Assembly: GCA_947372355.1 (NCBI GenBank)
Contig: CANBTI010000005.1
Span: forward strand, 103-64,102
Direction: 5' to 3'
Length of the DNA: 64,000 nucleotides
From: Bdellovibrionales bacterium
GTDB taxonomy: Bacteria > Bdellovibrionota > UBA1018 > CAIMNF01
A program made the translations under genes and the position numbers. Within the stretch, counting starts at the first letter, position 1, and each line of letters begins with the position of its first letter. This document shows positions 1 to 64,000 of the stretch, piece after piece. Below the pieces are notes generated by a model that saw nothing but the letters and a program-made list of their open reading frames with translations, did not search any database and was not told the origin of the DNA.

Positions 1-1121
1 CGTGATTCAGAGCTCTCCAGTGATAATTGGAACGAGTAAATCAAACTATCTTTAATGCGCGCGAGATCGGCATTGGGCACACCGTCACGAGCCACCTTTT
101 TAAATTCTCTTTCAATCACCTTGATGGAATCTAAGATCTTATCCGGTTGCACGCCTGCATAAACAATAAATAGAGATGCATCTAAAAAATGAACCGCATT
201 CGCATACACAGAATAAGCCCATCCTTTTTTTTCACGAATCTGATCAAACAAAACAGAGCTCATCCCGCCACCTAAATATTGCTGAAGCATGATCGATGTC
301 ACTCGATCTTTCGAACCTTGAACTGGAGCAGGAATTCCATAAAGTAAATGGGCTTGCTCCGTATTGGAATTGATCCAGTTAAAACCAGATTCAGTTTTCG
401 AAGGAGGATCCACACCCCACTGCGCTTTTCTTTGAGGTTTTTTACGATTCGGCCAAGGTTTCGCTCCCAAATCAGCAAACTGTTTTTTTGCGCGTTCAAA
501 ACTCACTGCCCCCGAAATCGCTAAAACCATATTTTCTGGGCGATAATGTTGATAGAAAAAATTAAAAAGTTTTTTGCGAGTTACCGCAGTGATGCTTTCT
601 TTACTACCAAGAATTTGCCGAGCAAGCGGATGTTTTCCAAAATATTTTGCTAAATACTGATCAAAGCATTCTTCTTCGGGAGTTTCCTTCACCATTGCAA
701 TTTCTTGCAAAATCACTTGGCGTTCTTTCTCTACTTCTTTTGCAGCAAACAAAGGCTGATATAAAATTTCTTTTAAAAGATTGGAACCCAATTCCAATTC
801 ACGCGCTGGAAGATAAAAATGAAAACAAGTATGCTCACGACTCGTGAATGCATTAAAATCCCCACCCACTCGATCCACCGCTTTTGAGATATCTAAAGCT
901 CCGCGTTTCTTTCCACCCTTAAAAACCATGTGCTCTAGAAAATGGGAGAGTCCGGATGAGTCTAGGTCTTCATTTCTGGTTCCCGTTTTAACCCATGCAC
1001 CAATGGCGATCGACATTAACTGCGGTGCTTCATCCACAATGAGGGTGAGCCCATTAGGATAAATGATTTTTTTTACAACCTGGTTCACTGGATTATTCAC
1101 AGAAGTGTGCCCAACCTTCAT
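1..1121 (-). CDS. M16 (pitrilysin) family zinc peptidase, N-terminal ~373 aa; ORF continues beyond window start
   Basis: Uninterrupted minus-strand frame from ATG (rc of 1119-1121) to position 1; translation MKVGHTSVNNPVNQVVKKIIYPNGLTL... contains the inverted zinc motif HFLEHMVFKG (HxxEH) typical of M16 peptidases. It is missing from the ORF track only because it is truncated by the window edge. Confidence 0.7.
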   Translation of the reverse strand, partial: MKVGHTSVNNPVNQVVKKIIYPNGLTLIVDEAPQLMSIAIGAWVKTGTRNEDLDSSGLSHFLEHMVFKGGKKRGALDISKAVDRVGGDFNAFTSREHTCFHFYLPARELELGSNLLKEILYQPLFAAKEVEKERQVILQEIAMVKETPEEECFDQYLAKYFGKHPLARQILGSKESITAVTRKKLFNFFYQHYRPENMVLAISGAVSFERAKKQFADLGAKPWPNRKKPQRKAQWGVDPPSKTESGFNWINSNTEQAHLLYGIPAPVQGSKDRVTSIMLQQYLGGGMSSVLFDQIREKKGWAYSVYANAVHFLDASLFIVYAGVQPDKILDSIKVIEREFKKVARDGVPNADLARIKDSLIYSFQLSLESSES

Positions 1122-1142
1122 TCTATATGATAGAGAATAACA

Positions 1143-2066
1143 ATGGCAAAAAGCACCAAAAAAAAATCCAATTCGGATGAAGTTTTGCCAGTCCTCTATG
1201 AGCCGCAAAAGTCTGATCAATTAGTCAAAGCGAGCGATCCCCTCAAACGTTACATGCAAGAGATCAAGAACTCTCCTACCCTCACCGAGGAGCAGGAAGC
1301 TAATTTGGCCATGCGCATGCATGAAAAAGGGGATGTCCAGGCAGCTAAAATGCTGGTTTCCGCAAATCTTAAAAACGTAGTGCGGATCGCCTACGAATAT
1401 CGCTCGATGTACCACAATCTTCTCGATCTCATTCAAGAAGGAAACATCGGTTTAATGAAGGCCGTATCTAAGTTTGATCCCAACAAAGGGGCTCGTCTCG
1501 GCTACTATGCTACGTGGTGGATTCGCTCCTATATATTGAAGTACTTACTCGATAACTTCAGACTCGTTCGAGTGGGCACGACTCAAGCTCAAAAGCGCTT
1601 GTTTTATCATTTAATGAGGGAAAAACAGCGTTTAGAAGCTCAGGGAATTCCAGCAGCGGCCGCCCTACTTGCCCATAATCTCAATGTGAATGAAAAAGAC
1701 GTCGTAGAGATGCAACAGCGCCTACTGAGTTCAAAGGCAGAGGTTTCAATTGATGCCCCAACCTCTACAGGTGAACAAAACCATTCTCTTCTTAATTCTT
1801 TATTTGATTCAAGAGAAGGTGCGGAACAGGCGCTCGAGCGGGATGAATGGTTACAAATTCTTTCAAAGGAACTTCCGAGTTTTCAGAGAGAGCTGAATGA
1901 TAAGGAGAAAATGGTGCTCAATACCCGTCTCCTTGCAGAAGAGCCTAAAACCCTGCAAGAAGTGGCCGATGAATTCGGATTAACACGGGAGCGGGTGCGG
2001 CAAATAGAGACAAAGTTGATCGAAAAGCTCAGAAAAAAATTGGAACCTTACTTGAATTTGAAATAA
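1143..2066 (+). CDS. rpoH: RNA polymerase sigma factor, sigma-32 (RpoH)-like
   Basis: 307 aa with sigma-70 regions 2-4 (LIQEGNIGLMKAV, region 4 HTH LQEVADEFGLTRERVRQIE) and an RpoH-box-like QAQKRLFYHLMR between regions 2.4 and 3. Confidence 0.65.
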   Translation: MAKSTKKKSNSDEVLPVLYEPQKSDQLVKASDPLKRYMQEIKNSPTLTEEQEANLAMRMHEKGDVQAAKMLVSANLKNVVRIAYEYRSMYHNLLDLIQEGNIGLMKAVSKFDPNKGARLGYYATWWIRSYILKYLLDNFRLVRVGTTQAQKRLFYHLMREKQRLEAQGIPAAAALLAHNLNVNEKDVVEMQQRLLSSKAEVSIDAPTSTGEQNHSLLNSLFDSREGAEQALERDEWLQILSKELPSFQRELNDKEKMVLNTRLLAEEPKTLQEVADEFGLTRERVRQIETKLIEKLRKKLEPYLNLK

Positions 2067-2153
2067 GCGGTCGTAAAAACCTACTTTACACCCATAATTG
2101 ATTCGTGTTACCCAATTTAGACTAAAATAAAAATGAAATAAGGAACTCCATAC

Positions 2154-2444
2154 ATGCAAATGGGAACGACTCGCAAAACAGAAGCGAAAGAAAAAATAGC
2201 ACAAATCGTAAAAGCTTTCGGTAAAACCGAAACTAACACTGGATCTACTGAATCACAGATCGCTTTGATCACTGATCGTATTAATTCACTTCATCCACAC
2301 TTTGAAAAACATAAAAAAGACAACCACTCTCGTCGTGGTCTTTTAAAACTTGTAGGCCAACGCCGTAAGCTTTTGAAGTATCTTCAAGCTAAAGATGAAG
2401 GCAGCTACAAACAAATTCTAGTGAAACTAGAACTTCGTAAATAA
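2154..2444 (+). CDS. rpsO: 30S ribosomal protein S15
   Basis: About 90-aa protein with S15 signature (SQIALITDRINSLHPHFEKHKKDNHSRRGLLKLVGQRRKLLKYL); classical position immediately upstream of pnp. Confidence 0.9.
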   Translation: MQMGTTRKTEAKEKIAQIVKAFGKTETNTGSTESQIALITDRINSLHPHFEKHKKDNHSRRGLLKLVGQRRKLLKYLQAKDEGSYKQILVKLELRK

Positions 2445-2458
2445 TTTTAAATCTTATT

Positions 2459-2534
2459 TCGAGGCACGTGTACTTGACGCTCAACCTAGCGGTTGAAGCA
2501 ACTCCGAAAGGAATATCAAGTCACTGTGCCTCGA
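2459..2534 (+). promoter_or_regulatory. Long irregular stem-loop in rpsO-pnp intergenic region (candidate RNase III processing / pnp autoregulatory leader and partial rpsO terminator)
   Basis: tcgaggcacgtg-t-acttga (2459-2477) pairs with tcaagt-cac-t-gtgcctcga (2516-2534), giving about 18 bp with two 1-nt bulges. The internal loop can fold further (gctcaacc/ggttgaagc), and the stem is followed by ttagttttatc. Confidence 0.45.
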
Positions 2535-2622
2535 TTAGTTTTATCTATACGCCATAGGTGTATCTACAACTTACCAAACATCATCACCTAATACAGGTGA
2601 CCATCATTTAAAGGAAAACATT

Positions 2623-4830
2623 ATGAACATTCAAACTGTCAGCATGGAACTCGGCGGAAAAAAACTTACGCTTGAAACCGGCAAAATGGCAAAACAAGCA
2701 GATGCCTCTGTTTACGTTTCTTACGGCGATACTCGCGTACTCGTAACAGCTTGCTCTGCAAAAGATCCAAAACCAGGCATTGATTTCATGCCACTCACTG
2801 TTGAATACGCAGAACGTTTTTACGCTGCTGGAAAAATTCCTGGAAGTTTTCCTAAACGTGAAGGACGCCCAACTACAGAAGCAACTCTTGCTGCTCGTAT
2901 GATTGATCGCCCGAATCGCCCACTTTTCCCTGAAGGCTATCATCACGATACACAAGTGATTGCTACCATCATGTCACTCGATCACGAAGGTGATGCAGAA
3001 GTGGCAGCATCGATTGGTGCAGGCGCAGCTCTTCATATTTCTAACATTCCATTCAATGGCCCAACTGCAATGGTAAAAATCGGACGCATCGGTGGCCAAT
3101 ACATCGTGAATCCAAGCTGGAAACAGCTCCAAGAAGAAAGCGATATGGAAATCGTTGTTTCTGGAACGAAGAACGCGATCATGATGGTAGAAGGAATGGC
3201 GAAAGAAGTTCCTGAAGATCAAGTTTTGGAAGCGATCTTAAAAGGCCACGAAGAAATTAAAAAAGTTTGCGCATTAATCGAAGACCTTCGCAAAAAAGCT
3301 GGAGTTGAAAAACGTGCTTTTACTCCTGTAGAAACCAATGCTGATCTATTGAAAAAAGTAGAGTCTCAAGCAAAAGAACTTCTAATTAAATCACTTAAAA
3401 CTAAAGAAAAACAAGAACGTTATAAACTTGCTGGTGAAGCAAAAGAAAAAACTCTTGCTGCTCTCGTTCCAGCATCTTTAAAAGATTCTGATCCTACTGC
3501 CTATGCAACTCAATCAGGCGAAGTGAAACGTTACTTCGAACTTGTTCAATTCAACCTCATGCGTGAGATGATCTTAACTGATAAAATCCGCATCGATGGA
3601 CGTAACTCTACTACGATTCGTAACATCACTGTTGAAGCTGGATTACTTCCAAAAGTTCACGGAAGTTCTCTCTTCACTCGTGGTGAAACTCAAGTACTTG
3701 CTGCAGTTACTTTGGGAACTGCGGATGATGAACAAATCATCGATAGCATTTACGTGAATACAATGAAGAAATTCATGCTTCACTACAATTTCCCTCCATA
3801 CTCTGTAGGTGAAACTGGCCGTTTCGGCGGACAATCTCGTCGTGAAATTGGTCACGGTGCTTTGGCTGAACGTTCAATTGAAGCGATGATGCCGAAACAC
3901 GAAGCATTCCCTTACACGATCCGTATCGTGTGTGAAACTCTTGAATCTAACGGTTCATCTTCTATGGGATCAGTTTGTTCTGCTTCCATGGCATTGATGG
4001 ATGCCGGTGTTCCTTATCCAAAACCAGTTGCAGGAATTGCAATGGGATTAATCAAAGAAGGAAGTCGCATCGCGATTCTTTCCGATATCTTAGGTGATGA
4101 AGATCACTTAGGCGATATGGATTTCAAAGTTGCCGGAACTAAAGACGGGATCACTGGAATTCAAATGGATATTAAAATTGAAGGTGTAGATGGAAACATC
4201 ATGAAAACCGCTCTTAGCCAAGCTAACCAAGGCCGTATTCATATTCTTGGTGAAATGTCTAAAGCGATCAGCACTGCACGTGATGATCTTAACGACAACG
4301 CTCCTCGCATTACTTCTATTAAAATTCCTACCGATCGTATCGGTGAGATCATTGGACCAAGCGGTAAAATGATTAAATCAATCGTTGCTGCTACTGGCGC
4401 GAAAGTGAATATTGATGACGATGGAACTTGTAACGTTTCTTCTTCTGATGGAGAAGCGGCGAAAAAAGCAATCGAGATGATTCGCAATATTTTAGCGGAT
4501 GTTGAAGTTGGACAAGTTTACAAAGGTCTTGTGAAAAAAATCACTGACTTCGGAGCATTCGTTGGATTACTTCCAAACAAAGATGGATTACTCCATATTT
4601 CTGAAATTGATTACAAACGCATCAACAACGTTACCGATGTACTTAAAGAAGGTGATGAAGTGGAAGTGAAAGTTCTTGAAGTGGACAGCATGGGTAAGAT
4701 TCGTCTTTCTCGTAAAGCACTTCTTCCAATTCCAGAAGGTTATGTACCACCTGCACCGCGTGAACCACGTCCTCAAGGCGACCGTGGTGACCGTGGCGGA
4801 CGCGGCGGTCCACAAAGACCACGCAATTAG
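2623..4830 (+). CDS. pnp: Polynucleotide phosphorylase (PNPase) with KH and S1 domains and an Arg/Gly-rich C-terminal tail
   Basis: 735 aa; two RNase PH-like domains, KH (IGEIIGPSGKMIKSI), S1 (VGQVYKGLVKKITDFGAFV); tail PAPREPRPQGDRGDRGGRGGPQRPRN. Confidence 0.95.
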   Translation: MNIQTVSMELGGKKLTLETGKMAKQADASVYVSYGDTRVLVTACSAKDPKPGIDFMPLTVEYAERFYAAGKIPGSFPKREGRPTTEATLAARMIDRPNRPLFPEGYHHDTQVIATIMSLDHEGDAEVAASIGAGAALHISNIPFNGPTAMVKIGRIGGQYIVNPSWKQLQEESDMEIVVSGTKNAIMMVEGMAKEVPEDQVLEAILKGHEEIKKVCALIEDLRKKAGVEKRAFTPVETNADLLKKVESQAKELLIKSLKTKEKQERYKLAGEAKEKTLAALVPASLKDSDPTAYATQSGEVKRYFELVQFNLMREMILTDKIRIDGRNSTTIRNITVEAGLLPKVHGSSLFTRGETQVLAAVTLGTADDEQIIDSIYVNTMKKFMLHYNFPPYSVGETGRFGGQSRREIGHGALAERSIEAMMPKHEAFPYTIRIVCETLESNGSSSMGSVCSASMALMDAGVPYPKPVAGIAMGLIKEGSRIAILSDILGDEDHLGDMDFKVAGTKDGITGIQMDIKIEGVDGNIMKTALSQANQGRIHILGEMSKAISTARDDLNDNAPRITSIKIPTDRIGEIIGPSGKMIKSIVAATGAKVNIDDDGTCNVSSSDGEAAKKAIEMIRNILADVEVGQVYKGLVKKITDFGAFVGLLPNKDGLLHISEIDYKRINNVTDVLKEGDEVEVKVLEVDSMGKIRLSRKALLPIPEGYVPPAPREPRPQGDRGDRGGRGGPQRPRN

Positions 4831-4860
4831 TCACAAATAATCCTCTATAATTATTACAAA

Positions 4861-4898
4861 AAGGAGCCAAATTGATACCAATTTGGCTCCTTTTTTAT
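4861..4898 (+). terminator. Rho-independent terminator after pnp
   Basis: ggagccaaatt (4863-4873) / aatttggctcc (4880-4890) 11-bp stem followed by tttttta. Confidence 0.7.
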
Positions 4899-5049
4899 TT
4901 ATTTCATATTTAATAAGTGCCTTAAATTTATATGCACTGCATCAAGTCGATGAAAAATCACATGATTTGTTTGCGTCAAAATTCTTATATTTATTTTGAC
5001 TATTGTCTCGGATTTGTTCAGTTTGATATCAACCAAGGGGGTTATTTAA

Positions 5050-5919
5050 ATGAAAAAGTTACTAACAGCATCAATTCTTACTATCGTTCTTCAAACTTCT
5101 GCGTACGCGCAATCCAGTTCAGCAGTGACTGCTCCAGCAGCATCTGCAAATGAAACGGGCGGACCGGCAGCTGCAACCAGCACTGCTGCTGCTCCTAAAA
5201 AATCACTCATCAACATTAAATATGTTGGTGTGTATGAAGGCCCGAACTTTACCTCTGATGGTAATAACATGCATGGCGACGATACCTCAGTGAGCAATCG
5301 TCCAACTCTTCAAGCTAACTTGGCTGATAACATCAATGCAGGTTTGCAAACTCGTATCAATACTGCTTTCACTAAAGATGGTATTAAAGCGGCAAATGAA
5401 ACTTGGCGCTTATATGGAACTTTTAAAAACGTAGCATCTTACGGAATTTTGAGCTTAGACCTCATTCCACGCATCATGCTTCCAACTTCTAAAAGCAATC
5501 ACAATAAAACCATGACTTTGAGTCCGGAATTAATCGCGGCAATTAACATCAATCCTAAAGATTCACGTTTTAGCTTAGACTACTCTCCACAAATGCTTGG
5601 CTATATTTATAGCGATAACAACGTTGCAACTGCAGCAAATGCAAAGTCTTTTATCCTATTACACAATATCGAAGGAACTTATCAATTAGGAGCTAGCTCT
5701 CAGCTTACTTTTGGTTGGTACCCTGAATACAACGTTGGAAAAACAACTAAATTCACTAACGACAGTAATGAAGTAGATGTTGGCGTGAACTTTGATGTTG
5801 CTAAAGGTTGGGCAATCAATCCATACGTAGGCATTGAACCAGTTGGATTAGGAAAAGACGGAGCAAGCGCTCTAAAAAGTATGGAAGCTGCTCTAGTGGT
5901 TTCTGGAACTTTCCTCTAA
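5050..5919 (+). CDS. Secreted protein, likely outer-membrane beta-barrel
   Basis: Signal peptide MKKLLTASILTIVLQTSAYA; Ala/Thr-rich linker; alternating hydrophobic pattern to C-terminal ...VVSGTFL; own terminator downstream. Confidence 0.55.
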   Translation: MKKLLTASILTIVLQTSAYAQSSSAVTAPAASANETGGPAAATSTAAAPKKSLINIKYVGVYEGPNFTSDGNNMHGDDTSVSNRPTLQANLADNINAGLQTRINTAFTKDGIKAANETWRLYGTFKNVASYGILSLDLIPRIMLPTSKSNHNKTMTLSPELIAAININPKDSRFSLDYSPQMLGYIYSDNNVATAANAKSFILLHNIEGTYQLGASSQLTFGWYPEYNVGKTTKFTNDSNEVDVGVNFDVAKGWAINPYVGIEPVGLGKDGASALKSMEAALVVSGTFL

Positions 5920-5945
5920 TTCAAAAAATAGATCGTCAAATTTTA

Positions 5946-5986
5946 AACACTCGCTTGAAACAATTCAAGCGAGTGTTTTTTTTTGC
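5946..5986 (+). terminator. Rho-independent terminator
   Basis: aacactcgcttgaa / ttcaagcgagtgtt perfect 14-bp stem followed by T9. Confidence 0.75.
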
Positions 5987-6016
5987 TCTTTAGCTACGAG
6001 ATGTTAACCTTAATCT

Positions 6017-7009
6017 ATGTCGGAACATTGGTTTCTAGATCTAGACGGAGTTAGATCAGGACCTTACCAAACAAGTGAAGTCATGAGCTTGGTCGCTGAG
6101 GGAGAAATTCTTCCTCATCATCAAATTGCAACTGATCTAAAAAGTCAGAAGTGGATGACTATATTAGAATGGCGTCTCAATCAAAATAGAAATGCTGAAC
6201 CGAAAAAAGAATTCATTCCTGAAAAAGTTTCAGAAACGCCTAAAACTCAACCAATTGTACCACCGGTAGAACCAATTGAATCTATTCAACTGGAAGAAAA
6301 AGAAGAGTTACAAAAATTTGTAAAAGAAGTTCGAACACCTCCACCGATTGCCTCAAAACCAAAAAGCAAACGGGATCCAATGGCAGAAATGTTTGATATC
6401 CTTCAAAACACAAAGCAAAAACGTGAAGTAAAATCACAACAGTCTCACGCTCAGGCACACTCACAATCTCAAGCAGCTCCCAAAAACCATGTTCCTAACA
6501 TTGTAGAAAAAATACCGGCAACAAAAAGTAACTTAGGTAAAACTATTTTTATTGGTTTGATCATCACTATTTTTGGGTTTGCATTAGGACAACTGTTTCA
6601 ACAAAAGAAATCTTCTGATTCTTTAACCGCCGATACTCAAAATATCTCAAAAACAGTAACCACAACTCCCTCTACACCAGCCCCTGTAAGCACGCCGGAA
6701 CAAATGGGCACCGTGGATCGCAGTACTGAAAAAATGACCATTCGAGCACAAGTGCCTGTACAAGCTGCAGCCACCCCGAGTCCTACTCCTGAACACACGA
6801 AAGACATTCAGGAACTCAGAGATCTCAAAAAAGAGTTATTGGAGCTAAAGGCTTTAAAAGAGGAAATGCACAATAATAACGACTCTGGTCATATGGGCAA
6901 TACTCCAAGATCTAGTGATTCAAATCCTGAAGTTGATTTAAACGCTGAAGATGCCCCAGTGGACTCAAACGGTAATCCAGTAAATCCATCAAACGACGTT
7001 CATTATTAA
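6017..7009 (+). CDS. Membrane protein with N-terminal GYF-like (DUF4339-type) domain and low-complexity Pro/Thr/Ser-rich regions
   Basis: HWFLDLDGVRSGPYQTSEV...QKWMTILEW motif; one TM helix (IFIGLIITIFGFALGQLF); low-complexity tails. Confidence 0.5.
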   Translation: MSEHWFLDLDGVRSGPYQTSEVMSLVAEGEILPHHQIATDLKSQKWMTILEWRLNQNRNAEPKKEFIPEKVSETPKTQPIVPPVEPIESIQLEEKEELQKFVKEVRTPPPIASKPKSKRDPMAEMFDILQNTKQKREVKSQQSHAQAHSQSQAAPKNHVPNIVEKIPATKSNLGKTIFIGLIITIFGFALGQLFQQKKSSDSLTADTQNISKTVTTTPSTPAPVSTPEQMGTVDRSTEKMTIRAQVPVQAAATPSPTPEHTKDIQELRDLKKELLELKALKEEMHNNNDSGHMGNTPRSSDSNPEVDLNAEDAPVDSNGNPVNPSNDVHY

Positions 7010-7039
7010 CGCAAAGCACGTTGACGATCTTCTCAACTC

Positions 7040-7651
7040 TTGAGAAACCTTTATGACATGTTAATTAGTTTTGAAGGAACAGAAGGCTGTGGAAAATCCA
7101 CCCTGATCCGAAATCTTTTAAAAAAATTGGGCAAAGCGAAAATCAAGGCGATCGCCACACGTGAGCCAGGTGGATCACCTGTTGCCGAAAAAATTCGCGA
7201 AATCATTTTAAACAATGAAATGGATCCCCTCACCGAGCTTTTTTTATATGAATCCGCTCGTGCAGAACATTTTGAGAAAATAATTGCTCCTGCACTCAAA
7301 ACGAAAAAAATCGTACTCTGTGATCGATTCATAGATTCCACCATTGCCTATCAGGGCTTTGCGCGTGGATTAAAACTTCCGATGATTGAAACCTTAAATA
7401 AATTGGCAACTCATCATCGCGCACCAGATCTGACTTTCTTCCTAGATCTTCCAGTCGAAGAAGGACTTGCACGAGCTACCGATCCCAATAAATTTGAAAA
7501 AGCAGGAATTGAATTTCAGAAAAAGGTTCGTAAAGGATTTTTGTACTCGATTAAAAAAAATAAAAAACGTTGGAAAGTGATCTCCGTAAAAAACAAAACT
7601 CCAGATGAAGTGACTGAAGAAGTTTTTCAAATCATTGTGAAAAAATTATGA
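7040..7651 (+). CDS. tmk: Thymidylate kinase
   Basis: P-loop ISFEGTEGCGKST, DRFIDSTIAYQG LID/substrate region; about 200 aa. Confidence 0.85.
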   Translation: MRNLYDMLISFEGTEGCGKSTLIRNLLKKLGKAKIKAIATREPGGSPVAEKIREIILNNEMDPLTELFLYESARAEHFEKIIAPALKTKKIVLCDRFIDSTIAYQGFARGLKLPMIETLNKLATHHRAPDLTFFLDLPVEEGLARATDPNKFEKAGIEFQKKVRKGFLYSIKKNKKRWKVISVKNKTPDEVTEEVFQIIVKKL

Positions 7652-8673
7652 AGTCCACCCTTCCTATTGCTCCAGCAATTTTATCCGCGCATGAAGATAA
7701 GTTTATCAACTTGATCGAAAAATATGAGCGCCAACAAAAAATTCATCCCACACTTTTAATCACTGGTTTAGATGGAGTTGGTAAAAGAAGTATGGTTCTT
7801 CAATTGATTCAAAAACTTTTTTGTGATCAACCTGGAAAATCGTTGGAAGCTTGTGGAAATTGTAAATCCTGTAAACGGGCACTTTCTAGTCAGTGGCTTG
7901 ATCTTTATTGGTTAGAACCCGAAACCGGTGATGATGATACAAAACTTGGAACCCACAAGATTGAAGCATTTCGTGAATTAAAAACAAAAATGGGTCTTGG
8001 TCCGATGGAAGAGCCGTTTAAGGTGGTGGTGATTACCAATGCCGATCGAATGACCCTTCAGGCGGCAAATTCAATTCTTAAAACTTTAGAAGAACCACCA
8101 GCGAATTGGATTTTTATTCTTACGGCAACTGATGCATCTCGCTTATTACCCACTATCCTCTCCAGATGCATGGAAATAAAATTGCGTCCTCTTGAATCAA
8201 GAGAGGTTTATACTATTTTACAGCAGATCCAAGGTGCAGAATTTCAATCGTCTAAAGCAAGATTTGCTTCCCGCGCCTCTGAAGGAAGTATCTCCAGAGC
8301 ACAATACTTTATGGAGGATGAAACCTGGAAAGTGCGCGATCAACTTCTGGGGTTTTTAAGTAATCCAGCATCCGAATGGATGAAGCTCATTGAACAACTC
8401 TCTAGTAGCCAAAGAGCGCTTCAATTGAGCTTAGATATTATTGAATCTTTATTCATGGATTTATTAAAATCCTCTATTGAATCAGATTACGCTTGGGTTA
8501 ATGAAGATCAAAAAGAGTTTCTACTTCAGTGGCAAGAATCAAAAAAAATATCCTCCCAAAAAATTGTTGAAGTACTCACGCAAATTGCTGAAAAACGCCC
8601 CTTCATTACCCTAACACTCAATTCTAAATTACTCGCTCAAGAGAGTCTCATCCCCATTTTAGGAATGTTATGA
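7648..8673 (+). CDS. holB: DNA polymerase III delta-prime subunit
   Basis: AAA+ clamp-loader fold (GLDGVGKRS, zinc module CGNCKSCK, SRC-like TILSRC); ATGA overlap with tmk. Confidence 0.75.
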   Translation: MKSTLPIAPAILSAHEDKFINLIEKYERQQKIHPTLLITGLDGVGKRSMVLQLIQKLFCDQPGKSLEACGNCKSCKRALSSQWLDLYWLEPETGDDDTKLGTHKIEAFRELKTKMGLGPMEEPFKVVVITNADRMTLQAANSILKTLEEPPANWIFILTATDASRLLPTILSRCMEIKLRPLESREVYTILQQIQGAEFQSSKARFASRASEGSISRAQYFMEDETWKVRDQLLGFLSNPASEWMKLIEQLSSSQRALQLSLDIIESLFMDLLKSSIESDYAWVNEDQKEFLLQWQESKKISSQKIVEVLTQIAEKRPFITLTLNSKLLAQESLIPILGML

Positions 8674-9365
8674 TTGAGCTAAAAGACATTGAAGTTAAAT
8701 TCAAAGAACGAATGATTTTTGAGTGTGTGAATCTTCATGTTCAAGCAAAAACCTCATTAGCGATTATTGGTCCTTCTGGATCTGGAAAAAGCGTTTTACT
8801 AAAGTTGATTGCAGGATTGATTTGGCCCAGCCATGGTGAGGTAAAAGTAAATTCAGAAAAAGTGAGCATGCTTTTTCAAAAGAATGCTCTTTTTGATTCT
8901 TATACACTTCTAGAAAACTTGCTTGTTCCACTGGCAGAAACTATTGGAATCCATGGTGAAGAAGCAATTGAAAGATCGATGGTAATGTTAACGGCCGTGG
9001 GTTTGGATCAATCAGCAAAGCTTTATCCAGATGAAATCTCCGGAGGAATGCAAAAGCGTCTGGGGATTGCTCGTGCACTCATCATTGAACCAGAAGTGAT
9101 TTTATACGATGAACCAACAGCAGGATTAGATCCTATCACCTCTCGTTCGATTGCCGATTTGATGATTAAGCTTCAAGAAATGAATAAAACCACCATGGTA
9201 ATGGTGACCAATGATTTACAACGTGCCTATCAAGTTGCGGATCTCATCGCATTTTGTGATCACAAAAACATTAATGTGATCGGCACCCCTGAAGAATTAA
9301 AAAACACAAATGATACAGAACTGAGAAGATTCATCTACTCCAATGCATTGGGGAGTAATTCATGA
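8670..9365 (+). CDS. ABC transporter ATP-binding protein, MlaF-like (subunit 1: consensus signature, H-loop His replaced by Asn)
   Basis: Walker A GPSGSGKS, signature ISGGMQKR, Walker B ILYDEPTAGLD, H-loop position MVMVTNDL. Confidence 0.8.
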   Translation: MIELKDIEVKFKERMIFECVNLHVQAKTSLAIIGPSGSGKSVLLKLIAGLIWPSHGEVKVNSEKVSMLFQKNALFDSYTLLENLLVPLAETIGIHGEEAIERSMVMLTAVGLDQSAKLYPDEISGGMQKRLGIARALIIEPEVILYDEPTAGLDPITSRSIADLMIKLQEMNKTTMVMVTNDLQRAYQVADLIAFCDHKNINVIGTPEELKNTNDTELRRFIYSNALGSNS

Positions 9366-10159
9366 GTATTCGATTTGATCATGTTTCAAAAAAGTTTGGT
9401 CCCAAACAAATTTTAGATGATGTTTCATTCGAAGTGAAGCGTGGGGAAATTCTATTTATTTTAGGTAAAAGCGGGATGGGTAAATCAGTAACCCTAAAAC
9501 ACATCATTGGTGTATTTGCTCCCGACGCCGGAAATATCTTTGTGGATGATTATGAAGTGAGTGCGATGAACACTCGCGAGAGAATAGACGAACTCACCCT
9601 TGTTCGCCAGCGCTGCGGAATGGTATTCCAGCATCCTGCACTACTAGATTCACTCACCAATTATGAAAACATTGCTTTCGGCTTAAGATCTCAGCAGTAT
9701 CAGAAAAAAATTGGTAAAAAATTAAGTGAAGATGAAATTCACGAACTCGTTTTAGAAAAATTATCTCTCGTGCATTTAGATCAAGAGATTCTCTCCCTCT
9801 TCCCTCATGAAGTTTCATACGGCGTTCAAAAGCGGGTTTCGATGGCTAGAACTTTAGCCCCAGGTCCTGAATATTTGTTATTTGATGAACCCACCACTGG
9901 ATTAGATCCTCTCAGTACTAGTTCTATTAATGAATTAATCTTTGAGCTTTCTAGAAAACTAAAAGTAACCAGCATCATCGTTTCTCACGATATGGCCTGT
10001 GCACTTTCCATAGCAGATCAAATTTTATTCTTAGATCAAGGAAAAATTTTACTCATCGCCCCTCCCAAAGATGTTGTGAATAGCACCATTCCATTGGTTC
10101 AAGATTTCTTTAAAGAAACGATGGCCCTGCTTCCTCCTAATTGGAGCATTAAAACATGA
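9362..10159 (+). CDS. ABC transporter ATP-binding protein, MlaF-like (subunit 2: degenerate signature, intact H-loop)
   Basis: Walker A GKSGMGKS, signature position VSYGVQKRVS (no LSGG), Walker B LLFDEPTTGLD, H-loop IIVSHDM. Confidence 0.75.
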   Translation: MSIRFDHVSKKFGPKQILDDVSFEVKRGEILFILGKSGMGKSVTLKHIIGVFAPDAGNIFVDDYEVSAMNTRERIDELTLVRQRCGMVFQHPALLDSLTNYENIAFGLRSQQYQKKIGKKLSEDEIHELVLEKLSLVHLDQEILSLFPHEVSYGVQKRVSMARTLAPGPEYLLFDEPTTGLDPLSTSSINELIFELSRKLKVTSIIVSHDMACALSIADQILFLDQGKILLIAPPKDVVNSTIPLVQDFFKETMALLPPNWSIKT

Positions 10160-11031
10160 GTATAGAATCAAGAGTTACGGATGCAATGGAAGGCACTACT
10201 CACACTTTGCAATCAGTGATTTCAAAGTCTGTCAGTGTAGTCGTTCATACCCTTGAAGAACTGGGAAGCGGTTGGATCTTTTTCCTACGGGTGATGCGCA
10301 CTTATCGAAAAACATCTGGATATAAAGATGCCATTATCGAGCAAATTGCCGAAGTTTCTACACGGACGATTTCTACTGTTATCTTTGCAGGATTATTTGT
10401 GGGAGCAATTTTAGTCCTTCAATTTGATGTGATGCTCAAACGTTTTGATGCTGAAACACTTTTGGGTGGTCTCAATACTTCAGCCACCATCCGTGAAATT
10501 GGTCCCATGATCATTTCATTTTTGCTCGCTGGAAAAATTGGTGCTTACACCACTGCTGAACTTGCCAACATGCGCGTGACTGAACAAATTGATGCGGTTG
10601 AAAGTTTGGGTGTTAGTCCGATTCAATATTTAATCATACCCAGATTTATTGCAATTGTACTTTCATCCGTAGTACTCCTTGCGATCGGTTTATCGGTGAG
10701 TGTGCTAGGATCTATTTTTGTAGCGCAATACTTTTGCGGAATGAATATGTATCAATACATTGCTTCAATTCCTAGATTTGCTGGAGCATGGACCATTTTC
10801 GAAGGGCTAGTTCGTTCCATTATTTTTAGTACTATCGTAGCAAATGTTTCTACTCACAAAGGCTACTCTGCAACCGGAGGGGCTCGCGGTGTAGGTAGAG
10901 CGGTAACCCAATCGGCAATTTATATTAACGTTTACATTGTGGTTGCCAATTTCATTTCCTCTTCTTTATTAGAGTGGATTCATGACCTTTTCTTTTGGGC
11001 CAAAAACATTGTGGAAAGGTTAATTTTCTAA
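10156..11031 (+). CDS. MlaE-like ABC permease (subunit 1)
   Basis: About 290 aa, multi-TM, MlaE/YrbE-type conserved ET.QI.A.ESLGV..IQYL..PR-like segment (TEQIDAVESLGVSPIQYLIIPR). Confidence 0.75.
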   Translation: MSIESRVTDAMEGTTHTLQSVISKSVSVVVHTLEELGSGWIFFLRVMRTYRKTSGYKDAIIEQIAEVSTRTISTVIFAGLFVGAILVLQFDVMLKRFDAETLLGGLNTSATIREIGPMIISFLLAGKIGAYTTAELANMRVTEQIDAVESLGVSPIQYLIIPRFIAIVLSSVVLLAIGLSVSVLGSIFVAQYFCGMNMYQYIASIPRFAGAWTIFEGLVRSIIFSTIVANVSTHKGYSATGGARGVGRAVTQSAIYINVYIVVANFISSSLLEWIHDLFFWAKNIVERLIF

Positions 11032-11795
11032 TGGGATTAGATATTTTTAACCGTCATCTGCGTACCCTTTACCTTGCAATTCAGTTGTTGAAAAAAATGT
11101 TCCATCAACTTTCACGTGGACCGCATCGTAAATTAGAATTTTTTAATCAAATGGAAATCATTGGTGTGGGGAGTTTACCCATCATCAGTATTGCCACCGG
11201 ATTCACAGGCCTGGTGATGACCAGTGAAATTGCTTGGCACATGGATTTTGCACTCAGCAATGTTTCTATGATTCCAGGTTTTACAGGCCAATTTGTGGTG
11301 AGAGAACTGGGAATCGCGGTTCCTGCATTACTCATGGTTTCAAAGGTGGGAGCTTCTCTCACTGCTGAACTTGCCAGTATGCGAATCACCGAGCAATTGG
11401 ATGCATTTAAATTATTAAAAATTGATGTCGTCTCTTATCATATTTTCCCTAGATGGGCGGCATGCACAATTTCTACTGTATGCTTAACCCTGATTTCTAT
11501 TGCGATCACGATCATCATTGCCATGATTACCGCAGTAACTAAGTATCATTTTAATTCTCAGGAATATTTCAACACTTTGGCTCAATTCATCAATTCCATG
11601 GATTTGCTCTGTGCTGTAACAAAATCTGCTATTTTTGGGATGGTCATTCCCCCGATTGCCTGTGCATACGCTTTAAAATGCGAAGGCGGCGCACAAGGCG
11701 TAGGACAAGCCACTACCGATGCAGTGGTAACCTGCACTTTGGCCGTGATCACGCTGGATTTCATTTTGACCGCAATTTTTAGTGCGCTTCTCTAA
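11031..11795 (+). CDS. MlaE-like ABC permease (subunit 2)
   Basis: Paralog of the preceding gene (TEQLDAFKLLKIDVVSYHIFPR). The likely start is the ATG at 11031 overlapping the upstream stop (TAATG); the ORF track's 10995 start lies inside the upstream gene. Confidence 0.7.
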   Translation: MGLDIFNRHLRTLYLAIQLLKKMFHQLSRGPHRKLEFFNQMEIIGVGSLPIISIATGFTGLVMTSEIAWHMDFALSNVSMIPGFTGQFVVRELGIAVPALLMVSKVGASLTAELASMRITEQLDAFKLLKIDVVSYHIFPRWAACTISTVCLTLISIAITIIIAMITAVTKYHFNSQEYFNTLAQFINSMDLLCAVTKSAIFGMVIPPIACAYALKCEGGAQGVGQATTDAVVTCTLAVITLDFILTAIFSALL

Positions 11796-11818
11796 ATTCA
11801 GGGATAAACTTTTCTCAA

Positions 11819-12646
11819 ATGAAATGGACAAACGAAGCCAAGGTTGGCGCATTAGTCACCAGTACAGTAGTCATCGCGTTAGGATTTGCATGGCTTCTCG
11901 GATTTAAAAATCCGTTCTTAGATCAAAATTATTTTTATGTTTCTTATAATTTCGCAGGGGGCATTGAACTTGGCTCTCATGTTAGATTATCAGGAATCAA
12001 AGTTGGAAAAGTGGAAGAGATTGAATTCTTTGCGCCATCTCCAAACCAACAAGTATCAATGAAGGAACCTGGCAGTGCCGATACTGATCCAGGCTTAGCC
12101 TACACACCCGTTCGTTTAAAAATTTCAGTGAGAAAAGCAGCTCTTCCTGGAATCAGAAAAAATTCACACTTCTACATCAATCTCGCTGGCTTGATTGGCG
12201 AGCGTTATATTGAAATCACACCAGGCTCCATCGACTCTGCTCAATTGCATCCTGGAGATATGGTTGCAGGTGTGGATCCTCCTCGTATCGATCAACTCAT
12301 TTCTCAAAGTTTCAACTTGGCTGGAAAAATTCAAGATCTGATTGAGAAAAACAAAGGTGATATTACTAAATCGATCGAACTTCTTTATAAATTAAGTAAC
12401 AACTTAAATAAAACTTTAGAAAAAATTGATCAAAGTAAAATCTTATCTAGAGATCTTGCTTCCTTGATCACTAACCTAATGGAAATGACTAACGATCTAA
12501 GAGAAGTCACCAAAAACACCCGCACTACCGAAGGACAAAAAACACTTAAGCTTTTGCACGATATCTTATGGCGTTTAGAGCCTCTTGATTCTGATCGAAT
12601 TAAGCAGTTCCTTCAAAAAGACGGCGTAAAAGTTAAAATTTTCTAG
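11819..12646 (+). CDS. MlaD-like MCE-domain periplasmic substrate-binding protein
   Basis: N-terminal TM anchor then MCE domain (VRLSGIKVGKVEEIEF), C-terminal helical region. Confidence 0.75.
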   Translation: MKWTNEAKVGALVTSTVVIALGFAWLLGFKNPFLDQNYFYVSYNFAGGIELGSHVRLSGIKVGKVEEIEFFAPSPNQQVSMKEPGSADTDPGLAYTPVRLKISVRKAALPGIRKNSHFYINLAGLIGERYIEITPGSIDSAQLHPGDMVAGVDPPRIDQLISQSFNLAGKIQDLIEKNKGDITKSIELLYKLSNNLNKTLEKIDQSKILSRDLASLITNLMEMTNDLREVTKNTRTTEGQKTLKLLHDILWRLEPLDSDRIKQFLQKDGVKVKIF

Positions 12647-12663
12647 TATTAAGAGGTTTAAAA

Positions 12664-13398
12664 ATGAAGTCCCCATTTGAATTTTATAAAAAACAACTTC
12701 CCATCCTTTTGGTTCTACTCGCGGTAATTTTGGGAATTCGCTCTTCCATTATTGAGCCTTTTCGAATTCCAACACGCTCCATGCTTCCTGGTTTGATCAC
12801 CGGAGATTTTTTATTCGCTGATAAAATGCATTATGGATTCCATGTTCCATTTACTGATACATTTGGATCTCCCGTCTATTTGAACCAAACCAAAAAGCCA
12901 AACCGTGGAGATATTATTATTTTCACACCGCCAGAAGCAGGACAAGAAAGCTTGTACATCAAACGCGTTGCTGGCCTACCTGGTGATCGCATTCGTTTTG
13001 ATGGTAAAAATGTAGTGATCAATGGCAAAACATTGAGTAAAATCGAACTCACCGGTGTTGATCGTGATCAGGTTCTAAATATGAAGGGCTTTGATCCTGA
13101 AGCTCGTTATGAAAAAAGCAAACTTCATGTATTTAAAGAAACTCTCATGACCAAAGATCAAGGTGGAGTTGAAAAAAACTATCTCGTACTTGAGGATGAT
13201 AGTTTTGAAAATACCAACTCTTCTCAAGAGTTCAACATACCTGAAGATCATTATTTCGTACTCGGGGATAATCGTGATGATACCCGCGATAGTCGTGTTT
13301 TTGGGGTGATTTCATTCAGTTCCATTCGTGCAAAAGCACTCGTGATCTGGTTCTCATGGTCTTTCCAGCTCGATCGTATTGGAAAAATGATCAACTAA
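12664..13398 (+). CDS. lepB: Signal peptidase I
   Basis: Catalytic Ser box (IPTRSMLPGL), Lys box (YIKRVAGLPGD), box E GDNRDDTRDSR. Confidence 0.85.
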   Translation: MKSPFEFYKKQLPILLVLLAVILGIRSSIIEPFRIPTRSMLPGLITGDFLFADKMHYGFHVPFTDTFGSPVYLNQTKKPNRGDIIIFTPPEAGQESLYIKRVAGLPGDRIRFDGKNVVINGKTLSKIELTGVDRDQVLNMKGFDPEARYEKSKLHVFKETLMTKDQGGVEKNYLVLEDDSFENTNSSQEFNIPEDHYFVLGDNRDDTRDSRVFGVISFSSIRAKALVIWFSWSFQLDRIGKMIN

Positions 13399-14657
13399 TT
13401 TCTAAATGCTTTTTGAATTACGAGTCCATCTTTAACTCCGATGAATTCAAATTCCACTCTTCTATTTTTTGCCCAGGCTGCTTTATTGTGAGCTTTTGAT
13501 ATTGGTCGATTAGGACCATAACCAACAGCCTTAATTTTATTGATCGGAGCTCCACCTTCGCCCAACAGTTGGCGAACAGTATCCGCGCGAGCTTTAGAAA
13601 GTTTTAAATTATAAGCCTTTTTACCTTGCTCATCGGTATGCCCGGAAACGATCATTCGATCCCAACTATTCTTTTGTTCACCTAAAAATCTTCCAATTTC
13701 CTTCACACGATCTTGGTTGTATTTCGGTAAACGAGCACTATCACTTTCAAATGGTAATGTATTTAAATCCAAGGTCATGACCATTTTTTCTTGAGGACCA
13801 GCTAACACCGGTGCTGGAGTTTCAATCGGTGCCGGTGTGCTCATCACTTCTGGTTCTGGTTCAGCAATGACTGGTGGTTCTGGAGTGGGTTCAGGGGTTG
13901 CAACAGGCATTGGCTCTGGAGCTACTTGTTCCAAATCAGATTGCTTTAATTCTTCAACATATCTTGGCTTTTCCGGATTTCCTCCGGGAGAAAATCCGAT
14001 TTGGAAAAATACTTGGAATAAATTTAGATTTCTTGCATCTATATTTAAATCAGTATTCCAACGAGCTCCTAAACGATATTTAGTGGGATCTTGATCATTC
14101 ATCCACTCATAAATTAATTGAACCCCACCTAAAATTGCATTGTTGGGCGATGATGAAAAAATATCTGCATTTAATCCATTATCAGTTCCAAACCAATACT
14201 GTAACTCTGGACCAAACTGCCAATTTTGATTAATGCGATAACGAGGGGATAAATCTGCAAAAATAGTGCGGGTATAAACCTTAAGTTTATCATTAGTGGA
14301 ATTTGTTCCCGAACTGGAAATAAAAGTAAACCCAAGACCACCATCGATGATCCATTTTTTAGAATAAAACGCTGCCAACCCTCTAATGCCAACTCCTAAA
14401 CCACTTTTTGCCACATCCGTAGTGACGATAGATTCTGAATAACTTGCATATCCGAGATCAATCCCACCAAAGAGATAGAATTTTTTTTCGTTCCAAATTT
14501 CTTTAGGAGAATAATCAGAATTATATTGTTGATCACTATATTTTGAAGAATTTGATTTGACTGGAATCTTTTTTCCACGCACCGGCGCTGCATCCGCAAA
14601 TAGGTTTATACCACTCAACAGCACTACACCTAGGCACCACAATTTTTTATTCTTCAT
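13395..14657 (-). CDS. OmpA-family outer membrane protein (N-terminal beta-barrel, PEP-rich linker, C-terminal OmpA peptidoglycan-binding domain)
   Basis: Signal peptide; linker PEPMPVATPEPTPEPPVIAEPEPEV; OmpA_C motifs VSGHTDEQGKKAYNLKLSKARADTV. Confidence 0.8.
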   Translation of the reverse strand: MKNKKLWCLGVVLLSGINLFADAAPVRGKKIPVKSNSSKYSDQQYNSDYSPKEIWNEKKFYLFGGIDLGYASYSESIVTTDVAKSGLGVGIRGLAAFYSKKWIIDGGLGFTFISSSGTNSTNDKLKVYTRTIFADLSPRYRINQNWQFGPELQYWFGTDNGLNADIFSSSPNNAILGGVQLIYEWMNDQDPTKYRLGARWNTDLNIDARNLNLFQVFFQIGFSPGGNPEKPRYVEELKQSDLEQVAPEPMPVATPEPTPEPPVIAEPEPEVMSTPAPIETPAPVLAGPQEKMVMTLDLNTLPFESDSARLPKYNQDRVKEIGRFLGEQKNSWDRMIVSGHTDEQGKKAYNLKLSKARADTVRQLLGEGGAPINKIKAVGYGPNRPISKAHNKAAWAKNRRVEFEFIGVKDGLVIQKAFRN

Positions 14658-14671
14658 TAACTATATAATAA

Positions 14672-16285
14672 TTACTTAGTGAGCTCGTCGGCAAGAGCTT
14701 TTTCCAACATTGGAAACCATTCCGCGCCGTGATCTTGACGGCATAAGTACAGGGGTTGCCTTCTGCGGATGAAATCTTCCACCTTCATCACCATTTGGTT
14801 TCGAACCGAATATCTAAATTGCGCCTCTAACATTGGAAAACCATCAGGATCTTTCATCGTTTGATCACAAAAATCGAGGTGAATTTGATAAACATCAAGC
14901 GCCTCAGCTCCATAACGTTCATATAATTTTTCTGGAATGCTCCAGTCCTTACCTCTTGCCACTTCTCTTGCCCTTAAAATTGCAGCAGGAAGAGCTGCAG
15001 GAAATAGTGCTGAATCGGTTGCTGGATTGATTCTAGGCTGTCCACTCGTTGCAAAATCAACGATCTGTTCCGCCATTTTTCTAAAGGTAGTGTATTTTCC
15101 ACCTGCCACAATGACAGAATCTCCTGGTCCATGATCAATCGTGTGTTCACGAGAAACTTTTTGAAGATTTTTTTCTCCTTCACTACTGTGCCCACGGTCT
15201 GGTCTCACGAGAGGTCTAATTCCGATGTAATGATTGATTACATCTTGATCGGTTAGTTTTAGCTCTGGAAAATATTTTGAAAGTAACTGGAGAAGATAGG
15301 TTTGATCGGTAGTGATATCCGCTTGATCGTCTTCTACTTTATCGGGATTAGCGGGAGCTGGTCCGTCGGTAGTTCCCACAATCGTAATGCCTGGTCCGTA
15401 ATCAGGACGAGGGATTGCGAATGCAATTCTTCCATCTTCAATTTGCATGGTCACGGCACCGGGAAGAGGAAAACGTGCGAGTGAAAACACAAGGTGAGTT
15501 CCTCTGCTGGGAGCAAGCCATGATTCCCAAGAATCTTTACCTTGAACGAGGGTTTTACCCACTTCATCAGTCCACACGCCGGCACAAACGATTAATTTTT
15601 TAAATTTTACATTAATCGATTTTTCAGCCGTATTTCCAACTTTTTCAGCGGTCACGGTCATCGATGTGATTTTATTTTCAGAATTATATTCTGGTTTTTG
15701 AGCTTTCGTTCTGGAAACCACACAAGCTCCCAGGGATTGTGCTTTGGCTAGTACATCGATGGTAAGTGCATCATCCCACATGGAAGCATCGTAATATTTA
15801 AAACTGCAAATGAGTCCGTCTTTTTTCATTCCGGGAATCGTACGGATCGTTGTTCCTTTAGAAAGTTTTTGATGAAGAGCGGGCGCTCGAAAAGTTGAGA
15901 GCAAATCGTAAAACCACATCCCTGCACTCAACAAATATGATGAATGCGGACTATCTTCGTACACGGGCATATAAAATGGAAGCGGACGCACGAGATGCGG
16001 ACAATTCTCAAGTAAGTAAGTGCGCTCATGAAGTGCTTCGAACACTAATCCGAATTCATAATTCTCAAGATAACGTAATCCACCGTGAATGAGCTTTGAA
16101 CTTCGAGAAGATGTTCCTTGAGCAAAATCATCTTTCTCTACTAGCGCTACTTTATATCCGCGAGAAGCTGCATCCCAAGCCACTCCGGCTCCAGATATTC
16201 CCCCACCGACGACTAAAAAATCAAATTCTTCTGTTTCAAGACGTTTGAGATTTTCGTTGCGGGTTTTGAAGGAGAATTGAGTCAT
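14672..16285 (-). CDS. glpD: FAD-dependent glycerol-3-phosphate dehydrogenase
   Basis: N-terminal dinucleotide fold DFLVVGGGISGAGVAWDAASRG, GlpD-family length (537 aa). Confidence 0.8.
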   Translation of the reverse strand: MTQFSFKTRNENLKRLETEEFDFLVVGGGISGAGVAWDAASRGYKVALVEKDDFAQGTSSRSSKLIHGGLRYLENYEFGLVFEALHERTYLLENCPHLVRPLPFYMPVYEDSPHSSYLLSAGMWFYDLLSTFRAPALHQKLSKGTTIRTIPGMKKDGLICSFKYYDASMWDDALTIDVLAKAQSLGACVVSRTKAQKPEYNSENKITSMTVTAEKVGNTAEKSINVKFKKLIVCAGVWTDEVGKTLVQGKDSWESWLAPSRGTHLVFSLARFPLPGAVTMQIEDGRIAFAIPRPDYGPGITIVGTTDGPAPANPDKVEDDQADITTDQTYLLQLLSKYFPELKLTDQDVINHYIGIRPLVRPDRGHSSEGEKNLQKVSREHTIDHGPGDSVIVAGGKYTTFRKMAEQIVDFATSGQPRINPATDSALFPAALPAAILRAREVARGKDWSIPEKLYERYGAEALDVYQIHLDFCDQTMKDPDGFPMLEAQFRYSVRNQMVMKVEDFIRRRQPLYLCRQDHGAEWFPMLEKALADELTK

Positions 16286-16296
16286 ATTGGATCTTC

Positions 16297-18117
16297 CTAT
16301 TTAGCTTTCACAACCATCACATTGAGTTCATGCAACTGAGCTGGTGAAACTTCAGATGGAGTTCCAGCCATGATATCGGTTCCTTTTTGTGTTTTAGGGA
16401 ATGCCATCACATCGCGGATCGGGCCTACACCACAAAGAAGAGCCGCTAATCGTTCCACACCAAATGCGAGTCCTCCGTGGGGAGGCGTTCCGTATTGAAG
16501 CGCATCGAGGAAAAATCCAAATTTAGTTTTTGCTTCTTCAGGGGTGAGACCAAGAAGCTTAAACATTGCCGCTTGAACATCAGAACGATAAATCCTGAGT
16601 GAACCACCGCCTACTTCCACACCGTTTAGAACCATATCGTATGCAGAAGCCTCTAAATTATCCATGTTGCGGCTATTGATGAAATCATCAAAAAATTCCG
16701 GACGTGGTGAAGTGAAAGGATGATGGCAAGCAAAGTAGCGTCCTTCTTTATCATCAAACTCAAGGAGTGGAAAATTCACTACCCACAAGAATGCAAAGTT
16801 TTTTGCTTCTGGAGGAGGAATCACACCCAAACGCGCACCTACATCTAAACGAAGAGCGCCGAGCGCATCGTAAACCACTTTATTTTTATCAGCCACGATC
16901 ATCACCAGAGATCCTGGTTTAAGCGATAAACGCGCTGTTAAAGCTGCTTTTTCTTCAGGAGTGAAAAATTTCGCTGCTGGAGATTGCATCTCTCCCTCAG
17001 GAGTGATTTTAATCCAGAGCAAACCCTTTGCACCATATTGGGAAACGTGTTTGGTCAAATCATCTAAATCTTTACGTGAAAACTTTTCCGCTTCACCGTG
17101 AACCACAATCCCGCGAACGGAACCCTTAATCCCACGAGCATTTGGAGCAAGTGCATTTGAGAACACTTGAAAAGTGGACGTAGCAAAAATATCCGAAAGA
17201 TCTTGAAGCTCTAATCCGAAACGAACATCTGGTTTATCCACACCAAATCGATTCATGGCATCTTTATAAGCCATGCGAGGAAATGGAATTTGCACATCCA
17301 CGTTCAGAATTTTTTTCCAAAGTTTTTGAATCATTCCTTCCAAAATTGGAAATAAAGATTCTTCATCTAAAAATGAAGTCTCAATATCAATTTGGGAAAA
17401 CTCAGGCTGGCGATCCGCACGTAAATCTTCATCTCGGAAACAACGCGCTATTTGAAAATAACGATCCATTCCTGAGATCATGAGTAATTGCTTTAAGGTT
17501 TGAGGAGATTGAGGGAGTGCGTAAAATTCTCCAGGGCTCAATCTTGAAGGAACGATAAAATCGCGAGCGCCTTCGGGAGTGCTCTTATAAAGAATCGGTG
17601 TTTCCACTTCAATAAAGCTATTTTCGTCAAGATGTTGACGAACGATCTGCAGCATTTTATGACGCGTAATTAAGTTATTTTGAAGATAAGGACGGCGTAA
17701 GTCTAAATATCTGTATTGAAGACGCACTTGCTCTGCAACATCCACTTCATCTTCAATTGGAAACGGAGGGGTTTTAGCTTCAGATAGAATCACTAAATCG
17801 TGACAAGCAACTTCAATGGCACCAGTCGTTAACTTTGCGTTAGTCATACCATCCGGGCGGGCACGAACTTTACCCTTACACCAAAGTACATATTCAGAAC
17901 GAAGCTTTTCTGAAAGTGAGAAAACGGCTGCGTCACTCATATGAGCTGGATCGAAGACAATTTGCGTTATTCCGTAACGATCACGAAGATCGATGAAGAT
18001 GAGTCCGCCATGATCACGACGCTTTGCCACCCAACCACAAAGCATCACTTCTTGGTTCAATTGTTTGACTCCTAATTCACCGCAAGTATGTGATCGTTGT
18101 GTCTTTTTCATTGTCAT
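16297..18117 (-). CDS. aspS: Aspartate--tRNA ligase
   Basis: 606 aa; class II aaRS motifs, OB-fold anticodon-binding N-domain (GWVAKRRDHGGLIFIDLRDRYG). Confidence 0.95.
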   Translation of the reverse strand: MTMKKTQRSHTCGELGVKQLNQEVMLCGWVAKRRDHGGLIFIDLRDRYGITQIVFDPAHMSDAAVFSLSEKLRSEYVLWCKGKVRARPDGMTNAKLTTGAIEVACHDLVILSEAKTPPFPIEDEVDVAEQVRLQYRYLDLRRPYLQNNLITRHKMLQIVRQHLDENSFIEVETPILYKSTPEGARDFIVPSRLSPGEFYALPQSPQTLKQLLMISGMDRYFQIARCFRDEDLRADRQPEFSQIDIETSFLDEESLFPILEGMIQKLWKKILNVDVQIPFPRMAYKDAMNRFGVDKPDVRFGLELQDLSDIFATSTFQVFSNALAPNARGIKGSVRGIVVHGEAEKFSRKDLDDLTKHVSQYGAKGLLWIKITPEGEMQSPAAKFFTPEEKAALTARLSLKPGSLVMIVADKNKVVYDALGALRLDVGARLGVIPPPEAKNFAFLWVVNFPLLEFDDKEGRYFACHHPFTSPRPEFFDDFINSRNMDNLEASAYDMVLNGVEVGGGSLRIYRSDVQAAMFKLLGLTPEEAKTKFGFFLDALQYGTPPHGGLAFGVERLAALLCGVGPIRDVMAFPKTQKGTDIMAGTPSEVSPAQLHELNVMVVKAK

Positions 18118-18180
18118 AGGGAATACTCTACCGATTGACGAATAGCTTTACAACACTTACGGTTTAATAAAGTACTTTTT

Positions 18181-20973
18181 ATGGAAAATTCTGAAACTAA
18201 TCACGAATTCAATGTCGGCAACTTCAATTACCTCCGCAGTTTGAACGCGGATTACATTGATGAGATTTATTCGAAATACCTTGAGGACGCAGATTCTGTA
18301 GATCCCACTTGGAAATATTTTTTTGATGGCGTCTATCTGGGCGAAGCCACCGTTCGCGCAGAAAATGCAGCTGCCGCACCATCCACCGATTGGTTGGGCG
18401 AACTTAAAGTTTATCAACTCATCCAAGCTTACCGTGAGCAAGGACACTTGATTGCCAAACTCAATCCAATTTTTGAAAATCAAACCGCTCACGCTGAATT
18501 GGATTTGGAAACTTTCGCACTCACGAATGATGATCTTGAAAAAACTTTTACTTCTGCCCGTTTTTTAGGACTAGAAAACACCACCCTCTCCAACATCATC
18601 AGTTACTTGAAAAAAGTTTACTGTGGCTCCGTGGGTGTAGAAGTGAATCAAATTCAAAACTCAGAAGAACGCACTTGGATTGAAAAGAAAATTGAATCTT
18701 TGGATGGCAATTACTCTGTTTCCATTGTTGATAAAAAATTTATTTTAAATCGTCTTACTGCCAGCGAATCACTTGAGAAATTTATTCACACTCGCTATGT
18801 TGCACAAAAAAGATTTTCAATCGAAGGTGGAGAAGCCCTCATTCCAGCCCTGGATTGCGTGATTGAAACTGCAGCCCAGTTAGGCGCTGAAGAAATTGTA
18901 ATGGGTATGGCCCATCGTGGACGCCTGAATGTACTCATCAATACTTTTAAGAAAAAACCGGAATACTTGTTTTCAGAGTTTGATGATAACTATCGCTTAT
19001 CAACCGATCACGGTGAAGGCGATGTTAAATATCATAAAGGTTACTCACTGGATGCAGTGACTCGCCAAGGAAAAGAAGTCCATCTTTCTATGGGATTTAA
19101 TCCCTCTCATCTAGAGTTCATTGATCCAGTCGTAGTGGGAATGTCGAAGGCCAAACAATTTCAACGCAAAGACACTGAAAAGAAAAAAGTGCTCACCATC
19201 ATGATGCACGGTGATGCTGCGTTTGCGGGTCAAGGTGTGGTGTATGAAACTCTTCAAGCATCTCAATTAAAAAGTTACAGCGTAGGCGGTACGATTCACA
19301 TCATCTCTAACAACCAAGTTGGTTTCACCACGAATCCTAGTGATGCGCGCTCAACTCGATACTGTTCTGATCTTGCTCGTATGTTGGATGCCCCAATTTT
19401 TCATGTGAATGGGGATGATCCTGAAGCACTTTGGCATGTGATTCAAATTGCCACTCAGTTTCGTTATCAATTCAACAAAGATGTTTTCATTGATATGATT
19501 TGTTACCGTAAATTCGGACACAATGAAGGCGATGAACCCTCTTTCACTCAACCCAATCTCTATAAATTAATTTCTTCACACTCCTCACCTCGTGAAGTTT
19601 ATGCAAAACGTTTGATTGCCGAAAATATTTCATCTGAAAGTGATGTTCAAGCCGAATTGGATTCCGCCATGACTCCTCTCACTCAAGCACTTGAAAAAGT
19701 ACGCGCTGAAAAACCTGAGCCCTATCATTCGGAATATCAGGGTAAACACTGGTCTAAACTTCATGCTGCTCATAGCGAAGATTTATTCAAAAAAGTGAAC
19801 ACTTCAGTTTCTGCAAATGATTTGATCACCACCACCAAAGCGATCAATCATTTTCCTTCCACAATTACCATTCACCCAAAACTTCAACGTATGTTTGATG
19901 CTCGCATTCAAACCGTTGAACAAGGTAAAGGAATTGATTGGGGAAATGCTGAAGTGCTTGCTTATGCAACACTCCTCAAAGAGGGCATCAATGTGCGCAT
20001 GACCGGACAAGACGTTCAGCGCGGAACATTTACCCATCGTCACGCAGCTGTGACTGATTTTAATTCCAATCAAACTTACATTGCGATGAATGAACTTCAT
20101 CCATCTGCAAAAATTGCTATTTATAACAGCCATCTTTCTGAAACGGCTGCAATGGGAATTGAGTTCGGATATTCAGTGACTGATCCAGATACCTTAGTGA
20201 TCTGGGAAGCGCAGTTTGGAGATTTCGGTAATGGCGCACAAGTGATCATCGATCAATTCATCGCCACTTCTGAAAGCAAATGGCATCGCGCAAGTGGTCT
20301 CACTCTTTTACTTCCTCACGGTTTTGAAGGACAAGGCCCAGAACATTCTTCAGCGAGACTAGAACGCTTTTTGCAATTATGCGGTAAGGATAATATTTAC
20401 GTAACTTACCCAACCACTCCAGCACAGATTTTTCATCTGTTACGTCGCCAAGTGAAACGTGATTTCCGTAAACCTCTCGTGGTGATGACTCCGAAGAGCT
20501 TGCTTCGTCATCCAAAAGCAATTTCAGACCTGAGTGATCTTTCTAACCAAGGCTTTCAAGAAGTTCTTGATGATGCTGGTGCAAACGCAAGTGAAATTAA
20601 ACGCATCATGATTTGCTCTGGAAAAATTTATTATGATCTTTTAGAAGAACAAATTGCACGAAAATCAACCGATGTTGCAATCGTACGTTTAGAACAGCTT
20701 TACCCATGGCCAGAAGATCTGCTTGCTGCAACTCTTTCAAAATATTCAAATGCAAAAGAAATTTTTTGGATTCAAGAAGAACCAAGAAATATGGGCGCTT
20801 GGATGCACTTTCAAGGCATGTGGGGCGGAGCACTGGCAAACTTTGGATCTAGATTTCCAAAACTACGCCTAACTTATGTGGGACGTGAAGTTTGTGCGTC
20901 TCCAGCAGTGGGTTCAAAAAAATTACACGATAAAGAACAAAAAGAAATTATCTTAAGAGCATTTCAAGATTAA
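18181..20973 (+). CDS. sucA: 2-oxoglutarate dehydrogenase E1 component
   Basis: 930 aa, ThDP-dependent E1 motifs; followed by E2 and E3 genes. Confidence 0.95.
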
Positions 20974-20999
20974 GCGGAAAGAAGAAAAAGGAAACAAAG

Positions 21000-22208
21000 A
21001 TGAAACACAACATTCTTGCCCCCCTAGTTGGTGAATCCATCACTGAAGTGAGCATTCTCAAGTGGAATAAACAAAATGGCGAAGCAGTTAAAGCCGGAGA
21101 ACAGATTTTAGAAATCGAATCTGATAAAGCGACGGTTGAAATTGTTGCCGAGCAAAGCGGCATTCTCAATATCTTAAAACAAGCGGGTGAACGCGTTTTG
21201 GTAAAATCCGTAATCGGAATGATTGATGATGCTGGAACAGCAACGGCAACATCATCTGGAGCAACAGTACCAGCTCCAGGAAAACCATCCACTCCCCCTC
21301 CTGCTCCATCAGCAGCAGCGCCAACTACTTCGACAGAGGGATTGAGTCCGGCGGTGAGAAAAGCGGTGGTTGAAAATAATGTAAATCCTGCTCAAGTAAA
21401 AGGAACGGGAAAAGATGGCCGCTTAACCAAGGGCGATGTATTTGCATTTTTAGCTGCAGGTGGTTCTTCACAAGTGAATGCGCAAGCACCTAAACCAAAA
21501 GATAAACAGGGCGATCGCCGTGTTCCAATGCCGATGATTCGTCAGCGCATTGCTGAAAGATTGGTATTTGCTCAACACACTGCTGCGATTTTATCTACTT
21601 TCAACGAAGTGGATATGAAACCAGTGATGGATGTACGCGCTCAACACAAAGATGCATTTGAGAAAAAATACGGCGTAAAACTTTCATTCATGAGTTTTTT
21701 CACTCGTGCTTGCACATTGGCATTGAAGCAAATTCCAGCAGTGAACGCTGAAATTCAAGGTAAAGATTTCTTATTCCATGATTATGCTGATATCGGCGTT
21801 GCCGTGGGAACCGATCGCGGACTCGTGGTACCAGTGGTTCGTGGTGCAGACAAACTCACTTTTGATGGTATTGAAAAAGCCATCGGTGAACTTGCTCTCA
21901 AGGCTCGGAACGGAAAACTTTCGATCAACGACATGAGCGGCGGAACCTTCACTATCTCTAATGGTGGAACTTATGGCTCCCTTCTCTCCACGCCTATTCT
22001 TAATCCTCCACAAAGCGGGATCTTAGGCATGCACAAGATTATGGATCGCGCAGTAGTGATCAATGGAAAGGTGGAAGTACGTCCGATGATGTATCTTGCT
22101 CTTTCTTATGACCACAGAATCATTGATGGTAAGGAAGCCGTAACCTTCCTCGTTACCGTTAAGGATTTATTAGAAAACCCTACAAAACTAGGATTGGATT
22201 TTTTATAA
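21000..22208 (+). CDS. sucB: Dihydrolipoyllysine-residue succinyltransferase (E2)
   Basis: Lipoyl domain ([11 protein letters not shown]), Ala/Pro linker, catalytic domain with DHRIIDG. Confidence 0.9.
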
Positions 22209-23621
22209 ATGGAACAATTTGATTTGATCGTGATTGGTGCTGGTCCGGCGGGTTATGTTGCTGCAATTCGTGCTGCACAGCTTGGCATGAAAGTAGTTTG
22301 CATTGATAAGCGCCCAACACTGGGTGGAACTTGTTTAAATGTGGGCTGCATTCCTTCAAAAGCATTACTTGAATCGAGCGAACACTTTGCAACCGCTCAA
22401 CACAAGTTCCAAAAACACGGCATTGAAGTATCAGGGCTAAAAATTAATCTTGAGCAAATGATCTCTCGTAAAAACGCTGTAGTGAAACAACTCACTACCG
22501 GTATTGCAGGATTATTCAAAAAAAATAAAATTGATTGGGCTCAAGGTTACGGAAAATTTACAGGCATCGAAGGTGATCAAAAAATAGTTGAAGTAGAAGG
22601 GGTGACAGGTAAACGCACTCTGAAAGCGCCTAAAGTTTTAATTGCAACCGGTTCAGAGCCTGTTGAACTACCTACACTTAAATTTGATGGCAAAAAAATC
22701 ATTTCAAACGTGGAAGCATTAAACCTCAATCAAGTGCCAGATCACCTCGTAGTGGTAGGTGGTGGTGTAATTGGGCTTGAGCTTGGATCCGTATGGAAAC
22801 GTCTTGGTTCAAAAGTAACCGTAGTGGAGTTCGCCGATAAACTCTTGCCTATGATTGATCAACAAGTGGCTGTGGAAGCGAAAAAATCTTTCATCAAGCA
22901 AGGTCTTGAGTTCAAACTCAATACCCAAGCATTGGGTGCAAAAGCTGCGGGAAATAAAATGCTGATTGAAGTGATAGACCGTGCTTCTCAAGCAAAAGAA
23001 AATATTGAATGCGACATTATTTTAGTGGCAACGGGTCGTCGTCCTTTTACGGATGGACTTGCACTCGATAAAGTTGGCTTAAAAGCAGATGATAAAGGCC
23101 GCATTGATATCAATGATCATTTCGAAACTTCTGTAAAAGGCGTTTACGCCGTGGGTGATGTGGTTCGCGGAATTATGCTCGCACACAAAGCGGAAGAAGA
23201 AGGAATTGCTGCAATAGAAATCATGGCTGGTCTTGCTGGGCACGTAAATTACAATGCAATTCCTAATGTGATTTACACTTGGCCAGAACTTGCTGCAGTA
23301 GGATCTACTGAAGAAGAACTAAAAGCTAAAGGAATTGAATACAAATCTGGAACTTTTCCATTTTTAGCCAACGGACGCGCCATCACCATGGATGAATCCG
23401 AAGGATTAGTGAAAGTGTTAGCGGATGCTAAAACAGATCGAGTGTTAGGTGTTCACATCTTCGGCCCAAGAGCCTCAGACATGATTGCAGAAGCGGCGAC
23501 AGCGATGGAATACGGTGGATCAGCTGAAGACATCGCTCGTACTTGTCACGCTCATCCCACACTTTCAGAAACAATGAAGGAAGCGGCGCTCGCCGTGGGT
23601 GGACGAAAAATTCATATGTAA
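22209..23621 (+). CDS. lpdA: Dihydrolipoyl dehydrogenase (E3)
   Basis: GAGPAGY FAD fold, redox-active disulfide GGTCLNVGCIPSK, C-terminal HAHPTLSE. Confidence 0.9.
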   Translation: MEQFDLIVIGAGPAGYVAAIRAAQLGMKVVCIDKRPTLGGTCLNVGCIPSKALLESSEHFATAQHKFQKHGIEVSGLKINLEQMISRKNAVVKQLTTGIAGLFKKNKIDWAQGYGKFTGIEGDQKIVEVEGVTGKRTLKAPKVLIATGSEPVELPTLKFDGKKIISNVEALNLNQVPDHLVVVGGGVIGLELGSVWKRLGSKVTVVEFADKLLPMIDQQVAVEAKKSFIKQGLEFKLNTQALGAKAAGNKMLIEVIDRASQAKENIECDIILVATGRRPFTDGLALDKVGLKADDKGRIDINDHFETSVKGVYAVGDVVRGIMLAHKAEEEGIAAIEIMAGLAGHVNYNAIPNVIYTWPELAAVGSTEEELKAKGIEYKSGTFPFLANGRAITMDESEGLVKVLADAKTDRVLGVHIFGPRASDMIAEAATAMEYGGSAEDIARTCHAHPTLSETMKEAALAVGGRKIHM

Positions 23622-23628
23622 TGGAGAG

Positions 23629-24663
23629 TTACTTATTCGTTGGTTTATAAATTTTATTTATACCAATCATAGAATCAGTGAACTCTAAATGATTAGTGGG
23701 AATCCATAAAAAATCAGGATGATCACTTCCATTGATCCATTCGCCACCAATAATATTATTTCTTGCATCTAAATCTAAAATATAGTCCATTTCAATTTTA
23801 TCTGATTTGAAGTTCGGCGTTCCAACAACAGGATCCCAACTTGAATTTTCTAATTCATCTGTATAACGAAAAGTTCCATGCACTCGAAGTCCATGATCTC
23901 CATCCTCTGATTCTTCTGAGCCTAATATTTGAAAATCATAAGCATAAGCAGGCTGATTCCAAATTTCTTTACCAGGATCTCTTTCCACCACAAATGCTTT
24001 TTTCAATAATCCAAGCTGATTTGCTAATACTACATGCATCGCTCCAGGATTTATGTCTGAGCATGGACTCACCAAATCTACACCTCTACACTTCATACCA
24101 ACCTGTCCCGTTCTAACTTTAAAATGAACAGCAGCAGCGAAAGACAACAATCCCTTCACATCCGAAGATCCGAAAGGCACGAGCACTCCATCAGGATTTG
24201 CCAAAATTACTGGGGCAGGTTCTGAATATTGAATTGCAGCAATAGACCAACCATCACAGATTCCATACCAATAAGCTGCTCTAGGATTACCATAGGATCG
24301 AACTTCATTATAAAGAGGATAATCATAATTACCCATGTATAGATCGTATTTTTCTGCTGGAGATAGCATCTTCAATTCTTCTAATGACATTTTTAATATT
24401 TGAGATTTTGAAAAGGGAATATAATAAAACCCATCATGATCAGGTGAATTCCATCGGTAATTGATACTCCCTTTATTCATAGGCCAAAAAGTTTCTGACC
24501 AGGGAGTGAGCGCAGTAGCGGCATGCAAAGGCAATTGATTTACATTATAATTATAATTCCTTTCTACATCCATATTAGCCGGATTGTTATAACCGTCCCA
24601 AGTTCCTGCTCGAACGAGGACAGAATTAAAATTAATCAAAAGTAACAAAATAAGTATTTTCAT
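23629..24663 (-). CDS. Secreted protein, possible transglutaminase-like/cysteine-hydrolase fold
   Basis: Probable start at ATG 24663 (MKILILLLLINFNSVLVRA signal peptide; the track's start at 24693 is a TTG). YGICDGWSIAA resembles the G-x-C-W nucleophile motif of transglutaminase-like cysteine enzymes. Confidence 0.6.
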   Translation of the reverse strand: MKILILLLLINFNSVLVRAGTWDGYNNPANMDVERNYNYNVNQLPLHAATALTPWSETFWPMNKGSINYRWNSPDHDGFYYIPFSKSQILKMSLEELKMLSPAEKYDLYMGNYDYPLYNEVRSYGNPRAAYWYGICDGWSIAAIQYSEPAPVILANPDGVLVPFGSSDVKGLLSFAAAVHFKVRTGQVGMKCRGVDLVSPCSDINPGAMHVVLANQLGLLKKAFVVERDPGKEIWNQPAYAYDFQILGSEESEDGDHGLRVHGTFRYTDELENSSWDPVVGTPNFKSDKIEMDYILDLDARNNIIGGEWINGSDHPDFLWIPTNHLEFTDSMIGINKIYKPTNK

Positions 24664-24712
24664 AAAGTCCTCAATTCGAAGAATGATTTGCAACTATCGC
24701 GCCATCAAAAAC

Positions 24713-24727
24713 TGGCTCAATAGTTGC
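24713..24727 (+). promoter_or_regulatory. Candidate sigma-54 (-24/-12) promoter upstream of CBS gene (1 mismatch)
   Basis: TGGCTC-aatag-TTGC; the -12 element lies 26 nt upstream of ATG 24753. A second 1-mismatch match in the opposite direction (TGGCGC-gatag-TTGC, rc of 24690-24704) faces the secreted-protein gene. Confidence 0.3.
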
Positions 24728-24752
24728 TGTTATAAAACAAGAGGTAATTTAA

Positions 24753-25244
24753 ATGAAAAGACAAACCAGAGAAGATGAAGTTTCCGTCAATAATAGTTTC
24801 ATGGCTAACTTCATGCGAACTGATGTGATTTGTGTTGATCAAGACACTCCGATCATGGAAGTTGCATTAACCATGAGTGAGCAACAAGTGGCTGATGTTG
24901 TCGTCACCAAGCTCATTAACAATAAAATAAAGCCGGTTGGATTAATTACAGATCGAGATTTAATTATGAGCTTAGTCAATCAGCATACAGCAGCTGAATT
25001 TTTGAGGGCTTCAGATTTAATGACCAGACCTGTTCGAGTGGTTTACGATACGGATGACATCCACGATATGATTAAAGTTATGCAACATGAAGGACTTGGG
25101 CGTTTGCCTATCGTAGATTCAGATGGAGATTTAATGGGAATCATCACTGCAAAAAAGATCCTGCAGCTACTGGCTCAAGAATTTTATGAGCTCACTCACC
25201 GAGCAAAGAGAAAGAACATGTACAAAACAGTGATTGAACATTAA
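24753..25244 (+). CDS. CBS-pair domain protein
   Basis: Two CBS motifs (VICVDQDTPIMEVALTM...; GRLPIVDSDGDLMGIITAKKI). Confidence 0.75.
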   Translation: MKRQTREDEVSVNNSFMANFMRTDVICVDQDTPIMEVALTMSEQQVADVVVTKLINNKIKPVGLITDRDLIMSLVNQHTAAEFLRASDLMTRPVRVVYDTDDIHDMIKVMQHEGLGRLPIVDSDGDLMGIITAKKILQLLAQEFYELTHRAKRKNMYKTVIEH

Positions 25245-25633
25245 CCCCTTCGATGGTTGAACAATGTTCCGGAGGTAAATTCAATAACCAGGGGGAGATG
25301 GGGGGCATCATCCAAATTATTGAAAAGCATTGTTCAACACACCAAAAGAGTTCTGTAGAAACGAATGAATATCCGAGAATACCCACGAAAAAATCATAAT
25401 TTAAAACAAATATTTTTCACATAATAATTAGATATAAATATTAAAAATTAAATCATATTTATATTTGCACTTAGACTGAAATGCGCGGCATTTAAATTAC
25501 CAATTCGTTAAGTCGCGGTATTTCATCAGTTTGCTCTGTGATAAATATTTTTGTGCAATATTGAATAAATAATTTATAAAAAATATTTAATTAAGATTAT
25601 TTTGTGTCGCAACTGGCTTGTGCAGAGTGAAAA

Positions 25634-26749
25634 CTACAGATTTACAACTTTCAATTCAGGCTTTCGAATATTTAAAAAATTCATGACTCTTTGCGAACTA
25701 TAACCGTCACCATAAATACTAAGATCATCTTGAAGGCTTCTATAAAATGACTGGTCATGAATGGCTCGTTCTAACGAATAAATAATTTTTTCTTGATTTG
25801 AACCCACTAATACCGCCACTCCTGCTGCAACCCGCTCTGCCCTTTCCGTTGAATCTCGCAAAACAAATACAGGTTTATGAAGAAATGAAGCTTCTTCTTC
25901 AATGCCTCCCGAATCGGTGAGTATGATATCGCTCTCGATCATTAACTCAGTAAAATCTTCATAACCTTGTGGCTCAATCAATTGAATTCGATCATTTTTA
26001 CCTAGTTTAAATCTAACCAAACTTTCAAAATGAGGATTTCGATCTAATTGAAAAATTAACCTTACATTACTATTGTTTTCTACCACCTTTAAAACTGCGC
26101 TACAGATAGATTCAAGAGGCTTACCAACATTTTCTGGATTATGGCAGGTCATTAAAATTATTTTTTGCTTTTTATAAAATCGATTATTCGAAAACGTTGT
26201 TTTTCCTATTTTTTCAAGAGTGAGTCTAAGCGCATCGATACCAGTATTTCCAGTAACCCAAACATTCTTTCTAATTCCTTCATCAAGTAAGTTTTGCCTT
26301 GAATCATCGGTAGAGGAAAAATTATAATCAGCAATGGAACTAATAATTTTTTTATTTTTTTCTTTATGCGATTCAAACTGATGCTCACTAGATCTCAATC
26401 CAGATTCAATATAAACAATTGGAAAATTTTGATAGTAAGACGAGAGTGCTACCGCCGTGGTAACCAAAGAATCACCTTGTACAAAAACTAAATCTGGTTT
26501 TTCAAATTTTAAAATTGGTTGTAGAGAGTTTAATACAAACACACTTAAATCAGTGGCTGAATCATTTGAAAATTGAAGATCGTAATCCACTTTCAATTCA
26601 AAATGATTCAAAAATGATTTAAGAGAAAAATCTGTTGATTCTATCAAAACTAAAACCACCTTTTGTTTCCGGTTTAATGCCTCTAAAACTAAAGGTGCAA
26701 TTTTAATCGCTTCGGAACGTGCGCCAATACAAAACAATAGCTTCTTCAT
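25634..26749 (-). CDS. wecB: UDP-N-acetylglucosamine 2-epimerase (non-hydrolysing)
   Basis: N-terminal CIGARSEAIKIAPLV and C-terminal DSGGIEEEASFLHKPVFVLRDSTERAE motifs of the WecB/MnaA family; orphan, flanked by long AT-rich non-coding DNA. Confidence 0.8.
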   Translation of the reverse strand: MKKLLFCIGARSEAIKIAPLVLEALNRKQKVVLVLIESTDFSLKSFLNHFELKVDYDLQFSNDSATDLSVFVLNSLQPILKFEKPDLVFVQGDSLVTTAVALSSYYQNFPIVYIESGLRSSEHQFESHKEKNKKIISSIADYNFSSTDDSRQNLLDEGIRKNVWVTGNTGIDALRLTLEKIGKTTFSNNRFYKKQKIILMTCHNPENVGKPLESICSAVLKVVENNSNVRLIFQLDRNPHFESLVRFKLGKNDRIQLIEPQGYEDFTELMIESDIILTDSGGIEEEASFLHKPVFVLRDSTERAERVAAGVAVLVGSNQEKIIYSLERAIHDQSFYRSLQDDLSIYGDGYSSQRVMNFLNIRKPELKVVNL

Positions 26750-27000
26750 AGGAAAACAACTCCTTTCTGAAAACGAAACTTACTAGCAAATGTGAGGTAA
26801 TAAAATGATTAGTTTTGTAGACGGCAATTATTTTTAATCAACAATAATCTTGAACGACAAAATGTCACTTCAACATGATTAAATTACCCCTAGAAACAAT
26901 CAACGCAGTTACGCGGCACGTTGTCTCGATTTTACTTGTGTGAAGTCGCAATTAATAACAAAATTTATTGAGTAGATTATATTTATCAATCGGGGGATTC

Positions 27001-28413
27001 ATGAAGAATTTTAAGTTTATATTTTTAGGTATGTTAGCACTTTCAACTATGGGCCTTAGTTCAGCTCCCAAAAAGGGAACCGCCACCTTTGAATTAAGTG
27101 ACTGGCCAAAACAAATGAGCAAAATTCATTCGATGGAACTTGATTTAGCTGGTGTGAACCTAAATCAAAAGCAAGTGGATCTCATCATCAACAATGATCA
27201 AATTGAATCATTAAAAAAATTGGGATTTAAATTAATCAGCACCAATTTTAATTCAAATAAATCATCTCCAGATTCTGGCTATCAATCCCCAGTAAAAATC
27301 GAATCCAGCTTAAAACAATATGCAGCTAAATTTCCAAACTTAGCTCAACTCACTTCAATTGGAAAATCTCTCGAAGGAAGAGATATTTGGGCAATTCGTC
27401 TTACTAAAGACGTTGCAACCAATAACCCAGCAAAACCTCACATACTTTTCAATTCCATGCATCATGCGCGCGAAGTGATGACTGCTGAAGTTGGTTTAGA
27501 TATTGTTGATCAATTGCTCACCCAATACGGAAAAGACGCGAGCATCACTCAATGGATGGATTCATATGAAATTTGGGTGATTCCAATGTTTAACGTAGAT
27601 GGAAATAATTTAGTATGGACTCACGATAGCATGTGGAGAAAAAATGCTCGCGGTGGGTATGGTGTGGATATTAACCGCAATTATCCATATGCTTGGAATA
27701 GTTGCAATGGATCCGGAAGTTCACAAAGTGCTCAAGATTTCCATGGAGCAAGCGCTGCTTCAGAACCTGAAACAAAAGTAATGATGAACTTCGTTAATCA
27801 AGTTCGCCCGGTATTTGAAATTTCCTATCACTCCTACAGTGAATTAGTGATTTACCCTTATGGTTGCCCAAATCAGCACACACAAACAAAAGATGTGATT
27901 GAAAAAATCGGTAAAGAACTCGCTAGTAAACTCGTTTCCGATAACGGTAAAGGCACCTACACCGCCGGAACTGCACCAGAACTTCTCTATGCAGTAGATG
28001 GAGGCGATATTGATTGGCTCTATCACGAAGCACAAGTGATTCCATTTGTGATTGAAATCAATTCAAACGGTCAAGGCTTTCAACCTTCTTATTCAAAATG
28101 GCGAGATATTACAGTTCAACGCCAAAGAGAAGGATGGAAGTATTTATTGAATCGCATGAGTGGTTCGGCAATTCACGGCCAAGTGACAGATCAAAAAGGC
28201 ACTCCAATCACTAATGCAAAACTTCACATCACTGGGCCTACCAACCAAGATTATGCCGTAAACAATGAAGGATATTTTTTCGTAATTCTTAACCCAGGAA
28301 ATTATTCAATTACCGTTCAAGCACCTGGAACTGAAAATACCTCAAAAAATATTACCGTTGCTAACAAACCGATTGAATTGCCAATGAAGATGTTTACTGC
28401 CAAATCCCTGTAA
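27001..28413 (+). CDS. M14 zinc carboxypeptidase with C-terminal carboxypeptidase-regulatory-like (transthyretin-like) domain
   Basis: Signal peptide from ATG 27001 (MKNFKFIFLGMLALSTMGLSSA); zinc ligands HHAREVMTAE; C-terminal IHGQVTDQKGTPITNAKLHITG...NYSITVQAPG beta-sandwich. Confidence 0.8.
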   Translation: MKNFKFIFLGMLALSTMGLSSAPKKGTATFELSDWPKQMSKIHSMELDLAGVNLNQKQVDLIINNDQIESLKKLGFKLISTNFNSNKSSPDSGYQSPVKIESSLKQYAAKFPNLAQLTSIGKSLEGRDIWAIRLTKDVATNNPAKPHILFNSMHHAREVMTAEVGLDIVDQLLTQYGKDASITQWMDSYEIWVIPMFNVDGNNLVWTHDSMWRKNARGGYGVDINRNYPYAWNSCNGSGSSQSAQDFHGASAASEPETKVMMNFVNQVRPVFEISYHSYSELVIYPYGCPNQHTQTKDVIEKIGKELASKLVSDNGKGTYTAGTAPELLYAVDGGDIDWLYHEAQVIPFVIEINSNGQGFQPSYSKWRDITVQRQREGWKYLLNRMSGSAIHGQVTDQKGTPITNAKLHITGPTNQDYAVNNEGYFFVILNPGNYSITVQAPGTENTSKNITVANKPIELPMKMFTAKSL

Positions 28414-29230
28414 TCGGAGTAGCAGTTACATCACCGTTGCCAAGATTCCCGATACCAAAATGATCTTCAATCATTTTTAATATGGAATAATGATTATGAG
28501 GCAAGTTTACCACTGAGCCTGGTTTTACATTTGCACCATAGAATGCAGTAAATATTTGGTTTTTACTGAAAATATTTTCAGATTCATCAAAGGTAATGAT
28601 CAAAAGAGTATCCTTCATGAATTTTGAATCATTTAATATTCCACCAAAATTATCTGAAAACCATTGGGAAGCAAAAGCAGAACTGGTGTTGTGCCCATCA
28701 TTTTTTAAATTAGGAATATACATAGAAAATGCAGGCACAGAATTAGAAGCAATATCAATTTTCAATTGCGCAGAAGGAACTACCTTTAAACATTCATTCC
28801 TATTATTTTGAACATTAGTAAAACTAAGAAATGGAACATGCTTCCTCGCATAGAGACCACTATCAGAACCTAAAAAACACGGTTGAGGCAAGTCTTCTGC
28901 GTAAACTTTCCATGATAAGTTTTTCTTCGCTAGTAGACCACCAATATGTTCGGCATTGATACTTACTGAATCATCATTTCTCACACCTTGAGTACTACCA
29001 GAAATCATCGCTAAGTAATTAGGCTGAGAAGGATGAGCTTCTGCTGAGAACTGAGTAAAGAGAGCACCTTCATTTGCCAATTTCGCAAAAAAGGGCTGCT
29101 TTAATGCAACACTATAGTTTGCATTTTCAAAAACAACAATCATCACACGATTAAAAGAAGACTCAGCTGCCCAAACACTAGAAGAGTTAAAAAATGTAAG
29201 CATCAGGAAAACAAACAAAAACTTAATCAT
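28394..29230 (-). CDS. Secreted phosphoesterase-family protein (PLC/AcpA-like)
   Basis: Signal peptide; MIVVFENANYS resembles the V-V-x-E-N-R-S-F-D motif of the phosphoesterase family. It is shorter than typical members, hence moderate confidence. Confidence 0.5.
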   Translation of the reverse strand: MIKFLFVFLMLTFFNSSSVWAAESSFNRVMIVVFENANYSVALKQPFFAKLANEGALFTQFSAEAHPSQPNYLAMISGSTQGVRNDDSVSINAEHIGGLLAKKNLSWKVYAEDLPQPCFLGSDSGLYARKHVPFLSFTNVQNNRNECLKVVPSAQLKIDIASNSVPAFSMYIPNLKNDGHNTSSAFASQWFSDNFGGILNDSKFMKDTLLIITFDESENIFSKNQIFTAFYGANVKPGSVVNLPHNHYSILKMIEDHFGIGNLGNGDVTATPITGIWQ

Positions 29231-29287
29231 CTGATTGTATTATCACTGATCTAAGTTCTCGGTTATTTTTAATTTTATTCAATCATT

Positions 29288-30190
29288 TTAGATACTTGCT
29301 TCGGAATCTCGAATCTGTTTCACTTCATAAGCAAACTCACCCCAAACCCAAACGGGAACTATTCCACTTCTGAAAATATCTTTAGAAACACTCCCAAAAA
29401 CCGTACTCTCCCAAGGTCGAAGTGTAGAGGAGACTCCAACCAATTCAACTTTTCTTTTTTTACAAGCCTCTAGAATAGACTTACTCACCGTATTTGGTGA
29501 ATCGATCACCATGGTAGAGATTTTTATTTGTGAATTAATATCTTTATATTTTTTTGCCCACACAGATAATTCTTTTTCGTCTTCATCATTTTTTCTCAAA
29601 AAATTATTCGGGAACATGGCCGGGACGCCGATTGCACTATATACACCCAAGGCTTCCACCAACGATCGACCTGCATGAAAAATAATAATTTCATCAATAC
29701 TACCCTCACAAAAATTTATAAAGTTCTTAAAAGCAACTTCTGAGTTTTTTGAAAAATCAGTAGCAAAAATTGCTTTTTTTGAAAGGTCAAAGATAGATTC
29801 AGTTAGAAAAAGAATGGGTATTGGGGAAATATTCAGCAATTTCTCAGCAAAACTTCCCATGACTAAGCGATCAATCCCTTTTCTTCCATGAGAAGAGAGC
29901 GCTATTGCAGAAGCCTTATTCTCTAAGGCAAAGATTAAAATCTTTTTTATATAATCATCCCGATCATACGAATCACTGATCAAAACTTTTGGTTGATGAA
30001 AATTACAGATCCCTAAACTCACGAGATAAGAATATAATTTATTCTGCGTAATTTCTTGATCTGGAGAAGTAATCGAAACTGGATAAACACTTTTACTTTC
30101 TAAAAACTTCAAAGTGGAAAAAGATGGCTTTACTGTTTCATCATCAGGATCAACAGCCCAAATTACAATTGAATGCTTAGAGTGTATCAT
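29288..30190 (-). CDS. Tandem universal stress protein (UspA) domain protein
   Basis: ALSSHGRKGIDRLVMGSFAEKLL matches the Usp ATP-binding G-x2-G-x9-G(S/T) motif; two Usp-like halves. Confidence 0.6.
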   Translation of the reverse strand: MIHSKHSIVIWAVDPDDETVKPSFSTLKFLESKSVYPVSITSPDQEITQNKLYSYLVSLGICNFHQPKVLISDSYDRDDYIKKILIFALENKASAIALSSHGRKGIDRLVMGSFAEKLLNISPIPILFLTESIFDLSKKAIFATDFSKNSEVAFKNFINFCEGSIDEIIIFHAGRSLVEALGVYSAIGVPAMFPNNFLRKNDEDEKELSVWAKKYKDINSQIKISTMVIDSPNTVSKSILEACKKRKVELVGVSSTLRPWESTVFGSVSKDIFRSGIVPVWVWGEFAYEVKQIRDSEASI

Positions 30191-30222
30191 TAACCCTCCT
30201 GATCATTGAGAATGAATCCTAA

Positions 30223-31659
30223 TCAAGATTCATCAGTTGTTTCCAATTGATTTTCTTCACTTTCGTCTGCAGAAGACAATCCGTATTCTTGTTCTTTACG
30301 ATAAAGAGTTCGACGATTAATGCCAAGAATTTGAGAAGCTTTATCTTTTCTTCCGCCAGTTTTTTCAAGAATCAAACGAATATATCTTTCTTCTAATTGA
30401 TTAATTGAAGGAAAATCAATGGTAGATGTAGAAAAGAACTTATCAGCACTTTGTTCCTCAACAGATGGTAAATCCACCTCATCTACTAAATTTGAAGTGC
30501 ATAAAACTACAGCGCGTTCCACAACATTTTCTAGTTCACGAACATTACCATCCCAACGCATACTCATTAATTTTGAAATTACTCTTTTGGTAAAACCTTT
30601 AACATTAATATTATTTGCAGCAGCGTGCTTTCTAAGGAAATGCTCGGCTAGAAGAGGGATGTCATCCACTCTTTGTCTTAGTGGTGGAATGACAATTGGA
30701 ATTACACTCAGTCGATAAAATAAATCATCTCTGAAAAGACCCTCTTTCATTGCTGATTTTAAATCCTTATGTGTAGCAGAAATAATTCTAACATCGATAT
30801 CTCGAGCAATATTTTCACCTACCGCACGTACCTTTTTTTCTTGAATCACTCTTAATAGTTTAGCCTGAAGTGATACATCCATATCTCCAATTTCATCTAA
30901 AAATATAGTTCCGCCGTTTGCTTCCTCAAATAAGCCCCTTTTTCTTTGAGAAGCTCCAGTAAAAGAACCTTTCGCATGACCAAAGAGCTCAGATTCTAAG
31001 AGATTTTCAGGAATCGCGGTACAGTTGATTGCTACAAAAGGTTTGTTTGCTCTTGGTCCGCCGGCATGAATTGCTTGTGCAACCATTTCTTTTCCAGTAC
31101 CACTCTCACCCGTAACTAAAACATTGGATGTAACCTGTGAAACGCGATTCACTAAATCAAAAACAGATTTAATCGCTGCACTTTTTCCAATCATGCTTCC
31201 TAACGACCAATTACTTTTTAATTCTTGTCGAAGCGCTGTATTATCGCGTTGAAGCTGACGATACTCAATTGCTCTTTCAACATTGACGAGCATTTCAGTA
31301 AGTTTAAAAGGTTTTACAATGTAATGGAAAGCTCCTTTATTCATTGCTTCAACTGCAGTTTCAATTGATCCAAATGCAGTGATTAAAATTACTGGAATTT
31401 CTGGTCGAAGAAGTTTTAACTTTTCAGTTAACTCTAAACCGCTCATTTGTGGCATTTTAATATCTGAAATAATTAAATCAATATTGCCTTCAGTTTTATT
31501 TGAAGCATGAATCCCATCACTTGAAAAAGATTGTAGTGCATCATTTGCAGATGAAAAACAAATCACCTCATAACCGTCACCGGTTAGATAATCATCAAGT
31601 AGGGCTCTCATTTCTTTGTCATCATCAATCACTGCAATTTTAGCTTTAGAGATTTTCAT
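30223..31659 (-). CDS. Sigma-54-dependent response regulator (NtrC family: REC + AAA+ + HTH)
   Basis: REC (AVIDDDKEMR...ISDIKMPQMSG), Walker A GESGTGKE, sigma-54 contact loop ESELFGHAKGSFTGA, C-terminal Fis-type HTH. Confidence 0.85.
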   Translation of the reverse strand: MKISKAKIAVIDDDKEMRALLDDYLTGDGYEVICFSSANDALQSFSSDGIHASNKTEGNIDLIISDIKMPQMSGLELTEKLKLLRPEIPVILITAFGSIETAVEAMNKGAFHYIVKPFKLTEMLVNVERAIEYRQLQRDNTALRQELKSNWSLGSMIGKSAAIKSVFDLVNRVSQVTSNVLVTGESGTGKEMVAQAIHAGGPRANKPFVAINCTAIPENLLESELFGHAKGSFTGASQRKRGLFEEANGGTIFLDEIGDMDVSLQAKLLRVIQEKKVRAVGENIARDIDVRIISATHKDLKSAMKEGLFRDDLFYRLSVIPIVIPPLRQRVDDIPLLAEHFLRKHAAANNINVKGFTKRVISKLMSMRWDGNVRELENVVERAVVLCTSNLVDEVDLPSVEEQSADKFFSTSTIDFPSINQLEERYIRLILEKTGGRKDKASQILGINRRTLYRKEQEYGLSSADESEENQLETTDES

Positions 31660-31813
31660 ATTTTTTCCTTAGGGTATGTGTAATTCAAACCAGTCAAAAA
31701 CACAAAGGAATAGCAGGGGAAATTGATAATTATTTAGTTTAAGTATATTTAATTTTATGCTAATAATTTAGTAGAAAACGGCCAACAAGAATCAGACCAA
31801 CAGTTAAAAAAAT

Positions 31814-32950
31814 ATGACTAAATTAAAAAATTACAGCATCTTGGTGATTGGTAACCAAAATGATTTTCTCGAAATAAATGGGCACTTAAAAAAATTAAAA
31901 AATTTTGAGGTAGAGCTTTTAACTGAAATCACTTCAGACAAATTACATGCCAAAGTATTTGATCTTTACTTTCTGAAACTCTCTCCTCAATCAAAAGAAG
32001 AACTTAAAACCTTAATTGATTTAAATCTTCATACCCACACTACCCCCATCATCATTTACTCCAATAAATATGACCACCAAATGGCACTGAAGGTAGTAGG
32101 ATTGGGAGCATCTGATTATGTATCACTTGATCAAATCGATGAGTATTCTCTAGAAAAATCGATATTTTATACCATTCATCACTCCAATGAAATCAAAGCC
32201 CTGTTGGTGAATAAAATTGAAGCTGCAATTCAAGACAGACTCTCCACTACAGAAATTCTCGCTTCAAGTTTAGCTCATGAAATTGGAACTCCTTTAGGAA
32301 TCATTCGCGGTAGAGCCGAGTTTATGCAACTTCAAACAAAGGAAAGCTCATTCATTCAAAAAAATCTAGAAACTATTATTTCTCAAATTGATCGTGTTTC
32401 TCATCTTATTAACTCTCTTTTAAAGATTTCTAATGGTACCGATTCAGAATCTTCAAATGCCTATTTTGCACAAGATATGATTAAAGAAGTAATTGAATTG
32501 CTAGATTATGAATTTCGAAAGCTTAATATTAATTTCATTAATGATTTTGAAAACTCAGATCCCACCCCACTAGGATCAGAGGTGAAACATTTTCATAAAG
32601 TTTTAATGAATATTTTAATGAATTCTATTCAGGCTATTCAAAGTGCTAAAGAACAAGGAAGAACAGAACAGCATTCGATTAAAATCACCAAAGAAATTCA
32701 CAATGATTTTTTACGCATTACCGTAAGCGATACAGGTTGTGGGATCCATGAAGCAAAACTAAAAAATCTATTCACTCCCGTTTTTAAAACCATTGATTTT
32801 GATCAGAACCCTGGTTTTGGTTTAGCAATTACTCATCGGATCGTGGAATCTTGGGGTGGTAAAATTGAAGTTACCAGTAAGCCAGATTTAGGCACTCAAG
32901 TTTCCATTCAACTTCCAAATAAATTAAAAACTAAAAATATTAGTGAATAA
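31814..32950 (+). CDS. Cytoplasmic sensor histidine kinase with N-terminal pseudo-receiver-like domain
   Basis: H-box SSLAHEIGTPLGIIRG, HATPase_c (SDTGCGIH...GFGLAITHRIVESWGGKIEV); divergent from the NtrC-like regulator. Confidence 0.8.
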   Translation: MTKLKNYSILVIGNQNDFLEINGHLKKLKNFEVELLTEITSDKLHAKVFDLYFLKLSPQSKEELKTLIDLNLHTHTTPIIIYSNKYDHQMALKVVGLGASDYVSLDQIDEYSLEKSIFYTIHHSNEIKALLVNKIEAAIQDRLSTTEILASSLAHEIGTPLGIIRGRAEFMQLQTKESSFIQKNLETIISQIDRVSHLINSLLKISNGTDSESSNAYFAQDMIKEVIELLDYEFRKLNINFINDFENSDPTPLGSEVKHFHKVLMNILMNSIQAIQSAKEQGRTEQHSIKITKEIHNDFLRITVSDTGCGIHEAKLKNLFTPVFKTIDFDQNPGFGLAITHRIVESWGGKIEVTSKPDLGTQVSIQLPNKLKTKNISE

Positions 32951-33260
32951 CTTTTAAAGTATCTTTTGGAATAGCAACTAATAGCAAACCATCACGATAT
33001 TGAGTTGCAATATTTCTTCCATGTGAACGTACAATCACATCTTTAGGTGAAAAACCATTTCCATTATCTTTACTTCCATCTCCTTTGATCACCAATTGAT
33101 CATCGAGTAGTTCTATATCAATCACATTACCTGTAATAAACCTTCCATCAATACTTAGTACATAATGAGTATCTCCTTCCTCCACATCAAAGATTGGATA
33201 TAACGGATAAGCCAAAACAAGGGCCTGCTGAATTTTTGAATAGGGTTGTTGTAAAATCAT
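32940..33260 (-). CDS. Small heat-shock protein (Hsp20/alpha-crystallin-like)
   Basis: PIFDVEEGDTHYVLSIDGRF...LVIKGD...LLLVAIPK fits alpha-crystallin domain pattern. Confidence 0.5.
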   Translation of the reverse strand: MILQQPYSKIQQALVLAYPLYPIFDVEEGDTHYVLSIDGRFITGNVIDIELLDDQLVIKGDGSKDNGNGFSPKDVIVRSHGRNIATQYRDGLLLVAIPKDTLKVIH

Positions 33261-33289
33261 GTTTCCGTATCTCCTAGGGAATTAGTTAA

Positions 33290-33304
33290 GCAAGAAAGGG
33301 GCCA
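33290..33304 (-). promoter_or_regulatory. Sigma-54 -24/-12 promoter upstream of Hsp20-like gene
   Basis: Minus-strand TGGCCC-ctttc-TTGC (rc of GCAAgaaagGGGCCA); -12 element 30 nt upstream of ATG 33260; RBS aggagat. Confidence 0.5.
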
Positions 33305-33374
33305 GCAATGAGTCGTTCAATTGGTTTTGAGTGAAGGATTTATTGTAAAAATGTGTTTTTTGAGCAAATTTGTC

Positions 33375-33683
33375 TCATTTTTTTATTTTAACCTGGTGAG
33401 TATTCATAAAATTCTCATATTTATAGGCTATTTGATTCAGAGTTAATTTATCTTTACGTTCGATCGCAGAATCCATCTCTCGAGCCAGTTCTACAATGTA
33501 ATGGTAACCAAATGATCCTGGCGTACCTAGAAGTCGGTGGCTAAGTTTTTTTAATGAGTGATAATCTGAAAATTCAATTCCACTTCTTAATTTTTCTAAA
33601 TCTTTCCACCTCATTTCAATAAAAGTAGGTAGAACTGGTTCCAAAACTCGCTCTACATTCACCACCCAATTTTGATTTTCCAT
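33375..33683 (-). CDS. Hpt (histidine phosphotransfer) domain protein
   Basis: LKKLSHRLLGTPGSFGY matches Hpt H-x-[LI]-K-G-s-s-x-x-x-G. Confidence 0.5.
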   Translation of the reverse strand: MENQNWVVNVERVLEPVLPTFIEMRWKDLEKLRSGIEFSDYHSLKKLSHRLLGTPGSFGYHYIVELAREMDSAIERKDKLTLNQIAYKYENFMNTHQVKIKK

Positions 33684-33686
33684 AAG

Positions 33687-34109
33687 TTATCCCACTCTTT
33701 TTTCATGAGATTTTTTGGTAAATAAATTTTGTCTCATTGTGGTTGGAGCAGTTCTAAACTCACCAATCGTTTTAATAAAATCAGGAATCTTAAAAGGTTT
33801 TTGAATTACTCCAACTACTCCTTGGGGCAATTTCATTTGCTTTAATCTGGGTACAGCGGAGAAAAACATGATGGGTGTATTTTCTAATATTCTTTCAGTT
33901 TTAACTGCAGACAAGAACTCATCGGACTTCATATCCGGTAGAGTTAAATCCAATAATATTAAAATCACCTCTGGACGAGTTCTTAAGATAGCAATTCCTT
34001 CTCCCGCTGTTGCAGCAGAAATGATATGATATCCCTCTTGTTCCAATAGCAATCTTAAAAGATCCTGCATTTCTCCATTATCTTCAATCACCAAAATATC
34101 GTTATTCAT
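33687..34109 (-). CDS. Single-domain response regulator receiver
   Basis: ILVIEDNGE...ILLDLTLPDMKSDEF; Lys near C-term. Confidence 0.8.
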   Translation of the reverse strand: MNNDILVIEDNGEMQDLLRLLLEQEGYHIISAATAGEGIAILRTRPEVILILLDLTLPDMKSDEFLSAVKTERILENTPIMFFSAVPRLKQMKLPQGVVGVIQKPFKIPDFIKTIGEFRTAPTTMRQNLFTKKSHEKRVG

Positions 34110-34148
34110 ACGTAGTTCCCAATACTATTTACGTTAAATAAAAATTAA

Positions 34149-34649
34149 CTAAACTGCTCTTTGAAAATGAAACCTTAAAAGATCAACAATCTCAGAGATG
34201 GGTTTCGTTTTTTTCACATGAGCAAGATACTTAAAATGCTTTGTGTAAGGCGGCTTACACTTTGATTTTTCACAGCTGGATAGAATAATCACTGGAACTT
34301 TTTTATTTTCCCATTCCAGTGGTAAGTTTGGCTCGAATTTGAACCCCTTTTCAGCTGCCACTAAAGTTTCATGGCCATTGAGTTTTGGAAGATCCCACTC
34401 TAATACAATTAAGTCGTAGGCATGTTCGGTCATCAAATCCATCGCTTCGAATGGGTCTTGGGCAACGGAAACCTTCAAGTCTCTGTCAAATTGCAGAAGT
34501 AATTGAATTTGGTTTGCCATTGCTTGATCATCATCAATGATGAGTACTCTTTTATACTTTTTTGTCTTGCTCAGATTTCGCAATGGCAACAGTGGTAAGA
34601 AGAAAGAATCATATGTTGTTAAACTACCGGCTACGAAATTAGAAAGCAT
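34149..34649 (-). CDS. Atypical receiver domain protein with Glu at the phospho-acceptor position
   Basis: RVLIIDDD (acidic pair) ... YDLIVLEWDLPKLNG aligns residue-for-residue with PhoB DLILLDWMLPGGSG, which places E at D53; ILSS and KP (T/K equivalents) present. Confidence 0.65.
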   Translation of the reverse strand: MLSNFVAGSLTTYDSFFLPLLPLRNLSKTKKYKRVLIIDDDQAMANQIQLLLQFDRDLKVSVAQDPFEAMDLMTEHAYDLIVLEWDLPKLNGHETLVAAEKGFKFEPNLPLEWENKKVPVIILSSCEKSKCKPPYTKHFKYLAHVKKTKPISEIVDLLRFHFQRAV

Positions 34650-34686
34650 GCATCACCCCTTTAATGTTTGTTCTGCATTCATCAAA

Positions 34687-34701
34687 GCAAGCACAATGCC
34701 A
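34687..34701 (-). promoter_or_regulatory. Sigma-54 -24/-12 promoter upstream of REC-REC-Hpt operon
   Basis: Minus-strand TGGCAT-tgtgc-TTGC (rc of GCAAgcacaATGCCA), 38 nt upstream of ATG 34649; strong RBS aaagggg. Confidence 0.55.
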
Positions 34702-34794
34702 ATTCTAAATAGCTGAAAATACTTGGATTGAAATCTCATTTATTTAATTTTACTTGATTTGACTCAAAATAGAGACTTATTGCCCCTGATAAGC

Positions 34795-35958
34795 CTATTG
34801 ATCACTTTCAAGTACTTTATACGATCGTCCCTCAAGTGAGGCACAAATTGACTCATAGATAAGTTTTTTGCAGGTTGAACAAAACAACTGTTTATTTTCA
34901 TCAAGACCCTTTAGGTTTACCATTTCAATCATTGATTTTTTTTCACAGCTTTTACAAATCACCTCAAAAGAACTACCGCTCACTGCAATGTCATTAAAAG
35001 GATGTTTATTCTTTAATAATCGAGCCTTTTTAAAAGCAGAATAGATTTGAAGATCAGCGATGTTAGCCCCGTTTGAGAATACCGTTACAGGGCCATCTTC
35101 TGAGATGGTGAATACGATTACATCTTCATGATCGTAAGAATATCTAACAGATGAAGTGTGTCGCGTGCCTTTGCACGCAGGAACAATTTTACGGCTTTTT
35201 TCAGAGTATTTAAGGTGTTCACCAGTACTCATTAATAATCCCTTAGAATCCAAAAATGTTGCACCATCCACCTGTGAGAGCAAATGACAAAACAACCGTG
35301 AATGAGAATCATTCATGATCGATAGTTGAAGAGATGCCAAATCTGAAGAAACTTTGTTAATTTTACCCAACTGCCAAACAATGACTCCCCCAGCTCTCAT
35401 GGTTGGGCTCATTAAATGGAACGAAAATTCCAAAATACTACTCAAAATAATCTTATCAATATTGGTAACGCATTTTGAAACTTTCCATGCGGCTTCTTTA
35501 ATATTAGGCTTACTAAACCAACGACGATTTTCGTGAATGATAATTCCATTATTTTGATAAAATTTTGCTAATCCACTGGATTCTTTTTGAATGATTAATC
35601 CAGCAGTAAGTGGGAAATTTCTAATCATTTGAAGTTCGTTGTTTATGGAGTGATTAAAACGGGCTAAGCCAAAAAAACTATCCTTTTCATACAATACAAA
35701 CCACTCCTTACCATCAGCCATCTTTCTAGCTATTTCTAATTGCTCATTTTGGAGTGAAATCACTTCGATATTTTCCAACTCAGAAATATTCTCAGCAAAT
35801 ATAATCCCACTGGAAAACATCTTGCCCTCATGCACCTCTGGTATAATTGCTCTTATACATTCTTGCGTAATGCTTTTTGACAATAACCAATCAAATTGAT
35901 TAGATCGCACACCATTTAATTCTAACTCTTGTGCGATCAGACTTTGCATTACCGACAT
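34795..35958 (-). CDS. DAC (diadenylate-cyclase-like, DisA_N/CdaA-type) domain protein with N-terminal unknown domain and C-terminal CxxC-x23-CxxC zinc ribbon
   Basis: MRAGGVIVWQ (GALI-like), SQVDGATFLD (DGA motif), ACKGTRHTSSVRYSYDHEDVIVFTISEDGPVTVFSNGANI aligns with CdaA [37 protein letters not shown] but with RHR->RHT; CKSCEKK...CSTCKK. Confidence 0.6.
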   Translation of the reverse strand: MSVMQSLIAQELELNGVRSNQFDWLLSKSITQECIRAIIPEVHEGKMFSSGIIFAENISELENIEVISLQNEQLEIARKMADGKEWFVLYEKDSFFGLARFNHSINNELQMIRNFPLTAGLIIQKESSGLAKFYQNNGIIIHENRRWFSKPNIKEAAWKVSKCVTNIDKIILSSILEFSFHLMSPTMRAGGVIVWQLGKINKVSSDLASLQLSIMNDSHSRLFCHLLSQVDGATFLDSKGLLMSTGEHLKYSEKSRKIVPACKGTRHTSSVRYSYDHEDVIVFTISEDGPVTVFSNGANIADLQIYSAFKKARLLKNKHPFNDIAVSGSSFEVICKSCEKKSMIEMVNLKGLDENKQLFCSTCKKLIYESICASLEGRSYKVLESDQ

Positions 35959-36063
35959 AAACGTATTGAATGCATAAAATCGGCCATCATAGTATTTAAT
36001 AAAATGTCGGCATACTTATTGATAATAACAATTGTGTCATTCAATGGACTTGGGGGAAGTAGA

Positions 36064-36504
36064 ATGGAATCTACAAAGAAGCGGAAGTCCGTATACGTTA
36101 TCGAAGATGATATTGAAATGTCTACGATCATTGATCGTGTTTTAAAGAGCATTGATCCAAGTATTATCTTAGATTGGTCTACGAGTGCGGAAGAGGCGAT
36201 ACTAAAAATCCAATCAGCTCTAAAGAAAGGCGTTAAAAAACCATATGATTTGATCATTACCGATGTTCTTTTGGATGGTTCACGCAGCGGAATAGACTTT
36301 TGGCAATTCTGCCAAAATGAATTCAGCAAAATACCCATTGTGGTTACCTCCGCTTGCAGTAAAGATTCACTATTTAAGACAAGTACGCCCCTTCCGAAGT
36401 CTTTAATATTTCTGCAAAAACCTTTTTCAATTTCAGAAAGTAAAAAGCTTTTTAAAAAACTTCTACTCGAAAAATCAAATACAACACAAAGCCAAAACTT
36501 ATAG
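36064..36504 (+). CDS. Single-domain response regulator receiver
   Basis: SVYVIEDDIEM...YDLIITDVLLDGSRSGIDF...LQKPF; probable start ATG 36064 (the track's 35929 start overlaps the upstream convergent gene). Confidence 0.7.
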   Translation: MESTKKRKSVYVIEDDIEMSTIIDRVLKSIDPSIILDWSTSAEEAILKIQSALKKGVKKPYDLIITDVLLDGSRSGIDFWQFCQNEFSKIPIVVTSACSKDSLFKTSTPLPKSLIFLQKPFSISESKKLFKKLLLEKSNTTQSQNL

Positions 36505-36507
36505 GGT

Positions 36508-36522
36508 TGGTACACAACTTGC
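36508..36522 (+). promoter_or_regulatory. Sigma-54 -24/-12 promoter upstream of REC-HK pair
   Basis: TGGTAC-acaac-TTGC with exact spacing; -12 element 40 nt upstream of ATG 36561; RBS tggggg. Confidence 0.5.
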
Positions 36523-36560
36523 TTTTAATATCTTTTACTTATTATTAATGGGGGCTTGCT

Positions 36561-36935
36561 ATGAGTAATCAGGGCATTTTAATCATTGAGGATGAAGATT
36601 GAATCAGAGAAGGACTAAGTCTTTCCTTGGAACTAGAAGGCTATACTACCTACACTGCTTCAAATGGTCAGGAGGGATTAGACATTTTGTCTCAGATCTC
36701 ATCTCCGAGTCTCATTCTTTTGGATTTAATGATGCCCGTGATGAATGGGTGGGAATTTGTTGAATCCATTAAAAAAATCAAAAAACTATCCAAAATTCCT
36801 ATTGTAATCATATCTGCATTTTACGATCAATCGAATAATATTCCTGTCCAGGGTCATTTGAAAAAACCAATTGCACTAGCCAATTTATATAAGACCATAA
36901 AAGATTTGGAAGTAACAAATGAGCAAAATGCTTAA
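36561..36935 (+). pseudogene. Receiver-domain gene interrupted by in-frame TGA at codon 14 (36600-36602)
   Basis: atg agt aat cag ggc att tta atc att gag gat gaa gat TGA atc aga gaa... = MSNQGILIIEDED*IREGLSLSLELEGY..., same frame as ORF 36627..36935; close paralog of intact REC at 39988..40356 (IIDDDETVRNTL). Confidence 0.6.
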
Positions 36936-37685
36936 TAATGACGAATATAAACAAACACTGACATTAGAAAAACATGCAAGGCAAGAAGCAGAAAAATCAC
37001 TCAGGCAGCGTGATGAATTTATTTCAATCGCCGCTCATGAGCTCAATACGCCACTCGCAGCCCTGACATTACAATTACATCTTCTTAAAAACTTGTCATT
37101 GAAGGTAATCATAAAAAAAATAATCATAAAATTGTTTCAAATTTATTAAAAAACTCAAATCTTCAAGTTGAAAGGCTAACAGGACTAGTAGAAAACCTTT
37201 TAGATACTACAAGAGCCAGCAATGGAAAATTATCCATTGAAAAAACTAAAACCGATTTATGTAAAACTGTACGCAGAGTAATTAAATTACATAAATTGGA
37301 TATTATAAAAAACAAATCTACTTATAGTCTTAATTTAGTGAAATCAGCAATTGGGCTTTGGGATCCCATCAGAATTGAGCAAGCAATTTCAAACTTGGTA
37401 AGTAATGCAATTAAATATGGAGCAGGAAAACATATTATTATTTCGGTTGGCATTGATAGCTTAAATGCTAAAATAACAGTGGAAGATCATGGAATTGGAA
37501 TGAGTAGCGAAATACTTTCCAAAATATTCAATAGATTTGAAAGAGCTGCTACCATTAAAACTTATGCAGGATTAGGTCTCGGGTTATTTATTACTAAAGA
37601 AATCATCAATGAGCATGGAGGAAAGATAGTTGCTGAAAGCAAACTTGAAGAAGGATCAATTTTTACGATAGAACTTCCTATTTAA
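36919..37685 (+). pseudogene. Sensor-less histidine kinase interrupted by a -1 frameshift in an A8 tract (37113-37120)
   Basis: Frame 1 encodes H-box FISIAAHELNTPLAALTLQLHLLKN and stops at 37149. From 37089, frame 0 continues KIVSNLLKNSNLQVERLTGLVENLLDTTRA...HATPase_c (GLGLGLFITKEIINEHGGKIV) to 37685. The switch site is the run aaaaaaaa. Confidence 0.65.
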
Positions 37686-38786
37686 ATTTAGAAAACTTAA
37701 AATTTTAAATAAGTAATTATGACTCTCCTTTTTTTGATTCTGAAGCCTTTGATTTAGTAGCGCATTATCTAAAGCAAAACTAATCCTATTACAAACATCT
37801 TCGGCTAGTCGTAAATCTTCCCAGGTGAATCTTCGTTCTATGTTAGAAGACATAAAGGTAATCACTCCATAGGAATGATCTCTAATGGTTAATGGAACGA
37901 GCATCATTGAATAAATTTTTAGTTTTTCCAATACTTCATTAAACGAAGAGTTTAAAAAAACTTCTCTTAGAATTAATTCAGAAGTCTCACTATACAACTC
38001 TGACTTTCCATCATGGATCACTTTGGGTATCCCTGTTGCTCCTAGAGAACTGATCCCTTGCTTTTGCCGACAATCCTTACCTATTATCGATAACGATTGA
38101 TCTGGATAATAAAAATCTAAGCATTCAATTTGTCCATTTTCATCCAATATATCAATCGAATAGGATTCAGTAATTTTTGGAACGATCATTCTACGGATCG
38201 CCCTTAGAGTGTCTTCCTGCATTACACAATGAGCCAATGTTCCATTGATGAGATTTAAGTAAACCGATTTTGAAGAAAGATCATGCAATAGTTTTTCAGT
38301 TTTAATTCGTTCGGTAATATCCCTAAAACTCCATGTTCTTCCTATTGCATTTCCATTCCTCATTTGCCCTTTAGAAAAACGCTCATAAATTCTGCCATCC
38401 TTAAATTCAATTAGATCTAAACTTTCACTGATATGATCGTTATACAGTGCTCTCACTTTACTGAGAAACATTTCCGGATCTTTAACTTGATCAATTACAA
38501 AAACAAGAAGCTGATCGTCATCTAAGGCTGCGGCAACTGATTCTGGTATTTTCCATAATTCTATAAACTTTTTATTAAATGAAGTAATTTTACCCTGGAT
38601 ATCTACAATTAAAACACCATCAATGATCGATTCAATTGTTTCTTTGATGATTGAATTGCAATTTAAATATTCACTTGATTTAACGCCACTCAACATTGAT
38701 CGAATTTCTCCCATTTCTTTTCTCAACGATTCGATCTTAGTAAAATTCGTTTCCTGTTTTTCCATTATCATTGACTTAGAATGCAA
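37656..38786 (-). CDS. PAS-GAF sensor protein without output domain
   Basis: N-terminal PAS (IIDGVLIVDIQGKITSFNKKFIELW...RDITERIKTE) followed by GAF-like region; 3' end overlaps convergent HK by 30 nt. Confidence 0.6.
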   Translation of the reverse strand: MHSKSMIMEKQETNFTKIESLRKEMGEIRSMLSGVKSSEYLNCNSIIKETIESIIDGVLIVDIQGKITSFNKKFIELWKIPESVAAALDDDQLLVFVIDQVKDPEMFLSKVRALYNDHISESLDLIEFKDGRIYERFSKGQMRNGNAIGRTWSFRDITERIKTEKLLHDLSSKSVYLNLINGTLAHCVMQEDTLRAIRRMIVPKITESYSIDILDENGQIECLDFYYPDQSLSIIGKDCRQKQGISSLGATGIPKVIHDGKSELYSETSELILREVFLNSSFNEVLEKLKIYSMMLVPLTIRDHSYGVITFMSSNIERRFTWEDLRLAEDVCNRISFALDNALLNQRLQNQKKESHNYLFKILSFLNLNRKFYRKN

Positions 38787-38812
38787 TTTTTATGCTCTCG
38801 AACGAATATAAA

Positions 38813-38827
38813 CGGCATCAACATTGC
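38813..38827 (+). promoter_or_regulatory. Sigma-54 -24/-12 promoter upstream of patatin-like gene
   Basis: CGGCAT-caaca-TTGC exact spacing; -12 element 26 nt upstream of TTG start 38853. Confidence 0.55.
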
Positions 38828-38852
38828 TAACTTTCATTGCAGGAAGTGAAAA

Positions 38853-39991
38853 TTGAACAAAAACCTAGGATTAGTATTAATGAGCGGAGGGGCACGAGGC
38901 GCCTACCAAGCTGGCGCGTTGCGAGCGATTGCTGAAATATCAAAAACTGAAACCTTACCCTTCCCCTACTTAACTGGAATATCTGCAGGAAGCTTGAATT
39001 GTGGATTTTTAGGTTGCTATGCAGATAACTTTAATCAAGCGGTCAGCAAACTAACAGACCTTTGGTATAACATTACACCAAGTGATATCTTCACCACTGA
39101 TCCATTAAAACTTGTTAAAAATGGACTTGGATGGATTAAAGATTTTAGCATTGGTGGCGTGGTAGGAGGCGTGAAAGGACGTTCATTACTAGACACCGCT
39201 CCTTTAAGAGAACTCTTAATTAAAAATTTAGACATGACCAAATTGGTTGATCACATATCCACAGGAAAAATTAAGGGTTTTGCAGCTTCGGCAACTAACT
39301 ATTACACAGGAACTTCAGTAGTTTTTTTTGACGGAATGCCTTCTATTGAACCTTGGATTCGTAATACAAAGATGGGAATACGCACTACCATCACCATCGA
39401 GCACCTCATGGCATCATCTGCAATTCCATTTTTTTTCCTGCAGTTAAAGTGGGTAATGCATTTTACGGAGATGGGTGCATTCGAATGCATTCTCCACTGA
39501 GTCCGGCCATCAATATGGGTGCAGAAAAAATTATCGCGATTGGAGTACGACACGAGCGATTAGTAAAAAAATCCAGCGATTTAGAAACTCCTTATTTTAT
39601 ACATTATCCCTTATTTGCAGAATTGGGCGGAATGATCTTTAATGCCATATTTTTGGATTCTCTAGAAGATGACATTGAACTTTCACATTCAAAAAATGTT
39701 ATCTTTTTACTTACTTCAAAAAAAAAACAATCCGACACTCGAATAAAACATATTCCCACTATGCTTCTCAGACCATCAATCGATCTTGAAAATTTAGTAA
39801 GGAAATCAGCAAAAAAGTTTCCTATGACTATTCAACATTTTTTAAAAGGCATGGGAGCATCTAGTGAAACTGGCTGGAATTTGATGAGTTATCTTGCCTT
39901 TGATTCAACTTATACCAGTCGATTAGTGGAACTTGGATATGAAGATACAATTTTAGCCAAGAGCAAATTAACCGATTTTATGGAAATTTAA
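38853..39991 (+). pseudogene. Patatin-like phospholipase split by a frameshift in a T8 tract (39429-39436)
   Basis: ORF1 has the oxyanion hole GGARGAYQAG and GISAGS (GxSxG nucleophile); ORF2 (frame -1) has AVKVGNAFYGDGCIR (catalytic DG) and the rest of the fold. Restoring T9 gives AIPFFFPAVKVGNAFYGDG in one frame. Confidence 0.7.
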
Positions 39992-40356
39992 CAATTCAGT
40001 TTTTTTAAAGTTTCCAACAATCGTTTTAGATCGATTGGTTTTTTTAAAAAAGCATTTACTTTAATTTTTTTTGCTTGTTCACTAAATGCACTGATCACCA
40101 CTACTGGGATTTTAGAAATTAATCGATCATTTTCACGAAAATCCAAGAACTCCCATCCATCCATAATTGGCATCATGAGATCCAATAAAATCAAACAAGG
40201 TCTCGGAATTTTTTCCAAAACTTCAATCCCCTCTTGACCATTAGATGCTGCAAAAACCGTATAATGTTCTTTTTCAAGAACCTCAATTAATGTATTTCGA
40301 ACGGTTTCATCATCATCAATAATTAGGATAACTTGATTCTTCATATCTATTTTCAT
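39988..40356 (-). CDS. Single-domain response regulator receiver (CheY-like)
   Basis: ILIIDDDETVR...LILLDLMMPIMDGWEF...LKKPI. Confidence 0.8.
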   Translation of the reverse strand: MKIDMKNQVILIIDDDETVRNTLIEVLEKEHYTVFAASNGQEGIEVLEKIPRPCLILLDLMMPIMDGWEFLDFRENDRLISKIPVVVISAFSEQAKKIKVNAFLKKPIDLKRLLETLKKLNC

Positions 40357-41581
40357 GGCTGAAACTTGACTTCATCCAAACTAAAGATTCATTTACCAAA
40401 TGATCGATATTCCCCACCATTAACTTTGCATTTGATTCCGGCATTAAATCTATAGCGATTCGATTTGAAAAAATGAGTTCACTATGATCAGACTCTATTA
40501 TAAATAAAGTTGGGCACTTAATTTTTTGAAGTGGAATCAGTAAATCAGGTTTTCCATTCAGTGAAACCATGCCCTGTGTAAGAGGTTCAAATAAAGAAAC
40601 ACAATGTAAAATTGCCGCAACACCAGAGCCTGATCCAAAGAATGCTATTGGCAATTGATCAAAAACAACATTATTTTTCAACCATTGCGTGATCATAGAT
40701 AATCTTTGCGAAATAACATCAACATGATAATAATTCGAATTGGAATTAATTTCATCTTCAGTAAAGAGATCAAAAACCAAAGTTCCATAACCATTTTCAT
40801 TCAAACTTTTGGCAATTTTAAGATTTTTAATGTTTTTTCTGCAACTGCCCTTACCATGTACAAAAATAACCCAACCAGATATTTTTTTAGGCTTCACCAA
40901 TTCCCCAACAATTTTTTTACCAAACACTTCAATACTAACTTCGTTGAATGAAAAGTTTTTTAATTCTCTTTTAATCAGATCAACTTCTAAGGTTGGATAT
41001 TCTTCATACCACTCACCAACCGAGCCAAAAATTGAAGGTGTATGAGCAGAGAATAGATAATCTGCTTCTGATTTTACCAATTGGTATCCAGTAGGTGAAG
41101 CCACTGGTACTACCACAGTGATCTCTTTGGCCCCCTGAATTCTAAGCGAACGGAGCGCCACTAACATCGAAGCTCCTGATGAAATTCCATCATCTACTAA
41201 AATAACGGATCTATCCCTCACATCCATTGGATTCAATTTTAATTGAAAGATTCGTTCTATATTTTGAACTTCCATCATCGATCGTGCAATTGTTTTATCC
41301 AATTGAAATTGGTTAATATTTAAAAAATTAATTAATTCATTATTTAACCAAATCTGATAGCTATCACCTACAGCACCAATTTCATAATTTGGATTAAGTG
41401 GGGTTCCTATTTTACTGACTGCAATCATCTCTAATGAAGCTCTTAATTTTTTCGCAATCGCCTTTGCCACTGGAACGCCAGTCAACGATAAAGCCACAAC
41501 AACTGCATTTTTATACTTCCATTCGTTATAAATTGCATTTGCTAATACGATTCCTGCTTGTTCTCTATTTTTGAAATACAC
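40316..41581 (-). CDS. Fusion protein: N-terminal type-I phosphoribosyltransferase-like domain (COG1926-type) + C-terminal alpha/beta hydrolase (dienelactone-hydrolase-like)
   Basis: PRPP loop VILVDDGISSGASML; hydrolase GWVIFVHGKGS, nucleophile elbow FFGSGSGVAA, His in NIDHL; GTG start at 41581. Confidence 0.6.
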   Translation of the reverse strand: MYFKNREQAGIVLANAIYNEWKYKNAVVVALSLTGVPVAKAIAKKLRASLEMIAVSKIGTPLNPNYEIGAVGDSYQIWLNNELINFLNINQFQLDKTIARSMMEVQNIERIFQLKLNPMDVRDRSVILVDDGISSGASMLVALRSLRIQGAKEITVVVPVASPTGYQLVKSEADYLFSAHTPSIFGSVGEWYEEYPTLEVDLIKRELKNFSFNEVSIEVFGKKIVGELVKPKKISGWVIFVHGKGSCRKNIKNLKIAKSLNENGYGTLVFDLFTEDEINSNSNYYHVDVISQRLSMITQWLKNNVVFDQLPIAFFGSGSGVAAILHCVSLFEPLTQGMVSLNGKPDLLIPLQKIKCPTLFIIESDHSELIFSNRIAIDLMPESNAKLMVGNIDHLVNESLVWMKSSFSHENRYEESSYPNY

Positions 41582-41599
41582 GGTTTAATCCCCTAAGCA

Positions 41600-41866
41600 T
41601 TATTTTAAGATAATTTTTTTATCGTGATATGCAAAAACTGGTGGTGGCCTTTTGGGTGGGTATTTTGAATGGGTGTTTTGAATATGATTTGAATTTTCAA
41701 CAACCTGATTGGGCGGATTAAGCACTTGTTGTAATTGTATAATACTAAGGCTCACTAAAGTGATGCAATACACTTTCGACATTAATTTTCTCATCAGCGA
41801 TGAAAAATGTTTGAATTTATAACTTTCAGCAGAAGTTGAATAATACATAAGTTGAGCCCATCCCAA
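41600..41866 (-). CDS. Small membrane protein (first gene of sigma-54-driven operon)
   Basis: TTG at 41866 or ATG at 41848 (MYYSTSAE...); hydrophobic VYCITLVSLSIIQL; perfect-spacing sigma-54 promoter immediately upstream supports expression. Confidence 0.4.
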   Translation of the reverse strand: MGWAQLMYYSTSAESYKFKHFSSLMRKLMSKVYCITLVSLSIIQLQQVLNPPNQVVENSNHIQNTHSKYPPKRPPPVFAYHDKKIILK

Positions 41867-41876
41867 ATATTTATTA

Positions 41877-41891
41877 GCAACCTATATGCCA
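41877..41891 (-). promoter_or_regulatory. Sigma-54 -24/-12 promoter upstream of small-protein/PRTase-hydrolase/REC operon
   Basis: Minus-strand TGGCAT-atagg-TTGC (rc of GCAAcctatATGCCA). Confidence 0.55.
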
Positions 41892-41954
41892 TTAGCATTT
41901 CCAATGGACTTCAAGCAATTTTAGTTCATTGGGTTTAAAAAATCTGAATGAGAC

Positions 41955-42002
41955 AAAAAATACAATTAAGAAAGGGATGGTCCATTTAAGTCCCATCCCC
42001 TT
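41955..42002 (-). terminator. Candidate rho-independent terminator after gene 42054..42602
   Basis: aagggatgg (41972-41980) / ccatcccctt (41993-42002) stem, followed on minus strand by T-rich cttaattgtattttttgtctc. Confidence 0.4.
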
Positions 42003-42053
42003 CTCATTATTTTCCAACTCAATTATTAGTGATTTAGAAAAAAACTCCCGTCA

Positions 42054-42602
42054 TTAACGGCCATTATTGTTGTCACATGGTGTTGGAGTTGGAGTTACGG
42101 TAGATCTTGTAATATGTGCTTTAACTACACAATAGATCACTGCTCCAACAATCACCACTCCGATTACTCGCATTGCCCAACGGTAACTACCTTGACCCCC
42201 ACTATAATTAGCTCCGTGTTGGTAACTACCAGCCATGAAATTCATCGCTAGATTACCAGCTTGCTCAGCAGAAACTTGACTTGTATCAATGGAAGTTAAT
42301 AAACGATCAAAATCCGCTCTTGCAGCTTCATCTAGAGTTGTGGTGCGCATGAAATCCATGATTTCAGTTGGTGCAATACCTTGCGCTTGTAAATTTTCTA
42401 ATTTTTGTTTGAAATCTGTAATAGCAACAGTTTGAAAGTTTGGATCATTAGGATCAACTTCAACTGTCATTTTATATCGAAATTCATTAAATGTTTTAGC
42501 AATCATTTTTGAATGTAAATCAATGTTATCATTTCCTACTGCAGCGAATGCCGAGTTAGAAACCATAGCTAAAACTGTGAACAGACTGAATACTTTTTTC
42601 AT
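42054..42602 (-). CDS. Secreted/membrane-anchored protein, paralog A (signal peptide, conserved ~130-aa domain, C-terminal TM)
   Basis: MKKVFSLFTVLAMVSNSAFA; shares TFNEFRYKMTVEVDPND...RADFD.LL.S...VS.E.AGNLAM.FMA..YQ.GA.YSGG and the TM (VIGVVIVGAVIYCVV) with 42788..43777. Confidence 0.6.
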   Translation of the reverse strand: MKKVFSLFTVLAMVSNSAFAAVGNDNIDLHSKMIAKTFNEFRYKMTVEVDPNDPNFQTVAITDFKQKLENLQAQGIAPTEIMDFMRTTTLDEAARADFDRLLTSIDTSQVSAEQAGNLAMNFMAGSYQHGANYSGGQGSYRWAMRVIGVVIVGAVIYCVVKAHITRSTVTPTPTPCDNNNGR

Positions 42603-42645
42603 TACCGACTCCTTTGATTATTGTTTTGTAGACGAATCCCTAAAA

Positions 42646-42660
42646 GCAATCACTATGCCA
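42646..42660 (-). promoter_or_regulatory. Sigma-54 -24/-12 promoter upstream of paralog A
   Basis: Minus-strand TGGCAT-agtga-TTGC (rc of GCAAtcactATGCCA), 44 nt upstream of ATG 42602. Confidence 0.55.
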
Positions 42661-42711
42661 CCGCAAAATTAAATATAATGAATTAAACTTTTAAATTTTG
42701 GTCATTTTGTC

Positions 42712-42764
42712 TCAAAATAAAAAAGGTGGTAGAAATATTGAGACTTAACTCAACTTCTACCACC
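42712..42764 (-). terminator. Rho-independent terminator after paralog B
   Basis: ggtggtagaa (42725-42734) / ttctaccacc (42755-42764) 10-bp stem, followed on minus strand by ttttttattttgag. Confidence 0.5.
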
Positions 42765-42787
42765 TCTATTTTCAGCCATGTAAATCC

Positions 42788-43777
42788 TTAATTGAAGCCG
42801 TGGTCAGGAGGTCCTAACTTAATGCATAACTCGGGATAAAGAACAAACTCCAATGCTTCACCATGATCACATCCGGTAGGACTAGCTGGAACCACATGTC
42901 CACTCACTGTATTGCAACACCATCCGTAGTCAGTGTTAGTATGGGTATCTGTGCAAGTATTAGTTACTGTATTTGTTATAGTATCAGTAAGTGTATTTGT
43001 AATAGTATCCGTTACTGTATTAGTTAACGTTTCAAAATTAGTAATAGTATTATAATTGGTAACGGTTTGAACAGAGGTCACAGTATCAGTAGTTACCACT
43101 GTATTATAATTTGTTACTGTTTCTGTATTATTAATTGTTTCTACGTTCGTTACTGTTTGAGTATTCGTTTGAACTTCAGTAGTTGTCACGGTATCGGTAG
43201 TTGTTTGAGTTTCTGTGTTAGTTTGTGTTTGAGTGTTAGTTCTTGTGACCGTATCTGTTACCGTTTTTGATCGCTGATCTTTACAATGCTTAATCACTAA
43301 ATAAGTGACAACCCCAACAATGATCACACCGATCACGATTAATGCAGCCTTATAATTTGCTCTACCACCACCACTGTAACTCGCACCTTGTTGATATTTA
43401 GCTGCCATAAATCTCATTGCAAGATTACCGGCTTCTTCACTTGAAACTTTATCGAGATTCAATGAAGAAAGCATGAGATCAAAATCAGCACGAGTAGAAG
43501 AATCAAGAACTGATGAACGCATGTAATCCATCACTTCTTCAGAAGAAATCCCTTTGGCCTGCAGATCAGCCATACGGTTTTTAAAATCTTCCATTGCTTT
43601 AGCTTTATACTGCGTATCGCTTGGATCCAGTTCAACAGTCATTTTATATCTAAAATCATTGAATGTTTTAGAGATCATATTCCTATGAGAAGAATTTATT
43701 CCTTCATTCGTTATGCCAGCAAGTGCTGAATTGGAGAGCATCGTGATAATGGTTAATAACCCTATTATTTTTTTCAT
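42788..43777 (-). CDS. Secreted/membrane-anchored protein, paralog B, with long Thr-x-Thr repeat region and Cys-rich C-terminus
   Basis: MKKIIGLLTIITMLSNSALA; conserved domain and TM as paralog A; then TVTDTVTRTNTQTQTNTETQTTTDTVTTTEVQTNTQTVTNVETINNTETVTNYNTVVTTDTVT...TDTHTNT; C-term DYGWCCNTVSGHVVPASPTGCDHGEALEFVLYPELC. Confidence 0.6.
   Translation of the reverse strand: MKKIIGLLTIITMLSNSALAGITNEGINSSHRNMISKTFNDFRYKMTVELDPSDTQYKAKAMEDFKNRMADLQAKGISSEEVMDYMRSSVLDSSTRADFDLMLSSLNLDKVSSEEAGNLAMRFMAAKYQQGASYSGGGRANYKAALIVIGVIIVGVVTYLVIKHCKDQRSKTVTDTVTRTNTQTQTNTETQTTTDTVTTTEVQTNTQTVTNVETINNTETVTNYNTVVTTDTVTSVQTVTNYNTITNFETLTNTVTDTITNTLTDTITNTVTNTCTDTHTNTDYGWCCNTVSGHVVPASPTGCDHGEALEFVLYPELCIKLGPPDHGFN
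42950..43270 (-). repeat. Degenerate short-period coding repeats (gtNacN units) encoding the Thr-x-Thr tract
   Basis: Repetitive gtaac/gttac/gtatc units across about 320 nt inside gene 42788..43777. Confidence 0.6.
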
Positions 43778-43856
43778 TTATTTTTTCCTATTCTTGTTTT
43801 CTATTTTTTAAATACAATTTGCATTCAGCGCCTACCAATCGCGCCAAAAAGTGAAA

Positions 43857-43871
43857 GCAATGAATATGCCA
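43857..43871 (-). promoter_or_regulatory. Sigma-54 -24/-12 promoter upstream of paralog B
   Basis: Minus-strand TGGCAT-attca-TTGC (rc of GCAAtgaatATGCCA), 80 nt upstream of ATG 43777. Confidence 0.55.
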
Positions 43872-43930
43872 TTTTAAATTAAAATATATTTGATGTTTGA
43901 ATCGAGAATCGGAAGTTTAGTCTCATTTTT

Positions 43931-43973
43931 AAGCCCTTAAAAAGAAAAAAGGTGGTGATTTTAACCACCACCT
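43931..43973 (-). terminator. Orphan terminator-like hairpin (minus-strand orientation) between paralog B promoter and pfkA
   Basis: aggtggtg (43949-43956) / caccacct (43965-43972) with 8-nt loop; on minus strand followed by tttttctttttaaggg; no annotated minus-strand gene ends here. Confidence 0.35.
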
Positions 43974-44088
43974 TCTTTGGGTCATCGCAGACGTGGGCAG
44001 AATTAACAATACAAACTGCATAAAGTTAGCTCTACGCTGCCTTTGTCGACCCATCCATGAAGATTTAAAAGCATAATTTATGCCATTG

Positions 44089-44094
44089 TATAAT
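44089..44094 (+). promoter_or_regulatory. Candidate sigma-70 -10 hexamer (TATAAT) for pfkA
   Basis: Perfect TATAAT 54 nt upstream of ATG 44148, weak TTAAAA -35-like 18 nt upstream. Confidence 0.25.
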
Positions 44095-44147
44095 CGTTTT
44101 AATTTATTCTTTTTCCCAACTTTCAGTAAAACTGTTAATCTCTTTTC

Positions 44148-45174
44148 TATGAGAATTGGAATCATGACCGGTGGTGGAGATGCTCCAGGATTAAATGGAA
44201 TTATTGAATCAGCATCTCGCGTGTTGTTAAATAATGGGGTCGAAGTTGTCGGTATACTCGATGGTTTTGAAGGGGTATTTCAAGAACGCACCAAAACGAT
44301 CACTATGGATGCGATCATCGGCATTCACAGCGAAGCGGGTACATTTTTAGGCACTTCTAACAAATCTAAAATATTAGGTCGTGCGGATGAATTTCAAAAA
44401 TGTTTTGCTCATTTAAATCTAGATGGTTTGATTGCTGCTGGTGGAGATGGCACATTTAAGGGATTACTGGAGTTAGCACCAAAATTAAAAATCATTGGAG
44501 TCCCTAAAACCATTGATAATGATTTACAAGGAACTGAAATCACATTTGGTTATGATACTGCCTGCACTGTGGTGGCTGATGCTGTCGATGCGCTCCGAGC
44601 AACCGCGAATGCACATCATCGGGTGATGGTGGTAGAAACGATGGGAAGATCTGCAGGTTGGATCGCACTCGGTGGAGGATTGGCTTCAAGTGCTGATGCG
44701 ATTCTCATTCCTGAACGTCCTTTCTCTAGAGAAAAATTTGCCACTTATTTAACAAAAGCACATGAATCTAAAAAACCTGGAATGGTGATTGTTGTTTCTG
44801 AAGCCGCAATGGCCGAAGGTGAAGACGCCGTTTTCTCAGAGAATTTAAAATCTTCTACAGGAATTCGCTTTGGCGGAATCGGTGAACGAGTTTCTCGCTG
44901 GATTGAAGAAAACACTCCATGGGAAGCACGTCATGTGGTTCTAGGCCATTTACAAAGGGCACATCAACCCACCACCACGGATCGTTTTCTCACTGCGGGA
45001 ATGGGTGCAAAGGCTGCTGAACTGGTTTTAACTCAAAATTGGAATCGCGCTGTGGTATACCGCGACGGAAAAATTTTGGACGCCCCACTTTCAGATATTC
45101 AAGGACCACCGAGAAAAGTGCCCCCATCTCATCGCTGGGTTAAACTTTGTGAATCTCTTGGAATTTTTATTTGA
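44148..45174 (+). CDS. pfkA: 6-phosphofructokinase
   Basis: MRIGIMTGGGDAPGLNG, GGDGT, PKTIDNDL, MGRSAGWIALGGG; the track's start at 44080 extends into non-homologous N-terminus, ATG 44148 preferred. Confidence 0.85.
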
Positions 45175-45653
45175 CGCCACCCCGTCATTATCTTATTAAA
45201 CTAGATATGATGTACCTGATTTTTACAGTAATTTTTGCTCATTCTGCCCTTGCCGAAACCACTCCAATTTTAACCTTGGATCAATACTCTGGCAGAACCT
45301 CTCCTCAAAATGCTGTAGAAGCACACTGCACTTTCGATTCCAACAATCACCTCATTGCGAAAATTCTAAAAGACCACACCAACGATACTTGGCAAAGCGA
45401 AACAAATATTGATGAAGTAAAAACCGATGCTGAACTCAATCAAGTTTTAGCTTGGATTGAAGAAGCGGCAGTTGGACCTTTCAAACAAGGAATTAATCCT
45501 TGCGATGTGGGGACAGTAAAAATATCGACACAAAATTATCCACTCTTTTTTTCTCAAGACTGTAAGAAAAGAATTGAAAATCAAAATCCTTCAGCAATCA
45601 AATTAATCAACTGGTTTCGCCAGGCTTGTTCAATTGAGGCAAAAAAACAATGA
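45171..45653 (+). CDS. Small secreted Cys-containing protein (unknown function)
   Basis: Signal peptide ...[16 protein letters not shown]; 4 Cys; ATGA-coupled to pfkA and to downstream ABC ATPase. Confidence 0.45.
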
Positions 45654-46417
45654 GTGCAGCACAGAATCTAATCGATCCCAATTGCAATATGGTTGAAGCA
45701 ATTAATGTAAGTAAAACATATGATAGTAATTTTGAAGCTCTAAAGGAAATCAATCTTACGGTAAAAAAAGGTGAAGTGGTGGTGATCATTGGTCCTTCTG
45801 GATCAGGAAAAAGCACGTTCATCAGAACACTCAATCGCCTTGAAACTTTTGATTCAGGTGAAATCATCATTGATGGAATTAAACTCTCAGATAGCGAACA
45901 CATTGAAGCAATCCGCAAAGAAGTGGGAATGGTGTTTCAAAGCTTTAATCTTTTCCCTCATTTGAATGTGCTTGAAAACATTACTTTGGCGCCGATGAAG
46001 GTGCGTGGTCTTTCCAAAGAAGATGCTGAAAAACAGGCGATGGATTTACTAAAGCGTGTAGGAATCACTGATAAAGCACTCAAATACCCAAGTTCACTCT
46101 CCGGCGGACAACAGCAGCGTGTAGCCATTGCACGAGCGCTGGCAATGCAACCACGATTAATGCTTTTTGATGAACCCACTTCTGCACTTGATCCTGAAAT
46201 GGTCAATGAAGTTTTAGCGGTAATGAAGGAATTGGCAAATTCAGGAATGACCATGATTGTAGTGACCCATGAAATGGGTTTTGCTAAAGAAGTTGCAGAT
46301 CGAATCATCTTTTTTGATCAAGGTAAAATTATTGAAGAAGGTGAACCTCAACACTTTTTTAAAAATCCAAAAGAAGAACGCACTCGTGCTTTTTTAGGAC
46401 AAATTTTAAGTCACTAG
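45650..46417 (+). CDS. Polar amino-acid-type ABC transporter ATP-binding protein (GlnQ/HisP-like), orphan
   Basis: [10 protein letters not shown]-loop, [35 protein letters not shown]; no permease or binding protein adjacent. Confidence 0.8.
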
Positions 46418-46454
46418 TTTCATCTCTAGGCATAGATATTGAATTATCCTATGC

Positions 46455-47336
46455 ATGATTACTCGTAGCTCATTTCAACAATTTAATTTTAATTTTCTAG
46501 AGATTGAATCCGAGGATGATTCCGGCTCACTCCTTCGCTCACTTCCGGATCAAGGATTGGCGATTGTGGGCACTCGATATCCTCAACAGAAATCCTTTGA
46601 ATTACTTGAAAATACGATCAAAGATCTTGCCGGTTCTAATTTAGTTATTGTTTCTGGATTTGCTAGAGGTGTTGATTCTCGTGCGCATGAACTCGCGATT
46701 GAACATGGATTAAAAACAATTGCCATCTTAGGCTGTGGTTTGAATATCGACTATCCGAGAGAAAATCGGGCCTTAAGAAAAAAGATTCTAGATCATGGAG
46801 GAATGATCATCTCCCCTTTTGAGCGGGATGAACCCGCATTACCAAGAAATTTTTTAAATCGGAATCAACTCATCGCCTATTTCTCGAAAGCGGTTTGGGT
46901 AGTAGAAGCGGCGGCCATCTCTGGAACGCTCAATACCGCAAAACATGCTTCCGAACTGAATCGTGATTTATATGCAACTCCCTGTTTTCCAAATGATCCG
47001 TTTTTTGAGGGAAATCAAAAACTGCTTTCTCAACAAAATTCTGAAAAATATCCCGTTGCTGATCTATTTTATGGCGTTAATTCATTCGGTAAAACTTGGA
47101 AAAACATCAGCATGGTGAATACGATTCATAAAACTACCAAAAGAAAAAATAGGAGCAAAATTCAAAATTGGATTTTAAATCTACAATTTGAACAAGGCGA
47201 ATGCAGAGTTCAAAGTTTGATGAATTTTGCTATATCAAAAGGAATCACTGCTGGGCAGTTTTATCAGGAATATGAAATTGAGCTCAATTCAGGGAAAATT
47301 ACTGAAAACCTGCTAGGGATAGTAGATCTAAAGTAA
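46455..47336 (+). CDS. dprA: DNA-processing protein DprA (Smf)
   Basis: LAIVGTRYPQQKS...VIVSGFARGVDSRAHELAI...TIAILGCGLNIDYPREN...RNQLIAYFSKAVWVVEAAAISGTLNTAKHASELNRDLYATP Rossmann-like DprA core. Confidence 0.7.
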   Translation: MITRSSFQQFNFNFLEIESEDDSGSLLRSLPDQGLAIVGTRYPQQKSFELLENTIKDLAGSNLVIVSGFARGVDSRAHELAIEHGLKTIAILGCGLNIDYPRENRALRKKILDHGGMIISPFERDEPALPRNFLNRNQLIAYFSKAVWVVEAAAISGTLNTAKHASELNRDLYATPCFPNDPFFEGNQKLLSQQNSEKYPVADLFYGVNSFGKTWKNISMVNTIHKTTKRKNRSKIQNWILNLQFEQGECRVQSLMNFAISKGITAGQFYQEYEIELNSGKITENLLGIVDLK

Positions 47337-48480
47337 TGGGGCCCTTTACCCATTGATTCATCAATTGCTCTACAGTTCTCTCCAACTCTCCAATATTTCC
47401 CCGCCACTCTTGATTCATAAACCAAGTTTCAACTAAAGGATCAATCTGGACTGGTGGTACTCCACGTTTTCTACAAGCCTTATCAAAAAAATAGGGCAGT
47501 AAATCAGTTTGAATATCTTTTTTTCGTTCCCGGAGCGGCTTTAATATAATTTTATCTAAAGTGAGCTTTGCATAGAGTTCAACATGAAAAGTTCCATCTT
47601 TCACTTTTTGAGAAAGATCTTTTGAACTGGTAGCAATGATTCTAAAATCGACAGGAAATTTTTTTGCACCACGAACCCGAGTGAAAAAATCATTTTCAAG
47701 TGCTGAAAAAAGGGCATTTTGCGCTTCAACACCAAGGGCATCCACTTCATCTAATAATATCGTGCCCCCTAAACCTAACTCAAAAGATCCTGGTTTAGAA
47801 AAAAAGCTCATTGGCATCGCACCTTTTTCTAGCCCAAACAACTCTCCTACTTGAAAAACATTTGGTATGGCGTCGCAATGGACTTGAATAAATGGATTCC
47901 TCGCCCGATCAGATTTACGATGAATTTCATAAGCAATACTTCTTTTGCCTGAGCCGACTTCACCAAACATAAATACATGAGAGTTAGTAGCCGAAATCCT
48001 TTCAGTTTGCTCGCGTAATTGAATGGTACTTTGCTCAGTACCAAATAATGGAACCGGAACAGGTCCCACTCCCTGTGCATTCATCATTTCAAGAGCAGGT
48101 TCTCTTTTTTTACGTTTACGGGTTTGAATCGCTTTTTTCAAAATGCGTGAAAGATCATCTTGATCAAAAGGTTTTAAGATAAAGTCAAAGGCTCCACTTT
48201 TCAGTGCCGTCACCGCGGCCTCAATAGTACCAAATGCCGTGATTAAAATAACGGGTAAATCAGGCGAGTAATCCTTACAGTATTTTAAAACATCTAATCC
48301 TGTATGCTCAGGCATGGAGAGATCAGTAATCACCACACTGACATCTTCAGTGTTCAATGTTTCCAAAGCATTCTTAAAGCCATCGAAACTAAATACCTCA
48401 TAACCCTCTCGGGTGAGAAGGGCATCTAAGATTTTTCTAATATTCGGTTCGTCGTCTATGACGATGATTTTATCACGCAT
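47299..48480 (-). CDS. NtrC-family REC-AAA+ regulator lacking an intact GAFTGA loop and lacking the C-terminal HTH
   Basis: REC (IIVIDDEPNIR...ITDLSMPEHTG), AAA+ Walker A GEVGSGKRS, but sigma-54 contact loop reads VGELFGLEKGAMPMSFF (GAFTGA->GAMPMS) and protein ends right after AAA+ domain (393 aa). Confidence 0.75.
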   Translation of the reverse strand: MRDKIIVIDDEPNIRKILDALLTREGYEVFSFDGFKNALETLNTEDVSVVITDLSMPEHTGLDVLKYCKDYSPDLPVILITAFGTIEAAVTALKSGAFDFILKPFDQDDLSRILKKAIQTRKRKKREPALEMMNAQGVGPVPVPLFGTEQSTIQLREQTERISATNSHVFMFGEVGSGKRSIAYEIHRKSDRARNPFIQVHCDAIPNVFQVGELFGLEKGAMPMSFFSKPGSFELGLGGTILLDEVDALGVEAQNALFSALENDFFTRVRGAKKFPVDFRIIATSSKDLSQKVKDGTFHVELYAKLTLDKIILKPLRERKKDIQTDLLPYFFDKACRKRGVPPVQIDPLVETWFMNQEWRGNIGELERTVEQLMNQWVKGPITLDLLSLAGFQ

Positions 48481-50429
48481 AACTTAATTTTTACGCTAGT
48501 ACCCTCTCCCTCAGTGGATTCTAAGGATATTTCTCCCTGACTAAACTTTACCAGTCTTTCACAAATCGATAAACCTAAACCAGTGCCTGTTTCAAATGTA
48601 GTAAAAAAAGGCTGAAATACCTTCTTTTTAACATCTTCGGTCATGCCCACACCATTATCTTTAATGTAAAACCCAGAGTCTTCTAACCCTACTTCAATCA
48701 ACTTGGCCTGAGCTTTTAATGCATTTTGAATCAAATTCATTAGGATTTGCTGTATGTGATCGGCAACACCCAAAACCATAATGGGTTTTAAGCTGTGAGC
48801 TTCAAATTTAATCTCTGCTTGCTTACCATAAAATGTAGAAAGATTTTGAATGGAACGTTCAAGACATTCACCGAGGTTGAGTTCTTCCAACTGATCACCG
48901 GGCGCATTCGCGAATTCAAGAAACTGATTCACCAAGCGATTCAATCTTTGAACTTCATCTTGAATTACTTTTACCCAAGGATCAGAACTGGATGCAATGA
49001 GGTTGGTTGCCCCTTGAATAGCCCCTAGAGGATTGCGAACTTCATGTGCCAATCCTGCAGCCATTTCACCTAATAAAATCAGCCGATCCCGTTCACGGGC
49101 ATAATCAATTTGAGAAATCTTCACCGAGGTTTTTTCAACTTCCTGGAGCGCTTTAAATATTTTGGAATATAAACTATAGTCCTCGTGCCAATCATCAATA
49201 GAAACAGCAGCAGAAAGCATCACAAACATAATCGGAATAGGATGTTTGAGATCTGAAGAGTAAATAGGAAAAATCACATCTACTTCCATCAAATCTAAAT
49301 AGTTGAGAATCCCTTCAAGATTTTTTTGTAACTCACTCGTCACTACCTGATCTTTTTCCATCTGGATGAGCTCTCGATGAATGATCGGAATGAGTGAAGA
49401 ATTAGAGTTTCGATATAAATATTTCTCAACTGCTTCAGGAAGCTTCGTTGTTCTTTCTAATTCTAATACTTTTGTTTTGGAATTTGGAATCCAAATTAAA
49501 AATGATTTTTGAATCAACTCTTCCAGTTCATTTTTACTCGTGATGAAAGGAAGAGAGGTTAAAAATTTATTGAGTTGAAGTTCACCCAATTGGTTCTTAC
49601 CCACTAATAACTTTCTACCAAGAAAACGAAAAAATGAAATGAGCGGATTCCATAAAATCAACACCGCAAAAGTAAGTAAAAAGGAATTGAGAAAAAAGAG
49701 CGGAAAACTTTCACTCATGTATTGATAAAGAAGAGCGAAAAACCCGGTAATAACCAGGGAAAGAATCACGGTTGCGAAAAAACGGGTGGTGAGAGCCTGT
49801 ATACTCAAAATTTTCTGAGGCGATACCAATTGACTAATAAAGATTAAATAAATGGTGAGTAAAAGATTACCCAATGCTGGAATCGTGAAACCCAATTGAG
49901 GGATATGATCAAATGAACAGGTGATTAAACTCACTACTAACCCAAAATATAGCCCAATTCTTTTTGTGGGTGAAAAAAAGTCTACGCTCACAGGAACGCC
50001 TAAAAATAAATCTTTGGCCATCACGTACATAAATTCAAAAACAACAAAGACCGGCCAAAAGGAAACAATGTTCCAAAATACATCACCACTTCCGAGTGAA
50101 AAAGAAATCATCACACTTAAAATCAATGCACCAAAAACACTGATCCAGCGGAGCGACTTACTCACCCCATCCTCACGGGAAAGAATTTTTGAAAGGATGG
50201 TTACCCCCACCGGCACTAGCCAAACGTGAAAAATCCAATGAATATCTTTGGATAGCCTTCCAACCAACGTGGCGTAAGAAACAAAACTAAGTGCCCAGAT
50301 GGAAATGAATAAACAAAGTACGGTGAAGAGGATTGCTAGTTTTTGTTTCCAGTTTCTATAAAGGGTCCAAACGCCGATGGATAAACTGGCTAGCCCTAAA
50401 ATGAGCGATGTTTGCTTTAGAAGATTCAT
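48456..50429 (-). CDS. Membrane sensor histidine kinase with large N-terminal multi-pass TM sensor region
   Basis: About 9 predicted TM helices in first 300 aa; H-box MAAGLAHEVRNPLGAIQG; HATPase_c (GLGLSICERLVKFSQGEISLES); 25-nt overlap with downstream regulator. Confidence 0.8.
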   Translation of the reverse strand: MNLLKQTSLILGLASLSIGVWTLYRNWKQKLAILFTVLCLFISIWALSFVSYATLVGRLSKDIHWIFHVWLVPVGVTILSKILSREDGVSKSLRWISVFGALILSVMISFSLGSGDVFWNIVSFWPVFVVFEFMYVMAKDLFLGVPVSVDFFSPTKRIGLYFGLVVSLITCSFDHIPQLGFTIPALGNLLLTIYLIFISQLVSPQKILSIQALTTRFFATVILSLVITGFFALLYQYMSESFPLFFLNSFLLTFAVLILWNPLISFFRFLGRKLLVGKNQLGELQLNKFLTSLPFITSKNELEELIQKSFLIWIPNSKTKVLELERTTKLPEAVEKYLYRNSNSSLIPIIHRELIQMEKDQVVTSELQKNLEGILNYLDLMEVDVIFPIYSSDLKHPIPIMFVMLSAAVSIDDWHEDYSLYSKIFKALQEVEKTSVKISQIDYARERDRLILLGEMAAGLAHEVRNPLGAIQGATNLIASSSDPWVKVIQDEVQRLNRLVNQFLEFANAPGDQLEELNLGECLERSIQNLSTFYGKQAEIKFEAHSLKPIMVLGVADHIQQILMNLIQNALKAQAKLIEVGLEDSGFYIKDNGVGMTEDVKKKVFQPFFTTFETGTGLGLSICERLVKFSQGEISLESTEGEGTSVKIKLCVIKSSS

Positions 50430-50444
50430 CGCTTCACCATTCCC

Positions 50445-51104
50445 CTAGACTCCGAAAATAAGAAAAGTTACCCAAAGGGCGAGTCCGCTCACAATCGGAA
50501 TCGAAAAATTATCATCGATCTCTAAAGGAATCATCTCAGCCCCACCCCCAGCGAGTCCGCCGGCTAATGCAATCAGAATTGCAGGACCAGCTGGAATCGA
50601 GTTCATGAGCATCGTGATAAAAGTAATCACACAACAAATCCCCATTCCTGCTGCAGTTCCAATTAATGATTTACCATTAGAAAAACGGGGGCCCAAATCA
50701 CCCCAAAGAATTCCAAAAATTGAGGATATTGGATCCCCAAAGGCTAAATACAAAATTGATAAAATCGCGATCAATTTGGGGAAAATAATTACCGAAAGCA
50801 GTACAGAACCAACGTAAAATGGAGTTCCACTGATTCGATCTACCTCACTCTTACGCATGATCGGCCCCATCACCTTGATGGCAACGTTATTAAGGCCGGG
50901 TAAATTTAATCGCGCATATTCAATTCCCGTGAAGATCACGAATGCGATTAGCAAAATGGTGACTGCTTGGGGTTTAGTGATCCCTAATCCATAGATCAAG
51001 GCCATGGAAACACCCATTCCACAGTGCCAAAATTTACGGGCAAGGTGCAAATCATTACGAAGCTTTAATCGCCAAGGCGATGACATCTCTAGTTTTTCTT
51101 GCAT
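50445..51104 (-). CDS. Integral membrane protein (unknown; possibly lipid-modifying CTP-transferase/kinase-like fold), first gene of HK/RR operon
   Basis: 6-7 TM helices, Gly-rich C-terminal TM region; 16 nt upstream of HK. Confidence 0.5.
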   Translation of the reverse strand: MQEKLEMSSPWRLKLRNDLHLARKFWHCGMGVSMALIYGLGITKPQAVTILLIAFVIFTGIEYARLNLPGLNNVAIKVMGPIMRKSEVDRISGTPFYVGSVLLSVIIFPKLIAILSILYLAFGDPISSIFGILWGDLGPRFSNGKSLIGTAAGMGICCVITFITMLMNSIPAGPAILIALAGGLAGGGAEMIPLEIDDNFSIPIVSGLALWVTFLIFGV

Positions 51105-51139
51105 GCAGTGTTTAGTATACCCTATTCTTAATACTAATC

Positions 51140-52081
51140 ATGTGGAATCCATCATCTCAGAGACAGATTTGGGCAGTAGGAGGCGGTAAGGGCGGAGTAG
51201 GCAAGAGCCTCATTGCGTCTTCGATCGCTTATACCATTGCGCGTTTAGGCTTTCCAGTGATCGCTATCGATCTGGATTTGGGTGGAGCAAATCTTCACAC
51301 CGTTCTCGGACAACAGCCACCCCAAAAGTGTCTTTCTGATTTTTTATCTAATCCAAATATTTCACTCATGGATTGTGTAGTAGACACTCCCTATCCAAAT
51401 TTAAAAATGATTGCCGGTGCAAAAGATGATCTCAATATCACTCAACTCACCGAAGAAAAAAAATACCGTTTAATGCAGGAAATTCAGTATATTTCTGGTT
51501 ATTTTGTGGTGCTCGACTTAGGTGCTGGAATTAATCAATATACTTTAGATTTTTTTAATCTCGCGGATACAGGAATCATTACGGTGTTGCCTGAACCTAC
51601 TTCGATTGAAAATGCATATCGTTTTTTAAAGGCCGCTTATTATCAGCGCTTACTTAAAAATCCGATGCTAGAAAACATTCATCCTTTGATTGAAGCTGCA
51701 ATGACTCCAAATAATATTCATGGAATTCATTCTCCAACGGATCTGCTCAATGAAGTTTCTTTTCAAGATAAAATTCTTGCTGCAGACCTTAAAAAAGTGA
51801 TTAAAGAATTTCGCCCTAAGTTAATTTTGAACCAATCCAGGTCACAAACTGATATCGATGTTGGCTTTTCGATGAAGAGTGTCGCAAAAAAATATTTTGG
51901 TATTGATTTAGATTATCTAGGGTATCTTGAATATGAGCCAAATGTTTGGCAGTCGGTGAGACGAATGCGTCCGATACTGGCAGAATATCCAAATTCAAGG
52001 ATTGCACTTCATATGGAAAGAATTTGTAACTACTTAATCAGGCAAGCAAGAACAGGACAAACTCTCAATGCAGTTGAATGA
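51140..52081 (+). CDS. ParA/MinD-family P-loop ATPase
   Basis: Deviant Walker A AVGGGKGGVGKS; about 310 aa. Confidence 0.75.
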   Translation: MWNPSSQRQIWAVGGGKGGVGKSLIASSIAYTIARLGFPVIAIDLDLGGANLHTVLGQQPPQKCLSDFLSNPNISLMDCVVDTPYPNLKMIAGAKDDLNITQLTEEKKYRLMQEIQYISGYFVVLDLGAGINQYTLDFFNLADTGIITVLPEPTSIENAYRFLKAAYYQRLLKNPMLENIHPLIEAAMTPNNIHGIHSPTDLLNEVSFQDKILAADLKKVIKEFRPKLILNQSRSQTDIDVGFSMKSVAKKYFGIDLDYLGYLEYEPNVWQSVRRMRPILAEYPNSRIALHMERICNYLIRQARTGQTLNAVE

Positions 52082-52721
52082 TGAACCACTGAGTTATTAC
52101 GATACTCTTGAATTAACAGCGGATGCCACTCCTCAGGAAATTCGTTCAGCTTATCTCCGCTTAAAATCCTCATATTCTAAGGATAATGTTGCCAATTATT
52201 CAGTTTATACCCGCGAAGAAACGGATGAAATGCTGAAAAAAATTGAAGAGGCATATTTGATTCTTTCCAATCCCGAAAGAAGAAAAGCTTACGATTTATC
52301 TCACCAAGGTCATTCATCGGTAAGTTCTCAAGCCGAACACTCTTCCTTCCGCGCTGAAGCCGCCCCTACTCCAATCATGCCTTCTATTTCTGGAAGCATG
52401 AGCAGCACTCCTGAAGTAGATCCTTTTTTTGCTCATTCCGAAGCTGATAGCATTGCTTCGACAGAACAAGAATGGTCTGGCAGTTCCATTCGAAGAATTC
52501 GTGAATCAAAAAGAGTGACGATCGAAGATTTAGCCGATTATACCCGAATCTCAAAAAGCTATCTCATCGCACTCGAAGAAGAAAATTATCAAAAGCTTCC
52601 TGCAGTGGTTTATGTTCGAGGCTTTTTACAGCAAATTAGTAAACGATTAAAACTGCCAACAGAATTAGTGGTTCAAAAATACATTGAACGCTTGAAGACT
52701 GCACGTCCTGATAAGTTTTAA
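52068..52721 (+). CDS. J-like domain (HPD replaced) fused to RodZ-type HTH (XRE-like) domain
   Basis: N-term YYDTLELTADATPQEIRSAYLRLKSSYSKDNV...ILSNPERRKAYD = J-domain helices II-III with SKD in place of HPD; C-term IRRIRESKRVTIEDLADYTRISKSYLIALEEENYQKLPAVVYVRGFLQQ matches RodZ N-terminal HTH. Confidence 0.5.
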   Translation: MQLNDEPLSYYDTLELTADATPQEIRSAYLRLKSSYSKDNVANYSVYTREETDEMLKKIEEAYLILSNPERRKAYDLSHQGHSSVSSQAEHSSFRAEAAPTPIMPSISGSMSSTPEVDPFFAHSEADSIASTEQEWSGSSIRRIRESKRVTIEDLADYTRISKSYLIALEEENYQKLPAVVYVRGFLQQISKRLKLPTELVVQKYIERLKTARPDKF

Positions 52722-53719
52722 TGCAAGTTTTTACCCTCATTGCTGATTTAGAATCATCTGAACGAGCGGACAAATACCTTCACTCCTTATTTCAACAAAC
52801 AGAGGACCTCACCCACCTCTCCCGCTCACAAATTCAAAAACTACTAGAAAACGGCTCTATTTTAGTCAACAGCAAATCAATTGAAGGGAAATTTAAAATC
52901 CCATTGGGAGCTGAAATTACGGTAACGATTGCAGATCCCACCCCCCTTGAGGCACTTCCTGAAAATATTCCCATTCACATTTTATTTGAAGATGAAAACC
53001 TGATAGTGGTCAATAAACAACCCAATCTCACCGTTCATCCCTGCGATTCTCAAGCAAGTGGAACGCTGGTGAATGCATTATTATTTCATGTAAAAAACTT
53101 AAGTGGCATTGGTGGAAAGCTACGCCCAGGAATTGTTCACCGTATTGATAAAGATACGAGTGGAGCTCTCGTGATCACCAAAGACGATCTGACCCACCAA
53201 GGTTTATCAAAACTATTCTCCACCCATACGATCTCTCGTAAATATTGGGCCTTGGTTTACGGAGCCCCCAAGTGGGAAAATCAAACAGTGAAAACAACTC
53301 TGGGTCGGAGTCCGAGTGATCGAAAAAAAATGGCGGTAAATGTGGAGGGTGGTCGTGAAGCGATTTCCCATTTTCGACTCTTAGAAGAGTTTTTAATCCC
53401 TGGTAAAAATGCATATGCATCTCTTATTGAAGCAACCCTAGAAACGGGTCGCACGCATCAGGTTAGAGTTCATTTAAATCATCTTGGTCATTCACTTTTG
53501 GGTGATCCAATTTATGGCACGCCTTCTGATTCTCAGGCAAAGTGGAAATCGCTCCCCACACTAGTTCAAGCTGCTGTTCGAAAATTACCCGGACAAGCAC
53601 TTCATGCTAGAGAGCTAGGCTTTGTTCACCCCATCACTAAAAAAGAACTCCATTTTGAAGCAGCACCCTTTGAAGATTTTCAAAATTTAATCGATATTTT
53701 ACGTCAATTGAACAAATAA
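52721..53719 (+). CDS. rluD: Ribosomal large-subunit pseudouridine synthase (RluD/RluC, RluA family)
   Basis: S4-like N-domain, catalytic HRIDKDTSGALVI, RluA-family core. Confidence 0.8.
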   Translation: MQVFTLIADLESSERADKYLHSLFQQTEDLTHLSRSQIQKLLENGSILVNSKSIEGKFKIPLGAEITVTIADPTPLEALPENIPIHILFEDENLIVVNKQPNLTVHPCDSQASGTLVNALLFHVKNLSGIGGKLRPGIVHRIDKDTSGALVITKDDLTHQGLSKLFSTHTISRKYWALVYGAPKWENQTVKTTLGRSPSDRKKMAVNVEGGREAISHFRLLEEFLIPGKNAYASLIEATLETGRTHQVRVHLNHLGHSLLGDPIYGTPSDSQAKWKSLPTLVQAAVRKLPGQALHARELGFVHPITKKELHFEAAPFEDFQNLIDILRQLNK

Positions 53720-53723
53720 AAAA

Positions 53724-53750
53724 GGCCCGCTTGGTATTACCAGGCGAGCC
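53724..53750. terminator. Candidate bidirectional terminator between convergent rluD and lipoprotein gene
   Basis: ggcccgcttgg / ccaggcgagcc 11-bp stem (one mismatch, one G-U) flanked by A-run upstream and T-rich downstream. Confidence 0.4.
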
Positions 53751-53775
53751 TTATCGTTAATTTTATATTTATGAC

Positions 53776-55260
53776 TTATTCATCATTGCCACAATGTCCT
53801 GGCCCAACTTCACCATTATTATAATGGTCTAAAGTATCATGCCAGTTTGAAACATTATCTTTTTCGTTATCATCTAAGTTTTGCCAGTCATTTTGATTGT
53901 GATTGGAGAGGAATTGGTCACATTGGCTAATGATCGATGATACAGCTGATGTATCAGAGCCATGAGCTTTACTTAATTTAGCTGCAAGTAATTGTGCATA
54001 AAGTTTAGTAATTCCATTTGAAGACGATCCATAAACTTTTTGTCCAAGTACATCGATTGCTGTAGAAGTGGAAACAATGTTAAAAGACTTTGTTCCACCC
54101 ACTGTTCCTAGACATTGAACTAAGTTAGGAGTAACCGCAGCCATGTGATTTTTCCAATATCCAATTGTGTAAGTACAATTGTTTCCGCCAGTAGGGTAAG
54201 GAGTTGCTGTTGGAGTCGCAGTCGGTGCTGGAGTCGGAGTCGCAGTCGGTGCTGGAGTCGGAGTCGCAGTCGGAGTCGCAGTCGGAGTCGCAGTCGGTGC
54301 TGGAGTCGGAGTCGGTGCTCCGTATGGCAAGCAACCTTTGAATATATGATGATTATATTGACCTGCACCGTATGCAGATTGAGCAATAAAATGTCCATTC
54401 AATTGTCCTGATGGGAAAGTAACATCAGCAAATGGAGCCAAAATTGAACCTTCAAAAGAAATGTTTCCGATCCAGATTGATTGAGCGGTTGGAAAGTTAA
54501 ACACTACATGACTTTGATCTGTACCGTGCAATTCCATTGCAAAACTTGCAATCGTAATTGCAGAGCCTTTTACGTTGATCAATGCTGTTGAATCTGCAGG
54601 AATGGTTAAACTTAAAAATTGTGAACGTTCGAGATCATCCGTAGTCATAGTAAAAACGTTGATCACTGGATCAGTACCCACTAAAATAGTGTCGTGTCTT
54701 GAACTGATGTTTTCTAATGTCACCGTTGAATTAGAAACCAACCCACCTAAAGTAGTGGACATCGATTTTAAGTAGTCACCAGAATTTGCAAAACTAAGAG
54801 GGCTTACATGTTGAGTAAATCCACCAAAAGCAGACGTTGCGAATTTAGTTAAAGACCCACCATAAATAACCTTACCTTTATTTACAGCACCACTTTGAAA
54901 ATTTAAATCTCCATTAACGATGAGGTCTACTCGATTAGCATCTTCATCAAGAATTTCACCTACACTATAGTTTTGAATAGTTGCATTTCCGCCAACCGCT
55001 AATCTTCCTTCTGTATCCGAGCTTGGCGCTTCAAAATTACCTAGTGTAAAAACGTTGAAATCCCATGCATCTGATAAAGCTGCTTCATAACAAACACCGT
55101 AATTTGGCGTAATATGGGATGCCGATTGACTTAAATCAATGGAGTAAGATGGGTCAGTACCAGGAAGTACACATCCTGAAACAATGAACATCGTTCCTAA
55201 AATTAAAGAAACATTTTTAAAATTTTTATTAAACGAATTTTGTTTTCTCATAGATCTCAT
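53776..55260 (-). CDS. Lipoprotein with N-terminal choice-of-anchor-A-like domain, Pro/Thr/Ala repeat linker and Cys-containing C-terminal domain
   Basis: Lipobox IVSGC; DAWDFNVFTLGNFEAPSSDTEGRLAVGGNATIQNYSVG resembles choice-of-anchor A family; linker APTPTPAPTATPTATPTATPTPAPTATPTPAPTATPTATP. Confidence 0.6.
   Translation of the reverse strand: MRSMRKQNSFNKNFKNVSLILGTMFIVSGCVLPGTDPSYSIDLSQSASHITPNYGVCYEAALSDAWDFNVFTLGNFEAPSSDTEGRLAVGGNATIQNYSVGEILDEDANRVDLIVNGDLNFQSGAVNKGKVIYGGSLTKFATSAFGGFTQHVSPLSFANSGDYLKSMSTTLGGLVSNSTVTLENISSRHDTILVGTDPVINVFTMTTDDLERSQFLSLTIPADSTALINVKGSAITIASFAMELHGTDQSHVVFNFPTAQSIWIGNISFEGSILAPFADVTFPSGQLNGHFIAQSAYGAGQYNHHIFKGCLPYGAPTPTPAPTATPTATPTATPTPAPTATPTPAPTATPTATPYPTGGNNCTYTIGYWKNHMAAVTPNLVQCLGTVGGTKSFNIVSTSTAIDVLGQKVYGSSSNGITKLYAQLLAAKLSKAHGSDTSAVSSIISQCDQFLSNHNQNDWQNLDDNEKDNVSNWHDTLDHYNNGEVGPGHCGNDE
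54205..54320. repeat. Tandem 12-nt DNA repeats (gtcggagtcgca / gtcggtgctgga variants) encoding the PT(A) linker
   Basis: Near-perfect tandem units visible directly; spurious ORFs 54120..54398(-), 54125..54334(-), 54145..54411(+) arise from this repeat. Confidence 0.8.
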
Positions 55261-55272
55261 ACCTTAAATAAA

Positions 55273-55287
55273 GCAATTGCGGTGCCA
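55273..55287 (-). promoter_or_regulatory. Perfect-consensus sigma-54 -24/-12 promoter for the lipoprotein gene
   Basis: Minus-strand TGGCAC-cgcaa-TTGC (rc of GCAAttgcgGTGCCA). The -12 GC is only 13-14 nt from ATG 55260, which implies a leaderless or very short-leader mRNA, or the start at the in-frame ATG 55251. Confidence 0.65.
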
Positions 55288-55348
55288 AGCAATCTCCATC
55301 AATTCATGTTTATATTCATGAGTGTATTGAGCGACACTACTCAAACTA

Positions 55349-55386
55349 TTGACAGGATGATACTTTAGTTGACACATATAGTCAAC
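55349..55386 (+). promoter_or_regulatory. Direct TTGACA repeats and inverted repeat GTTGAC-N7-GTCAAC upstream of EPS-type operon (candidate operator/promoter)
   Basis: TTGACA at 55349-54 and 55369-74; palindrome agttgac-acatata-gtcaac at 55367-55386, 50-90 nt upstream of ATG 55438. Confidence 0.3.
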
Positions 55387-55437
55387 AACAAATGTGTAAG
55401 AATTCTTTAGCCATGCATCAATGATTTTAATTTTACT

Positions 55438-56466
55438 TTGCATGGCGCACCCAACCTCAGGTTTAATAGAAAAGTGATGAATTTGTTCATTGGATTATTT
55501 TTAGCTATTTTTATGGCATTTTTTACGCCCATTTCTGCTCAAGCAAAACCAACATGGTCTGCTTATGTGGCAGATTGGGGAAATATTTCAGATTCAACTG
55601 TTTTAATTGAAAATATACAAAACGTGGATACAGTTTGGCTGAGAATGTTTAGTGTTCTGCCGAACGGACACCTAGACACCAAGTGGAATCCTGCCGGCCC
55701 AGTTACACCAGTTTTACAAAAGTTGATGAAAATAAAGAATGGACCTCACTTTGGACCCATCATTCACAACGCCGGAGCGAATGGATTTTCACAAACATTC
55801 GGACGGCTCATTTTAAAATCTGCTGATCTATGGCTTCCTGAAATTTTAACACTCAAAAAAAAATGGAAATTTAATTCTCTTCAATTAGACATTGAAGAGA
55901 TGGACCCCGAAGATGCAATTCTATTCGAAGATACCGTCAAAAAAGTATCAATTTTTGCAAAAAAAAATAATCTCGATTTTTCGATCGCACTTCATGCACA
56001 AACAGAAAATATTCCTAAGAATGTTGGCGCTCGATTCCAGCGCTGGTCTGAATTAAAACAAATTCCAGTAAAAAAAATCGTCATGGGACTCGATTATTCA
56101 TGGGCCGGTGGAGAGCCGGGTCCGATTGCTCCAACCGAATGGCTTCAAAAAATTGTCGCTCATGCACTATTATTTTTTAAGCCTCAGGATTTGGTGGTTA
56201 CTTTACCATTGTATGGTTATCATTGGAGAAAAGGTAAACTCGGCGAATCTGCATTACCCGAAGAGTTTATCAGCAAAGTGACCCAAGATAAAAAATGGAA
56301 ACGAGATGTCATTCAAAATGAATCAGTTTATCGCAAAGAAGAAGAAGTTATCAGTTTTGAAAATACTGAATCCGTTCTTCAGAAAAAAACTGCCATCGAG
56401 AAATTGGGAATACACTCTTTTGCAATCTGGAGAGCCGGCGGCGAACTATCCAATCTCTATCGTTAA
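55438..56466 (+). CDS. Secreted GH18-like (chitinase-like TIM-barrel) glycoside hydrolase
   Basis: Signal peptide; GH18 landmarks in order: WSAYVADWG, IIHNAGANGFS (SxGG), NSLQLDIEEM (DxE catalytic), VMGLDYSWAG (MxYD), LPLYGYHW, FAIWRAGGE. Confidence 0.55.
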   Translation: MHGAPNLRFNRKVMNLFIGLFLAIFMAFFTPISAQAKPTWSAYVADWGNISDSTVLIENIQNVDTVWLRMFSVLPNGHLDTKWNPAGPVTPVLQKLMKIKNGPHFGPIIHNAGANGFSQTFGRLILKSADLWLPEILTLKKKWKFNSLQLDIEEMDPEDAILFEDTVKKVSIFAKKNNLDFSIALHAQTENIPKNVGARFQRWSELKQIPVKKIVMGLDYSWAGGEPGPIAPTEWLQKIVAHALLFFKPQDLVVTLPLYGYHWRKGKLGESALPEEFISKVTQDKKWKRDVIQNESVYRKEEEVISFENTESVLQKKTAIEKLGIHSFAIWRAGGELSNLYR

Positions 56467-57997
56467 ATATATCTTACCCACTCTCTTCATTGGATTGAAT
56501 GCTCATGCCATAAATAATGATCCGTGTAGCTTGCAAAGTTTAGATGAATTTAGAGCTGCCGCTCAAATGCAAAATCCAAAAACGGAAAGTTTATACAAAA
56601 ACATTAAAGATTGCGGTGCGCTCAGAAGTGAAGTTTTAATTTGGATGAGTTATTACGATCGAACGGTAGGAGGTAACTCTACAAGGTTGCTTGAAAACGA
56701 TTCTGAATCGAGCGATGCCCTCAGCGAGAGAGATGCACTCATTGCAAAAGCAAATCGAAATCTATACCAACCTCTAGAAGAAGTCGTTTATAATGAATCC
56801 AGCTCATACCATCATGATGCAGAGGCAATTCTTGTTTTAGCCAGAGCATTTACCCGAGGTTCAGAATTTACAAAAGCGCGTGAGTGCTATTTAAATTACT
56901 TAAAGTTAAAGCCTGATGATACTGAAATCGAAGTTGAGTATGCATATACATTTTTATGGGCCGGTGACACCAAAAACGCCGAAAAAAATCTAAAAGATCT
57001 TGAAATCAATTCTAAAAATGCCGAACAATCACGAGCAGCAAGAGAAGGCCTTAAAAGATTAAAACTAATGGGGCATCCAGCTTTTTCAGATATTATTTCT
57101 AGGCTAGAACATTTCAGTGTTGGACTTGAACGATACAATAATAACTTTTTTAATTTCTCTAGAACTTCTACCCTCCTCGAATATGGAAATAAAGGGTGGT
57201 TACTATTAGGATCTGCAGATTTTTTAAATTCTTCTCAATATTCTAATGCAGGTGGAGGTGGGCTCACCGGTAGTAAAAGTTTCGCACTCTCCCCTACGGT
57301 TTCAAGCTATGTAAAATTAGGATTTTTTAGTGCTGGAAAAGGCGGAGTTCCGGTTTTCCATTTGAATGTAAAAAAGGAAACTAAATCGGGATTAATTCCT
57401 GGAATTGGCTATTACAATGAAGCACTCGCTCATGATGTGCCCCTTCCATCCAGTAATTTGAATTGGTCACGTTCAGCCTTTTATGGAAGATTACAATTCA
57501 AACAATGGCTTGATTATAGAATTGAGTTTAGATCACTTGGATCTGGAACAGGTGGAACCACATCTACTGATCATCAAGTGCACATTAATATTCCAATTAA
57601 AGCAAATGAAGATGGTAGTCACCCATTAGAACTTTATATTTTAGCCGAGAATGAAGCATTCACCAAGGCAAGTACCTTTGTATATTCTCCGAATAGCTAC
57701 ACCGCACTCAAGGGTGGTTTACTCTATCAAGATCGCATGAACGATGAAATGGATTTAAAATTAAATCTTGAATATGGTCCATTTTATGAATCTGCAGCAA
57801 AGACTTCAGCACTTACTTATGGAAGCGCTGCTAACCTTTTGGGCATCGGCGGAGCATTCACTTACAAACTTGAACCGGATTTATTTGCCAATTTTAAATT
57901 CAGATATGATCGCACCCAATCCGATGAAGCAGGAACGACTTATGCTGCAACGGTTTTTGGATTAAATGTAACTTGGCTACTACAGGATGAACCATGA
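56306..57997 (+). CDS. TPR-repeat + C-terminal beta-barrel outer-membrane export protein (PgaA/PelB/BcsC-like); start ambiguous
   Basis: Signal-like KYILPTLFIGLNAHA, TPR-like helices (AEAILVLARAFTRGSEFTKARECYLNYLKLKPDD...), then about 330 aa of amphipathic beta-strands ending ...FGLNVTWLLQDEP. The first 160 nt overlap the GH18-like gene in another frame. Confidence 0.55.
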   Translation: MSFKMNQFIAKKKKLSVLKILNPFFRKKLPSRNWEYTLLQSGEPAANYPISIVKYILPTLFIGLNAHAINNDPCSLQSLDEFRAAAQMQNPKTESLYKNIKDCGALRSEVLIWMSYYDRTVGGNSTRLLENDSESSDALSERDALIAKANRNLYQPLEEVVYNESSSYHHDAEAILVLARAFTRGSEFTKARECYLNYLKLKPDDTEIEVEYAYTFLWAGDTKNAEKNLKDLEINSKNAEQSRAAREGLKRLKLMGHPAFSDIISRLEHFSVGLERYNNNFFNFSRTSTLLEYGNKGWLLLGSADFLNSSQYSNAGGGGLTGSKSFALSPTVSSYVKLGFFSAGKGGVPVFHLNVKKETKSGLIPGIGYYNEALAHDVPLPSSNLNWSRSAFYGRLQFKQWLDYRIEFRSLGSGTGGTTSTDHQVHINIPIKANEDGSHPLELYILAENEAFTKASTFVYSPNSYTALKGGLLYQDRMNDEMDLKLNLEYGPFYESAAKTSALTYGSAANLLGIGGAFTYKLEPDLFANFKFRYDRTQSDEAGTTYAATVFGLNVTWLLQDEP

Positions 57998-59283
57998 TCG
58001 TTAGAATGTTCATTGCGCTTTTTTTACTATTTGGGACCAGTATATTTTTTGATCCAGCAAAGATTCCACGTTTATCCACTACGGGATTCCTTGGATTCAT
58101 TAACTTTGGAATTATTTTTTATATTTTAATTTTAGCACTCAGGCATTTTGTCATGCTTTTTTTCTCAGCGCTTGAAACTGCACGCAGAGAAGGATTGCCA
58201 CAACCAAATTTCTTTCCTCCGATTTCGATTATCGTTCCTGCCTATAATGAGGGTGTTGTGATTCAAAGAACGATTGAACAACTGGCGCACATCAAATACC
58301 CAGTTTTTGAAATAATAGTTGTGGATGATGGAAGTAAAGATAACACTTACGATTTAGCTGTGGAAACTGCCAAATCGCATTCGCAAACGAGGGTATTAAC
58401 CAAGCCAAACAGCGGCAAAGCCAATTCTTTAAATTTTGGAATTAAAGAAGCTCGTTATGATTATGTGTTTTGTATGGATGCAGATTCCATCGTGCATGTA
58501 AACGCGCTCAGCATGGGTGCAAGACACCTCGTCGATCCATATGTTGTTGCAGTTGCAGGCTCAGTACTAGTACTCAATACCAACTCCATTGTTGGAAAAT
58601 TCCAAACACTTGAATATTTAACCGGGTTAAATTTTTATAAAGCAGCACAAAGTTTTTTTGGTCTAGTGATGATTATTCCAGGTCCTTCAGGATTATTTAG
58701 GAAATCTGCTTTGAACGCAATCGGCGGTTATGAAACAGATACTTTTGCAGAAGATTGCGATGTTACCCTTCGATTACTCATGAATAATGGGCGCGTGGTA
58801 TTTGAACCCGACATGGAAGTGAGAACGGAGGTTCCTGCTGATTTTTTACAATTAATTAAGCAACGATACCGTTGGAATCGCGGAATTCTTCAAGCAACTC
58901 GAAAACACATTGGCAAAATTTTTACATTTTATCAAGATCCAGCTTCAGCTGTAGTGGTTTCCTATATGTTTGTTGAATCAGTAATGTTACCCATCACTAA
59001 TATTTTCATCGGCGTATTATCTTTGTTTTACGTTTTTTACGCCATGGATTTTACGGTTGCTTCTTTGTGGCTGGTTCAACTCACGTTGATGGATCTTGCT
59101 GTAGTCGTGATGACCCTTTGGGATCAACGCTGGAGTTTAAATCTTTTATTTTATGCATTTTTCAATCGTTTTACTTATGCCTTCTTTCAAGACATTGTAA
59201 AAGTATTCTCCATGCTAGAGGAGTTTGCCGGAATTAGAATGAACTGGGGAAAATTAGATAGAACTGGGGTTTCTGGTTCATGA
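57994..59283 (+). CDS. Family-2 processive beta-glycosyltransferase (PgaC/IcaA/NodC/BcsA-like synthase)
   Basis: 2 N-terminal + 3-4 C-terminal TM helices; VVDDGSKDNT, FCMDADSIV (DxD), QRYRWNRG (QxxRW at 58861-58875). Confidence 0.85.
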   Translation: MIVRMFIALFLLFGTSIFFDPAKIPRLSTTGFLGFINFGIIFYILILALRHFVMLFFSALETARREGLPQPNFFPPISIIVPAYNEGVVIQRTIEQLAHIKYPVFEIIVVDDGSKDNTYDLAVETAKSHSQTRVLTKPNSGKANSLNFGIKEARYDYVFCMDADSIVHVNALSMGARHLVDPYVVAVAGSVLVLNTNSIVGKFQTLEYLTGLNFYKAAQSFFGLVMIIPGPSGLFRKSALNAIGGYETDTFAEDCDVTLRLLMNNGRVVFEPDMEVRTEVPADFLQLIKQRYRWNRGILQATRKHIGKIFTFYQDPASAVVVSYMFVESVMLPITNIFIGVLSLFYVFYAMDFTVASLWLVQLTLMDLAVVVMTLWDQRWSLNLLFYAFFNRFTYAFFQDIVKVFSMLEEFAGIRMNWGKLDRTGVSGS

Positions 59284-62210
59284 CACTTTTTGATGCAATC
59301 TTAACCTTGATTACGATTTTATCCGCATTCACTGTTATCCATTTCTGCTATAAACAACGAAAGCTAAAATACGCTAAACTAGGAATGGCAATCGGAATCC
59401 TTTCAATCCTTTATTGTGCTAATCCAATTTTGAGTTGGTATAAGATGAAGAATCTTAAATACTCCGGTCTGAATGAATCGGAGACTCAATCCGCATCGGG
59501 CGTTCCAATGGCACACGGGATTCCCACTCGTTGGACAGGTGAAGCCCTTTTGTTTGATCTCACCGTTGCTGGTAAATCGATTCAAAATTATATTGATGAA
59601 GCAGGACAAAAAAATAAACTTTTAATCTTTAGTGCAGAGAATGGAATTTTACCTGAATACCAAGCTTGGGCAGAAAAGGAATTTGGTAAAATTTTACCTG
59701 TAGATTCAGAAATAAATAATGTATGTTTTCGTCGTCAACCTGAAGTTCCTTATGCAAGTGGTATTTGTAGAGAGTTTAAAGCACGTTATTCACTTGTTCC
59801 TTCAGCTTCTGCATATGCAATCAGCTCAGATGGGAAAAATTCCTTTATTCACTTAAAACAGTCTGGTTTATCTCGATATGGAATTACTACTATTTCATTA
59901 GATGGTAGTCCTGAAACTTTGTGTTTATCTGAACTATCTAAAGGATCTGCCTGTGCTGGAGTAGAAATTTTGCCAGATGGTGCACTTTCAGTTTTATTTT
60001 TAGAAGCAACCGATCCAATCCAAAAACATGTAATGGAAGAATTTAAAGTTCCAGATATGAGTTTGGGAGAACTTCATTTGCAAAACTCCGATCATCAATT
60101 TAACTGTGGGGGGTTTGATTTAAAGAACAACCTCACCACCATTACCCATACTTCTTTAAAAACCAGACTCAGTCAAATCAACAGTGAAAATGAACTCACT
60201 GAAGTGATTCAAGATCTGAACTCTCACCTGCCTTGTCCTGGCCCGATCTCTCTTGAAGTTCCTGTTTTTCTAAATAGGAAACTAGAGCCAACCACTCGTT
60301 CATTTCTCACTCAGGTTCTTGAAAAACCATTCTGGGTTACTCCTCCAGCGAGTTATTTTGGAAGAAAACAAAAAATCGAAAAAACCGAACTTTTTCAAGA
60401 TGGATATAAATTGGTAGTTAAATCTCCAATCGAAATTAAAAACTTTGCAATTACCATCATGAGTCCCGTTACTTTTGATGAGGAGATCCTTCATTTCATT
60501 AAGCCCTCAAACATCAATGATTTTAAAATTTACAGAATCGGCGCCACTACCTTTAGGCTAGTTTCAAACCTAGTGAAGGATCTTGATTTTTCAGTAGATA
60601 CTGCTCCACTGCTTCGAGGAACTAGTGCCAGTAACGCATCTACCGTTTCAGACTGGACTGGATTTAATCGATCAATGTTGTTTGCTCTTTCTTTGGCTCT
60701 CATCATCAGTTGGCTTCAAGGATTTGCAACAGCACGCACAGAAAAACAGGTCTTTTTCCCCATGACCTTCTTTTATATTTGCTTCATTGGTTTACTTTGG
60801 TTTTTCTTAAGCAGTCGCGCTTCTTACTTAGGAGATCAAGGGGTTGCAAACTTAACTGAAGAGAGATTATCTGATCCACAATATATTACCGTGAGAGATT
60901 GGAATGAAAATTGGTGGAAAAAAGATCTTGAGGATCAAGAAGTGCATCAAGCAAGCAGTCAATCTAATAATGCCTCATGGAGAGCGGAAGTTGAACTTGC
61001 CAGAAAAGCTTCAAATTCAAATATTCCAACTGCAGAAGCAATTAAGTTTCTTGATTTAAATCCAAGTGCTAATCCAAAATATTTATCACAAGTGAGAATT
61101 CAAGTATGGGATGCACCTGAAGTTCGCAATTGGTACTTTAGAAAATCACCTTCGTACGCAAGCGCTCTTACGGCTTGGCAATCCTTACTTCAATTTCCAG
61201 AAATCAAGGGCGAAATTGATTCAAGCGCAACTCTAGATTTTAATCACATCAATCATAATACAATCATTGTAGTTCTTGATTATGCACTTCTTTCTGAATC
61301 AAATCAAAAAGCACTCAATGATTGGATCAGTAATGGAGGCACAGCCGTATTCCATACAGCGCTCGACTCTGCACTGAGTAAGGATCCTGAATTATTTCAA
61401 AAGAAAAATTACTCAAAAATTCCAGATGCGTTTGGAGTACCTCTAGAAATTAATCGAACTCACTTCATACAAAGTAAAACCGGAGATTGGTTCAATATTA
61501 AAAAAATTGGTAGTGGAAGAAAAGTGTTTGCAGGGGTTGTTCCATACCAAACAAACTCACTTCAATTGTTAAAGGAACTATTACACGGATTAAATCGATC
61601 AAGCGTGGTCGTGAATTCATTTCATGATGATGGCTGCCACACCGCTATTTTTGCAGAACCTTATGGTGCAAGTTCTGAAACTTTGCGAAGCTTTTCGAAT
61701 CACTTAAAAGCTACTGGTGTAAATATTCAATGGGCTATTTCTGCGGAAAGTTTTGCTAGAATGGCCCCAGAGTGGAAAAATACATTTACCCCTCAAAACA
61801 TAGCCTTTTTAGATGATGGAAAGCCGATCATGCGCGCATTCTCCACAGAACTTTATCAACGGTTCTTTAAAGTAACCAGTAAACCAGTATTCATAACGAT
61901 TAAGGATGAAAAACCAAACTTGATTGGACCCGAGGCGTTGTTAGTGAGAGCGGAAGTTCTTGAATCGGTTGATCTTTGGGAGTCTAGCTGCATTACAGGA
62001 GTTTCTCGTCCTAGACTCCTCACTTCAAACGAAATCAAAAACTCAATTGGAATTTGGCAAAACAAGATTTCCTCTTTAAAAACATTCCATTTTCAAACTG
62101 GAATTCAACTTTTAGATAATGCACCACTTTTATCATCTCCCGGAAAACGTAAGTGGATTAGTAATGAATCGAACCCCATGAAGTACGCCCCCGAAAGGAC
62201 CTCACCATGA
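59280..62210 (+). CDS. 976-aa multi-pass membrane protein of EPS-type locus (unknown; C-terminal region with possible class-I glutamine-amidotransferase-like fold)
   Basis: TM helices at N-terminus and around aa 470-520; ATGA-coupled to GT2 gene; C-term IIVVLDYALLSESNQKALNDWISNGGTAVF. Confidence 0.55.
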   Translation: MTLFDAILTLITILSAFTVIHFCYKQRKLKYAKLGMAIGILSILYCANPILSWYKMKNLKYSGLNESETQSASGVPMAHGIPTRWTGEALLFDLTVAGKSIQNYIDEAGQKNKLLIFSAENGILPEYQAWAEKEFGKILPVDSEINNVCFRRQPEVPYASGICREFKARYSLVPSASAYAISSDGKNSFIHLKQSGLSRYGITTISLDGSPETLCLSELSKGSACAGVEILPDGALSVLFLEATDPIQKHVMEEFKVPDMSLGELHLQNSDHQFNCGGFDLKNNLTTITHTSLKTRLSQINSENELTEVIQDLNSHLPCPGPISLEVPVFLNRKLEPTTRSFLTQVLEKPFWVTPPASYFGRKQKIEKTELFQDGYKLVVKSPIEIKNFAITIMSPVTFDEEILHFIKPSNINDFKIYRIGATTFRLVSNLVKDLDFSVDTAPLLRGTSASNASTVSDWTGFNRSMLFALSLALIISWLQGFATARTEKQVFFPMTFFYICFIGLLWFFLSSRASYLGDQGVANLTEERLSDPQYITVRDWNENWWKKDLEDQEVHQASSQSNNASWRAEVELARKASNSNIPTAEAIKFLDLNPSANPKYLSQVRIQVWDAPEVRNWYFRKSPSYASALTAWQSLLQFPEIKGEIDSSATLDFNHINHNTIIVVLDYALLSESNQKALNDWISNGGTAVFHTALDSALSKDPELFQKKNYSKIPDAFGVPLEINRTHFIQSKTGDWFNIKKIGSGRKVFAGVVPYQTNSLQLLKELLHGLNRSSVVVNSFHDDGCHTAIFAEPYGASSETLRSFSNHLKATGVNIQWAISAESFARMAPEWKNTFTPQNIAFLDDGKPIMRAFSTELYQRFFKVTSKPVFITIKDEKPNLIGPEALLVRAEVLESVDLWESSCITGVSRPRLLTSNEIKNSIGIWQNKISSLKTFHFQTGIQLLDNAPLLSSPGKRKWISNESNPMKYAPERTSP

Positions 62211-63583
62211 GTAACCCATTTCACTGGAATCATCGAAGTTTAGATCAGGTGTGTGAAAAACTACAAGATTTTAGCACTTTGCTTTTGAGTGCAAAAGATG
62301 CTGCCGATCTCGATACACTTTGGAAATTAGCAAAAGATCGCTTATATCCCAATATTTTAAATGCTTCGCTTCAAACATATATTTTTGATGAGCGAAATAT
62401 GGATATTCAGGAATTAAAATCGATTAACGTGAAAACTGCAGATGTAATCTTATTTAGAAAGAAAAGTGCTGGTGGCTCTTGGGATCAAACCATCTTAAAA
62501 GATCTAGCAGAACTCCCAGGTGCGGTGCTGGCATTTTCAGAAACCACACCCCTAAATTGGAATACTCTATTTGATATCGTTTTAGAACTGAAAGATCCCA
62601 TTTGTAGAATACATAGAAAAAATGATCCTAAGCATGAGGAAGTTGCTTTTACGTTTACTGAAAAGAAGGCTACCACCACTACTCAATCGTTAAGTGAAAA
62701 GGCCAAAGGAATTGTTTACTTTCTAGATGTAGATCCAACTCTTCAAAAAAGTATCACTCGTGGAATTGCTTTCGCAAATTTAGAAGTGCATTCCATTGAT
62801 CAGGATCAATCCATTCCTAGCTTTTCCCAAGGTGATTTTTTAATTACGGATCTAGCAGAAGATCACCCTAAACTTGTAGAATGTTTTGAACTTGCCAGAT
62901 CAAACTCCGTTCCGGTGATTGTGATCGGTAAAAAACTGAAACGAGTTGAAGATCGACTCCGGTTGTATGATTGGGGATCCACTTTTATACTACCTAAGGA
63001 TGCCTCTAACGCTGAACAAATTGCATCGATCACTTCCATTTTGAAGTTTTCTGGCCATAATCAAGTTTCATCCGTATTTGCGATGGATGAGTGGGATATT
63101 GAACTTCAACGCCTTTCTCAAAAAGTAAAAAGAGATCTCTCCTGGAACGAGAACCAAACACCAGAATTGATCAATTACTATAAAGCGTTTGTTTCTCACT
63201 TAATCAAACGCTCCCAACATTCAGGCACACCATGCGGAGTGATTAGAATCCCTCTGCCAGATCTCTCCGCAATTGCCGCTGAAAAGGCATCTTGGATTAA
63301 TTTAATGCGTAGAACACTTTTGCAAAGCCTAATCGCTACCGTAAGACAAAGAGACATTACCTTTGTATTCGAAGATCACTTGGTTATTATTTCTGGCGAT
63401 CTTTCTCCATTAGGATCTACGTACGTGGTGAATCGAATTCAAGCACAATTAAAATCTTTGGGTGAAACTCCAGCTAAAGTTGAACGACTTTCATTCATTC
63501 CAGAAAATTATCAAAGAAATGGGGAAGCTGAAGAATTATTAAAAAAAGCGGTCTCCAAATTCTTCGGGAATGAAGGTACATGA
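62207..63583 (+). CDS. Cytoplasmic protein with C-terminal degenerate GGDEF-like domain retaining an RxxD I-site (candidate c-di-GMP receptor, PelD-like logic)
   Basis: VRQRD-ITFVF-EDHLV: RxxD (63344-63355) followed 5 residues later by the position of GG(D/E)EF, which reads EDHLV; flanking segments (GVIRIPLPDLSAI..., STYVVNRIQAQL) fit GGDEF secondary-structure pattern. Confidence 0.45.
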   Translation: MSNPFHWNHRSLDQVCEKLQDFSTLLLSAKDAADLDTLWKLAKDRLYPNILNASLQTYIFDERNMDIQELKSINVKTADVILFRKKSAGGSWDQTILKDLAELPGAVLAFSETTPLNWNTLFDIVLELKDPICRIHRKNDPKHEEVAFTFTEKKATTTTQSLSEKAKGIVYFLDVDPTLQKSITRGIAFANLEVHSIDQDQSIPSFSQGDFLITDLAEDHPKLVECFELARSNSVPVIVIGKKLKRVEDRLRLYDWGSTFILPKDASNAEQIASITSILKFSGHNQVSSVFAMDEWDIELQRLSQKVKRDLSWNENQTPELINYYKAFVSHLIKRSQHSGTPCGVIRIPLPDLSAIAAEKASWINLMRRTLLQSLIATVRQRDITFVFEDHLVIISGDLSPLGSTYVVNRIQAQLKSLGETPAKVERLSFIPENYQRNGEAEELLKKAVSKFFGNEGT

Positions 63584-64000
63584 AGTTTTACTTGTTTCTC
63601 TCGAATCTGCTTTTTGGGATCACCCTACTCACCTTCGCGGTGGCAGTGAGCCACTTCCTGGGAATTATTTTAATTAAGCGTTTACCGCACATGCCGATAG
63701 CAGTAAAAAAACAATTCCGTTTTCTACTTCTTTTTGCATTCATATCCATCAGTATGTTTCTATTCTTTGGTAAATTGATAGGAGTAGGTGCGCATTCTTT
63801 GCGTTTTGCTGATGAAGCAAGAATTACCGAAGGCTTAGTTCCCAGACTCATTCAGTCTCAAGTTGCCAAAGAATCCAGTTTCGTTGAAACTCCAATCTCT
63901 TTAGAGCAAAGCATCACATTATTTAATCCAGAAGTTGAAAGTGAATCTGAAAAATACTCCTCACTTGGATTATCGATGCGTTTTATTTCCAGTGCTAAAG
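63580..64000 (+). CDS. Membrane protein, 5' portion (continues beyond window end)
   Basis: ATG 63580 overlaps upstream stop (ATGA); open frame to window end; two TM helices (LFLSNLLFGITLLTFAVAVSHFLGIILI; LLLFAFISISMFLFFG). It is absent from the ORF track because it is truncated, and the minus-strand ORF 63588..63851 is its antisense. Confidence 0.5.
   Translation, partial: MKFYLFLSNLLFGITLLTFAVAVSHFLGIILIKRLPHMPIAVKKQFRFLLLFAFISISMFLFFGKLIGVGAHSLRFADEARITEGLVPRLIQSQVAKESSFVETPISLEQSITLFNPEVESESEKYSSLGLSMRFISSAK

Follow-up and report, generated by a model that had tools for sequence, protein, structure and literature searches.

A predicted sigma-54 promoter, conserved among close orthologues, ahead of a choice-of-anchor A lipoprotein gene in an uncultured Bdellovibrionota lineage

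In a 64-kb stretch of DNA from an uncultured member of the Bdellovibrionota (the whole of which we call the window), a flawless match to the sigma-54 promoter consensus lies almost against the start codon of a gene for a surface lipoprotein. Is this match a promoter? And if it is, how would an mRNA that begins so near its own coding sequence be translated? We find that the site has, in its sequence, every mark of a genuine, evolutionarily conserved sigma-54 (RpoN) promoter, an element of an ordinary kind. What sets this copy apart from its relatives lies downstream, in the few nucleotides between promoter and gene.

The promoter core and its conservation

The promoter core and the transcription unit that it would drive comprise the following features.

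55273..55287, minus strand: sigma-54 promoter core, with the -24 element TGGCAC at 55287..55282, the spacer cgcaa at 55281..55277 and the -12 element TTGC at 55276..55273
53776..55251, minus strand: choice-of-anchor A lipoprotein gene, 491 aa (TIGR04215, E=8.5e-60; Pfam pAdhesive_15, PF20597, E=1.1e-53)
55171..55182, minus strand: lipobox V-S-G-C, its Cys27 invariant in orthologues
53718..53750, minus strand: intrinsic terminator, a hairpin and T-run 25 nt after the stop codon (-19.6 kcal/mol, z = -3.8)

Read on the minus strand from 55287 to 55273, the core is TGGCACcgcaaTTGC. It has zero mismatches to TGGCAC-N5-TTGC, its GG and GC doublets are exactly 10 bp apart, and its extended form is cTTGGCACcgcaaTTGCTtt. 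With its surroundings it reads ...gagattgcT TGGCAC cgcaa TTGC Tttatttaaggt ATG aga tct ATG aga aaa caa... on that strand. A preliminary description of this DNA had pointed to a perfect motif here; it is indeed present, and nowhere else in the window is there another without mismatch. The probability quoted there, about 1e-6 per site, is likewise correct: dinucleotide shuffles give 0.14 perfect matches expected per window, which over 128,000 positions is 1.1e-6 per site. Yet that probability does not suffice as an argument, since 0.14 perfect matches are to be expected in each window. At least one perfect match occurs in 14% of shuffled windows, and for this reason the perfect match alone is not significant.

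When one mismatch is allowed across the whole window, the number of matches is 10, versus 3.4 expected, and none of 100 shuffles reaches 10. Nine of these ten one-mismatch-or-better matches lie 12–80 nt 5' of a start codon and in the correct orientation. Apart from the lipoprotein site, the window has eight further sigma-54-like sites, of the type TGGC(A/G/T/C)(T/C)-N5-TTGC, 25–80 nt 5' of start codons. The excess of matches, together with their placement before genes, indicates that this genome evidently uses such promoters. A position weight matrix built from the eight other sites was overfitted through its inclusion of the spacer columns, and was discarded.

The core precedes the lipoprotein gene in the correct orientation, 13 or 22 nt from its candidate ATGs, with no real gene between. 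The product had been called a choice-of-anchor-A lipoprotein in advance of any database search, and both halves of the name are borne out, by the TIGR04215/PF20597 domain and by the N-terminal lipobox with Cys27. Besides its signal peptide it has a beta-helix adhesive domain, a linker rich in Pro/Thr, and a C-terminal domain that is conserved. Because the gene runs towards rluD, with the terminator just beyond its stop codon, it would form a monocistronic transcription unit.

On its other side the gene faces a divergent operon. This consists of a GH18-like gene (ATG at 55477), a gene for a 525–563-aa protein, a PgaC/IcaA-like GT2 synthase gene, and then genes for 976-aa and 458-aa proteins, neither of which matched a family. 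GG-N10-GC is absent from the plus strand of 54800–55480, in agreement with the earlier remark that this operon has no visible sigma-54 element. A conserved block at 55437–55470 was also inspected as a sigma-54 site and rejected, its GG and GC doublets being wrongly spaced on both strands. A search of 55000–55700 against Rfam returned no RNA family. The same locus is present in the NCBI metagenome-assembled genome (MAG) GCA_947379695.1. The polynucleotide phosphorylase encoded in the window is 70–78% identical to proteins of Bdellovibrionales, Oligoflexia or Bdellovibrionota MAGs.

To assess conservation, we compared all reachable close relatives of the lipoprotein, in 316 kb of fetched loci. 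Five non-redundant loci (L009, L057a, L057b, L002 and L004), with proteins 48–65% identical to that of the window, have the perfect motif. They are given here with the window and with L005, a more diverged relative.

Window: divergent GH18 context; TGGCACcgcaaTTGC; 21 bases from TTGC to ATG 55251
L009: 65% protein identity; same divergent GH18 context; TGGCACttggtTTGC; 23 bases from TTGC to ATG
L057a: 62% identity; syntenic, the neighbouring GT2 at least 90% identical; TGGCACtgggtTTGC; 24 bases from TTGC to ATG
L057b: tandem paralogue, downstream of L057a; TGGCACtatctTTGC; 23 bases from TTGC to ATG
L002 (=L003): 59% identity; unrelated neighbourhood (prs, pth, lytic transglycosylase); TGGCACcccttTTGC; 25 bases from TTGC to ATG
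L004: 48% identity; short contig; TGGCACttcccTTGC; about 90–110 bases from TTGC to ATG
L005: 44% identity; GGGCGCagcttTTGC (GGGCGC-N5-TTGC); 32 bases from TTGC to ATG

Across the orthologues, none of the ten specified bases varies, whereas every column of the N5 spacer does and the flanks have diverged. From an invariant core around a variable spacer, seen at locus after locus, we conclude that the promoter is under selection. In the 316 kb, seven perfect motifs were found, versus 0.57 expected from base composition. All seven lie upstream of lipoprotein orthologues or paralogues, two of them being duplicates of the window and of L002. For any one locus, a perfect match would fall by chance within 150 nt of a given start with a probability of about 1e-4. 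Moreover, L002 and L057b lack synteny with the GH18 operon, which indicates that the promoter travels with the gene. In L005, the -24 hexamer is mismatched, with the GG and GC doublets kept at the right spacing (GG-N10-GC). Distant choice-of-anchor A homologues from other phyla (L006–L056, 27–40% identity) have no perfect sigma-54 motif. Conservation of the predicted promoter is demonstrated, then, for the close orthologue group only.

The lipoprotein gene is found in changing company. In L002 its neighbourhood is unrelated. In L005 it lies downstream of a homologue of the 976-aa protein (27% identity over 909 aa, E=1e-85); the association of the lipoprotein with the polysaccharide gene set therefore recurs, in a different order. 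In L062, whose RluD is at least 90% identical, a 5066-aa Big_1/invasin protein occupies the lipoprotein position instead. The site of the lipoprotein gene is a variable surface-protein locus.

The invariance of the ten bases, with N5 free to vary, before the orthologues L009, L057a, L057b, L002 and L004 is what upholds the original proposal of a real sigma-54 promoter. Judged from sequence, the element at 55287..55273 has the core, the spacing, the position and the conservation of such promoters. We put at about 0.8 the probability that it is a functional sigma-54 promoter driving a single-gene unit for a choice-of-anchor A lipoprotein in this uncultured Bdellovibrionota lineage. Its dependence on RpoN is something that we infer, and so are the place where transcription begins, the activator involved and the choice of ATG.

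Transcription start, leader and start codon

Standard sigma-54 promoter geometry places the GC of the -12 element at -13/-12. Applied here, it brings the predicted transcription start onto one of two candidate start codons.

55260..55262, minus strand: predicted transcription start, 12 ± 1 nt 3' of the C of the -12 GC, from promoter geometry
55258..55260, minus strand: in-frame upstream ATG, the longest-ORF start (494 aa) and candidate leaderless start
55249..55251, minus strand: orthologous ATG, opening MRKQNSF..., the start in the public gene call (491 aa)

The A of the ATG lies 13 nt from the C of the -12 GC for ATG 55260, matching the 13–14 nt reported before, and 22 nt from it for ATG 55251. 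The upstream ATG had been taken for the annotated start. It is merely the start of the longest ORF; both the gene call and orthology support 55251. When N-termini are aligned, MRKQNSF of the window (from 55251) stands against MRKQNSL, MRKQKSL and MREQKSF of the orthologues, and the aligned DNA hardly varies over the first 20 nt of coding sequence. ATG 55251 is thus the conserved start, and ATG 55260 is conserved in no orthologue.

What the orthologues have at the position of ATG 55260 is a Shine–Dalgarno element: AGGAGA, GGGAGAGAG or GAGAGAGAGA. Here the sequence is ATGAGA. Predicted pairing of the leader with the anti-Shine–Dalgarno is correspondingly weak (-2.7 kcal/mol in the window versus -5.5 to -7.4 kcal/mol in the orthologues), and at seven other sigma-54-like sites of the window the values are -5.9 to -8.4 kcal/mol. 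The closeness of promoter and gene is in itself less peculiar. The distance from GC to ATG is 23–25 nt in the close orthologues and 25–44 nt at the other sigma-54-like sites of the window, with 25–43 nt at the seven whose pairing was computed, so close spacing is a trait of the family and of the genome rather than of this locus. Leaders of 12–15 nt, essentially a bare Shine–Dalgarno, are predicted for the orthologues; that of the window is 2–4 nt shorter. Special to the window copy are the loss of its ribosome-binding site and an AUG, in frame, where the 5' end is predicted.

With the Shine–Dalgarno lost and ATG 55260 on the predicted start, the mRNA would have either a leader of ~10 nt with a poor ribosome-binding site or no leader at all. 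The choice posed at the outset, between a leaderless mRNA and use of ATG 55251, is therefore the right one, with orthology favouring 55251. Translation from ATG 55251, on a leader of roughly 10 nt and from a poor ribosome-binding site, has in our judgement slightly better than an even chance.

A truly leaderless mRNA, made from the same sigma-54 promoter and read from ATG 55260 into a precursor beginning MRSMRKQ..., has a smaller though still considerable chance. ATG 55260 sits at predicted +1/+2 and is in frame with ATG 55251, with no intervening stop, and it occupies the very position at which every close orthologue has the Shine–Dalgarno that is gone here. Nor would the protein suffer: the longer of the predicted precursors has an extra Met-Arg-Ser before the signal peptide, and a lipoprotein signal peptide should tolerate three added residues, one of them Arg, in its n-region. 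Since this is the sole difference and cleavage falls before Cys27, the mature lipoprotein would be identical either way. Against a leaderless mRNA stands the pattern of conservation, in which 55251 is kept and 55260 is absent. Initiation of this sort is also disturbed by one or two extra 5' nucleotides, and the transcription start is predicted only to within ± 1–2 nt. Finally, leaderless mRNAs and sigma-54 come up in separate passages of PMC7438776, in a literature search that was far from exhaustive.

How might a leaderless message have arisen? An ancestral Shine–Dalgarno leader of 12–15 nt could have been converted by a G-to-T change (AGGAGA to ATGAGA) and a shortening of 2–4 nt, a course of events that we regard as rather doubtful. 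This possible conversion is a modest curiosity. If true, it would yield a sigma-54-dependent, activator-gated leaderless transcript, and a snapshot of a switch from Shine–Dalgarno to leaderless initiation with the mature protein unchanged.

Upstream elements, the activator and competing readings

Elements upstream of the core were sought in a gapless alignment anchored on the promoter.

55322..55337, strandless (palindromic): GTGTCgctcaaTACAC, one mismatch from GTGTC-N6-GACAC, candidate activator site
55297..55305, minus strand: conserved block GAATTGATG between the palindrome and the -24 element, about -36 to -44, from the alignments
55346..55356, minus strand: conserved upstream element CCTGTCAATAG, in orthologues (AGTAC)nGCTGTCTAA, about -85 to -95

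In the window, the palindrome GTGTCgctcaaTACAC has its centre at about -68.5 relative to the predicted transcription start. Perfect GTGTC-N6-GACAC occurs in L009, L057a and L057b, and these are its only three occurrences in the 316 kb of loci; in each, the palindrome is centred at -69.5. The copy in L002 is degenerate. L005 has a palindrome of 2x11 nt (GCGAAGTGTTT...AAACACTTCGC) with GTGT/ACAC at about -74. A palindrome held at fixed phase upstream of the -24/-12 core looks like an activator-binding site, and we regard the one near -69 as a putative, candidate site for an enhancer-binding protein. A centre at -69 is nearer the promoter than most characterised activator sites. Elsewhere in the window the palindrome is not enriched (2 one-mismatch matches versus 0.72 expected), and so no wider regulon is claimed.

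The block GAATTGATG is possibly the site of a DNA-bending protein. A 12/13 match to the integration host factor (IHF) consensus falls in this block in L057a only, and none in the window; hence we make no claim of IHF binding. The farther element, (AGTAC)nGCTGTCTAA, is also found upstream of the non-syntenic L002 and of L057b.

Does the host have the machinery? Six-frame translation of the window gave no RpoN-box peptide for rpoN. Cultured members of the phylum carry rpoN: bd0843 is rpoN in B. bacteriovorus (PMC3464611), and Bacteriovorax marinus has an rpoN as well (PMC3526173). The window itself encodes a canonical sigma-54 activator at 30223..31659, with receiver, AAA+ and HTH_8 domains and the motifs GESGTGK, ELFGH and GSFTGA. 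A histidine kinase and receiver-AAA+ pair at 47299–50429 was considered as the cognate activator and set aside: the receiver-AAA+ protein has neither the GAFTGA loop nor a DNA-binding domain, and elsewhere it is unlinked to the lipoprotein orthologues, which makes it an unlikely cognate activator. The literature searched held no description of a sigma-54 regulon in this uncultured Bdellovibrionota lineage.

Taken together, these elements suggest the following course. Sigma-54 RNA polymerase would bind TGGCAC-N5-TTGC as a closed complex. Melting would be driven by the ATPase of an activator, an enhancer-binding protein most likely bound at GTGTC-N6-(G/T)ACAC near -69. Transcription would run from about 55261 to the hairpin at 53750..53718, and the very short leader would be translated from ATG 55251 or from the new in-frame ATG 55260.

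Two further features overlap or adjoin this region and bear on other readings of it.

55357..55385, minus strand: sigma-70-like TTGACT-17-TATCAT, 10 of 12 consensus positions, within a ~60-nt window-specific insertion
55264..55443, minus strand: 59-aa ORF over the promoter, a gene call in a public MAG, judged not to be a gene

Expression could come mainly from the sigma-70-like sequence at 55385..55357, through a leader of ~100 nt, with the sigma-54 site secondary or silent. That sequence agrees with the consensus at 10 of 12 positions, has a 17-nt spacer and lies 70–100 nt upstream. Its ~60-nt insertion is absent from the syntenic L009 and L057, so such a promoter could be a recent regulatory gain. 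Yet sequences as good are equally common in shuffles (2 found versus 1.8 expected), and TTGACT-17-TATCAT is not conserved. With the longer leader, the mRNA would have UAAGGU ahead of the ATGs, but this pairs weakly (-3.9 kcal/mol) and is badly spaced, separated from ATG 55260 by 2 nt and from ATG 55251 by 11 nt. The sigma-54 core and its upstream elements, moreover, are intact in the window. We consider the sigma-70-like promoter an unlikely main source of expression.

That the motif arose by chance within a genuine gene for a small protein is highly improbable. The 59-aa ORF at 55264..55443 is called as a gene in GCA_947379695.1, and chance alone would give 0.14 perfect motifs per window. The ORF, however, matched no family and clustered as a singleton. 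Stop codons interrupt it 14 codons in for L009 and 5 codons in for L057, while the motif inside stays invariant, and the motif is conserved also in non-syntenic loci without such an ORF. All of this marks the ORF as spurious.

Significance and comparison with known systems

The sigma-54 promoter provides a well-supported regulatory assignment for an uncultured Bdellovibrionota lineage. It would place a fast-evolving, duplicated and strain-variable adhesin-like lipoprotein under the control of sigma-54 and an activator, and leave the adjoining PgaC-like exopolysaccharide genes outside that control. The palindrome at -69 offers a testable activator site and, along with the other sites of the window, could seed a search for the sigma-54 regulon of this group. 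The loss of the Shine–Dalgarno together with an AUG at the predicted 5' end makes a small natural test of the minimum length of a bacterial leader. Current understanding of sigma-54 itself is unchanged by this promoter.

Canonical sigma-54 promoters of the -24/-12 class, such as glnAp2 of E. coli, follow the consensus YTGGCACG-N4-TTGCW. Like them, the element described here has the full core, a pyrimidine before it and a T after it, and GG and GC doublets 10 bp apart; it stands in the correct orientation before a gene, has a conserved palindrome upstream (a candidate site), and is found in a genome with activator genes. It differs in that the candidate activator site is unusually close (-69) and in that an ATG follows the -12 GC by 13 or 22 nt, which leaves little or no leader.

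A close parallel in sequence is found among the mapped promoters of Clostridioides difficile SigL (sigma-54), for example TTGGCACAATTTTTGCTTT (PMC7438776). These have nearly the same extended form, TTGGCAC-N5-TTGCTTT, in a genome that is also AT-rich, although the transcription start at the present locus is a predicted one. The SigL targets serve amino-acid and sugar catabolism in an unrelated organism, whereas the target here is a surface lipoprotein.

As for that target, the protein of the window is a strong domain match to the choice-of-anchor A (TIGR04215 / pAdhesive_15) beta-helix surface proteins. The members described so far are adhesive or polysaccharide-binding proteins of the wall or matrix. 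From the family at large, the protein of the window is distinguished by its N-terminal lipobox anchor, its Pro/Thr linker and an uncharacterised C-terminal domain.

Leaderless mRNAs are transcripts with a 5'-terminal AUG; lambda cI is an example, and many are found in Actinobacteria and Archaea. The transcript predicted here resembles them in having an in-frame AUG at its predicted 5' end and no usable Shine–Dalgarno. It differs in that the 5' end is a predicted one, the AUG is not conserved, and the promoter is of the sigma-54 type rather than the sigma-70 type. The orthologues, for their part, appear to use a short leader with a Shine–Dalgarno.

Sequence conservation around the lipoprotein and polysaccharide operon starts

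The first ~20 nt of the lipoprotein coding sequence (window 55232–55251; ATGAGAAAACAAAATTCGTT) are almost invariant in DNA, synonymous positions included, among orthologues that are only 59–65% identical as proteins. This near-invariance suggests that the A-rich translation initiation region of the very short-leader lipoprotein mRNAs is under constraint.

On the other side of the intergenic region, a GC-rich invariant block of ~35 nt (55437–55470; minus strand TATTAAACCTGAGGTTGGGTGCGCCATGCAAA) lies 7–40 nt 5' of the ATG of the GH18 gene, which begins the divergent polysaccharide operon. The block is the same in L009 and L057, two fetched loci with lipoprotein homologues, though the remaining spacer has diverged; it is missing from L002, another such locus, and from L057b, the tandem paralogue in L057. 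Within it are the palindromes AACCTGAGGTT and TGC-N5-GCA. No match to Rfam was found for the block, and its assignment as a sigma-54 site was rejected. We consider it a candidate control element of the polysaccharide operon, either an operator or a promoter. Possibly, TTGCAT-18-TTTAAT would set the transcription start of this operon nearly on its ATG, as for the lipoprotein.

The window also has a specific intergenic insertion of ~60 nt (55357–55417), absent from L009 and L057. It contains a sigma-70-like TTGACT-17-TATCAT, an inverted repeat (GTTGAC-N7-GTCAAC) and TGCATGGC, an inverted copy of part of the conserved block.

Divergence and variable gene content of the locus

In L057 (1019–2900, minus strand), two lipoprotein paralogues stand in tandem with a terminator between them, and each has its own perfect sigma-54 core and its own GTGTC-N6-GACAC palindrome. 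The lipoprotein is only 62% identical between L057 and the window, versus at least 90% for the neighboring GT2. The lipoprotein, which is a surface protein, is thus a fast-evolving one.

Neither Pfam nor NCBIfam gave a match for two large proteins encoded in the polysaccharide-type operon.

Large proteins of the polysaccharide-type operon
59280–62210, plus strand: large protein, 976 aa
62207–63583, plus strand: large protein, 458 aa

A homologue of the uncharacterized 976-aa protein (27% identity, E = 1e-85) is found in the fetched locus L005 (2–4275), where a 44% lipoprotein orthologue lies downstream of it on the same strand. Association of the lipoprotein with the operon gene set thus recurs, in a different arrangement. 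In strain locus L062 (4993–8990), which encodes an RluD at least 90% identical to that of the window, there is no lipoprotein/polysaccharide cluster downstream of rluD; a 137-aa gene and a gene for a 5066-aa Big_1/invasin-like protein occupy the place where it would be. Surface genes that vary between strains have a boundary here.

Other sigma-54-like sites and a receiver-AAA+ protein

Eight additional sigma-54-like sites with one mismatch, most of the form TGGCAT-N5-TTGC, occur in the window, each 25–80 nt 5' of a start codon.

One-mismatch sigma-54-like sites upstream of start codons
24690–24704, minus strand: sigma-54-like site
24713–24727, plus strand: sigma-54-like site
33290–33304, minus strand: sigma-54-like site
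34687–34701, minus strand: sigma-54-like site
36508–36522, plus strand: sigma-54-like site
41877–41891, minus strand: sigma-54-like site
42646–42660, minus strand: sigma-54-like site
43857–43871, minus strand: sigma-54-like site

Most fall in a lower-GC stretch (24–44 kb; 33–36% GC). Genes behind them include those for a transglutaminase-elicitor-like protein, a CBS-domain protein, response regulators, a phosphoribosyltransferase-domain protein and secreted hypothetical proteins.

A complete single-domain response regulator (36561–36935, plus strand; 124 aa) is encoded 3' of a sigma-54-like site. Its codon 14 is an in-frame TGA (IIEDED*IREGL; 36600–36602); possible explanations are a nonsense mutation, read-through or an error in sequencing.

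By domain content, one further gene encodes a receiver joined to a sigma-54-type AAA+ domain, with a partner kinase.

Receiver-AAA+ protein and its partner
47299–48480, minus strand: receiver and sigma-54-type AAA+ protein, 393 aa
48456–50429, minus strand: histidine kinase, partner of the 393-aa protein

Many metagenomic assemblies carry members of this protein's family (55–89% identity), the few named ones being Bdellovibrionales or Proteobacteria MAGs. The protein has no HTH_8 domain and carries ELFGLEKGAMPMSFF in place of the GAFTGA loop; it is probably not a classical sigma-54 activator.

Follow-up and report, generated by a model that had tools for sequence, protein, structure and literature searches.

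A degenerate REC-GGDEF protein predicted to sense c-di-GMP for a PgaC-like exopolysaccharide synthase in a Bdellovibrionales bacterium

We predict that a 458-residue protein of a Bdellovibrionales bacterium is the c-di-GMP sensor of the PgaC-like GT2 synthase machinery encoded with it, and we put the probability of this reading at about 0.6. The gene lies in a stretch of 64,000 nucleotides of contig CANBTI010000005.1 (the window, whose first letter is position 1), and its product is made up of an N-terminal alpha/beta domain followed by two degenerate domains, a receiver (REC*) and a GGDEF domain (GGDEF*). An earlier note on this DNA had regarded c-di-GMP binding at an I-site of this protein as plausible, and the analysis strengthens that view: no residues of the domain are better conserved than the counterparts of the four I-site residues of PleD.

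Results

Genomic context of the 458-residue protein

The reading frame is tightly coupled to its neighbours, its start overlapping the upstream stop codon and its stop overlapping the downstream start (ATGA overlaps). Start/stop overlaps of 4 bp are found along the operon, in which the genes follow the order GH18, TPR-barrel, PgaC-like GT2, a protein of about 1000 residues, the 458-residue protein, and deacetylase (Table 1). The 458-residue protein has no predicted membrane segment and is classed as soluble; its N-terminal sequence, MSNPFHW, is kept in homologues.

The GT2 protein reaches 200.7 bits against TIGR03937, below the cut-off of 422.3, and its PDB matches are hyaluronan and cellulose synthases. 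It is the presumed target of regulation by the 458-residue protein. The GH18-like gene is conserved in L002, L005, L090, and L092, and in a comparison with the Pga system its product stands in for the hydrolase domain of PgaB, while no PgaD-like small ORF is present at the locus. For the 976-residue membrane protein itself, neither a Pfam family nor a PDB relative was found. The 677-residue membrane protein is complete in L001 (1970-4003) and carries a CE4 deacetylase domain (24.1 bits, cut-off 23.1).

The linkage of the 458-residue protein to the GT2 synthase is conserved. Members of its family are encoded directly 3' of the gene for the protein of about 1000 residues in seven of eight informative contexts, and the GT2 gene lies upstream of the latter gene in six of those seven, the contig of the seventh being cut; one family member (P0016, L008) does not adjoin a GT2 gene. 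A profile search of the contigs of GTDB representatives with the close-family alignment returned no relatives. Neither a c-di-GMP riboswitch nor any other Rfam family was detected in the window. Canonical GG(D/E)EF proteins were found neither in the window nor on the contigs of close relatives, and because no diguanylate cyclase gene was seen there, c-di-GMP signalling in the host is an assumption of our reading.

Table 1 Coordinates, in the window, of the operon genes and of the domains and residues of the 458-residue protein
Feature	Position	Strand	Basis or remark
GH18-like glycoside hydrolase, signal peptide-like N-terminus, first cluster gene	55438..56466	+	Pfam E 3e-8, above cut-off
TPR and putative beta-barrel protein, PgaA/BcsC-like export candidate	56306..57997	+	Pfam, weak matches throughout
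Membrane GT2 processive synthase, PgaC/IcaA-like, QRYRW motif, no PilZ	57994..59283	+	Pfam GT2 E 7e-34
976-aa membrane protein, always between GT2 and 458-aa gene	59280..62210	+	Homologues faintly or weakly match DUF4350
Degenerate-GGDEF gene	62207..63583	+	ATG ORF, 458 aa, three domains
N-terminal alpha/beta domain, aa 1-152	62207..62662	+	AlphaFold pLDDT about 77-89
Degenerate OmpR-type receiver (REC*), aa about 167-285	62705..63061	+	Profile matches, Foldseek, hhalign
R246-V-E-D249-R250, start of REC* helix alpha4, candidate I-site II	62942..62956	+	Family conservation, BcsE alignment
Degenerate GGDEF domain (GGDEF*), aa about 312-450, with helix alpha0	63140..63556	+	Profile, AlphaFold, Foldseek, hhalign
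R335, helix alpha0, counterpart of PleD R313 (trans/secondary I-site arginine)	63209..63211	+	87-90% conserved; hhalign
P349-L-P351, position of the metal-binding Asp pair	63251..63259	+	Aligned with PleD D327/D329 and DosC D-V-D
R380-Q-R-D383, RxxD primary I-site motif	63344..63355	+	Invariant 17/17; aligned with DosC RSSD, PleD R359/D362, BcsE R415/D418
E389-D-H-L-V393, degenerate GG(D/E)EF equivalent, beta2-beta3 hairpin	63371..63385	+	Alignments, AlphaFold
R410, helix alpha3, counterpart of PleD R390 (third primary I-site residue)	63434..63436	+	Invariant; HMMER, hhalign
677-aa membrane protein, start; runs off the window	63580..64000	+	CE4 deacetylase domain, weak DUF4350 match

A GGDEF fold that has lost its active site

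The earlier note had proposed a profile alignment to PF00990 as a check on the C-terminal domain. The direct comparison gave nothing: a Pfam scan of the 458-residue protein found no PF00990 match at E<=1, and single-sequence scans of the C-terminal domains of 17 family members found none at E<=10, the same domains giving only noise against Pfam (GGDEF_2 at E 0.049 in one member). In Pfam and NCBIfam scans of the whole protein, no GGDEF, PelD_GGDEF (PF16963), or BcsE (PF10995) match was obtained, and what appeared was noise together with weak hints of an OmpR-type receiver. At the level of profiles the check turned out in favour of the note, in that the family profile matched the GGDEF domain of DosC (E 0.0018, 100 residues, RxxD in register) and hhalign aligned 125 columns of GGDEF* with PleD, at a probability of only 59%.

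Structure prediction points the same way. With an AlphaFold model of residues 312-458 (pLDDT 85.8, pTM 0.80) as Foldseek query against the PDB, all of the best 50 matches were GGDEF domains, those of PleD, WspR, and PelD included; the best of them reached E values down to 2.5e-6 and a probability of 1.00, with moderate TM-scores (0.5-0.6), and PelD (4eu0) was matched at E 1.3e-3. The full-length model matched the REC-GGDEF proteins WspR, DgcR, and PleD, and also residues 217-523 of BcsE. As modelled, the C-terminal domain thus has a GGDEF fold; the DosC profile match, AlphaFold, and Foldseek all speak against the outcome that the earlier note had named as fatal to its proposal, a region without this fold.

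The GG(D/E)EF pentapeptide varies among the relatives (EDHLV, RDNLV, GDRLV, EGYLV, GSHMS, NRQIV, and others). In the hairpin, HMMER and hhalign alike open a gap of one residue, so that GGEEF corresponds to E-D-(gap)-H-L or E-(gap)-D-H-L; the turn of the hairpin is two residues long (E389-D390) in the AlphaFold model, in agreement with the ungapped reading of the earlier note. With neither the Asp pair for metal binding nor the GG(D/E)EF motif left, GGDEF* is predicted to be incapable of making c-di-GMP. Pro349 and Pro351 at the Asp pair, together with the degenerate and variable hairpin, bear out the view that cyclase activity is implausible.

Conservation of the I-site residues

The in-frame reading of the 458-residue ORF agrees with the earlier description of RQRD as lying exactly five residues before EDHLV, the spacer being ITFVF (63356-63370, all in frame). 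The span first given for the two motifs, 63344-63387, begins correctly and ends 2 nt too far, since EDHLV ends at 63385. HMMER and hhalign agree in keeping the five-residue spacing up to the first hairpin residue. The motif RSSD-LLARY-GGEEF that had been attributed to PleD was an error: PleD reads RAID-LPCRY-GGEEF, and RSSD is the motif of DosC and of WspR (PMC7288161).

The I-site of PleD involves residues R359, D362, R390, and R313 (PMC7288161). When hhalign was run against the verified PleD sequence, R335 paired with R313, R380 with R359, D383 with D362, R410 with R390, and P349/P351 with D327/D329, a mapping that rests on alignments themselves pulled by the conserved Arg and Asp columns. 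Among 17 family members with a GGDEF* domain, the distant ones at 12-25% identity, no column of the domain is invariant except R380, D383, and R410, and R335 is near-invariant.

Six RxxD tetrapeptides occur in the 458-residue protein against about 1.5 expected from its composition, and by this count the presence of the motif alone falls within chance expectation. The placement of RQRD in the model, at the alpha2/beta2 junction directly before the beta2-turn-beta3 hairpin, goes beyond chance, and so, on the alignment, does the invariance of R380 and D383 in 17/17 sequences despite a non-conserved pentapeptide. We infer from these residues that c-di-GMP would be bound at R380/D383/R410. PelD and BcsE are precedents for degenerate GGDEF domains acting as I-site receptors (PMC8892547), and two sequence hallmarks of such receptors were found here: an RxxD with a five-residue spacer and counterparts of the further arginines at R410 and R335.

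A degenerate receiver with a second RxxD

Profile matches of the REC* region are to OmpR-family receivers (7e1b at E 0.0056, and also CpxR, BaeR, and PhoB), Foldseek likewise matches it to REC domains, and the Pfam scan of the protein left PF00072 unmatched. The columns of the phospho-acceptor Asp and of the acidic pocket vary across the family alignment, which is not the pattern of a two-component regulator. What is conserved lies around helix alpha4, where R246, R250, G257, and E270 are kept in 100% and D249 in 93% of the sequences, D249 and G257 being at the same time a general feature of alpha4 in the OmpR family. The second RxxD was found in 17 of 18 aligned sequences, the exception (P0010) reading RQEE.

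In the N-terminal domain the conserved residues are W7, D13, F22, and D79. Residues 1-152 have no match in Pfam or among PDB sequences, a profile search of the PDB was uninformative, and hhalign comparisons with KaiC-like, BcsE N-domain, and REC profiles gave none of significance. The domain is not called KaiC-derived, because the REC domain carries the global hhalign score of 98.8%.

Relatives with a KaiC-like ATPase

Proteins combining a KaiC-like ATPase, a REC, and a GGDEF* domain are encoded next to related GT2 genes in MAGs of Myxococcota, Deltaproteobacteria, 'Spirochaetales', Eisenbacteria, and Nautiliaceae. Their REC is homologous to REC* (hhalign 96.5%, E 7e-10) and bears the same RxxDR motif, their GGDEF* is colinear and has the RxxD and the R410 equivalent, and the adjoining GT2 belongs to the same clade; reciprocally, an HMM of this family found the 458-residue protein of the window at E 7.4e-7. 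They differ in having an intact P-loop KaiC/RecA-type ATPase of their own and a canonical receiver (Response_reg E 1e-18), whereas the N-domain of the 458-residue family is shorter and lacks a P-loop. Gene position differs too: theirs usually precede the GT2 gene, and those of the 458-residue family stand two genes downstream of it. We know of no published description of these proteins.

A wider proposal, which we make tentatively and with more doubt than confidence, is that the 458-residue protein belongs to a widespread class of BcsE-like NTPase-REC-GGDEF* sensors that is apparently undescribed, and within it to the branch without a P-loop. In such sensors an RxxD I-site on REC alpha4 and another on GGDEF* would jointly clamp a c-di-GMP dimer. 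As a dedicated switch, acting after translation, they would serve a synthase-dependent secretion system of PNAG/chitin-like type, itself uncharacterised, that occurs in at least five phyla and comprises GH18, TPR-barrel, PgaC-like GT2, DUF4350 membrane proteins, and CE4 deacetylase.

Discussion

In the mechanism that we propose, the 458-residue protein would bind c-di-GMP at R380/D383/R410, probably as an intercalated dimer, and R246/D249 of the REC* helix alpha4 would probably clamp the second nucleotide of the dimer, in the manner of BcsE. The bound ligand may alter the arrangement of REC* and GGDEF*, and the ligand-bound complex could then activate the GT2 and the membrane proteins of about 1000 and 700 residues, or retain c-di-GMP beside them. 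The machinery would thereby be licensed to export an exopolysaccharide of the GlcNAc type, deacetylated in part, with the 458-residue protein filling the regulatory place held elsewhere by PgaD, PelD, Alg44-PilZ, or BcsE/BcsA-PilZ.

The strongest competitor, though an unlikely one, is a pure scaffold: GGDEF* would be a relic of the fold that binds no nucleotide, and its conserved Arg and Asp would serve folding or an interface of the synthase complex. The weak statistics of the pairwise and profile alignments are compatible with this, and so is the result that no cyclase gene was seen nearby. Against it, the conserved residues of GGDEF* are precisely the four ligand-contacting positions of the I-site, with no others conserved in the domain. 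Domains that have lost I-site function normally do not keep RxxD, and here it has been kept. A scaffold role does have a parallel in BcsE, whose GGDEF* binds BcsQ by a separate surface (PMC7439463), and degenerate GGDEF domains can therefore act as adaptors.

Less probable still is a pocket for another nucleotide, such as 3'3'-cGAMP, c-di-AMP, (p)ppGpp, or GTP, in place of c-di-GMP. The Bdellovibrio lineage makes cGAMP through a Hypr GGDEF enzyme, according to the title of PMC9140294, and PDB entries 9g85 and 9g86 contain PleD with c-di-GMP and ppGpp or pppGpp. The R/D/R/R constellation, however, is the set by which PleD reads guanine and phosphate, and the characterised RxxD I-sites of PleD, WspR, PelD, BcsE, and CdgA bind c-di-GMP (PMC7840130, PMC3271064, PMC7288161, PMC8892547).

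We consider it very improbable that the protein is a response regulator under phosphorylation control, with REC as input and the C-terminal domain merely as an output or oligomerisation module. It does retain an Asp at an acceptor-like position (ITD213) and Lys264, and in its KaiC-REC-GGDEF* relatives the receiver is canonical, but within the family the acceptor position and the acidic pocket read, for example, LVETTEN, LVVASWN, or LVRGSPK, the Thr/Ser position of beta4 is Gly in the protein of the window, and the operon contains no gene for a cognate kinase. That RQRD is a random motif in a region unrelated to GGDEF, as the surplus of RxxD tetrapeptides and the missing PF00990 match might suggest, has next to no probability, being contradicted by register and invariance and ruled out by the DosC profile match and by the fold seen in the AlphaFold model and the Foldseek matches.

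If the protein is indeed the c-di-GMP sensor of the synthase, the locus has a wider meaning. To our knowledge, the well-studied synthase-dependent systems (cellulose, alginate, Pel, PNAG) are all gated by c-di-GMP, each through a different receptor. The locus appears to add a further one, a soluble REC*-GGDEF* protein missed by current domain libraries and attached to a PgaC-like synthase without PgaD. In a sequence family that appears unrelated to BcsE, its two RxxD motifs would reproduce the unusual second I-site contributed by REC, so far reported only for BcsE. Those relatives whose KaiC-type ATPase is intact hint at the origin of BcsE-like regulators, and the NTPase-REC-GGDEF* class, if real, would expose a catalytically competent ancestor-type of enterobacterial BcsE. 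Residues R246, D249, R335, R380, D383, and R410 form a concrete, mutable set that bears on how c-di-GMP may govern the making of matrix by Bdellovibrionota-like predators and their relatives.

Of the known systems, BcsE (6tj0, 6ybb), a GIL-domain protein that senses c-di-GMP for cellulose secretion of the E. coli type, comes closest. Both proteins are soluble, have the order N-domain-REC*-GGDEF*, and are encoded in operons for synthase-dependent exopolysaccharides, and in a motif-level comparison the tandem of the 458-residue protein carries both BcsE-type RxxD motifs, one in GGDEF* (R415TGD in BcsE, R380QRD here) and one at the start of REC* alpha4 (R306ATD...G317 and R246VED...G257, with a D-to-G spacing of 8 in both). 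In BcsE the second motif clamps a second nucleotide (PMC7840130). Foldseek matched the full-length model to 6ybb_F over 317 columns (E 5.6e-4). Sequence comparison by hhalign was not significant, whether with BcsE as a single sequence or with an 18-sequence profile (3-4%, the profile at 3.4%), or by way of the KaiC-REC-GGDEF* family, and because of this we describe the protein as working like BcsE and not as a member of its family; membership in the BcsE/GIL family was rejected on this ground and for want of a PF10995 match. BcsE further differs in having His in place of the invariant R410 and a degenerate RecA-like N-domain, whereas the N-domain here is not recognisably RecA-like, and its partners are BcsQ/R/F and a PilZ-bearing BcsA, where the present operon has no BcsQ/R/F genes and a PgaC-like synthase without PilZ.

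The earlier note had instead invoked the logic of PelD (4eu0, 4dn0), the Pel receptor of Pseudomonas aeruginosa, which binds c-di-GMP and is needed for its polysaccharide synthase complex (PMC8892547). The parallel holds for a GGDEF fold that is dead as an enzyme yet retains its RxxD (R367GLD in PelD) and for the conserved linkage to a synthase, in this case GT2. It does not extend to the architecture, which is nearer to BcsE (X-REC*-GGDEF*) than to PelD (TM-GAF-GGDEF*) because the degenerate receiver carries a second conserved RxxD that aligns with I-site II of BcsE. PelD is membrane-anchored, has a GAF domain, and works with a GT4 partner (PelF), and membership in its family was rejected, as the 458-residue protein has no TM segment, GAF domain, or PF16963 match, has REC* instead, and has GT2 and genes of unassigned families as neighbours, not PelE/F/G.

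PleD, WspR, and DgcR share the REC-GGDEF order, provide the best full-length fold matches, and in the case of PleD have I-site residues with conserved counterparts here, but they are active enzymes, and their GG(D/E)EF motif, metal-binding Asp, and phosphorylatable receivers are all lost in the 458-residue protein. Among degenerate GGDEF receptors of c-di-GMP, PopA of Caulobacter has likewise kept an RxxD five residues upstream. The same holds for CdgA (Bd3125) of Bdellovibrio bacteriovorus, a degenerate GGDEF receptor that binds c-di-GMP with a Kd of about 2 uM (PMC3271064); it differs in being only mildly degenerate (GVNEF), where the 458-residue family is undetectable by PF00990, and in controlling prey entry and not a synthase operon.

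Identification of the candidate sensor and its family

The candidate sensor is a protein of 458 amino acids in which RQRD (codons 380-383) is in frame and followed by five residues (ITFVF) and then by EDHLV, confirming the reading of the earlier note. Of the coordinates it had assigned, 63344-63387, the start is correct and the end lies 2 nt too far, as EDHLV stops at 63385. No open reading frame of 60 or more amino acids covers the RQRD site on the opposite strand, and the GC content is about 0.38 throughout. No Rfam families were found in the window, and therefore no c-di-GMP riboswitch. Six RxxD tetrapeptides occur in the protein, against about 1.5 expected; RxxD alone is not beyond chance, and it is context and conservation that make the case.

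Very few proteins make up the family. A word-indexed search of 5.8 billion proteins yielded 5 matches, and 1.84 billion proteins searched exhaustively with a profile yielded 16 cluster representatives, nearly all of 430-520 amino acids and with the same layout, with no ordinary GGDEF proteins among them.

Positions of the features discussed, in the window and in contigs of relatives (L numbers)
Feature	Source	Position	Strand	Remarks
Paralogous signal-peptide protein, shorter	window	42054-42602	-	
Paralogous signal-peptide protein, longer	window	42788-43777	-	
Membrane histidine kinase and sigma-54-type (NtrC-like) response regulator	window	47299-50429	-	
pAdhesive_15 protein	window	53776-55260	-	
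GH18-like hydrolase	window	55438..56466	+	Pfam E 3e-8
TPR and putative barrel protein	window	56306..57997	+	operon gene 2
GT2 synthase	window	57994..59283	+	Pfam GT2 7e-34
976-aa membrane protein	window	59280-62210	+	no known domain
Sensor candidate, 458 aa	window	62207..63583	+	ATG start
RQRD	window	63344-63355	+	
EDHLV	window	63371-63385	+	
677-aa membrane protein, start	window	63580-64000	+	exits window
677-aa membrane protein, full length	L001	1970-4003		
Sensor homologue P0016	L008	3542-4918		
pAdhesive_15 counterpart	L002	14014-15636		
pAdhesive_15 counterpart	L005	11800-13149		
pAdhesive_15 counterpart	L006	10367-11746		
pAdhesive_15 counterpart	L090	12080-13723		
KaiC-REC-GGDEF* protein	L014	6550-8454		
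KaiC-REC-GGDEF* protein	L029	3570-5222		
KaiC-REC-GGDEF* protein	L022	9252-11132		
KaiC-REC-GGDEF* protein	L048	15656-17794		
KaiC-REC-GGDEF* protein	L038	5959-7947		

The C-terminal domain is a catalytically dead GGDEF fold with retained I-site positions

The Pfam and NCBIfam GGDEF models do not match the 458-aa protein, nor do the Pfam models match any single family member, so that a direct scan with PF00990, the alignment proposed in the earlier note, gives no match. By contrast, a profile built from all 17 C-terminal domains available (the most distant only 12-25% identical to the query) found E. coli DosC among the PDB sequences, matching its GGDEF domain (E 0.0018, 100 residues) and placing the family RxxD on RSSD and R410 on the R of DosC 'AERIR'. 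An AlphaFold model of residues 312-458 built on this alignment (mean pLDDT 85.8, pTM 0.80) has the element order of GGDEF domains (alpha0, beta1, alpha(1-2), beta2, turn, beta3, alpha3, beta4, alpha4), and all 50 of its best Foldseek matches in the PDB were GGDEF domains, including DosC (2.5e-6), TM1788, WspR, PleD, Dcsbis, YfiN and PelD (4eu0, 1.3e-3), with probability 1.00 and TM-scores of 0.5-0.6. Profile match, model and structural matches all speak against the region being anything other than a GGDEF fold.

PleD, which had been misquoted as RSSD-LLARY-GGEEF, reads RAID-LPCRY-GGEEF in its PDB chains. The hhalign comparison of the family profile with PleD, which covered 125 columns (probability 59%, E 9e-5 for the pair), paired R335 with R313, R380 with R359, D383 with D362, and R410 with R390. 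The metal-binding residues D327/D329 are paired with P349/P351, and G368-G369-E370-E371-F372 with E389-D390-(gap)-H391-L392. The pentapeptide at the GGDEF position varies within the family (EDHLV, RDNLV, GDRLV, EGYLV, GSHMS, NRQIV and others), and all catalytic residues are lost. R380, D383 and R410 are the only invariant columns of the 17 domains, and R335 is near-invariant. The allosteric site of PleD consists of R359, D362 and R390, together with R313 of the adjacent domain (PMC7288161); thus, the four best-conserved residues of the domain correspond to the four I-site residues. These positions have been kept (near-)invariant in a catalytically dead domain.

A pseudo-receiver carries a second RxxD motif

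Residues ~167-285 form a degenerate OmpR-type receiver, matched by the family profile to the response regulator 7e1b (E 0.0056), CpxR, BaeR and PhoB. The best PDB matches of the full-length model were REC-GGDEF proteins (WspR at 1.8e-7, DgcR, and PleD over ~510 columns); many receiver domains were also matched, as was BcsE 217-523 (6ybb_F, E 5.6e-4). The phospho-acceptor and acidic-pocket columns vary across the family, identifying the domain as a pseudo-receiver (REC*). Beyond the I-site, the best-conserved residues of the protein all lie in REC*: R246, D249, R250, Y254, G257 and E270. They include a second RxxD motif, R246-x-x-D249, absent in one of 18 aligned sequences (homologue P0010, RQEE). 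The D249...G257 portion is a general OmpR-family feature, as in the PhoB-like 'EDRVRGLETGA', which weakens the argument for a second site; the unusual element is the arginine at position -3. The N-terminal 150 residues adopt a confident alpha/beta fold in the AlphaFold model and have no family match in Pfam, a PDB profile search or hhalign.

The candidate sensor gene is part of a conserved GT2 synthase operon

The genes for the GH18-like hydrolase, TPR/barrel protein, GT2 synthase, 976-aa protein, sensor and 677-aa protein follow one another in this order. The start of the sensor gene overlaps the stop of the 976-aa gene, its own stop overlaps the next start, and 4-bp overlaps also join the GT2 gene to its neighbours; this chain indicates one translationally coupled operon. 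The TPR/barrel frame as listed overlaps the GH18-like frame by ~160 nt (47 nt in L002) and probably begins in fact at a later ATG.

The top NCBIfam model for the GT2 protein is PgaC/IcaA, under the equivalog cut-off; the QRYRW motif is present, no PilZ domain was found in it, and hyaluronan and cellulose synthases are its relatives in the PDB. In named genomes, its closest relatives belong to MAGs of Bdellovibrionales (60%) and of Silvanigrellaceae (57%), so that the window probably derives from a Bdellovibrionota or Oligoflexia-like organism. A CE4 polysaccharide deacetylase domain was recognised in the 677-aa protein, which also matches DUF4350 weakly. For the 976-aa protein, no family match and no PDB or Pfam relatives were detected; some of its homologues show weak or faint DUF4350 matches. 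The operon thus has the components of a synthase-dependent secretion system, PNAG- or chitin-like, that lacks PgaD.

In all informative homologue contexts but one, the sensor gene directly follows the ~1000-aa gene (window; L002, 47% identity; L005/L006, 'Bdellovibrionales bacterium GWB1_55_8'; L007; L090; L092; and L091, which ends at that upstream gene), and in six the GT2 gene lies upstream of it. The exception, P0016, keeps both RxxD motifs and has no adjoining GT2 gene; rhomboid, phytase-like and response-regulator genes are among those around it. Either this copy acts in trans or the linkage does not hold throughout the family.

A secreted pAdhesive_15 (ice-binding-like adhesin) protein with a Pro/Thr/Ala-rich linker is encoded beside the operon, in five independent contexts including the window, and may serve as an adhesin that works together with the matrix system. 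The kinase and NtrC-like regulator genes ~5 kb upstream, and an rpoN (sigma-54) gene directly upstream of the homologous operon in L002, hint at sigma-54 transcriptional control. Elsewhere in the window, two paralogous signal-peptide proteins have a common N-terminal domain; the longer continues with a Thr-rich 'T-x-T' low-complexity repeat tract (TDTVTRTNTQTQTNTETQ...) and a Cys-rich C-terminus.

Proposed function

Fold, residue mapping and invariance support the interpretation as a degenerate GGDEF domain with conserved I-site positions, and the dead domain, the pseudo-receiver with its second RxxD and the tight, conserved operon linkage to GT2 are established by these analyses. We infer that the protein binds c-di-GMP, most likely as a dimer held between GGDEF* (the degenerate GGDEF domain) and REC*, and that the bound form would activate the synthase complex or feed c-di-GMP to it. 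The strongest of three rivals is a pure scaffold role, against which the retained I-site positions count. A nucleotide ligand other than c-di-GMP, to be weighed against the same I-site residues, ranks second. Phosphorylation control, set beside the variable phospho-acceptor columns of REC*, ranks last.

Comparison with related and known systems

When the family HMM was run against 80 GT2-related loci, it gave weak matches to proteins of 520-590 amino acids, whose genes usually lie 1.5-4 kb upstream of GT2. In these KaiC-REC-GGDEF* proteins, a KaiC/RecA-type ATPase whose P-loop is intact (PF06745, 1e-12 to 3e-19) is followed by a canonical receiver (PF00072, ~1e-18) with the same 'R-x-x-D-R' motif and by a C-terminal domain. 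This last domain has a weak match to PelD_GGDEF (8.8e-5) and the pattern '...LRxEDAl-5 residues-...LLLV...vveRl', which makes it another degenerate GGDEF domain with RxxD and an R390 equivalent. Full-length members occur in ~24 of the 80 loci (five are tabulated; ~20 further loci); their MAGs belong to Myxococcota, Deltaproteobacteria, 'Spirochaetales', Eisenbacteria and Nautiliaceae, and Betaproteobacteria contain more distant members. Between the two families, hhalign alignment is solid over REC (96.5%, E 7e-10) and weak but in register over GGDEF* (11%, E 0.0027), with no homology between the N-terminal domains; the reciprocal HMM matches the 458-aa protein (E 7.4e-7) over the stretch with both RxxD motifs.

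BcsE consists of a degenerate NTPase, REC* and GGDEF*. Its GGDEF* bears I-site I (R415TGD) and its REC* bears I-site II (R306ATD), which has been validated functionally; both sites jointly clamp an intercalated c-di-GMP dimer (PMC7439463; PMC7840130; PMC8892547). Against E. coli K-12 BcsE, taken from the genome record with its numbering checked, hhalign was not significant (probability 3-4%, both with the single sequence and with a profile of 18 BcsE sequences). The sole colinear alignment placed R246/D249 on R306/D309, G257 on G317, and R380/D383 on R415/D418, with identical D-to-G (8) and G-to-P (6) spacings. BcsE is therefore the closest mechanistic analogue, with homology not demonstrated. 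Outside cellulose systems, the KaiC-REC-GGDEF* proteins show the domain order of BcsE, with RxxD on both REC and GGDEF* and with an ATPase that looks live; the similarity is colinear and at motif level only.

A degenerate GGDEF I-site receptor that licenses a polysaccharide synthase is already known, and activation of such synthases elsewhere involves PelD, BcsE with BcsA-PilZ, Alg44 and PgaCD (PMC8892547). The PelD-like logic proposed in the earlier note is supported for the probable receptor role, while the architecture resembles BcsE rather than PelD. From the same bacterial group, Bdellovibrio CdgA is a precedent for a degenerate GGDEF receptor, binding c-di-GMP with a Kd of ~2 uM (PMC3271064), although it is far less degenerate (GVNEF) and unrelated to the 458-aa protein. 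What is new here is a sequence family not recognised by domain libraries, the pairing of a PgaC-like system with two RxxD motifs in a BcsE-like layout, and the connection to the apparently undescribed KaiC-REC-GGDEF* family.
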